A stretch of DNA of 27,385 nucleotides from a virus (taxonomy: Duplodnaviria; Caudoviricetes). The translations under genes were made by a program, and so were the position numbers. The notes beneath the pieces are model-generated. The model saw nothing but the letters and a program-made list of their open reading frames with translations. It ran no database searches and was not told where the DNA came from. The stretch covers positions 1 through 27,385 of IMG/VR virus record IMGVR_UViG_3300021412_000030. One strand, 5' to 3'. Below are positions 1 through 27,385 of this stretch, piece by piece (positions within the stretch are counted from its first letter, which is position 1; each line of letters begins with the position of its first letter).

Positions 1-14
1 TTCACTCCAGTCAT
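1..14 (-). CDS. 5' start of a gene running off the window (partial)
   Basis: ATG at 14-12 preceded by GAGGTGA RBS on the - strand, downstream of the cold-shock gene. Confidence 0.4.
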
Positions 15-18
15 ACTC

Positions 19-39
19 ACCTCTCACTTCGTTCGAGGT
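19..39 (-). repeat. GA/GNA hairpin element copy 1
   Basis: - strand ACCTC GA AC GAA GT GA GAGGT. Confidence 0.75.
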
Positions 40-42
40 TTA

Positions 43-390
43 CTATCCAACTTCAGCAGTCCGAGCTTCAGCGAGGACCTCTACCGCGCGCGGCCCGCGC
101 TCTGCTATCTCCAGTCTGAAAGAGACTCTCTCCTTGATCTCCAACTGCCGGAAGTCTTTGAACTGTTTTGAAACGGAAGTCCAGTGGAAGAAGTAGTCCT
201 TTCCGTCATCTCCCGCTATGAATCCGAATCCCTTCTTGAGATTCCTGATAGCTCCTCTTTTCCAATCTGAGCTACGCTCAGCTTTTTGCTCTAGGTCAGG
301 ATCTTTGGAGGACGAGCGAAGCGAGGCCTTCTGAAGATCGGATAGTGAGTGTAGAGCAGGCGTAATTGAAGATCTGGATAGCCAAGACAT
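43..390 (-). CDS. cold-shock domain protein with N-terminal extension
   Basis: RNP1 KGFGFI and RNP2 YFFH motifs, C-terminal RGPRAVEV; strong AAAGGAGG RBS. Confidence 0.9.
   Translation of the reverse strand: MSWLSRSSITPALHSLSDLQKASLRSSSKDPDLEQKAERSSDWKRGAIRNLKKGFGFIAGDDGKDYFFHWTSVSKQFKDFRQLEIKERVSFRLEIAERGPRAVEVLAEARTAEVG
309..329 (+). repeat. GA/GNA hairpin element copy 2
   Basis: AGGAC GA GC GAA GC GA GGCCT. Confidence 0.65.
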
Positions 391-412
391 AGTTCCTCCT
401 TTGAGATTTTAG

Positions 413-433
413 AAAGTGAACGAAGTGAACTTT
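413..433 (+). repeat. GA/GNA hairpin element copy 3
   Basis: AAAGT GA AC GAA GT GA ACTTT. Confidence 0.75.
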
Positions 434-495
434 GTTTTTGGTGCGGGACGCTTCGCGTCCAGTCTGCTCTATCCTTTGAGATGGGCGTAGCCCAG

Positions 496-1506
496 CTATC
501 GAATGCTATCGGACTCAACACCGGATCCAGTAGACGGAGACACAGGGACGACATCGTAGGTCTTAGCCTCTCTCTGTTCCGGTCGGTATAAGTGCAAATG
601 CAGTCCGCTCTCGGCGGCCTGGTCTTTAGGAGATACCTTGTCGAGGATCACGGCCATGTCCTTCCCGACGCGCGCCAAGTCTGTCGCCTTTGCTATCTTC
701 TTAATTTTCTCTCCATCTAGGATATCTAGAACGTCTCCTAGCCGAGAGGCAGCTTTCAGCGCGAGGTCTTGCTTGATAATCTTCAGAGCCGCATCTAGCT
801 CTTTCTTCGGCTCCTTTTCTACCGGCGTCCTAAGTGAATGCTCATATGCCCACGATTGCGATGGATCGAGATTGAACGCGCGCCCGGCATCAGAACATCC
901 GACCATAAGTGCAGTCTCAGCTATACCGATCTGCGCTTCTAGATTGCCCCTATACTTGAAGTAGTCTGAGGTGCGATTGACGAGGGAGTCTAGCTGAGAG
1001 AGTTTCGATATCGCCTTCGGTGATCTTTTACTGTCTAGCACGGAGTCTATGAGGGAGTCTATTTCTTCTCCTGTTTCACTTGATCCTGCTTCTTTATCTG
1101 ATTCATCTCGAGCGAAGCGAGAGGTAAGATGGTGCCCGTCGCTGACTTGCTTACCGAACCCGTCTTCGTCCCCAGTGCGCTCAAAGACGGCGAAGCCGGC
1201 TTCTTCATCCCCGCTATCGAGGACTTCACTAGCTCCAGCACCTTCCCCACTAGAATCGCTATCCCGACTATGTTTCCGATCTTCCCTATCTTCATTTGAT
1301 TGCTCTTTCTCCCCATCGCGAGGCGATCTCTCTGTCTCTGATTCTCCATCTAATGGCGAGCGCAGCGAGTCATCTGTCTGCTGATTAGCGATCTCTTCAG
1401 AGAGGTCAGAGACTATCTTGTCTAGACTCTGCCTATGGAGATCCTTGAGGCGATTCCTGTCTGAGTTAAGCCGGTCGCGCGCGGATGACGATGACATGAA
1501 TCCCAT
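496..1506 (-). CDS. hypothetical protein; acidic disordered N-half, helical C-half (possibly terminase small subunit-like)
   Basis: 336 aa ORF with AAGGAG RBS and own promoter; the TerS idea rests only on position and general character. Confidence 0.6.
   Translation of the reverse strand: MGFMSSSSARDRLNSDRNRLKDLHRQSLDKIVSDLSEEIANQQTDDSLRSPLDGESETERSPRDGEKEQSNEDREDRKHSRDSDSSGEGAGASEVLDSGDEEAGFAVFERTGDEDGFGKQVSDGHHLTSRFARDESDKEAGSSETGEEIDSLIDSVLDSKRSPKAISKLSQLDSLVNRTSDYFKYRGNLEAQIGIAETALMVGCSDAGRAFNLDPSQSWAYEHSLRTPVEKEPKKELDAALKIIKQDLALKAASRLGDVLDILDGEKIKKIAKATDLARVGKDMAVILDKVSPKDQAAESGLHLHLYRPEQREAKTYDVVPVSPSTGSGVESDSIR
1105..1125 (+). repeat. GA/GNA hairpin element copy 4
   Basis: ATCTC GA GC GAA GC GA GAGGT. 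Confidence 0.7.
1353..1373 (+). repeat. GA/GNA hairpin element copy 5
   Basis: ATGGC GA GC GCA GC GA GTCAT. Confidence 0.7.
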
Positions 1507-1521
1507 TAGATTCTCCTTTAA

Positions 1522-1542
1522 GATCTGAGCGCAGCGAAGATT
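1522..1542 (+). repeat. GA/GNA hairpin element copy 6
   Basis: GATCT GA GC GCA GC GA AGATT. Confidence 0.75.
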
Positions 1543-1593
1543 CGAAGCCGAACTAGATATTGATATGGCTCAGCTACCGCATATCGCGAAGCG

Positions 1594-1622
1594 ATCATAC
1601 CATACTTATAGGCGAAAAGCAA
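1594..1622 (-). promoter_or_regulatory. sigma70-type promoter for 496..1506
   Basis: TTGCTT-17 bp-TATGAT with TG extended -10. Confidence 0.65.
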
Positions 1623-1648
1623 GAATCGGCAAAATCCCTAGTAAATCC

Positions 1649-1665
1649 TCGCCTGGCGAACAATT
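1649..1665. promoter_or_regulatory. palindromic operator-like site TCGCCtGGCGAACAATT
   Basis: inverted 14/16 match to 4391-4406. Confidence 0.5.
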
Positions 1666-2156
1666 TAGCTGAGCTATGGTATTTATCTAAGCATGCTTAT
1701 CTTCTCCGGTCTCTCGTTCTCGTTCTCTACTTACTCTAGCGATGAACCTATCCGGTCCCGGCCGGTCATGGGACCCGTTCGGACGGGGAGCCGGGGGGCC
1801 GATCCGCTGCCGGCCGTTTGCTCTCGGCGCTCGATGCCTGCCTTGCTCTCACCGGCTGATGGTTACTCTTACTCGAGCGCTCGGCCTGGCCGTCGAGGTT
1901 CGAGCGCCTGGACACTATGACCTGGCTGTCGGCATCGAGAGAGAGATAGGGCGAATAAACAGTGATAGGACGGCGAACGAACGTCGAACTAAACAAGGGC
2001 TAAATGTAGGCGAATAGACAGCGAAGACCGCGAGAAAATGAGTTGGGAATACTGAGGTAGCCTAGAGAGAAGTGCGCTCTCCCAGAAGCATCCTAGTGCG
2101 TTTTGGAGCTATAGAAAGGGCTGTTGAAAAGCTGTGGAAAACCCTGTAAGTGAGAC

Positions 2157-2188
2157 AAAAAGAGGGAGCACCTTACGGCGCTCCCTCT
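2157..2188 (-). terminator. intrinsic terminator
   Basis: AGAGGGAGC/GCTCCCTCT stem followed by T-tract on the - strand, just after ORF 2200..2487. Confidence 0.8.
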
Positions 2189-2199
2189 CTCCCGGCGGC

Positions 2200-2487
2200 T
2201 CAGTTCTCGAGGTAGTCAGAACTATCCTGATGGTTTGGTTGAGCAGGCAGGAAGTAAAGTCGCCCATCGAAACGCTCGACGATCTGAGTATTCACCAGCA
2301 CATCGATGGCAAGCTCTACATCTTTACAGGTGAGAAAACTCGGTCGAGTCATCTGCAAGTCATCTACTTGGATGCCGGGCTCAGAGCGAACAATCCGCCC
2401 TACCGTGGAGCAAACCGCGAACGCCGTCGCGAGTCCGCCGAGAGAATCAACAAGGGAAAGGAACGAAGGATTCTGCATTAAGGTCAT
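2200..2487 (-). CDS. hypothetical protein
   Basis: GAAAGGAAG RBS and a downstream terminator. Confidence 0.6.
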   Translation of the reverse strand: MTLMQNPSFLSLVDSLGGLATAFAVCSTVGRIVRSEPGIQVDDLQMTRPSFLTCKDVELAIDVLVNTQIVERFDGRLYFLPAQPNHQDSSDYLEN

Positions 2488-2500
2488 GGCACACTTCCTT

Positions 2501-2572
2501 TCAGCTGAGTTTCATCCTACGGACTACGGTGAGAACCGAGAACACGATTAACACACCCGAGAAAAATTCCAT
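2501..2572 (-). CDS. putative 23 aa hydrophobic peptide
   Basis: MEFFSGVLIVFSVLTVVRRMKLS; stop codon overlaps the RBS of the next gene. Confidence 0.35.
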   Translation of the reverse strand: MEFFSGVLIVFSVLTVVRRMKLS

Positions 2573-2650
2573 CAATCACCGGCCTTTCAGGTTCCGAGTA
2601 ACGAAGCAAACAACCATGCACACACTCTAGCACACCTGTAGAAAAAAACA

Positions 2651-2683
2651 TGTGAAAAATCTGTGTAAAATCTGTGACAATTT
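2651..2683 (+). repeat. three 11-bp tandem repeats, DnaA-box-like
   Basis: TGTGAAAAATC TGTGTAAAATC TGTGACAATTT. Confidence 0.6.
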
Positions 2684-2685
2684 TA

Positions 2686-2694
2686 TGGTATAAT
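2686..2694 (+). promoter_or_regulatory. extended -10 promoter
   Basis: TGGTATAAT. Confidence 0.45.
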
Positions 2695-2774
2695 GCCCTA
2701 ATCGGCGCGCGCCGTTCTGGGTCGCGAGCGGGGTCTCAAGAGATACAGCGGAGGGAACTAGGAGAGAATGCAGG

Positions 2775-2808
2775 AAAAAGAAAGGGCCAGGTTTTCACCC
2801 GGCCCTTT
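2775..2808 (-). terminator. intrinsic terminator (possibly bidirectional)
   Basis: AAAGGGCC/GGCCCTTT stem with TTCTTTTT tract on the - strand, after ORF 2837..3394. Confidence 0.8.
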
Positions 2809-2836
2809 AGACTCTGATGAGCGGCACGAAGCGAAG

Positions 2837-3394
2837 CTAGACCGCGAGTCCCACTTTCATCCGCTGACGCACGACAATCTCCCTCGCCTCTTCTGCCGTG
2901 AATCCGCCGTTAGCGACCAGACCATCGACGGCCTTTTTGATCGCTTTCTCTGGACCTTGCAGGATATTGCTGAGAGCCTGCCTTACTTCCGCTCTCCTAT
3001 TCAAGTCGTAACCGTAGTTGAAATAGTCGCAGGCTCCGTCTGCTTTCTCTACTTCGGTTCGTTCGTCTTCTCCCTCTTCTGGCTTCGGTGTGCTAGGAAC
3101 CATCTTGCCGTTGCACAATGCAAGCTGGCCCTTTGCCGACATCGCGCTGAGACGAACGTATCGCGATACCTCGTCCTTTCCCGTCGGACTCTTATCCTTC
3201 CCGATTTTCACTTCATCGATGCTTGAAGCCACGTCTCCCGCGGCGATTGCAGCTTTCACCATATCGGGAAGTGCCGCCATCAACCGCGTTTCCTGATGTT
3301 CCACCGTCTCTACCTCTGCGACCCCTGTTCCTGAAGTGCCGCCGCCGACTGTCTCTGTTACCTGAAGATTTTCTCCCGCGATACGCTTTGCCAT
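2837..3394 (-). CDS. hypothetical protein in its own transcription unit
   Basis: GAGGT RBS before MAKRIAG at 3394 (ORF track starts at 3430); flanked by promoter and terminator. Confidence 0.75.
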   Translation of the reverse strand: MAKRIAGENLQVTETVGGGTSGTGVAEVETVEHQETRLMAALPDMVKAAIAAGDVASSIDEVKIGKDKSPTGKDEVSRYVRLSAMSAKGQLALCNGKMVPSTPKPEEGEDERTEVEKADGACDYFNYGYDLNRRAEVRQALSNILQGPEKAIKKAVDGLVANGGFTAEEAREIVVRQRMKVGLAV

Positions 3395-3447
3395 TTTATC
3401 TACCTCTTCTAGATTCTGATTAAGCGCCATTGCCTAACCATAGAACA

Positions 3448-3476
3448 AGCTTAGCATGGCTAGAACAGGAAGTCAA
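3448..3476 (-). promoter_or_regulatory. sigma70-type promoter
   Basis: TTGACT-17 bp-TAAGCT with TG extension. Confidence 0.75.
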
Positions 3477-3637
3477 TAGGGCGACGAAGTTTATTTTCGT
3501 CCCCTTTTCCGGACAGCCAACCGCAAGTGAGTGCCTAGATAAATAAAGTGTGGCTTTTTTACCACAGTGCGCGTGCGCGGCCGGCCGCGATCACCAGGGC
3601 AACCCGATCGCCCACGATGCCCCGTAATGAGCGTGCA

Positions 3638-3668
3638 TGGGCGTAGGAACAATGATCACCTACGCCCA
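3638..3668. other. perfect 10-bp stem hairpin
   Basis: TGGGCGTAGG-11 nt-CCTACGCCCA. Confidence 0.55.
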
Positions 3669-4024
3669 GCTATGCTAGTATTCCGGAACCTACGGCCGCA
3701 CTGAACAATTTTAAAACCGCGCGAACAATTATTTCGTCGAAAATCCGAAAATTTCAACGCGCTTCTATCTAGTATCTAAACAGTATCTAGGCAGTATCGG
3801 GCTAGTATCGGAATAGGTGCTAAACCTATGATCGGCCGAAATTGCTAGGAAATAGTGCGAGATCAGCGATCAGAGTAGGTGTCTACTCGTCTTGTGCTTC
3901 CTCTTTGTTGACCACTTTTGAGGTCGGTAAATTTTACACTGTAGATTTTACACGGGTCGGCAAAAATGTTGGCATAGTTTATGGATATTTTTTACTATAT
4001 ATATAGACAATCCACACCTAAACT

Positions 4025-4080
4025 GACCTAAAAAGTGGTCACTTTGTCCCCAAAAGTGGTCATGACCTCAAAAGTGGTCA
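4025..4080 (+). repeat. three 17-bp iteron-like direct repeats
   Basis: GACCTAAAAAGTGGTCA, GTCCCCAAAAGTGGTCA, GACCTCAAAAGTGGTCA; inverted copy at 3909-3925. Confidence 0.8.
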
Positions 4081-4363
4081 CCCAAACCACCGCGCCAGCC
4101 TACCACATACCCCTTGCGTTCCAGGCCGATCTGTGCTAAGCTAAGCAGATCAAAGGTTTAGCAGATCGAACATGCGAAAATACCTATACCGATACTACCT
4201 AGATGCGGCCCCGAGACTGTTTAGATACTGGTTAGATGCGGCTCGAAAGTTTTCAAATTCGCTCAAAATAATTGTTCGCCTGAAACGTTCGTTCATACGT
4301 TCTTACAATTTCGTAATCGCTATGCGATATTCACGCCATTCAAATTCGCTAGATCGCGTAAGA

Positions 4364-4407
4364 ATTACATAGCTAGGTGACGAAAATTATAATGTTCGCC
4401 GGGCGAA
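4364..4407 (+). promoter_or_regulatory. probable promoter for the rightward block with overlapping operator palindrome
   Basis: ATTACA-18 bp-TATAAT (4388-4393) followed by TTCGCCgGGCGAA. Confidence 0.45.
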
Positions 4408-4533
4408 TCTTTAGGTAATAGAGTCCGTTTAGGCATACAGAATGCCGGAAAGTGTAGCAAATTTACCACACTTTTTTAGTCTAGTAGGCTTTATCGTAGT
4501 TGAAAAAGTATCTAAACTGGAAAGGACACGAGA

Positions 4534-5214
4534 ATGAGAAAGAAAGGCCGGGTAATTAGTCAGGAACAGATAGACAGGGCAATCGATGCCTGGATTCAGA
4601 AGGATCCAGACCATGCCAGAACAAGACTGAAGAAATTCGCCGAGTTTTCACTTGGGGTTGGTCTACTAGCCACAACAGACGTTCCTACACTTGATCTAGA
4701 GGAGGTTTCGTCAGATTTATTCGTCGGAGAGCTACCGATAGCTAAGTGGTGGAAAGGATTAACGTCGAAGGATCGAAGATCTATCTCAGTTAGATGGCAC
4801 TCTAGCTCTATTCGAGATTTGAGATCTCGTTACGATGCAGTCCAGGGAGATAAATCAGGTATCGAGGTAACGGAGATCGATCCAAGCGGTAGATCTATGA
4901 AGTTAAAAGGGAAATACACAGGATGGACCAGAGAGAGTAAGAAGGAAGGAAGGAAAATGAGAAGCATAGCCGAGATCGGTGCTCTATGGCCGCTATGTAA
5001 GCAGTGCGGTCATGTAGCACAGTCTCACAACGACTCAGGTGGACCCGATGACGGAGATCCGATGTGTGCTGGATCCTACAAAGAAAACGGATATAGTAGA
5101 TTTACATGTAGCTGCACAGGATACGACGGACCGACCTGGGAAGAGTTTAAGAAGCTGCTGACGCCGGAAGAGCTCGCTTTCTATAATCTTCGCTGCGCTC
5201 AGATTTCTAAGTAG
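4534..5214 (+). CDS. hypothetical protein with C-terminal Cys/His zinc-binding domain
   Basis: CxxCGHxxxxH...C...CxC motif; internal RBS and ATG at 4957. Confidence 0.65.
   Translation: MRKKGRVISQEQIDRAIDAWIQKDPDHARTRLKKFAEFSLGVGLLATTDVPTLDLEEVSSDLFVGELPIAKWWKGLTSKDRRSISVRWHSSSIRDLRSRYDAVQGDKSGIEVTEIDPSGRSMKLKGKYTGWTRESKKEGRKMRSIAEIGALWPLCKQCGHVAQSHNDSGGPDDGDPMCAGSYKENGYSRFTCSCTGYDGPTWEEFKKLLTPEELAFYNLRCAQISK
5185..5205 (-). repeat. GA/GNA hairpin element copy 7
   Basis: - strand AATCT GA GC GCA GC GA AGATT. Confidence 0.75.
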
Positions 5215-5234
5215 GAAAGGACAGGAGACTAAAT

Positions 5235-6152
5235 ATGGAGCACAGATTCGGGAAAGAAAAAAGCCTGTCAAGATTGAAAAGAGAAGATGAGTTAGCGGAC
5301 CACCTTGGGGTCGAGCAGAACGAGCACGACTTCGAGGAGTATCTTAAAAGGAAGGAAAAGGCATGGAATCTCGCTTCGCTCGATTCAGCGGAGAAAATGT
5401 ACTCACAGAGCATCGATCCCAAGAGAGAGAAGAGAGAACCTGCCAGAAATGTGGAGGGAGAATCAGAGAACAGTGGGTCTTCGACAGAGATAGACGGAAC
5501 AAGCCTGCCCATCGAATCCTTATCTGCACTAAGTGTGGGAAACAGTCTCGGACCTGATCAGAAGGGGACTAAACTAGATCTAAGGAATCATGGTGAAGGA
5601 ACGATCTACGCGGGAAAGCACATCACCGAGACGATAGTAGATCTCGAGATCGATCCAGAGTGGAAGGAACTCTTCAAGAAAACCTATAACTCCGCCGTCC
5701 CTAAACTCACACTAGAGCAGGTCATAGAGAAGTTCCACAAGGTAGACAGGGCTATCTATCTCCTCGGGGCTATCCGTAATGCTCTGAAACCTTACGCGAT
5801 GGAGGCTCTGCTTAAGAGTGCATCTGAAGAGGAACGTCAACAAGCTCTGAAGTTAGATGCCGAATTCCGCAAGAGATCTCGTAAGGCTCGATCCGCTCGA
5901 TCTGAAGTCGAGAATCCGGATGGTCCTGGATCTAGCTCTCGACCACGATCCAAGCGCGTGAGTCTATCTGTCAACAAATCTTCACTTCGTTCAGATTCTA
6001 AAGGTAAGACGAAGGCTCAGAAGACGGTCGATACTCTCTATGGTCTACAGATGGATCAGGCTGAGATAGAGTCTAACTGTGCGCGGCAGGGGCTTCTGGA
6101 TGACATGACTCGGAAGTATATCTCGGGCAAGTTCTCGGGAGGTGCTAAGTGA
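5235..6152 (+). CDS. hypothetical protein
   Basis: 305 aa ORF, AGGAG RBS. Confidence 0.75.
   Translation: MEHRFGKEKSLSRLKREDELADHLGVEQNEHDFEEYLKRKEKAWNLASLDSAEKMYSQSIDPKREKREPARNVEGESENSGSSTEIDGTSLPIESLSALSVGNSLGPDQKGTKLDLRNHGEGTIYAGKHITETIVDLEIDPEWKELFKKTYNSAVPKLTLEQVIEKFHKVDRAIYLLGAIRNALKPYAMEALLKSASEEERQQALKLDAEFRKRSRKARSARSEVENPDGPGSSSRPRSKRVSLSVNKSSLRSDSKGKTKAQKTVDTLYGLQMDQAEIESNCARQGLLDDMTRKYISGKFSGGAK
5366..5386 (-). repeat. GA/GNA hairpin element copy 8
   Basis: - strand GAATC GA GC GAA GC GA GATTC. Confidence 0.75.
5977..5997 (-). repeat. GA/GNA hairpin element copy 9
   Basis: - strand AATCT GA AC GAA GT GA AGATT. Confidence 0.75.
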
Positions 6153-6355
6153 TATCTCATGAAACCCACGCTCATGGTCTGACGGTTGGAGAGCTGATGC
6201 AGGTTCTATCCTTACTTGATTCCTCACAGAAGATAGTGTTTAGCGACGTGCAGTTCGGTGACTTCGATGTGCTCGGTCCTGGCATTGTAGGCAGACTGAG
6301 TGAGGACAATTTTCAGCAGGATTTGCGTCCGATTCTTCGACTGAGGAAACGGTAA
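6149..6355 (+). CDS. hypothetical protein
   Basis: GGAGGT RBS, GTGA overlap with the upstream stop; LTVGELMQVL start typical of small phage proteins. Confidence 0.65.
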   Translation: MISHETHAHGLTVGELMQVLSLLDSSQKIVFSDVQFGDFDVLGPGIVGRLSEDNFQQDLRPILRLRKR

Positions 6356-6375
6356 ACTATCAGGGAGGTTACGAA

Positions 6376-6564
6376 GTGATTGAGATATATGGCTCTGACA
6401 AATCCTTAGTAGTCGAGACAGAGAACTTTGTGGTCCATATCAGAGACGAGAAAGGTGAGCTAATCGTCAAGGCTAATCGAAAGATAGACGATACAGAAAG
6501 ATTGCCACTGGCCTACCTTCTCGGTCTCAACTACATGATCTTCAAGGCGAGAGAAAAGAAGTAA
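6376..6564 (+). CDS. hypothetical protein
   Basis: GGGAGGT RBS, GTG start. Confidence 0.65.
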   Translation: MIEIYGSDKSLVVETENFVVHIRDEKGELIVKANRKIDDTERLPLAYLLGLNYMIFKAREKK

Positions 6565-6591
6565 GATAGATAGAAGAGAAAGGATAGACAA

Positions 6592-8298
6592 ATGAGAACG
6601 ATACTCAACACAAAGTGTCCATACTGCAAAAAGCCGGCCAAAGAGAAGAATCGAGAGGAGATAGATGGGGAAATCTGGCTCAATCTAGAGTGCGGTCACA
6701 TCATCGTCAAGGACATGCTGAAGCCAGAGGATATCCAGATAGTCTCCTCTGACGGTAAGGTTCCATTTCCCTTTCAGCATTCTCCTACCGGCTTATTCAC
6801 CTTAGCTGACGGAAGCACACACGAATCGACAGTCAGCTTCCTAGAGCGTGCGGACTGTAACGGTCTGTGCCTACACGAGATGGGTCTTGGCAAGACTGTG
6901 ATCGAGTGCATCCTTCTCGCGCGCAATCCCCAACTTCTACCTGCTTTAATTGTCGTGAAGAGTGGACTACGCGCGCAGTGGTTCATGGAGATATTTCGAT
7001 GGACCGGAAAGGCTGCCCAGGTCATTACGTCCAGTCGAGAACTACCGCTGTTTGACTACTTCGACATCGTGATCATCTCGATCGATACCCTCCGCCTGGT
7101 CCGTCCAGATGTTAAGGTAGTCTCAGAGTTCGACATGATCGTATCCGAGAATGCCGGTAAGAAAATAGGCCCTCGACCGATCATATGGACCGATGAGATA
7201 TGCGCTAAGTTTAAGCATATCGCGATAGATGAGAGCCAGAAGATCAAGAACTCAGGATCTGCCAGGACTCAGGCTCTCCGCAAGATCGTTAGTGCATCCG
7301 AGAATCAGGGAGGGACTAAACCAAGAGTAATCTGCTATTCAGGGACCAATATCGAGAAGCACGCTGGTGAGTTTTTCGTCACTCTCAATCTGACCAGACC
7401 TGAGCTATTCCCAAATGAGTCTGTCTATCAGCGAGCCTACTGCGATATCGATCCAGAGACAGGCAAGATACAGGGGCTAAGGAATCCAGAGAGGTTCAAG
7501 GAGAGGACGAAGGACTTCATCATCCGATACAAACGCGATAATGTCCTTCCCGACCTCCCAAAGATTTTCAGACAGTTTAGACTAGCAGAACTAGAAGGCG
7601 GAGAACTACAGGCATACATCAAGGTCGTAAAGGAGTTTCAAGAAAGGATGGATGATCCAGAACATCCGATGATTCCGACAGAGATCTTAGGTTATCTGTC
7701 TAAGATGCGACATATAACTGGGATAGCGAAAACGAAGTCTGCGCTCGTGTTCATCGAGGAGTTCCTGTTAGAGTCGGAAAGAAAACTCGTGATTTTCCTG
7801 CATCACAAAATGGCCGGTTCTATACTAATGAAAGATTTAGAAAAACTATGTCGCGAAGCGGCATTCAATCCTCCATTACAGCTACACTCTGATCTAGACA
7901 TGAATCAGCGAGTAGCAGTGATTGAGGAGTTTAGGAAGCCAGGCAATCGTCTCTTAGTCGCCTCAACACTAGCATCAGGCGAGGGTCTGAATTTACAATT
8001 CTGTCAAGATTGCCTGATCATGGAGAGACAGTGGAATCCAGCAGCAGAAGAGCAGGCGGAGGCTCGCTTCCCTCGACCTAGACCAGATGACCCTTGGCCG
8101 CCCGGAGCTAGGATCAATGCTCACTATCTCATCGCAGCCGGGACGATAGACGATTTTCTCACCGACATCATCGAGACCAAAAGATCTAACGTGGCTCAGA
8201 CATTGGATGGCGAAGAAATCCAGTGGAATGAGGACTCGATCATCGCAGAGCTTGCTAAGGTTCTACAGACGAAAGGACTGAAGAAGTGGAAGCTATAG
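6592..8298 (+). CDS. SNF2-family (SF2) helicase/ATPase with N-terminal zinc ribbon
   Basis: HEMGLGKT Walker A, DESQ Walker B, SGT motif III, STLASGEGLNLQ, WNPAAEEQAEAR. Confidence 0.92.
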   Translation: MRTILNTKCPYCKKPAKEKNREEIDGEIWLNLECGHIIVKDMLKPEDIQIVSSDGKVPFPFQHSPTGLFTLADGSTHESTVSFLERADCNGLCLHEMGLGKTVIECILLARNPQLLPALIVVKSGLRAQWFMEIFRWTGKAAQVITSSRELPLFDYFDIVIISIDTLRLVRPDVKVVSEFDMIVSENAGKKIGPRPIIWTDEICAKFKHIAIDESQKIKNSGSARTQALRKIVSASENQGGTKPRVICYSGTNIEKHAGEFFVTLNLTRPELFPNESVYQRAYCDIDPETGKIQGLRNPERFKERTKDFIIRYKRDNVLPDLPKIFRQFRLAELEGGELQAYIKVVKEFQERMDDPEHPMIPTEILGYLSKMRHITGIAKTKSALVFIEEFLLESERKLVIFLHHKMAGSILMKDLEKLCREAAFNPPLQLHSDLDMNQRVAVIEEFRKPGNRLLVASTLASGEGLNLQFCQDCLIMERQWNPAAEEQAEARFPRPRPDDPWPPGARINAHYLIAAGTIDDFLTDIIETKRSNVAQTLDGEEIQWNEDSIIAELAKVLQTKGLKKWKL

Positions 8299-8335
8299 CT
8301 CGGAAGACCTCGCTCAGCTTAAAAAGGAGAAAGAA

Positions 8336-8527
8336 ATGACGAGTAATTGGGATGAGGCACAGACTCACTACATGCTGGAAAGGATAGCCGAGCGCGGCCA
8401 GGATCTCACTAAATGGGAGGAGGATTTCGTCTACTCGATTAACATGCTGGTCAATGAGAGAAGGGAGCTATCCGAGAAGCAGATGGATACTCTGAGGCGT
8501 ATCTATCAGGAAAAGGCTTTCGACTAA
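8336..8527 (+). CDS. hypothetical protein
   Basis: AAGGAG RBS; LTKWEEDFV..LSEKQ..L..I pattern common in small phage proteins. Confidence 0.7.
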   Translation: MTSNWDEAQTHYMLERIAERGQDLTKWEEDFVYSINMLVNERRELSEKQMDTLRRIYQEKAFD

Positions 8528-8546
8528 TCTTCGCTGCGCTTAGATT
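8526..8546 (-). repeat. GA/GNA hairpin element copy 10
   Basis: - strand AATCT AA GC GCA GC GA AGATT. Confidence 0.7.
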
Positions 8547-8573
8547 CTAGGGAGAGGATTGAGAGGAAGAGAA

Positions 8574-8744
8574 ATGACTTTGAACTGTCACAATTGTGGC
8601 AAAGAGATCCCACCTGAAGAGGGACGAATCGTCGAGGTGCCTACTGGAACCTGGATCGAGTGCAAAGAGTGTGTAGAGAAGAGGGCTATAGACTATGTTA
8701 TCGGACGAGTTCGCGATGGATCGCTTAAGGGAGGAAAGAAATGA
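8574..8744 (+). CDS. small zinc-finger protein
   Basis: CHNC...CKEC; GAGG RBS before ATG 8574. Confidence 0.65.
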   Translation: MTLNCHNCGKEIPPEEGRIVEVPTGTWIECKECVEKRAIDYVIGRVRDGSLKGGKK

Positions 8745-8875
8745 TGATTCTATACCCAATCGCCTGCATCATCGCAGCGATTATCCTAGCCGTCCTCAGT
8801 ATGATTCTAGACAGGCTCATACCGGATGAGGATATGTATCAGGGGATCGACAAGAGAGAAAGGAAAAGAAAGTGA
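8741..8875 (+). CDS. 44 aa single-TM protein
   Basis: MMILYPIACIIAAIILAVLSMILDRL..., GGAGG RBS, ATGA overlap. Confidence 0.6.
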   Translation: MMILYPIACIIAAIILAVLSMILDRLIPDEDMYQGIDKRERKRK

Positions 8876-9039
8876 CCCTAACATTCATCACCGTCTGGCT
8901 GCTAGTATTCATAGTCTTACTGTCAGCCTTCTGGTTTATCAACTGGTGCTTGGATGAGTTTTTGATTGAGGTAGAGATTGATGAGAAGTCTGAAGGAGAA
9001 AAGAATGCACCACCACATCACGATGTCAATAGACAGTGA
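8872..9039 (+). CDS. 55 aa single-TM protein
   Basis: MTLTFITVWLLVFIVLLSAFWFINWC..., GTGA overlap. Confidence 0.5.
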   Translation: MTLTFITVWLLVFIVLLSAFWFINWCLDEFLIEVEIDEKSEGEKNAPPHHDVNRQ

Positions 9040-9190
9040 TAAGCTAAGAGCTATTCAAGATTACCTGAAAAGCGATTTTGCGTTTATCGACGTGGATATT
9101 ACACCGGACGATCCAGAGATTACTAATGAGCTACGCAAGATATTCTTGCACATCCTGGGCTCTATACGGGATTACAAGTTACCAGTTTAA
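9005..9190 (+). CDS. hypothetical protein
   Basis: AAGGAG RBS before ATG 9005. Confidence 0.6.
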   Translation: MHHHITMSIDSDKLRAIQDYLKSDFAFIDVDITPDDPEITNELRKIFLHILGSIRDYKLPV

Positions 9191-9210
9191 GTCTGAACGA
9201 AGTGAAGACT
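9190..9210 (+). repeat. GA/GNA hairpin element copy 11
   Basis: AGTCT GA AC GAA GT GA AGACT. Confidence 0.75.
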
Positions 9211-9217
9211 AACTCGC

Positions 9218-9246
9218 TTGACTTTTAGCCCAACTTGATCTATACT
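9218..9246 (+). promoter_or_regulatory. sigma70-type promoter
   Basis: TTGACT-17 bp-TATACT in an intergenic gap. Confidence 0.8.
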
Positions 9247-9344
9247 TAGTAGATAAGGCGATCAGGCTCACTTAGACCTGAAGATGGCAAATATCTAAGA
9301 GTGAAAAAAAAATGAAGAAGAATGAGGAGACTAGGAGAGAAAAG

Positions 9345-9647
9345 ATGACTGACAACCAGAGAGTTATGGCCCTGGCGAAAATCATACGGTCCTATGCTCC
9401 AACTAAGAAGGATGATAGGATCTTGATGGAGGGAATAGAGAGGCAGAAGGATCTCACAGATGCAGAGATTCTCAAAGATCTGTCCTGCACTCTCCAAGAT
9501 GGACTCTATTATGGAAACTGGCCCTGGAATCGCGCTGCGATTGGATCGGTCGACATTGACAGGAGGAGAGAGACAGACAAGGAGGAAGGAGAGATCGTTC
9601 TAGGATTGGGAGATCTATCAAAGATTGAAGTAGAGGAGGGAAAGTGA
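9345..9647 (+). CDS. hypothetical protein
   Basis: AGGAG RBS before MTDNQ (alternative start 9312). Confidence 0.65.
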   Translation: MTDNQRVMALAKIIRSYAPTKKDDRILMEGIERQKDLTDAEILKDLSCTLQDGLYYGNWPWNRAAIGSVDIDRRRETDKEEGEIVLGLGDLSKIEVEEGK

Positions 9648-9868
9648 TAAGATTCTACTGTGTGACGTGTAAGAAAACAAAGCGTGCGCGGCGTAGGGTC
9701 TTGGGAAACGACGGAGAAAGTGAGACCTACTGCGCGCGGCATAATCCTCTCAGACTCTCTATGCAATCCAACCGGGCAGTATTTGTCAGAACTAGAGTGA
9801 AAGGTCACAACCGCGCGCAGGTCAAACTACCACAGCTTAACAAGCAGGCTGCTAAGAGAAAGAAGTAA
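9644..9868 (+). CDS. small basic Cys-containing protein
   Basis: CVTC...CARH, GAGGAGG RBS, GTGA overlap. Confidence 0.6.
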   Translation: MIRFYCVTCKKTKRARRRVLGNDGESETYCARHNPLRLSMQSNRAVFVRTRVKGHNRAQVKLPQLNKQAAKRKK

Positions 9869-9872
9869 AGAA

Positions 9873-10322
9873 GTGAGCATCAAACATCAGTCTATGTATC
9901 GTCAGCGTAATCTTGGACTTCAGGTTGATCCTCTGGTTATTTCATCAAAGGACGGCGACATCTCAATCTATCCTATAGTTCGAATCTCCTCTGAGCTTGC
10001 AGCATCTGAACTAGGAAAGGTCGAGGAGTTTAAGTGGGAATCTGGCAAGTATTTGGCTATCATCAAGGGGATCGATGTATTCATGGGAATCACTGGGACA
10101 GACATACTCCGTGTTCGTCTAGTCATTTATTTGGATTCAAAGGTAGATGTCTGGGAGGGATTCAAGTTCTTTGGTGTGCCTGAGATGGCTACGAACTTTT
10201 TGCATGGACTTGGAATAGGGCCTGGAAAAGTTAGTCCAGATGACATCGTAGGCAATACTATAGAGGTAGAGATTAAGGTAAGCGAGATCCTGGGTAGGAA
10301 GATGGTAGATATACGTTACTAG
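9873..10322 (+). CDS. hypothetical protein
   Basis: 149 aa ORF tiled within the operon. Confidence 0.6.
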   Translation: MSIKHQSMYRQRNLGLQVDPLVISSKDGDISIYPIVRISSELAASELGKVEEFKWESGKYLAIIKGIDVFMGITGTDILRVRLVIYLDSKVDVWEGFKFFGVPEMATNFLHGLGIGPGKVSPDDIVGNTIEVEIKVSEILGRKMVDIRY

Positions 10323-10344
10323 CTCAGATCTAAGAAAGGACAAG

Positions 10345-10947
10345 ATGACCGCATTCCCTCCGCGTGGCATAGAGATCATTGATCAGATCCGAGCTACCTT
10401 CCCAGATCTAGCTAAGTTAAGGGATGAAGAGTCTAGAAGGAAGCTGACCAGACTAATAGTCGAACAGATGTGTTATGAGTTGGGTCCAGCGTGGGGAACT
10501 AAGGCGCGCGACGCTCGGTCTCCTCAGTCTAAAGACTCAATAGCCTACAAGAGGCAGGATGGATCGATGGACATCTGGGACTGGCAGAATGGTGAGACTA
10601 GAGATAGACAGATTAAGTGGGGAGATCCTCCATCATACGCCAACGTGAGCGATGCCTACTTCATCGAGGTCCAGCCTATCAATCATCTCTACGTTGCTCC
10701 CATACCTATCACACTTAGACTATTGAACACCGATGAGATGATAGTAGTGATAGATGAGAAGATAGAAAGACTAGACGAGAAGCTGACGGATCTAGAGAAG
10801 AGCATCGCGACCTTAGAGTCCTTTACATCGATCACCCTACAAGAACTCTCGGTAGCTCTCCAGGATATCAGGACTGCCCAGGATCGGATGCTTGAGTCGA
10901 CAGGATTCCTAAAACTAACGCTCAGACCTCGCGAGACTAAGAAGTAA
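10345..10947 (+). CDS. hypothetical protein with C-terminal coiled coil
   Basis: AAAGGA RBS; heptad region IDEKIERLDEKLTDLEKSIATLE. Confidence 0.75.
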   Translation: MTAFPPRGIEIIDQIRATFPDLAKLRDEESRRKLTRLIVEQMCYELGPAWGTKARDARSPQSKDSIAYKRQDGSMDIWDWQNGETRDRQIKWGDPPSYANVSDAYFIEVQPINHLYVAPIPITLRLLNTDEMIVVIDEKIERLDEKLTDLEKSIATLESFTSITLQELSVALQDIRTAQDRMLESTGFLKLTLRPRETKK

Positions 10948-10961
10948 CTAAGAAAGAAGAA

Positions 10962-11411
10962 GTGAAGATGGCTAAGAATAGAACTAAAATCAACGGACTA
11001 CCAGTGATTGATAGCCTAAGAGATCTAGATGTAGATGTGCAGGTCTCGGACATAAAGCAGGCGAGGAAGAATGACCCTGCCAACTGTGCTATCGCTAGGG
11101 CTATCAAGAGGAAGACAGGGAAAGAGGCTAAGGTCTATCTCACTCGGACCTATGTAAAAGAGGAGGATCACTGGGATAGATATATAACACCACCAAGAGC
11201 TAGCCGTGAGATCGTCTCATTCGATAGGAGTCAGACATTCGATCCGGGGCAGTATAAGATCAATTATCCAAGTAAAGGTCAATCTCTAGAATATCAGAGA
11301 AGTCGTGATCGTAAAACAACGTGGAAAGGGAGAAAGGATAGATCAGCTCCAAGATCAGCACCGCAGAGGACTAAGAATGTAAGGGAATATGATCTGAAAG
11401 GGAAAAAGTAA
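10962..11411 (+). CDS. hypothetical basic protein
   Basis: 149 aa ORF; DPANCAIARAI motif. Confidence 0.7.
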   Translation: MKMAKNRTKINGLPVIDSLRDLDVDVQVSDIKQARKNDPANCAIARAIKRKTGKEAKVYLTRTYVKEEDHWDRYITPPRASREIVSFDRSQTFDPGQYKINYPSKGQSLEYQRSRDRKTTWKGRKDRSAPRSAPQRTKNVREYDLKGKK

Positions 11412-11894
11412 ATGAGTCTGGTCGATAAGAAGCGGATGATCGATCAACTGATCCTCCACGAAGGTCTGAGGCTAACTACGTATACCGACTCGACTGGCAA
11501 CGTCACGATAGGAATAGGCTATAATGTCTCAGACCGTGGATGGGGAGATCTGGAGCGCGCGATCGATAGGACGGTAGACAAGGATAAGCCGAAGATTACT
11601 AAGGCTGAGGCGATCCTAGTGTGTGACCACGACATAGAGATGTTCGAGATGTTTCTTAGGAAGTGGAAGATTTACCCTACTCTAGACCAGGTTCGTATGC
11701 GGGTAGTCCTAGATCTAGCCTACAATCTAGGTTCGGTCAAACTCAAAGAGTTCGTCAATACTAAGAAAGCGATCGAAGCCTATAACTTCGGCATAGCATC
11801 TGATCATCTCGCTAAGTCTAAGTGGGCCAAGCAGGTCAAGTCGCGCGCAGTTAGGCTTATCAAGATGCTCAGGACAGGCATTGACTATATCTAG
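11412..11894 (+). CDS. GH24 T4-type lysozyme (endolysin)
   Basis: catalytic E-x8-D-x5-T in HEGLRLTTYTDSTGNVTIGIG; T4-like C-terminus SKWAKQVKSRAVRLIKMLRTG. Confidence 0.93.
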   Translation: MSLVDKKRMIDQLILHEGLRLTTYTDSTGNVTIGIGYNVSDRGWGDLERAIDRTVDKDKPKITKAEAILVCDHDIEMFEMFLRKWKIYPTLDQVRMRVVLDLAYNLGSVKLKEFVNTKKAIEAYNFGIASDHLAKSKWAKQVKSRAVRLIKMLRTGIDYI

Positions 11895-11914
11895 AGGCTC
11901 GCTACGCTCGCTCT
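11894..11914 (-). repeat. GA/GNA hairpin element copy 12
   Basis: - strand AGAGC GA GC GTA GC GA GCCTC. Confidence 0.65.
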
Positions 11915-11941
11915 TAAATCTAGAAAGGGAGGGATAGGAAA

Positions 11942-12136
11942 ATGGATAGAAGAGAAGGGCTAATACTGATCGAGGAGACCTTGGCAAAGATAAGGAAAAT
12001 GGAGGACACAGAGGTAGCCATAGAGTTACTAGGAGAACTAGAGTATACAGTCGGGTTGCTCACCGAGGATTTAGTAGAGAAAGCAAAGATAGAGAAAGCA
12101 GAGCAGGCGGAGTTAGAGCAGGAGACCGAGGAGTAG
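11942..12136 (+). CDS. small acidic protein
   Basis: RBS present; Glu-rich 64 aa ORF. Confidence 0.65.
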   Translation: MDRREGLILIEETLAKIRKMEDTEVAIELLGELEYTVGLLTEDLVEKAKIEKAEQAELEQETEE

Positions 12137-12139
12137 GCT

Positions 12140-12592
12140 ATGTCTGTAGCTTTCTTAGAGTGCTCAATTATCATAAGGGAATCTTGGGAAAAGCATGAGA
12201 GAATCGAATGCTGTCCTCAGTGTCATAAGCATAAGCAGTTGATCTACGTCCGACCATATCGTGAGGGAGTCTTAGGGGAGGCAGGGAATACCGATTGGGA
12301 TCTATGTGTCGAAGGGATTGTCTGTTGCAATCTCTACCACTTCACTAGATCCCTACCTAGATCTTGGTGGGTCGAGAAGGCTAGGGAGTTAGGAGTTTAC
12401 CGAGAAGACATGCGTGGTTACATCTATCCAGCTAGTCCACATCGGAATACAGATGTTGAGAAGCAGCAGAGGGAGGTAGCGGATGACATACTACAAAGAT
12501 CTGGACGGAGAATACGAAGATCGAAATGGAGAGACGAAGATGAAAGAGAAAGACTCGGAGGTCTGCGTGTTTTTCAACGGCGAAGTAGATGA
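12140..12592 (+). CDS. hypothetical Cys-rich protein
   Basis: GAGGAG RBS; CCPQCH and CC motifs. Confidence 0.65.
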   Translation: MSVAFLECSIIIRESWEKHERIECCPQCHKHKQLIYVRPYREGVLGEAGNTDWDLCVEGIVCCNLYHFTRSLPRSWWVEKARELGVYREDMRGYIYPASPHRNTDVEKQQREVADDILQRSGRRIRRSKWRDEDERERLGGLRVFQRRSR

Positions 12593-12728
12593 GATGGCTA
12601 GTAAAGCTATAGAGTCGATAGTCAAGACAATTACTGAGCTATTGATCTATACCTATAATAAGGGATTAGAGAATGCATTGAAGCACGAATTGGAGAGGAC
12701 AAGAGAGATCATAAGGAAAGGAGGATAG
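12483..12728 (+). CDS. hypothetical protein overlapping the upstream gene
   Basis: GGGAGGT RBS; stop abuts the next start. Confidence 0.55.
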   Translation: MTYYKDLDGEYEDRNGETKMKEKDSEVCVFFNGEVDEMASKAIESIVKTITELLIYTYNKGLENALKHELERTREIIRKGG

Positions 12729-12729
12729 G

Positions 12730-13650
12730 ATGGTAGAACGAGAGCAGCTAATCTTCAACCTCGACTCACAGATCCTCAATACGATGGATCAGTGTGCAGA
12801 GAAATATAGGCTAGAGCACATCGAGCACTGGCGTCCTATGAGAAAGGCTCTTGCCCTAGAGAAAGGATCGCTCATGCACACTATGCTGAGAGTCTATCGA
12901 CAGGGCAAGAAGGATGGTCGAGTGGGCCTAGAAGAACATGGTCGCCTGGTCGATAAGGCTATCATGGTTAGTCGAGAGGCTTCATCATCTATGTCTATAG
13001 AATCGGACGAATTGGAAGAAGAGATTAGAACTTTTCAATCATACGTCCTCCGATGGCAGTATGATGGCTGGGAAATCTTAGACATAGAGCAGCCATTCTC
13101 TAAGATTCTATACGAAGATGAAGATCAGATCGACTACAACGGTAAGCTATACTCCGGCTTGACCATAATATATGAGGGAGTTATAGACGCACTCGTGAGA
13201 GATCCGAAGGTCGGGATAGTCGTAGTGGATACCAAGACAGAAGGTAGGAAGTCCTATCCCTACATCCTATCGAATCAATTCCAGGGATACGAGTGGGCAT
13301 TCAACTGTCCAGTTATAGTGGATAAGGTTGGCTTCCAGAAAACTTTAGCTGACAATGAAAGGTTCACTCGGCTAGAGCATAGATCAGGTCAGCCTGCAAT
13401 AGATGAATGGCGCGCGGATGCGATCGAGAAGGTCAGAGAAGCGATAGCCTGGCATAGAGATCTAACGTCCGGACGGAGGGATAGCCTGCGTAAGAATCGG
13501 ACATCTTGTGACAAGTATTCGGGATGCATCTTTCAGGGTGTCTGTAAGGTGCCAAAAGAATCCAGAACACACAAGCTACAGGCATTCTTCTTTAAGGACA
13601 AGCAATGGGATCCATATGATAGGCCAGACTTCGATGAGATAGCAGGATAG
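12730..13650 (+). CDS. PD-(D/E)XK exonuclease, Cas4/AddB-like
   Basis: GSLMH, E..F, GVIDAL, VVDTKT, QFQGY; one N-terminal Cys plus C-terminal CxxxxxCxxxxxC (Fe-S ligand pattern). Confidence 0.85.
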   Translation: MVEREQLIFNLDSQILNTMDQCAEKYRLEHIEHWRPMRKALALEKGSLMHTMLRVYRQGKKDGRVGLEEHGRLVDKAIMVSREASSSMSIESDELEEEIRTFQSYVLRWQYDGWEILDIEQPFSKILYEDEDQIDYNGKLYSGLTIIYEGVIDALVRDPKVGIVVVDTKTEGRKSYPYILSNQFQGYEWAFNCPVIVDKVGFQKTLADNERFTRLEHRSGQPAIDEWRADAIEKVREAIAWHRDLTSGRRDSLRKNRTSCDKYSGCIFQGVCKVPKESRTHKLQAFFFKDKQWDPYDRPDFDEIAG

Positions 13651-13669
13651 ATCTCGCTACGCTCGCTCT
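13649..13669 (-). repeat. GA/GNA hairpin element copy 13
   Basis: - strand AGAGC GA GC GTA GC GA GATCT. Confidence 0.65.
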
Positions 13670-13685
13670 GAACTGGCAGGAAAAA

Positions 13686-14057
13686 ATGAGTAAGAAGCAC
13701 AAGCATAAGGTTCACAAATATATGAGGGTAGAGTGGGGTAAGAAGAACTCTGTAATCTGGAGATGTGTCCTACCCGACTGCTCTCACTATGTCTCCGAAG
13801 GCTTCGCACTAAATCGAGCCTCTCTCTGCTGGCTCTGTGGTGAAGAATTTATCCTGACCACCAAGAAGCTAGCAAGGAAGAAGCCTAAGTGCGATGCTTG
13901 TCAATCTCGTCATTCCAGTCAACCTTGGAAAGAAACGCGCGCGGCCTGGTCTGGCGAAGATACGGGGGAAAGAGACACGAGGAAGAAGGATGATATAGAT
14001 CGGGATATCCTCTCGATCCTTCAAGATATAGAGATGAACCCCAAGGATCTAGAGTAG
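13686..14057 (+). CDS. zinc-binding hypothetical protein
   Basis: HxHKY, CxxxxCxH, CWLC, CDAC motifs. Confidence 0.7.
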   Translation: MSKKHKHKVHKYMRVEWGKKNSVIWRCVLPDCSHYVSEGFALNRASLCWLCGEEFILTTKKLARKKPKCDACQSRHSSQPWKETRAAWSGEDTGERDTRKKDDIDRDILSILQDIEMNPKDLE

Positions 14058-14059
14058 GT

Positions 14060-14188
14060 ATGCAGATCATCGTAGGAATAGTCAGCTTCTTCAGATACAC
14101 GATACCACGATGGTTCTACAGGTGGAGAGAGTCAAGAGAAGATCGATTCAGTCCAGAGATCCTACAACGGTATAAGAAGGAGAATTAG
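14060..14188 (+). CDS. 42 aa hypothetical protein
   Basis: MQIIVGIVSFFRY...; exactly fills the gap between neighbouring genes. Confidence 0.4.
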   Translation: MQIIVGIVSFFRYTIPRWFYRWRESREDRFSPEILQRYKKEN

Positions 14189-14189
14189 A

Positions 14190-14399
14190 ATGAGAATGCC
14201 AAACTTTACACGGGAAGAAGTAAAAGAGATAATCGACCTCTACAATCTATCAGAGTCGGATACAATTTGCATGACTCAACTACTGGTCCATATCCTATCG
14301 GCTCCGTTCAGCTCAGAACTAATCTGTAAATTGCTTAAACCTATTACCAATCTTGTAGAGCTAGCTGTCGAAGGGGCGAGGGAGAAGAAGAATGCCTAA
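14190..14399 (+). CDS. hypothetical protein
   Basis: AAGGAG RBS; overlaps the next start. Confidence 0.6.
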   Translation: MRMPNFTREEVKEIIDLYNLSESDTICMTQLLVHILSAPFSSELICKLLKPITNLVELAVEGAREKKNA

Positions 14400-15228
14400 G
14401 ACCTGCGATATCGTGCTAGGTGGACGATTCATGGGACTTTTCGTCGGGCCTAATGGGACAGGAAAGACTATCGCAGCCGCCTCATGGCCTGGAAACATCT
14501 TGTTCTTTGATTTCGATGGTCGGATGGCTCCTGTTAGACTCTTCTATCCCGACCGAAAGGACATCGAGTATATCACTGTAGGTTTGGACGGAGGGACTAG
14601 ATCCGACGTCATAGGATTCACAGAGTTCACACATCGCTTTGAAGATTTACAGGATCGATGCCCGTATGATCTAGTCGTCGGAGATAGCTATACGTCCTAC
14701 TCAGCTACCGCAGTCCTGCATCAGATGGGTCTACATGAGAAGGATGTGAAGAGGACGAAGGGAGGTCTACCTATACCAGACTGGGACGAGTATAAGGGTG
14801 AGACTGGAGTGATGCTTCAGATCTTGGAGATAGCTAAGATCCTACCATGTAACTTCATCATGACTGCTCATCCTGTCTCGAAGGCAGCTACTACTAAACA
14901 AGGAGGATCGACTAACGAGACTCTGGCATCAATGATCAGACAGTCTACCCTAGCAACCTATGGATGGAAGACTGTATCCTTCTTGCCCAACTACTTCAAC
15001 GAGATCTACTACTTCTACAATGAGGCTTCGGCTCAGGTCGGACAGGTGACTAGAAGGTTCGTTCAGACTGTGGCATCAGGAGAGATCATGGCTAAGACTG
15101 CACTCCCTCTCCCTGCTGTTATGGAAACTCAGGATAAGCCATTCTATCACGTTTTGCAGGCCCACTTGAAGGCTTACGATATCAAGCTTCAGGCGCGCGC
15201 GTTGGCGGTGGCTGGTGACGAGAAGTGA
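14392..15228 (+). CDS. AAA_24 / Sak4-like ATPase (putative recombinase)
   Basis: GPNGTGKT Walker A, LFFDFD, VVGDSYT Walker B, MTAH; lies between exonuclease and SSB. Confidence 0.85.
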   Translation: MPKTCDIVLGGRFMGLFVGPNGTGKTIAAASWPGNILFFDFDGRMAPVRLFYPDRKDIEYITVGLDGGTRSDVIGFTEFTHRFEDLQDRCPYDLVVGDSYTSYSATAVLHQMGLHEKDVKRTKGGLPIPDWDEYKGETGVMLQILEIAKILPCNFIMTAHPVSKAATTKQGGSTNETLASMIRQSTLATYGWKTVSFLPNYFNEIYYFYNEASAQVGQVTRRFVQTVASGEIMAKTALPLPAVMETQDKPFYHVLQAHLKAYDIKLQARALAVAGDEK

Positions 15229-15413
15229 CTATCGGTGAGGCTATTGAACTTCTGACTAAACTCAAAGGTAGGCATGGCGATATTGAGGTATTCTTCGACT
15301 GTCCACAGTGTGGGAAGTCGTTCAGTCCCTCTACAGTAACAGCTATGGCTGTGCATTTCTCAGATGAAGAGTCAGTTAATTCGGGGAAAGGGAGGAAGAA
15401 TGCTGACCGATGA
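15225..15413 (+). CDS. small hypothetical protein
   Basis: GTGA overlap; MTIGEAIELL...HGDIEV, CPQCG. Confidence 0.6.
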   Translation: MTIGEAIELLTKLKGRHGDIEVFFDCPQCGKSFSPSTVTAMAVHFSDEESVNSGKGRKNADR

Positions 15414-15618
15414 GGAGCTTCACGAGAGATACTACTATCACAAGCCAAACGAAAGGAAGCAAGAGCTGCACGACCTGATCAATAAGAAGATGGAGGACGT
15501 GGCAAGAGTAGTGGAGCACAACCTCCCTGAAGGCAGAGAGAAATCTCTGGTCCATACGAAATTGGAAGAGGCCAGGTCCTGGGCTAATTCGGCTATCGCG
15601 AGGTCGAAGGATCTCTGA
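15400..15618 (+). CDS. Acb2/Tad1-like helical hairpin protein (putative immune-signal sponge)
   Basis: YYYHKP...LPEGREKSLVHTKLEEARSWANSAIAR; GGGAGG RBS before ATG 15400. Confidence 0.7.
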   Translation: MLTDEELHERYYYHKPNERKQELHDLINKKMEDVARVVEHNLPEGREKSLVHTKLEEARSWANSAIARSKDL

Positions 15619-15686
15619 GAGGAGGTAGAGGATAGAGTAGGGTGAGAAGAACGACGACTAACCAACAGACAGAGAGGAAAACGAAA

Positions 15687-16145
15687 ATGCCAAGATTGCA
15701 AATCACACCGGAAGAGTTCAAAAGAGCGAAAATGGTGAGGCCTGGCTGGTTTCCCTCATTGATCAAGGAAGTCACACTGGAACTGTCGAAGGACAAGCAA
15801 TCTCACAACATCGTGCTTGACCTGGAGAACGCGGACAACGAGAGCGAGTTCATCGGTGTTCCAGCAAAGCACTGGCTCACGGAGAAATACATCCAAGGAG
15901 TCGTCTCGTTCGTGAAAGCCTTCGATCCTGACATACCAGAGGATCGGATCGCGGACATCGAGTTCAGCGACTACAAGGGGAAGTATATCTATGCGAAGTG
16001 GGGAACCAATCGTGGTAAGGATGGCACTGACCCACCGCGTAATAATATCGAGGACTGGGCACCTCTTCCCTCCAAGTGGACGCATCTGAACAAGACCAAG
16101 GATGAGTCCGTAACCTCATCCGTGACCACTTTCGAGAAAGTCTAG
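15687..16145 (+). CDS. single-stranded DNA-binding protein (DUF669-like)
   Basis: PGWFPSLIKEV..SK OB-fold start, RNNIEDW end; follows the AAA_24 gene; terminator downstream. Confidence 0.65.
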   Translation: MPRLQITPEEFKRAKMVRPGWFPSLIKEVTLELSKDKQSHNIVLDLENADNESEFIGVPAKHWLTEKYIQGVVSFVKAFDPDIPEDRIADIEFSDYKGKYIYAKWGTNRGKDGTDPPRNNIEDWAPLPSKWTHLNKTKDESVTSSVTTFEKV

Positions 16146-16151
16146 TCAAAC

Positions 16152-16192
16152 AAAGGGCGGTGGGAGATCTACTCTTACCGCCCTTTTCTTTT
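16152..16192 (+). terminator. intrinsic terminator
   Basis: AAAGGGCGGTGGGAG/CTCTTACCGCCCTTT stem followed by TCTTTT. Confidence 0.85.
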
Positions 16193-16212
16193 GGAGTCAG
16201 GGAGAGAAAAGA

Positions 16213-17565
16213 ATGAAGATACCGATTGATCAGATCACCATTTTGAATCCATCTACGAACCATGATGAAATACAGCTCACCGAGCTAGCGGATAGTATGA
16301 AGGAGTTCGGCCTATCTCATCAAATAATAGTTCGCGAGGCGAACATTTTAGGCCAGGAGGATGGAGTAGATGAAAACCAAAACAAGATAGGATACATACT
16401 AGCATCTGGGGAGAGAAGACTGATAGCTGCCAAGCGTCTAGGATGGACAGAGATAGAGGCGGACATCAGAGCTATAGACGATAAGCAGTCCATCGAGATA
16501 CGGATCCATGAGAATTTACGACGAGTCAATCTCCAATGGTTCGAGGCGGTAGTCCTGGTTGAGCAGTTGCATAATTTGAGACAGGAGGAGTATGGAGTAG
16601 CGACCAGAGGTAGACCGACCAGAGAGGAGAGGCGAGCTGAGTTCGAGGAAGAGAAGAGACAGGGATGGTCGATAAGGGATACAGCAGAGGAACTAGGAGT
16701 CGGTATAGGGAATCTGTCTGAGGATCTATCACTGGCGCGCGCGTTGAGGAACGATCCGACGTTAGCTAAAGTCAGAGACAAAAAGACAGCTATCAAGCTA
16801 GTGCGTCAGGCAGCCGTTCGATATCAGTCAGAACTAGAAGCAGGCCGCCCTTCGGGTTCTCAAGACTATTTTTCAAACGAGGTAATGCTAGGAGATTCCG
16901 AAGAACTACTAAAGCATCTACCGGACAATTCAATAGACCACTGCATCACCGATCCTCCGTGGATTAAGTTCTTTGATCCGGAACTTCGCTTAGATGATCG
17001 GACACTCCCTGTCTTCAAGCAGCTCTACAGGGTTCTCAAGCATGGCTCATTTCTCTATGTATTCTGTGGTCTAGATGATTATGCCTACTATGCGGGAGTC
17101 ACGCTACCAGATCCCAATAATCCCAGCGAGTCTATACTAGCACAGGGAGAATTGCAGAAGGTCGGGTTTCAAGTATCCAAGACTCCAATAGTATGGCAGA
17201 AGTTAAGCTCTTTGTCTAGGAGAGGAGTGAGACAATGGGAATATGAGAGAGACTTTGAGTTCATTCTAGTCGCAGTCAAGGGAAATCCTGCCCTAGTATC
17301 CTCCAGACAGCCTTCCGGCGTGAAGCCATTCAAGATCGTCCCACCTGTAAAGCAGATCCATCCTAACGAGAAGCCTATCGAGATCTTAGAGGACATTCTT
17401 GCGGACTGTTCCTACCCAAAGAATCTAATCGTCGATCCATTCGGTGGCTCTGGATCGCTCGCTGAAGCATGTCTCAGACTCGGCCGGAGATATCTGATCT
17501 GTGAGCGCGATAAGGATTGCTATGATGCTGTTGTCAAAAGGCTTGCGGATAGGAGTAAAAAATGA
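16213..17565 (+). CDS. ParB/Srx N-terminal domain + HTH fused to beta-class N6A/N4C DNA methyltransferase
   Basis: LADSMKEFG..ILASGERRLIAAKRLGW..ENLRR; TDPPW motif IV, HPNEKP, DPFGGSGS motif I. Confidence 0.9.
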   Translation: MKIPIDQITILNPSTNHDEIQLTELADSMKEFGLSHQIIVREANILGQEDGVDENQNKIGYILASGERRLIAAKRLGWTEIEADIRAIDDKQSIEIRIHENLRRVNLQWFEAVVLVEQLHNLRQEEYGVATRGRPTREERRAEFEEEKRQGWSIRDTAEELGVGIGNLSEDLSLARALRNDPTLAKVRDKKTAIKLVRQAAVRYQSELEAGRPSGSQDYFSNEVMLGDSEELLKHLPDNSIDHCITDPPWIKFFDPELRLDDRTLPVFKQLYRVLKHGSFLYVFCGLDDYAYYAGVTLPDPNNPSESILAQGELQKVGFQVSKTPIVWQKLSSLSRRGVRQWEYERDFEFILVAVKGNPALVSSRQPSGVKPFKIVPPVKQIHPNEKPIEILEDILADCSYPKNLIVDPFGGSGSLAEACLRLGRRYLICERDKDCYDAVVKRLADRSKK

Positions 17566-17918
17566 ATCGAATGAATCCAGATCTATTCGTATATCTATCA
17601 GGACCAATCACAGCAAGTGATGAGTTCTCGATCGAGGATAATATAGCATCAGCCTTGGCAGTCTACTATGAATGCCTTAAATCTGGGATTCCAGCGTTCT
17701 GTCCACATTTAACTGCCATGTATCCATCAGCACACTATGCTATATCATATGAGATGTGGTTAGAGTATGACTTCACGATAATCAAACGTTGCACCCATGT
17801 GCTTTTATTGCCAGGTTGGAGACATTCTAATGGGGCAAAGCTGGAGATAGACTATGCTAAGTCTATTGGTATTCCAGTAATGAATACGATTTCTGAGATC
17901 TTGGAATCGATCATATGA
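17562..17918 (+). CDS. DUF4406/DUF1937-like protein (nucleoside 2-deoxyribosyltransferase-like fold)
   Basis: VYLSGPIT..FCPH..D..IIKRCTHVLLLPGWRHSNGAKLEIDYAKSIGIPV. Confidence 0.8.
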   Translation: MNRMNPDLFVYLSGPITASDEFSIEDNIASALAVYYECLKSGIPAFCPHLTAMYPSAHYAISYEMWLEYDFTIIKRCTHVLLLPGWRHSNGAKLEIDYAKSIGIPVMNTISEILESII

Positions 17919-20419
17919 CGGACTTTGAGGAAGGAGAAGTCAAGAGGATATATGTTCCAGGCGTTGGAAACCCACGAGCGGAGCTTATGTTCGTCGGGGA
18001 GGCTCCAGGTGCTACTGAAGAATATCTCAGACAGCCATTCGTAGGTCCAAGTGGTGAGCTACTATGGGAGATATGCAGGGAGGTAGGGATAGACAAGAGA
18101 GAGGTCTATGTAACCAATGTCTCGAAGTATAGACCTCCGAACAATCAGATCTTTAGGCTAAAGGAGATAGGAGTAGATATAAACAAGTGTATCGACCAAT
18201 TATGGGAGGAGATCCAAGCAATCAATCCTACCTGTATAGTAGCTCTAGGTAATACTCCTCTGCGCGCGCTTTGTAAGAAGGATAAGATACTAAGGTGGAG
18301 AGGCTCTATCCTAAAATCCTCTCACCTCGACTTCAAAGTGGTCCCTACGATCCATCCGGCTGCACTGTTACATTCAAGTGAGGAGGAGGGAGAGGAAGGA
18401 GAGGGAAAGCTAACTAAGAAAGGGCCACTGAAGTATTCCTACCGGCATGTCTTAAAGCTAGACCTCCGCCGCGCACTAGAGGAATCAAAGACTAAGATCT
18501 ATGACGTGCCAGATCGAGTCCTAGAGATAGCTCGAGACTCAGTCCAGCTCGGTCGCTTCCTCGATTTGTATAAGGACCGGGAGAAGTATCCGATAGTCTC
18601 AGTGGATATTGAGGTAGTCAGGTCAATTCCCTTCTGTATCGCCATAGCCTTCAGCAACTGGCACGCTATCTCTGTCCCTCTCCTTGATGTTTTCTCTTGG
18701 CAGAATCTATCCGGTATACAGGATCATCAACTAGCCGAGATGTGGATGTTAGTCGCACGATTGTTGGAGTCTGATGTCAAGGTCATAGGGCAGAACTTCA
18801 AATTTGACCAGAGACAACTAGCCAATCTTGGTATCTATATCTCTAACTTCTACTGCGATACATCCCTCCTGGCTAATGCCATACATCCAGAGTTTCCTAA
18901 GGCACTAGAGTTTAATACATCGATCTATACAAGGGAGCCATATTACAAGGATGAAGGTCGAGAATTTGATTGGAAGAAGGACAAGATCGATAGATTTCTA
19001 CTTTACAATGCAAGAGATGCAGCCATAACCTATGAAGTCTATGAGGAAATGATCAAGGATGCTAGAGAGTTAAGTGTCCCTGGGTTTCCAGACTGGATCA
19101 ATGAGTTCGTCTTCGATCATCAGATGCTCTTGCATGAGTTCTACTATGAGCTGGAGGATATCGGATTCAAAATCAATCACAAGATGCAGGCCGACCTCGT
19201 TAAACTTTATGACACGAGATTGAGTGAGGCGAAAGCCGAACTGCAAGCTCTGGCTGGATGGGATGTAAATCCTGCAAGTCCCAAACAACTAGCCATCCTA
19301 CTCTACAATCAACTCAAGTTTCCACGTCGTAAAGGGACAGGTGAGGAAGTAATCGTCGCGCTCTTGGCTAATACGAAGAAGATTACATCGGAGATGCAAC
19401 AGATCCTAGAACTTATCCTGAAAATTAGGAGATTGAAGATCGCGAAGGATAAGGTTGGTGCAAAGGTAGACTATGATGGGAGGATGAAGTCTGGATATAC
19501 ACCTTGCGGCACGGAGACAGGTAGGTCATCAACTAAACAGCTTAGACCGCCTGTAAGACCTGAGAAGATCGGGATGCCCTTCCACACAATCACGAAGCAT
19601 GGAGATATCGGAACTGAAATACGTGAAATGTTCGAGGCTGACGATGGCTATGTGTTGGTCGAAACCGATATGTCACAGGCTGAGGCTAGGATCGTGGCTC
19701 TCCTTGCTCACGATAAGAAGCTGCTCGACCTTTTCGCGCGCAAGGAGGACATCCATAAGCTTACGGCTTCTTGGATATTCAGTGTCCCTGTCTCTAACGT
19801 CACCACCGATCTACGATTCATAGGGAAGATGACGAGACATGCTGGCAACTACGACATGGGCAAGCACCGATTGATGGAACTAGTGAATACAGAAGCGAAG
19901 AGGTATCATCTTGATGTCAATATATCAGAGTGGAAAGCTGGTAAAATTCTCGATGCTTTTCACTCTTTCTCTCCCCAAATCAGGCAGGTCTATCATCAAG
20001 AAGTCCAGAGATGTTTACAGGGTAATAATCGAGTTCTCGTTAACCCATTCGGACGCTATAGGCAGTTTTTCGATCGATGGGGACGTGAGCTTTTCAAAGA
20101 AGCCTACGCCCAGATTCCCCAATCCACTGTCCCTGATCATATCAGACGTGCGGGTATACGTTCTAAGGTCAGATTCAAGGAGGGAGGTATTGATGCCAGA
20201 TTTATCCTCGAAGGTCATGACTCACTTGTTAGTCTGGTCCGGAAAGATCAAGTCCAATCCTACCTATCAATCGTTCATACAGAGATTGAGAAACCTATTG
20301 ATTTCTCTCGATGCACCATCTCCCGTGGATCCCTTATCATCCCAGCAGAAAGCAAAGTTGGATTGAATTACAAGGACTACTCAAAAACGAATCCCTCCGG
20401 TTTAAAATTAGTAGCTTAA
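17915..20419 (+). CDS. polA: family A DNA polymerase with N-terminal family-4 uracil-DNA glycosylase and 3'-5' exonuclease domains
   Basis: UDG VGEAPG/FVGPSG/HPA; exonuclease DIE, QNFKFD, YNARD; TETGRSS; motif A DMSQAEAR, motif B RFIGKMTRHAGNY, motif C HDS. Confidence 0.93.
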   Translation: MTDFEEGEVKRIYVPGVGNPRAELMFVGEAPGATEEYLRQPFVGPSGELLWEICREVGIDKREVYVTNVSKYRPPNNQIFRLKEIGVDINKCIDQLWEEIQAINPTCIVALGNTPLRALCKKDKILRWRGSILKSSHLDFKVVPTIHPAALLHSSEEEGEEGEGKLTKKGPLKYSYRHVLKLDLRRALEESKTKIYDVPDRVLEIARDSVQLGRFLDLYKDREKYPIVSVDIEVVRSIPFCIAIAFSNWHAISVPLLDVFSWQNLSGIQDHQLAEMWMLVARLLESDVKVIGQNFKFDQRQLANLGIYISNFYCDTSLLANAIHPEFPKALEFNTSIYTREPYYKDEGREFDWKKDKIDRFLLYNARDAAITYEVYEEMIKDARELSVPGFPDWINEFVFDHQMLLHEFYYELEDIGFKINHKMQADLVKLYDTRLSEAKAELQALAGWDVNPASPKQLAILLYNQLKFPRRKGTGEEVIVALLANTKKITSEMQQILELILKIRRLKIAKDKVGAKVDYDGRMKSGYTPCGTETGRSSTKQLRPPVRPEKIGMPFHTITKHGDIGTEIREMFEADDGYVLVETDMSQAEARIVALLAHDKKLLDLFARKEDIHKLTASWIFSVPVSNVTTDLRFIGKMTRHAGNYDMGKHRLMELVNTEAKRYHLDVNISEWKAGKILDAFHSFSPQIRQVYHQEVQRCLQGNNRVLVNPFGRYRQFFDRWGRELFKEAYAQIPQSTVPDHIRRAGIRSKVRFKEGGIDARFILEGHDSLVSLVRKDQVQSYLSIVHTEIEKPIDFSRCTISRGSLIIPAESKVGLNYKDYSKTNPSGLKLVA

Positions 20420-20433
20420 GGCAGGTCGACAGC

Positions 20434-21672
20434 ATGAATTTCGTCGAAGCGGTCCTTCGATATACCAAAGAGTCAGAGAGTCCACGGAAATACTTTTACT
20501 GGAGCGCGCTTGCCTCGATAGCCGGGGTCGTAAAGAATAATGTCTACCTAGATCGCTACAAGTATATTCTCTATCCCAACATCTATGTCCTATTAGTGGG
20601 TAGGTCAGGACTCAGGAAAGGTCCACCTGTCTCCCTAGCGCGCGGCCTGGTAGAGTATGTAGACAATACACGGGTATTCTCAGGTCGGATCACGATAGAA
20701 GGTCTAATCGTAGCCCTATCCGATGCAGTAACTAAAGAGAATGGAGGTCCACCACTACAGAGTGCGACAGGATTTATAGCTGCATCAGAGTTTGCCAGTT
20801 TCATCGTCCACAATCCAGAGGCTCTGACCATACTGACAGACTTATATGACAGTCAATACTATAATCAGTGGATCTATACGCTAAAAAACTCTCCGCCAGC
20901 CATACTAGATAGACCTTGCATTACAATGATAGGAGCGTCAAACGAGGCTCACTTAAAGGATTGTATCCCAGAGAATGCTATCGGTGGTGGATTCATAGCA
21001 AGAACCTTTATCATCTATGCGGACAAGAAGGCAGGTATCAATCCACTAACCAGACCACCAGCATCGACTATCACCGTGAAAGACTTGGAGAAGTTAATCT
21101 TTGAGATTTCTAAGATTAGGGGAGGATTTAAGTGGACCGATGATGGCAGGGATCTATATGAGGACTGGTATCAGAAGTTCTCAGAATTGGAGGAGAGTAA
21201 GGAGGATTCGACAGGGACTTTAGAGAGGATACATGATCACATATTGAAGACAGCCATGCTCGTATCCTTAGCGCGCGCTCCCGATAAGATGCTCATGAAA
21301 GATGACGTAGAAGAAGCCATAAGAGCATGTCAGGATTTTATACCGGGGGCCAAGAGGATAGCGTTAGGGCAGACAGGAAAGTCAATAAGCGCACCAGGAA
21401 CTGCAGTCTTACTTAGAGAACTTATAACAAATCCCGAGCACAAGATAAGTAGATCGAAAGCACTGGAGAAGTATTGGGCACATTTCGATTTCGGAGAACT
21501 AGACAGGATAGCCGAGAGTTTATTTGCTCAGAGGGCTATTACTATCCAGTTGGTAAAGGATGGAGATGGACACCAGGATACTTACTACTTCCTACAGCCC
21601 AAAGTCCTAGAGAAATTCGAGGCTAAGCAAAGATCTCGCGCGGCTCGGTCTGATGGCGATTCAGACGTCTAG
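20434..21672 (+). CDS. DUF3987/YfjI-like P-loop ATPase (putative replicative helicase)
   Basis: ESPRKY..W, YPNIYVLLVGRSGLRKG, ASEF, LTDLYD, GGFIAR; likely start ATG 20434. Confidence 0.75.
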   Translation: MNFVEAVLRYTKESESPRKYFYWSALASIAGVVKNNVYLDRYKYILYPNIYVLLVGRSGLRKGPPVSLARGLVEYVDNTRVFSGRITIEGLIVALSDAVTKENGGPPLQSATGFIAASEFASFIVHNPEALTILTDLYDSQYYNQWIYTLKNSPPAILDRPCITMIGASNEAHLKDCIPENAIGGGFIARTFIIYADKKAGINPLTRPPASTITVKDLEKLIFEISKIRGGFKWTDDGRDLYEDWYQKFSELEESKEDSTGTLERIHDHILKTAMLVSLARAPDKMLMKDDVEEAIRACQDFIPGAKRIALGQTGKSISAPGTAVLLRELITNPEHKISRSKALEKYWAHFDFGELDRIAESLFAQRAITIQLVKDGDGHQDTYYFLQPKVLEKFEAKQRSRAARSDGDSDV

Positions 21673-21673
21673 C

Positions 21674-21889
21674 TTATGACAAGCCTTCACCGACCCACTC
21701 GAATTTCCGTTCAAATTCGGAGCGGTCCATCACGCAGTGCCGGGGACCCACCCAGCCAGGATCGATGCGTAACGGAATGTAGACGACCATCTCGACACTC
21801 GTGGTGTGATGGCGGCAGAGGCAGTCGAACTCATAGAGCATCCCAACTCCTGTGCGGCCTTCGATCTTCCGATACACGCCTGTCTGCAT
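21674..21889 (-). CDS. DUF1653-like protein
   Basis: GVYR..YE....RHHTTSVEMVVY..L...VMDRSEFERKF. Confidence 0.65.
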   Translation of the reverse strand: MQTGVYRKIEGRTGVGMLYEFDCLCRHHTTSVEMVVYIPLRIDPGWVGPRHCVMDRSEFERKFEWVGEGLS

Positions 21890-21891
21890 GA

Positions 21892-24800
21892 TTATCGACT
21901 CCTCCCAGACCTACCGCCTCTACCGCCTCGACCACCACCACGCTGATCTGATTCTCTGATGGCCGATGCTAGACCTGTCCCGACTAACGGCACCGCGCGC
22001 GCTCCCATAGCGGCTAGACCTCTTATGTTTCCAGTTCCCACATTATAGGCAGTCTCTCCGATATCTCCAATGACTGGACCAGCTAAGTTAGTAGCCGTCC
22101 CCGCTGGACTCCTCGCCGAACTCTCCAATAGATCTCCAATGTATCCGAGAGTCCATGCCTGACCCAAATTGTTAATCATCCTCTTAAATCCCTCACCTCT
22201 TTCTGCAATCGCTTTCCTGACTTCATCTTGCCAGTCTCCCGCACCGCCTATCCATCTACCAGTCCCCCTCAGTGTCGCGTTGATATCTCCAAGAGGCTCG
22301 CCCATGATGGTTCCAGTTCCTATCATGATAGCAGCCGTTCTAAATGGACCCATGATCTTAGCTGCTTCATAGAGATTCTTAGATTGCTGGAATGCATATC
22401 TCTTGAACAGGAAAGATAGTCGAGCAGCCGGATGGTCAGACCAGATCGGAGGCAAGTCAATGTTAGATGCTCTTCCTTGTGAGATCTCCGCCATCCTACC
22501 ACCAGCTCGATTAACCTGCCAGTCCGTAAGAGCATCCTGCCTGATTAACTTCCAGGGATTCTCTTGTATTAGATCCTCCAACTGAGCCATGAGTTTATCG
22601 GTCGGATTTGCTTTAGCTTTTGCAAAAATTTCCGGAGCAGTATACTTACCTGCAAGACCTGCGACGGTCCTATTAAACTCCTCGCTCTTCGTAATCCCAA
22701 ACCATCGAGCCAGTCCACTTGGACCCTCGGTTGCTTCTCTAAGTATTTCTCTATAGATCGATTGATAGACTCCCATGACCTCAGCTTGCGACTTAGATCC
22801 TTTATAGTCGAACAGAGTCTTAGCTAGAGCCTTCCCAGTATTCTTAAATCCAGCCCGTGCAGGTAACATAGCAATCTGAGCTGTATTGTTGATCATGAAT
22901 TTGGATAGCTTGGTCGCAACCTGGAACTTGACCACAGCCCGATTGAAGCGTGCCCAGGATGGATCCATTGGTTCTTCCCGACCAAGATACCGATTCACGA
23001 TCTTACCAACTCTGATTGGATCATCTGTCACTGCGATCATGCGAGAGATTGGAGAGCCCTTCTCAGCTGTATCCATAGGACCAAAATCGTGAGCCTGCAT
23101 GATCCTTCGAGACATGTCATCGTAGTGTTGATAGTCTGCTCCTATATCCTTTCGATATCCCGGTGCATTAACTCGACGGGCATACTGAGGATCGATCAAT
23201 CTCTCACCATGCTCAGCTGAGTTCTTCAGGATCGTCTCTGCTTCCTTTAGAGTATAACCCTGATCCATGATTGTCTCTAGTGCGCGCTTTCGATCTTTGT
23301 AGTATCCTTGAGGATAGATATGAGGCCAGTAGCTTCCCTCTTCACTTAGAGGTCTCCAAGGGACTCGCTTTCCACCTGCAGTCTTAAGGCTCACCCCGGA
23401 CGCGCGCATCGCATCACTGACTCGACGATCTACCACACGGAATCGAGAGAAGGCATCCGCGACCGCCTGACTAATCGGTGCCGCTCCGGTATCCCTCATC
23501 TCGATATAGTTAGCTAGTTCCTCAGGAGTCAGATCTTTTGTGATCTCCTTCAATCTAGAGATAATCCGACCACCAAATTGTTCTGCGTCTAACCGATTCC
23601 TAATGATGAGTTCCTTTAGATCCTCACCATTCAGATCTCGTATTATAGATAGACCTGACTTAGCAAGATCATCCCTAATTTTCTTTAGATCTGTTCTCGC
23701 TTGCTCAGGGAAGATTTTCTCGGCAGCCCTCGAAATCTTCTGCCTAATCTCACCTGGGTCAAAAGGGAAGCGTAGCTCTCCCTTCTCCTCCCCAAGTAGC
23801 TTCTTCAATCTCTCTCGCAATCCAGGTCGTAGCTTAATCTCTGCAATCGCCTCTGGATCTTTCTCAGTGAAGGCGAAGTATTCTAAGCTCCTATCATCCG
23901 TATTCTTGAATGGTCTGTAGTTGGATTCAGTCTTTCCTTTTATCGGCCCTTTCCCCTGAGATGGAGGTATAGTGCTAGGTTTACTAGTAAGAGTAGCAGG
24001 AGGAACCCTATCCACCACGTCAGAGACATCTCCTATTTCCCTCCCTAAAACTGTCCGACCCTCAGGCTTCCTCTCGTATTGAACCCCGCGACCTCCTCCA
24101 TACGGTGAGGTTTGCTCTAGGATATCTCTCGTATTCGGCGTGGTCCCCAACTCACCAACATCCTCAAGATTCTCCGATAGACCTCTTGATCCACCGTAGA
24201 ATGTTCGAGGAGCCGGGGCTAGTCCTCTATCATTTAGTGCAGGAAGTGCTCTCTGTTCTGGTCTACCCCCCAACTGACGCTCACCTACGACCCTGAACTC
24301 TGCATCTATTGGAGCTGGTGGCTCTGCTGGTGGATAAGAAGTAGGTCTAGGTCTAGTTTTCCATCTAGCTGTTGGTCCAGAAGGTCGAGGTCGTTCAAGA
24401 GCTGTTGGAGCAGGTCTAGGAGTAGCAGTAGATTTAGGTAAAGCTCGATAAGGAGTTCTCATACCGAATGCACCGCCGACAGTCTCCAGTGCTCCGGCTC
24501 CGACTTCTCCTATATCTTCATTTGATAAACCAGAACCCATCTTATAGACACCCTCTGCCGTCAGTGCTCCTCCTCCTAGCCTAGCTGCATTTGTCAGTGC
24601 CCTAGACGTCCCAGCTAGTCCGGCGCGCGCCGCGGTTCCTGATCCTAGAGTAGCCAGCGTAAGAGCTATATCTCCAGGCGACGTCATCTGAGTTCCAACA
24701 TCACCTATCGTATTGATCCCTCCCCTGATAACCTTCCTTGCTAGATTGGAAGGCATACCGACCTCTCCCCCGAAATCGATATCAGGTGGAGATTCAGTCT

Positions 24801-25977
24801 CATCCTCCGGTCTATCGGCTAAAGCTTCAGAGCTAGAGATCCTCCTAGCCATCCGAGAAGGTAGATCTGTAGTAGGCTTCCAGATCTTATGCCATGTAGA
24901 CTCATTCTCCTGATCCCATACAAACTTACGGATGGATTCTTTATCAGGAGGTCCAGGACCATCCCACTGCATTCGGTAGGTCTTTCCAGTTGTCTTATCC
25001 TTTATCGGATATACTGCTCTCTGAGACATAGGAGATTCCTTCGCGACTTGTGGAGATGGAGAAGGAGGAGTCGATTGAGACAGATCTCCTACAGCTTCGA
25101 GTGGAGTCGGTTGTGGAGAGGATACAAGGGATCCGGTAGATGCATACGATCGAGATCCTAGACCACTAGGGAATCCCCTAGCCGTCATAGGCGATGGTCG
25201 AGTGGGAACTGGTTGGGAGTCATCAAGATCTAAGAAAGCTCTACCAGGCTCACTAGCTAAAGATCCAAGAGAGCTAGCAAACTGACGACGTTTAAGACTA
25301 GGCTCACTTACCCTAGTAAATTCAAGATCAGTGAATCCCCTAGCCGTCATAGATCTATCCTGAGATACTCTAGTAGACTCAGGATCGGTAAATCCACGAG
25401 CAACTGTAGGAGTTTTAGGAGGTCTAGTTGCTTCGAGGATAGATCCGAGGATTCCAGGTGCCTCAGTGGGATTATCTACATCATAAACATCAGGAGCTAT
25501 GGATGATGGGATTTGAGATTTCTTAACAGATGAAGGGTCGGTAAATCCTCTAGCAGCCATCCCCCTTTCAGGTTTAGCTGCTCGCGGTCGGAGTTGCGTA
25601 TGAGGGCGATCTACTAAAGTTTTCCAATCTCCTCCCCAATCAAGTCCCTGCTCTTTAGCTACCTCCCCAAGAACATCCCAAGGATCTTTATCATTCTGAG
25701 TAACTCTCCCTTGGGCATCTACAAATGCGAAGTCTGCCGCGCGCCCTAACTGATGTAGTGACTCATCTCCAGGCTCTCCACTCTTCTCTGTGACTATACT
25801 GCCCTTTGTAGATCTCCCTCTTGTATAGAGTTTCTTCTGTTCATCTGCTGTCCTGACCTTAGATATAACTTTGACCCTATGACCCCGTCGAGCCATCTCA
25901 TTTATGACCGACTTGATGCGATAGTCTAGCTCTGGATCTAGAGATTGAGTCGATTGAAATGGTTGTCTCTTAGCCAT
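21892..25977 (-). CDS. large virion/ejection protein with N-terminal M15 (CwlK-like) peptidoglycan peptidase
   Basis: RTADEQKKLYTRGR, SLHQLGRAADF, WGGDW..DRPH; Pro-rich linkers, Gly/Ala hydrophobic segments. Confidence 0.8.
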   Translation of the reverse strand: MAKRQPFQSTQSLDPELDYRIKSVINEMARRGHRVKVISKVRTADEQKKLYTRGRSTKGSIVTEKSGEPGDESLHQLGRAADFAFVDAQGRVTQNDKDPWDVLGEVAKEQGLDWGGDWKTLVDRPHTQLRPRAAKPERGMAARGFTDPSSVKKSQIPSSIAPDVYDVDNPTEAPGILGSILEATRPPKTPTVARGFTDPESTRVSQDRSMTARGFTDLEFTRVSEPSLKRRQFASSLGSLASEPGRAFLDLDDSQPVPTRPSPMTARGFPSGLGSRSYASTGSLVSSPQPTPLEAVGDLSQSTPPSPSPQVAKESPMSQRAVYPIKDKTTGKTYRMQWDGPGPPDKESIRKFVWDQENESTWHKIWKPTTDLPSRMARRISSSEALADRPEDETESPPDIDFGGEVGMPSNLARKVIRGGINTIGDVGTQMTSPGDIALTLATLGSGTAARAGLAGTSRALTNAARLGGGALTAEGVYKMGSGLSNEDIGEVGAGALETVGGAFGMRTPYRALPKSTATPRPAPTALERPRPSGPTARWKTRPRPTSYPPAEPPAPIDAEFRVVGERQLGGRPEQRALPALNDRGLAPAPRTFYGGSRGLSENLEDVGELGTTPNTRDILEQTSPYGGGRGVQYERKPEGRTVLGREIGDVSDVVDRVPPATLTSKPSTIPPSQGKGPIKGKTESNYRPFKNTDDRSLEYFAFTEKDPEAIAEIKLRPGLRERLKKLLGEEKGELRFPFDPGEIRQKISRAAEKIFPEQARTDLKKIRDDLAKSGLSIIRDLNGEDLKELIIRNRLDAEQFGGRIISRLKEITKDLTPEELANYIEMRDTGAAPISQAVADAFSRFRVVDRRVSDAMRASGVSLKTAGGKRVPWRPLSEEGSYWPHIYPQGYYKDRKRALETIMDQGYTLKEAETILKNSAEHGERLIDPQYARRVNAPGYRKDIGADYQHYDDMSRRIMQAHDFGPMDTAEKGSPISRMIAVTDDPIRVGKIVNRYLGREEPMDPSWARFNRAVVKFQVATKLSKFMINNTAQIAMLPARAGFKNTGKALAKTLFDYKGSKSQAEVMGVYQSIYREILREATEGPSGLARWFGITKSEEFNRTVAGLAGKYTAPEIFAKAKANPTDKLMAQLEDLIQENPWKLIRQDALTDWQVNRAGGRMAEISQGRASNIDLPPIWSDHPAARLSFLFKRYAFQQSKNLYEAAKIMGPFRTAAIMIGTGTIMGEPLGDINATLRGTGRWIGGAGDWQDEVRKAIAERGEGFKRMINNLGQAWTLGYIGDLLESSARSPAGTATNLAGPVIGDIGETAYNVGTGNIRGLAAMGARAVPLVGTGLASAIRESDQRGGGRGGRGGRSGRSR
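25171..25560 (-). repeat. four intragenic (M/T)xARGF(TD) repeats
   Basis: exact 20-bp DNA repeat GAATCCCCTAGCCGTCATAG at 25171 and 25333; two related copies near 25382 and 25535. Confidence 0.75.
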
Positions 25978-25988
25978 CTTCTCACCTA

Positions 25989-27224
25989 TTAAAATTCAGG
26001 CTGACCGATCTCGAAGTCATCGTCCGTGCCATCTAGGGAATCGTCAGAGATAATTCCACCTCTATCCGTCTGTCTCTTGATCTCATCCCTTAGAGCTTTA
26101 CGGAAGGCGTCATACTCATCCCTACTCGGTCCACTCGTCCAGAAGTTACCACCAGAAAAGTCCTTCGGATACCTAGCCTTGGTTCTCGGATCTGTCTCTA
26201 TGAACTGTAGGAACACTGGATTCTGAGCCAAGATATCCAGGGCATTACTCATCGCGCGCGATAGCTCACTCGGGGTAGCCTGTAGACTCTTCCAGAGCTG
26301 CTCCAGTCTAGTTCTCCTATAGCTCTCCTGACCAAGTTGATTAGCTCTCTGAGTCTCTGCTTGGAATCCTTGTATATCAGTCTGTCTCTGTCTGTATCCC
26401 GCTGTATCCTCCTGCCCTCTCCTAGCTGTCTCAGCCTGCATCCGTCCAGTCTGCATCGTAGCCGCCGATACAGTCTTTGCCGGTATGATCGATCTATCCG
26501 ATGGATCATTCTTATTCACCGCCATCACCGATCCATCTTCCAGATCCTTATAGTCGTAGTCAGGTCTACCCATCTTCTCAGCATATGCCTGTGCTCGACT
26601 CCTAGCTACTCCCAGATTCCCCTCAGCTACTCTAGCAGTTCTATTCTTGATGTCATAGTCCCTGTCGGATTCCAGTTGTTTCAAGCGATACTCGTCATAC
26701 TTCAGGCCCATCGCGCGCGCGGATGAAAGTGCTCGTAACTGAGCCTCAGTCTCGTCCTGTTCCAACTTGGCAGACTCTCCAAGACCAGTCATCTTATTTT
26801 GATAGTCCTCCATAGCTGTATCGTATGGTGCGCGGATGAACTTATTGGCAGCTCCTACTCCAGCCTCGGCTCCACCACCAAAGCCAGATAAAGCACCGAT
26901 AGCCGCGGCTCCAGCTCTTCTCCACTTAGATGGTTTATAGTCTCCTGTTTGAGGTATACCCTTTAGAGCCTCTTGGTAGGCCGTTAGAGCTGGACCTCGA
27001 TTACCTCTCAGTCTCATTAGCTCATCGAAGAATTTAGACCCCTCGCTAGTCTCCGCTCCCATCTCAGGCTTCTCCCACTCTCCACCTAATGCAGACGGAT
27101 CTATACCTTGGGTCTCGGTCTGCATAGGACTTATCCCAGTGAGAAACCTCTTCCTAGGGACAGTCTGAGGTGCAGGATTCGAGAAGATTCTAGAGAGCCT
27201 ACTGGCTGAGAATGGATTTATCAT
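25989..27224 (-). CDS. probable internal virion/ejection protein
   Basis: PSKWRRAGAAAIGALSGFGGG segment followed by Q/R-rich helical region; adjacent to the large ejection gene. Confidence 0.65.
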   Translation of the reverse strand: MINPFSASRLSRIFSNPAPQTVPRKRFLTGISPMQTETQGIDPSALGGEWEKPEMGAETSEGSKFFDELMRLRGNRGPALTAYQEALKGIPQTGDYKPSKWRRAGAAAIGALSGFGGGAEAGVGAANKFIRAPYDTAMEDYQNKMTGLGESAKLEQDETEAQLRALSSARAMGLKYDEYRLKQLESDRDYDIKNRTARVAEGNLGVARSRAQAYAEKMGRPDYDYKDLEDGSVMAVNKNDPSDRSIIPAKTVSAATMQTGRMQAETARRGQEDTAGYRQRQTDIQGFQAETQRANQLGQESYRRTRLEQLWKSLQATPSELSRAMSNALDILAQNPVFLQFIETDPRTKARYPKDFSGGNFWTSGPSRDEYDAFRKALRDEIKRQTDRGGIISDDSLDGTDDDFEIGQPEF

Positions 27225-27385
27225 ATTCCACCCATCGGCGCTGGCTTCTTCTTAATCATGGATCCAATCGCCGGTGCTATACCACCTGTCAATCCACCGG
27301 CTACCGCACCTACGATTGGGGCCGCGTAGTCTACCCAGCTCTTATTTCCTGTCTTTAACTGACTCCCCAATCCACCACCAGCCTC
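27221..27385 (-). CDS. C-terminus of a Gly-rich virion/pilot-like protein (partial)
   Basis: EAGGGLGSQLK..WVDYAAPIVGAVAGGLTGGIAPAIGSMIKKK..; ATGA overlap with the next gene. Confidence 0.6.
   Translation of the reverse strand, partial: EAGGGLGSQLKTGNKSWVDYAAPIVGAVAGGLTGGIAPAIGSMIKKKPAPMGGI

Follow-up and report, generated by a model that had tools for sequence, protein, structure and literature searches.

The window analysed here comprises 27,385 nt of an uncultured soil phage (Caudoviricetes; IMG/VR record IMGVR_UViG_3300021412_000030), or ∼59% of a genome of which ∼19 kb is missing, and it carries 13 copies of one hairpin design, whose predicted fold is very stable and can form on the purine-rich strand of the DNA but not on the other. 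That the fold is real and selected is in our judgement very probable, which supports the claim in an earlier note of a strand-specific DNA hairpin under selection. Our best reading, a tentative one, is that the copies mark the leading-strand template for priming or restart in the manner of ssi sites, and that host primase would initiate there, away from the likely origin. All 13 copies listed in the earlier note were recovered at the same positions and on the same strands:

19..39, minus strand: copy 1, AC-GAA-GT, just 3' of the cold-shock gene stop; coding strand, a polarity exception
309..329, plus strand: copy 2, GC-GAA-GC, where the cold-shock gene encodes an N-terminal extension; template strand
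413..433, plus strand: copy 3, AC-GAA-GT, 22 nt upstream of the cold-shock ATG; template strand
1105..1125, plus strand: copy 4, GC-GAA-GC, within ORF 496-1506, in its N-terminal half, which is poorly conserved; template strand
1353..1373, plus strand: copy 5, GC-GCA-GC, in an insertion in ORF 496-1506 unique to this phage
1522..1542, plus strand: copy 6, GC-GCA-GC, 15 nt upstream of the ORF 496-1506 ATG; template strand
5185..5205, minus strand: copy 7, GC-GCA-GC, within ORF 4534-5214, in its final codons; template strand
5366..5386, minus strand: copy 8, GC-GAA-GC, within ORF 5235-6152, 10 nt before an internal Shine-Dalgarno (SD) and ATG; template strand
5977..5997, minus strand: copy 9, AC-GAA-GT, within ORF 5235-6152, in its low-complexity tail; template strand
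8526..8546, minus strand: copy 10, AA-GC-GCA-GC-GA, overlapping the ORF 8336-8527 stop; template strand
9190..9210, plus strand: copy 11, AC-GAA-GT, following a stop, with a sigma70-like promoter 7 nt beyond it; coding strand, a polarity exception
9218..9246, plus strand: that sigma70-like promoter (10/12 consensus, 17-nt spacer)
11894..11914, minus strand: copy 12, GC-GTA-GC, at the lysozyme stop, with the weakest stem; template strand
13649..13669, minus strand: copy 13, GC-GTA-GC, at the PD-(D/E)XK nuclease stop; template strand

The strict core, YGA(GC-GNA-GC or AC-GNA-GT)GAR, is present in 12 of the 13 copies, the first GA being replaced by AA in the 8526 copy. Comparison with shuffled sequence, which the earlier note had called for, shows the pattern to be far commoner than expected: 12 cores against a mean of 0.03 and a maximum of 1 in 300 synonymous-codon shuffles, and 8 structural matches whose flanks form 4 or more contiguous pairs against a mean of 0.02 and a maximum of 1 in 200 dinucleotide shuffles. 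The outer stems vary yet pair, as had been claimed, with Watson-Crick complementarity at 57 of 65 flank positions; permuting the arms among copies 20,000 times gave a mean of 28 and a maximum of 51. The basal stem is 5 bp long and mostly A-T, with a terminal A-T pair in 10/13 copies, and only the 11894 copy pairs as poorly as 2/5 in register. Covariation of the inner pair was likewise borne out (GC..GC in 8 and AC..GT in 4 of the strict-core copies, 9 and 4 across all 13, and no mixed form in the window), as was the loop set (GAA 7, GCA 4, GTA 2, GGA 0). The generalization that structure rather than sequence is conserved holds for the outer stem only, the core being nearly fixed.

Pyrimidine-GA-purine is the sequence context expected of tandem GA pairs in DNA folds, and it occurs at 25/25 GA steps. 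The loop is closed by C-G with a second pair beneath it in 13/13 copies, and the core is the already known GCGNAGC-type mini-hairpin of Hirao, with GCGNAGC itself in 9/13 copies and the ACGNAGT form in 4/13. Such mini-hairpins are reported at the G4, St-1, alpha3 and RSF1010 ssiA priming sites and at N4 promoters, and to bind SSB poorly (PMC13037366); the phage copies differ in adding tandem GA pairs, a variable 5-bp stem and 13 dispersed, polarised positions. A loop set without GGA fits folding as DNA, because GGA is described as favouring duplex over hairpin (PMC11014236). The C-G closure and the restriction of the inner pair to GC..GC or AC..GT also agree with the rules of DNA folding. ViennaRNA with DNA parameters gives the copies only -0.7 to -3.5 kcal/mol, sheared pairs lying outside its model.

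Several looser forms and one more structural match were also seen, including variants at 264-284, 446-460 and 1583-1595 and the following:

2819..2839, plus strand: degenerate copy 3' of the ORF 2837-3430 stop; template strand; three of its bases differ in a strain from a second study
8294..8322, minus strand: variant hairpin at the SNF2 stop, read by eye, in which the loop has four bases and the stem GA/GA pairs; template strand
12192..12212 (match at 12197-12207), plus strand: structural match with A-T loop closure inside ORF 12140-12592; coding strand; it may be a chance match

Eleven of the 13 copies lie on the template strand, as the earlier note had counted (p 0.011 at 0.5; 3e-8 against base composition), and all fall within 1-13,669 (p ∼1e-4), in agreement with its finding none past 13.7 kb. 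Its count of eight junction copies was one too high: we find 7/13 at junctions against a 9.6% background, the 5185 copy lying within the last codons of a gene. The six in-gene copies use three reading frames and occupy poorly conserved or inserted stretches. Two landmarks bear on the polarity:

3480..4484, no strand: inverted repeats nested about an AT tract (centre 3995-4006), with divergent genes on either side; conserved across the family
1768..1776, plus strand: family-wide ATGGGACCC motif, a candidate packaging start and second possible axis of the strand flip

Eleven of the 13 copies point toward the palindrome centre and the copies cluster toward it, although none is within 1.1 kb. The proposed strand flip across the palindrome stands overall and is broken once on either side, by the copies at 19 and 9190. 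The AT-centred palindrome is likely a replication origin, and if so the strand bearing the hairpin is, for 11/13 copies, the one copied as synthesis moves away from it. In strict terms the flip spans 1542 to 5185, an interval that holds the likely origin, the divergent promoters and the candidate pac site together, and these are not separable.

The earlier note had named absence from relatives as grounds for rejecting its proposal, and the family is in fact lineage-specific rather than a family-wide system: no stemmed copy was present in 43 close-relative loci (protein identity 43-70%), at the orthologous junctions of close relatives, or in the whole relative records G001-G004. The core nevertheless recurs elsewhere, in ColE1, in chromosomal repeats, in lambdoid initiator genes and in an Acinetobacter plasmid origin. 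It is exact in the ColE1 record NC_001371 at 1332-1342, ∼135 nt from the ColE1 origin, and copy 5, which the earlier note had matched to the primosome assembly region beside the ColE1/pBR322 origin, does equal ColE1 1331-1346 at 15/16 positions when the records are compared. In phiX174 the F-G gap has the core with two mismatches (2356-2366). In the initiator genes of L014, L015, L020 and L319 and of phages Mwe-JY08 and phiAX1 the hairpin is followed by A-rich or iteron-like repeats, and in plasmid pMMCU1 (Rep_3 origin) it precedes an AT tract and iterons; in the lambdoid initiator genes and beside the Rep_3 origin the hairpin thereby has the origin-facing polarity of the window. Bacteroides-type copies (L005, L006) come after their AT tract on the same strand. 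Origin-adjacent copies elsewhere mostly share the polarity of the window. The opposite polarity is seen in ColE1, in distant relatives (10/11 distinct stemmed copies on the plus strand of the SNF2 arm) and in one unrelated phage, L315, where all 10 copies are on the coding strand. The core is also found at the tip of chromosomal repeats that play no part in an origin: the 21-mer lies within multi-copy repeats of Rhizomicrobium and other genomes, and a Pirellulales genome (L340) has a TGTC-footed repeat with an identical core.

The phage's replication genes agree with the earlier statement that no primase is visible. DnaG_N and Prim-Pol are absent from the window and from four near-complete relatives, in searches whose positive controls matched. 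The phage encodes a PD-(D/E)XK nuclease, Sak4 and an SSB-like gene; two further genes are relevant:

20434..21672, plus strand: DUF3987 ATPase, labelled 'primase' in PHROGs; weak MCM-like AAA+ and winged-helix fold matches and no primase domain (the predicted model best matches MCM chains, weakly, E 1.4e-3)
9873..10322, plus strand: gene unique to this phage, possibly a second DUF669-like ssDNA-binding protein, a lead only

On the priming reading, the AT-centred palindrome would act as a bidirectional origin and the phage MCM-like helicase would expose the leading-strand template. With its 5-bp stem, its sheared GA pairs in tandem and its C-GNA-G cap, the 21-nt hairpin would then stay folded amid SSB while its complement would be unable to fold, and a host priming protein might use the exposed foot, a YTA triplet 5' of the stem in 8/13 copies. 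The priming role itself is the uncertain step. YTA at -10..-6 of the stem in 8/13 copies compares with a 10% background, over three registers and as a post hoc observation; complementing YTA gives a stop codon, CTAG occurs often in this genome, and only 4/66 stemmed copies from other genomes have the foot. CTG stands beside the hairpin in 1/13 copies on the 5' side and 3/13 on the 3' side. Primase-type single-strand initiation signals, such as RSF1010 ssiA/ssiB with RepB', the G4 origin and the R1/R100 G-site, offer a close likeness. If the palindrome is the origin, the phage shares with such sites a GNA-capped hairpin on the template for synthesis away from it, in a replicon arrangement compatible with leading-strand priming. 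The known sites are larger, only one or two occur together, and their primase is known; those of the phage number 13, measure 21 nt each and come no closer to the centre than 1 kb, and a primase gene is lacking. The earlier interpretation is supported as to the strand-specific hairpin, the ColE1 link and the missing primase domain, but not as to conservation in relatives. The hairpins must be dispensable for replication in the family, because relatives with the same replication genes, likewise without primase, carry no stemmed copy. One or two marks would also suffice, so that 13 require frequent restart, which we assume; two copies have the reverse orientation, no copy comes closer to the centre than 1.1 kb, polarity is opposite in the distant relatives and L315, and the Bacteroides-type copies follow rather than precede their AT tract. 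We consider it doubtful, though worth stating, that YGA-RC-GNA-GY-GAR on the strand running toward the unwinding site is a general, undescribed origin mark for priming or helicase loading, common to lambdoid origins and iteron plasmids and here multiplied 13-fold as a leading-strand restart chain with its own YTA foot and possibly an extra SSB.

Among other explanations, a REP-like dispersed element, spread by an HUH-type enzyme in trans or by gene conversion and tolerated with little function, is a minor but serious possibility. Lineage specificity, the in-gene copies in three frames of unconserved or inserted sequence, and the 21-mer in chromosomal repeats all suit it. So does the anatomy: stem-bulge-stem with a four-base foot (YTAR in 8/13), as described for REP guide sequences (PMC6006769, PMC8266576), and the terminal A-T pair in 10/13, as in CGTC repeats (PMC3733652). 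Tagged REPs, too, are short and palindromic, and they occur both at junctions and where the encoded protein is flexible. The phage hairpins nevertheless differ in their YTAR foot, 5-bp AT-rich basal stem and mostly single copies. A GTAG tag is found in 0/13 and no GTGG in the flanks examined, and GTAG-tagged REPs are reported to have GC-rich basal stems of 7-20 bp (PMC6006769); the missing tag and the 5-bp, mostly A-T stem rule out membership of that class. CGTC-type dimensions (8-9 bp arm starting A-T, 4-5 nt loop) would fit if GA/GA is counted as paired, yet a GTC foot is found in 0/12 copies checked, and CGTC, TGTC and CCTC are all absent at the foot. The Y1 transposase (PF01797) was found in 0/5 records (the 59% complete window and four relatives; the control matched 6/14), and no joints between copies occur in four contig runs. 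The outer stems diverge yet pair, which fits per-site selection better than recent copying, and HUH targeting as described would place the element on the lagging template (PMC6006769). That the family is a mutational by-product, with chance cores whose stems were perfected by fold-back template switching, is highly improbable and already disfavoured. Fold-back copying could conceivably make a 3' arm complement any 5' arm, and the next pair is complementary at 0.66 against 0.28 in 103 unrelated viral flanks, which suggests that stems arise widely; but copying cannot yield GA opposite GA, 12 cores against 0.03 expected, the polarity or a fixed 5-bp length.

Classical PriA primosome assembly sites for lagging-strand priming are very unlikely. 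The exact ColE1 core, with a short stem (n'-pas, ssiA), and the two-mismatch phiX174 version speak for them, and the phage copies share the core. AAGCGG, however, the contact motif of PriA sites, is present near both the ColE1 and phiX174 sites but absent within 60 nt of 13/13 phage copies. The phage copies are also many and, taking the palindrome as origin, 11/13 are not on the strand that serves as lagging template when forks move out from the centre; the hexamer and the strand together rule out membership. DnaB loading by PriA is described at hairpin pas (PMC5778457). It is unlikely that the copies control transcription or act as N4-like hairpin promoters on the template strand, with RNA starting a few bases away from the foot of the stem. 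In favour of this are the 11/13 template copies, of which 7/11 sit 10-29 nt before an ATG with a Shine-Dalgarno between, and the junction bias; N4 promoters P1-P3 too are strand-asymmetric, template-strand ssDNA hairpins with GAA or GGA loops (PMC13037366, PMC13434306). Yet short junctions make a nearby SD expected regardless, four template copies lack a downstream start and SD, the flanking genes are already served by sigma70-like promoters, and L315 has coding-strand polarity. The AAAA run that precedes the stem in N4 P1 (PMC13434306) is found in 0/13 and GA/GA is in all stems, which excludes the copies from the N4 virion RNAP class; the loop centre is a pyrimidine in 6/13. No RNA polymerase family was found in the 37 proteins of the 59% complete window, the virion polymerase included, or in a relative's structural arm, and no T7-type polymerase was found. 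PF00940 had no match in four near-complete relatives, where the positive control was likewise silent, and ∼19 kb of this genome is missing. With the in-gene copies also unexplained, the earlier option of hairpin promoters for early genes is not supported. Rather improbable, finally, is a genome-end signal, in which hairpins on 3' tails left by 5' resection near the candidate pac would slow 3' exonucleases or seed re-synthesis or Sak4 annealing. The strict flip also brackets the motif at 1768, on both sides the hairpins occupy the strand with the 3' end, the nuclease, Sak4 and SSB-like gene are all present, and mini-hairpins are reported to be nuclease-resistant (PMC13037366). Against this, the pac role of the motif is itself inferred, the degenerate plus-strand copy at 2819 lies to its right, relatives share the motif and recombination genes yet show no GNA-hairpin polarity around it, and the junction bias is unexplained.

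Many phages encode a PolA-type polymerase but lack a primase gene, and a defined 21-nt hairpin with natural compensatory variants would make the start of their DNA synthesis testable with oligonucleotides. The core beside the iterons of cultured temperate phages and in a common Acinetobacter plasmid origin provides laboratory models. If the hairpins are only a REP-like passenger, their value falls to that of a good natural case in which selection acts on DNA folds with sheared GA pairs.

All 13 hairpins of the earlier note (core YGA-RC-GNA-GY-GAR, with tandem GA pairs, a C-GNA-G cap and a 5-bp outer stem) were recovered in the window, and the core was observed 12 times against 0.03 expected in 300 synonymous-codon shuffles. 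The outer stems were indeed paired, since 57 of 65 flanking positions (five per arm) were complementary, compared with 28 when arms were permuted among copies, and the covariation proposed for the inner pair held, as only GC..GC or AC..GT occurred in the window and never a mixed form. We also confirmed that 11 of the 13 copies lie on the template strand and that none lies beyond 13.7 kb. Placement at gene junctions stood, with seven copies counted rather than the eight claimed, while the strand flip across the central palindrome applied to 11 copies and failed for the two coding-strand exceptions at 19 and 9190. From base composition, a purine-rich motif would be expected mostly on the coding strand, and the template-strand bias runs counter to this. 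Six copies lie within genes, in three different reading frames, and all of these fall in unconserved or inserted sequence. Looser hairpin variants are also present, as is a degenerate copy in which three bases differ in a strain from a second study. We conclude that the hairpin family is real, selected and lineage-specific, and that it is built from a known, widespread module. The other features of the window discussed here are as follows.

19 to 497: cold-shock gene region
496 to 1506: ORF on one side of the ATGGGACCC motif
1768 to 1776, plus strand: the pac-like motif ATGGGACCC
2819 to 2839: degenerate hairpin copy
2837 to 3430: ORF on the other side of the ATGGGACCC motif
3480 to 4484: kilobase nested imperfect palindrome around an AT tract, with a TATATA centre
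4024 to 4081: three 19-nt repeats
9873 to 10322: gene 9873
15364 to 15618: Acb2/Tad1 hairpin-domain protein

The GA steps were flanked by a pyrimidine on one side and a purine on the other in 25 of 25 cases, which is the context that sheared tandem GA pairs prefer. The loop is closed by C-G in every copy and reads GAA, GCA or GTA but never GGA, a loop reported to favour duplex over hairpin (PMC11014236). Fold-back copying cannot place GA opposite GA. An RNA hairpin was considered and rejected: on the transcribed strand, the 11 template copies give weak folds (−0.2 to −4.8 kcal/mol), and a U tract is missing. Taken together, these properties make a hairpin formed by the purine strand of the DNA the most likely object of selection. 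The terminal pair of the 5-bp stem is A-T in 10 of 13 copies, and a YTA triplet stands just 5′ of the stem in 8 of 13, against a 10% background and 4 of 66 stemmed copies (cores with paired outer flanks) of other genomes, in a test chosen post hoc. Rfam gave no match at gathering scores, and a search with the window-type flank pattern returned three unrelated contigs and no others.

The contig of 27,385 bases, from soil metagenomes and with no RNA data set listed among its sources, represents ∼59% of the phage genome; a complete relative of 46 kb carries terminase, capsid and tail genes in addition. Gene directions diverge at 3430–4534 and converge at 21,890, and sigma70-like promoters flank the early genes. 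Encoded proteins include a cold-shock protein, SNF2 helicase, lysozyme, PD-(D/E)XK nuclease, Sak4, the Acb2/Tad1 protein (of an anti-defence sponge family, found in few relatives), a ParB-methylase, a UDG-PolA polymerase, a DUF3987 ATPase and a 1,361-residue M15 peptidase protein. Protein searches found no cultured phage relative above 29% identity, and no integrated relative was found in the genome contigs searched. Six GNA hairpins in both orientations surround the cold-shock gene, two of them within its N-terminal extension, which exceeds in length that of most relatives compared. Within the 27 kb, GTAC is found once (ratio 0.02) and there is a shortage of several palindromic hexamers, whereas CTAG, AGATCT and GCGCGC are common, a pattern that hints at host restriction systems. 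The A run at 9304 is two bases shorter in all four sequencing runs, which may point to a homopolymer error in the contig.

The absence of a visible primase, as noted earlier, was upheld: DnaG_N, Prim-Pol and Y1 transposase searches were empty for the window and four near-complete relatives, with controls detected. No T7-type polymerase was found, in a search whose control was detected nowhere. The PHROGs “primase” is the DUF3987 ATPase, which has no PDB sequence match and whose low-confidence model (pLDDT 53) weakly matches MCM chains and winged helices. Gene 9873, which sits behind the best sigma70-like promoter of the window, has no homologue elsewhere and was not detected by the family SSB profile. 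It resembles DUF669 proteins in Atlas (score 0.92, TM 0.53–0.57), a lead that it might be a DUF669-like second SSB; its single-sequence model was uninformative (pLDDT 43, best Z 5.1).

We used SNF2 and PolA searches to collect syntenic relatives. Conservation of the hairpins among these was not borne out, with no stemmed copy in 43 loci of 43–70% protein identity (654 kb, overlapping), no covarying core in the four near-complete records (G001–G004), and no hairpin at the orthologous junctions. No alternative repeat family was obvious in five loci, although in L001/L002 two mini-hairpins, GA-flanked and with an inner stem of 3 bp, occur close to the pac-like motif. In 92 more distant loci we identified 11 distinct stemmed copies, 10 of them on the plus strand of the SNF2 arm, a polarity opposite to that of the window. 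Two loci (L148 1113–1123 and L154 3583–3593) have a hairpin at the same SNF2 codon with stems that differ yet are fully paired, i.e. compensated.

Common to the family are the AT tract, flanked by nested inverted arms, and the ATGGGACCC motif. The tract is at the same place in most relatives and is likely the replication origin of the phage family. The motif lies between the same two ORFs in 21 related loci (including L002, L036, L040, L045, L050, L117 and L125), often in 2–3 copies with a C-run ahead and a G-run behind, and contig L050 begins 22 nt ahead of it. We regard it as a candidate terminase (pac) packaging site, and ORF 496–1506 may be the small terminase subunit. Contig depth appears ∼1.3–1.5 times higher over about 1950–3860, with a hole at 1730–1943 in one run and a short piece starting at 1752; these observations cannot carry a pac-site claim. 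A fixed genome end at the palindrome was rejected because relatives' contig ends are scattered. The interval of strict strand flip holds the palindrome, the motif and the divergent promoters alike.

The core is common in other genomes, where the next base pair is complementary at 0.66 versus 0.28 (103 distinct unrelated viral flanks). ColE1 has an exact core ∼135 nt from its origin, presumably on the displaced strand, and the F-G gap of phiX174 contains a version with two mismatches. In six temperate-phage loci (L014 and L020, which are alike, L015, L319, L323 and L324; Mwe-JY08 and phiAX1 among them) the hairpin is on the template strand inside a lambdoid initiator gene, directly adjoining iteron-like repeats, and in plasmid pMMCU1 (L325) it precedes an AT tract and iterons before a Rep_3 origin. 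The window's polarity recurs in all seven, with the strand that carries the hairpin pointing to the origin; they were found via window-like flanks rather than by census, and most other stemmed viral matches are near unannotated or unrelated genes. Counter to this pattern, the L005/L006 type has the hairpin after the AT tract on the same strand. Also at odds with it, an unrelated 60% GC phage fragment (L315, also G005) has 10 stemmed copies at junctions, all on the coding strand and several in tandem pairs. In a 267-kb phage (L009, L011, L013), an AT-rich gap of 500 bases contains a cluster of three to four copies with long stems, on opposing strands, and resembles an origin or control region. 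A further point against the pattern is that the window's commonest 21-mer forms an internal arm of a ∼100-nt multi-copy chromosomal repeat in Rhizomicrobium and other MAGs (L328–L390). A match in Salmonella phage 7-11 was dismissed as a chance core with no stem.

We compared the copies with published PriA sites (PMC5778457), N4 promoters (PMC13434306) and REPs (PMC8266576, PMC6006769 and PMC3733652), and by the features tested they belong to none of these classes, the REPs being the tagged ones. Our tentative reading is that they could be marks resembling single-strand initiation (ssi) sites on the leading-strand template, at which the host would prime or restart replication of a phage with no primase. 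Besides that lack, it draws on a polarity equal to that of the origin-adjacent copies and on mini-hairpins that bind SSB poorly and occur at the G4 and RSF1010 priming sites (PMC13037366). Against it, relatives replicate without the hairpins, 13 copies are more than would be required for priming, and polarity is reversed in other phages. Lineage specificity and in-gene scatter would be accounted for by a REP-like passenger element, a reading that we consider unlikely and for which neither tag nor enzyme was found.

Hairpin promoters would cover seven of the 11 template copies, yet no polymerase to read them was found, and we consider them quite improbable. We give little credence to a 3′-tail signal at packaged ends, although, judged by geometry alone, it explains the polarity just as well. 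Classical PriA sites are very improbable, the strand being wrong and AAGCGG absent. Recombination or cassette sites were rejected, as no joints, deletions or inversions appeared in contigs of four runs from two samples, such contigs dropping rare variants.

The literature covered, in which subscription journals had little part, contained no description of this tandem-GA hairpin, whether from the genomes of phages or from the origins of lambdoid ones. The copies would work like a single-strand signal capped by a mini-hairpin, and the presence of the hairpin in lambdoid initiator genes and pMMCU1 means that cultured models exist.

Follow-up and report, generated by a model that had tools for sequence, protein, structure and literature searches.

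The DNA considered here, referred to below as the window, is a 27-kb (27,385-nucleotide) stretch of a tailed-phage genome, virus record IMGVR_UViG_3300021412_000030, which CheckV rates as 59% complete. Two of its proteins are also present on a 49,324-bp contig, and the source phage is podovirus-like, with a genome of ~49 kb. Its genes form two divergent arms: a leftward packaging and structural arm that begins at 3430 and, in relatives, runs on into the gene for the terminase large subunit, and a rightward replication arm that extends from 4534 to 21672. A reading of this DNA from its sequence alone had placed a switch of gene direction at ~4000, and the switch is there; the gap between the arms is filled by a mirror-image element, the subject of what follows. 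The genes and the gap that matter to the argument are:

496-1506, minus strand: probable terminase small subunit (so named for its place in relatives, where it lies upstream of the large subunit)
2837-3430, minus strand: conserved 197-aa protein (p197), first gene of the left arm, without a fold match
3431-4533: intergenic region between the leftward packaging/structural arm and the rightward replication arm; gene order is the same in relatives
5235-6152, plus strand: fast-evolving 305-aa protein, encoded just upstream of the SNF2 helicase gene; alternative initiator candidate
17915-20419, plus strand: family-A DNA polymerase (PolA) with an N-terminal uracil-DNA glycosylase (UDG) domain
20434-21672, plus strand: DUF3987 protein, candidate self-loading helicase, modelled as an MCM-type AAA+ domain (residues 1-308) followed by a winged helix (residues ~315-400)

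The families recognized among the 24 window proteins that were scanned are an SNF2 helicase, a PD-(D/E)XK nuclease, an AAA_24/Sak4-like protein, a ParB-methylase fusion, the PolA with its UDG domain, the DUF3987 protein and an Acb2/Tad1-like protein. The last of these (15364-15618; PF24729, E 2e-15) is likely to be an anti-defence sponge. A cold-shock-domain gene (43-390 in the window) lies between the probable small and the large terminase genes across the family, and a probable ejection protein of 1361 aa (21892-25977) has an N-terminal M15 peptidase domain. The two-arm layout, together with a distant DUF3987 homologue (21-28% identity), recurs in Desulfofustis phage MD01, Mel-JY34, vir526, Tiera, Kuura and the Jamesmcgillviruses. 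At the level of nucleotide sequence, blastn of the element region against named phages yields a single 29-nt chance match; an Rfam search yields a single sub-threshold match, located outside the mirror element.

The element itself is made up as follows:

3535-3566, plus strand: outermost mirrored block (partner 4453-4484; 72%, coordinate sum 8019)
3721-3818, plus strand: left outer arm, an ungapped 98-nt inverted repeat with 4182-4279 (73/98 match)
3728-3757, minus strand: outward-facing sigma-70-like site, mirror of 4243-4272 (weak evidence)
3760-3814, plus strand: left array of five 11-bp-phased units, four starting with AGTATC; candidate initiator or helicase sites
3830-3871: GATC cluster on the inner side of the left array (3830, 3861, 3868), with right-side counterparts at 4128, 4148 and 4164
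3909-3925, plus strand: inner motif TGACCACTTTT, sole left copy
3985-4008: A/T-rich centre including a 12-bp TA palindrome; candidate unwinding element
4031-4080, minus strand: inner motif TGACCACTTTT, three inverted right-side copies (4031, 4052, 4070)
4182-4279, minus strand: right outer arm, partner of 3721-3818 (73/98 match)
4186-4240, minus strand: right array of five 11-bp-phased units, mirroring the left one (coordinate sum 8000)
4243-4272, plus strand: outward-facing sigma-70-like site (weak evidence)
4394-4408: GTTC-N7-GAAT, a near-match to the family-wide palindrome GTTC-N7-GAAC; candidate operator
4453-4484, minus strand: outermost mirrored block, right copy

The mirrored blocks that had been described around ~4000 are real, and each is at its described place. 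When the left arm is aligned locally with the reverse-complemented right arm, the score is 123, compared with a mean of 26 (sd 3.8) and a maximum of 42 in 300 dinucleotide shuffles; a scan of the whole window for inverted 8-mers peaks at 4000 with a count of 44, the runner-up peak being 11. Three exact blocks had been singled out for having the same coordinate sum, 8000 (3721-3734/4266-4279, 3771-3784/4216-4229 and 3803-3811/4189-4197). Their positions are exact, but they are not independent of each other: all three lie in the one ungapped 98-nt repeat, the best block of the mirror, whose arms are ~74% identical and which is centred within 1 base of the 12-bp central TA palindrome (3995-4006, sum 8001). 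The other exact blocks are less strictly disposed: 3545-3553/4466-4474 sums to 8019, 3818-3827/4154-4163 to 7981, 3830-3837/4124-4131 to 7961 and 3909-3925/4064-4080 to 7989. The motif of this last block is asymmetrically distributed, a single left copy being set against three right ones. The mirror centre is the one place in the window where a 24-mer reaches 21 A/T residues or more, and it coincides with the midpoint of the arms. Single-strand fold-back at the mirror is strong (z -10.6). The 11-bp phasing is also borne out, with AGTATC at 3771, 3782, 3793 and 3804 in the left arm. The mirrored right array is phased as had been said, although the description needs amending: each arm has five units, and on the right only two of them have the exact AGTATC.

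Several other short sequences in and around the element deserve mention. An exact extra copy of the first left-array unit at 4507-4517, just upstream of the first rightward gene, suggests that whatever reads the array may also regulate that gene. GTGTAAAAT occurs twice, inverted, just to the left of the mirror centre (3931, 3945) and again at 2663, in a second non-coding stretch, where it adjoins a TGGTATAAT promoter-like site (~2686). For the palindrome TTAC-N6-GTAA in the right arm (4303-4316), the L002/L037 lineage has a nearly identical counterpart in its left arm (L002 ~7397), and 7 other loci checked have none. Dispersed CTTCGCTGCGCT-like motifs of ~12-22 bp are found at or near gene ends (418, 1528, 5188, 5981, 8529, 9195, 11898, 13653); where checked, they follow the orientation of the gene arms, and they are possibly transcription or RNA-processing signals.

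How general is this design? Relatives were found by scans with a 44-sequence alignment of p197, which reached 68 loci (22 viral and 46 metagenomic, one of them the window's own record) and none in bacterial or archaeal genomes. The mirror was scored in 25 of the 68, these being representatives with at least 800 bp upstream of p197. It beats all 12 shuffles at 18 of the 25 loci, and thus, conservation having been proposed as a check on the original reading, at the same place in 17 of the 24 relatives; its score is at least 50 in 14 of the 25 (13 of the 24 relatives), while 22 downstream control regions score 24-35. Four marginal loci (L063, L043, L083, L041) are weak cases, since the shuffles were scanned at a coarser step. 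Among the seven misses, four (L069, L071, L086, L096) end near the centre, so that most of one arm is missing, one (L092) is weak, and two (L053, L054) have a different gene order and no mirror. In this L053/L054 lineage the orientation of p197 with respect to the terminase genes is reversed, and a mirror upstream of p197 was not found. One 58-kb contig (L098, L099) carries two p197 genes ~49 kb apart with different neighbours; the upstream DNA of the two is 91% alike over only ~370 bp, and the contig is possibly a chimera of two relatives.

What is kept from lineage to lineage is the layout. Nineteen loci with both arms were picked after mirror scoring, and in all but one (18 of 19) the midpoint between the arms is no more than 30 bp from the 24-mer richest in A/T, as sought over +/-300 bp with ties resolved toward the midpoint; some lineages have (TA)n at the centre, others non-palindromic poly(A). 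Among tandem periods, 11 or 22 bp comes out best in 31 of 34 arms, as against 11 of 102 shuffled arms (17 regions, L043 and L083 having been left out as near-copies of L048). The arrays lie ~115-290 bp from the centre. Proceeding from them toward the centre, many arms have GATC sites (pairs of which, ~31 bp apart, recur in relatives), GGTAGG and/or a C-run at ~50-100 bp, and TTGTCT at 15-30 bp, a series of which the window's arms carry only a part. Read toward the centre, 29 of 30 inner arms are pyrimidine-rich, the exception being the window's right arm.

The array units, in contrast, are lineage-specific yet alike between the two arms of one genome: arms score 32-123 against their own partners, as compared with cross-lineage medians of 22-26.5, although a genome's own pair tops every cross-lineage comparison in only 8 of 17 cases, the losses being mostly to sister lineages. 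(A technical note: a weak common core, approximately W-W-C-Y/W-W-R, is discernible across lineages, with information of 4.69 and 4.47 as against column-shuffled maxima of 3.88 and 3.98 in 15 lineages, L084 and L099 being left out; in this comparison the controls were given fewer restarts than the observed runs, and the effect of kinship was left in.) Relatives thus keep layout and place while the sequences of their units differ, which favors the earlier suggestion of symmetric protein-binding sites over a recent duplication. A family-wide regulatory architecture is real.

Across whole genomes and more distant phages, the picture is less uniform. The mirror is the top genome-wide inverted-repeat peak in three of four near-complete relatives; in the fourth (G004) it is not among the top four. 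The top mirror is at or near the divergence point in four of eight distant named phages (Tiera, Mel-JY34, vir526 and ctLwi270), and in Desulfofustis phage MD01 the mirror at the divergence point ranks third. Vibrio phage VS-ABTNL-3 has only a short A/T-rich inverted repeat, which was unscored. Since the best periods in the distant phages are mostly not 11 bp, the 11-bp design is established only for the closer family. Phage vir526 (L104 385-782; assigned to Methanomicrobiales) has a strong mirror at its gene-divergence point, with opposed arrays of 8-9-bp TGCATTT units, and it encodes a distant DUF3987 homologue. Searches of a limited literature collection found no account of an origin in this phage lineage, and the consulted passages of the preprint on phage MD01 (10.1101/2023.02.06.527410) contain nothing on its origin or its ends.

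Which protein reads the arrays? The strongest candidate is encoded at the far end of the rightward arm. The DUF3987 protein is recognized by its match to PF13148; searches of its sequence against the PDB gave no match, and its connection to MCM was made by fold search alone. An AlphaFold model from a 60-sequence alignment (pLDDT 89) retrieves MCM chains in every Foldseek match listed (best E 2e-10). In VIA-align comparisons, residues 1-308 align with MCM (Z 18.4, rmsd 3.4, 246 aligned) and with SCCmec Cch (Z 11.4, rmsd 4.5, 245 aligned); matches to winged helices cover residues ~315-400. The model is without an MCM N-terminal domain; the match begins at residue 1, against the AAA+ region of MCM. 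The protein is accordingly predicted, from its model, to consist of an MCM-type AAA+ domain and a C-terminal winged helix. This agrees with what PMC4889955 says of DUF3987 proteins generally, that they are MCM-related SF6 helicases with a C-terminal winged helix, proposed to be phage replicative helicases; the same source names 119X, a distant relative, among viruses listed as having no primase. One DUF3987 protein is described in PMC11724360 as having helicase activity, with 5' to 3' polarity, a polarity opposite to that given for the SaPI Reps in PMC9371898.

Other candidates are less obvious. Relatives keep a gene for the 305-aa protein (17-29% identity) in front of their SNF2 gene, and the protein's family has no meaningful Pfam or PDB match. 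For p197, Foldseek gives no match at E 0.001, the best Z is 4.5 and the structure atlas is blank. A C-terminus shared by p197 and the 305-aa protein was considered and rejected (hhalign probability 1.7%). Five records were scanned for further replication and maintenance functions: Prim-Pol and DNAG_N were found in none of the five, with controls detected (a divergent primase could be missed), nor was a phage integrase domain, again with its control detected. The protein-primed polymerase PF03175 was also found in none of the five, although its control likewise went undetected. The sole polymerase found is of family A.

We consider it somewhat probable, on balance, that the mirror element is the phage's bidirectional replication origin and works like the ori of a SaPI. 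Of the three functions first put forward for it, a bidirectional origin is the best, as an inferred role; the resemblance to herpesvirus oriL that had accompanied it gives way to a closer one with origins of the SaPI and archaeal types. The argument draws on the anatomy of the element, on its conservation at the point of gene divergence with lineage-specific units, and on the modelled helicase fold; the functional steps are inferred. One hexamer of the DUF3987 protein would be assembled on each array, bound through its winged helices at sites that recur once every helical turn along the same face of the DNA; alternatively, the array might be read by the 305-aa protein. Facing each other, the two complexes would open the centre, whether TA or poly(A), and two forks would depart from it, co-oriented with transcription of both arms, with PolA as the synthesizing enzyme. 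Since no phage primase is recognizable, priming would fall to the host primase or to transcripts from the outward-facing promoter-like sites.

Several features of the system sit uneasily with an origin: 1) The distance from array to centre (~115-290 bp) is far for direct melting. 2) A fairly conserved winged helix would have to face units that diverge from lineage to lineage (mean column conservation is 0.59 in the winged-helix region and 0.62-0.74 in other regions of the DUF3987 protein). 3) The helicase gene is 16 kb from the element, and no primase was found. 4) The mirror is uneven among relatives (outside the top four peaks in G004, weak in L092 and L063, missing from L053/L054), and a genome's own arms lead all cross-lineage comparisons in only 8 of 17 cases. 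GC skew had been put forward as a check. It does switch at the element, but it tracks gene strand and was rejected as independent evidence for an origin.

The strongest rival was absent from the candidates first proposed: the element may be a site of packaging and terminus processing, where the small terminase would wrap the phased arrays and leave the large subunit to cut close to the A/T centre, setting one boundary of a direct terminal repeat. We regard this as a possibility to be taken seriously, if an unlikely one. The array-binding candidate would then be the probable terminase small subunit, which is fast-evolving (33-40% identity) and encoded 2.5 kb from the element. DNA packaging is directional and does not require exact mirror symmetry about a meltable centre. 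Caulobacter phage Kuura has a 606-bp direct terminal repeat according to PhageTerm (PMC9959647), and the end repeat is also seen in its sequence here; its start is ~55 bp away from a poly(A) tract that forms the centre between opposed units of 10-bp period, and a terminus so near to a similar centre points to a packaging role. The distant relative Shea is reported to have terminally redundant ends and an episomal state (PMC13348215). For eight of 13 Jamesmcgillvirus phages the records have a common first position, which lies in non-coding DNA of loosely similar make-up ~2.2 kb upstream of the small-terminase gene, although shared starts of this kind may be a matter of convention. Terminal repeats suspected in Neko and TF17 were rejected, their records being simply opened at gene 1.

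These isolates are distant (their helicases are only ~21-25% identical to the window's) and their mirrors are weak: 8-10 of 200 shuffles reach Kuura's and 1-2 of 200 reach that of PaMx41, and in Kuura, Neko and PaMx41 the divergence-point mirror is not a genome-wide peak. GATC is enriched near the centres of the relatives (12.1 per kb, compared with 6.1 per kb across loci), which recalls the pac site of phage P1, where GATC is also present, but in the window the enrichment is slight (11.1 vs 9.6 per kb). Contig ends, finally, are equivocal. At 800-1100 bp they number 12 of 45 upstream and 8 of 41 downstream, with no clear pile-up (34 of the 68 loci, redundant ones included, have at least 1300 bp upstream), and many contigs end within the A/T tract or shortly beyond it, for which homopolymer dropout is another explanation.

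Origin and terminus need not exclude each other. An origin may also adjoin the end of virion DNA, as the similar element does in Kuura, and the two readings are compatible: an origin beside a terminus would fit the origin-type and the Kuura-type facts alike. One can go further, on shakier ground, and speculate about a widespread family of 45-50 kb podovirus-like phages, without a recognizable primase, in which a mirror-image origin is read by a stand-alone MCM-like helicase, the arrays change together in each lineage (thereby conferring replicon specificity), and the element also stands at the terminal-repeat boundary, coupling the start of replication to the formation of genome ends. This larger proposal is decidedly tentative. 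The element itself is conserved and sharply defined in more than a dozen lineages, and these supply natural cognate and non-cognate pairs; with them, the search for an origin and its opening by a minimal MCM-like motor become open to direct test, as do priming in a phage without a recognizable primase and the coincidence of origin and genome end.

A purely transcriptional role is improbable. The element could consist of duplicated promoter/operator modules, back to back, that switch both arms and have no part in replication; it does lie between divergent genes, its two outward sigma-70-like sites are exact mirrors (3757, 4243), and the palindrome GTTC-N7-GAAC recurs throughout the family (in 17 regions it has 11 copies with spacing 7, any other spacing from 0 to 13 occurring at most once; GAACA half-sites of the window are at 3703, 3723 and 4270). 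Set against this, the count of sigma-70-like sites is near chance (6 vs 3.0 +/- 1.7 expected), the promoter- and operator-like sites are mostly outside the arrays or one-sided, and such a switch leaves the central A/T tract, the fixed geometry and the pyrimidine bias of the inner arms unexplained. The corresponding scan for terminators found 5 sites, with 3.2 expected.

Still harder to sustain is a partition centromere for an episomal (pseudolysogenic) state, to be bound by the ParB-methylase fusion or another adaptor. Arrays of 11-bp iterons recall parC of plasmid R1, which has them; a ParB_N-methylase fusion is encoded, no integrase was found in any of the five records, and Shea, again, is reported as episomal (PMC13348215). 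But ParA, ParM and TubZ were not found among the 24 window proteins scanned, and a centromere needs neither an A/T centre nor inverted geometry. The two remaining functions of the sequence-only reading, a hairpin-telomere resolution site and a junction of inverted terminal repeats, have very little to recommend them: there is a TA palindrome on the dyad axis, but the perfect dyad is only 12 bp long and many relatives have poly(A) in its place, the strong fold-back score merely restates the inverted repeat, a protelomerase domain (PF16684) was found in none of five records (four of them at least 90% complete) with its control detected, and arms that are only 74% alike, in company with a family-A polymerase, fit a terminal-repeat junction poorly. 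An assembly artefact (a fold-back chimera) or a recent inverted duplication, for which symmetry alone speaks, is very unlikely indeed, because the same layout is present with different sequence at the same place in independent assemblies; the arms are diverged, and flanking gene order matches that of relatives.

Comparison with known systems returns the argument to the origin. According to PMC9371898, SaPI origins have opposed iterons around an AT-rich centre; the winged helix of Rep binds them and two hexamers load themselves. The window's element likewise has five phased units on each side, opposed, around its A/T centre (3985-4008), and the phage, like the islands with their SF6 Reps (SaPI2, SaPIbov1) and SCCmec with its Cch, encodes an AAA+ protein that is modelled as MCM-related, with a winged helix at its C-terminus. 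The differences are considerable: 1) SaPI iterons are 5-6-mers in the same account (PMC9371898), while the units here are degenerate, 11-bp-phased and ~115-290 bp out, with extra motifs inside them. 2) The SaPI ori directly follows rep in that account, while here the helicase gene is at 20434-21672 and the element at ~4000. 3) A primase gene is described as upstream of, or fused to, rep in SaPIs; here it is PolA that lies upstream, and no primase was found. 4) The phage helicase is without an N-terminal domain before its ATPase. 5) The element belongs to a tailed phage with a PolA of its own.

In archaeal oriC, inverted ORB elements surround an unwinding element, and Orc1/Cdc6 loads MCM. The phage element has in common with it the inverted sites on either side of an A/T centre, runs of G/C close to that centre and a motor of (modelled) MCM type; it differs in that no Orc1/Cdc6 was found among the 24 proteins scanned, both flanking genes included, and in that the helicase model is without the MCM N-terminal domain. 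E. coli oriC has two arrays of low-affinity DnaA sites, oppositely oriented and spaced at ~11 bp, with the unwinding element to one side of them. Two opposed arrays and the ~11-bp spacing are common to both, whereas in the phage the centre is between the arrays and the units are lineage-specific and probably not DnaA boxes. The herpes simplex oriL is a near-perfect palindrome of ~144 bp; a mirror about a TA-rich centre, as in oriL and oriS, and a nearby gene for a superfamily-2 helicase (here SNF2) are shared features, but the bacteriophage mirror is diverged, extends over 450-950 bp and has phased arrays.

Outside the realm of origins, the Kuura terminal region, the T7 terminal arrays and P1 pac resemble the element in having short repeat arrays in non-coding DNA near a small-terminase gene, and the Kuura terminus is situated inside a weak version of the same layout. 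The short terminal repeat arrays of T7 are direct, however, while those of the element are inverted. Telomere resolution sites of the N15 telRL type are long perfect palindromes (~40-56 bp), in contrast to the 12 bp found here in a group of five records where no protelomerase PF16684 was found, and the arms of the element are not near-identical (73/98), as distinct from those of protein-primed linear genomes with inverted terminal repeats. The class to which the element most likely belongs is that of the opposed-iteron origins, of which it would be a variant form.
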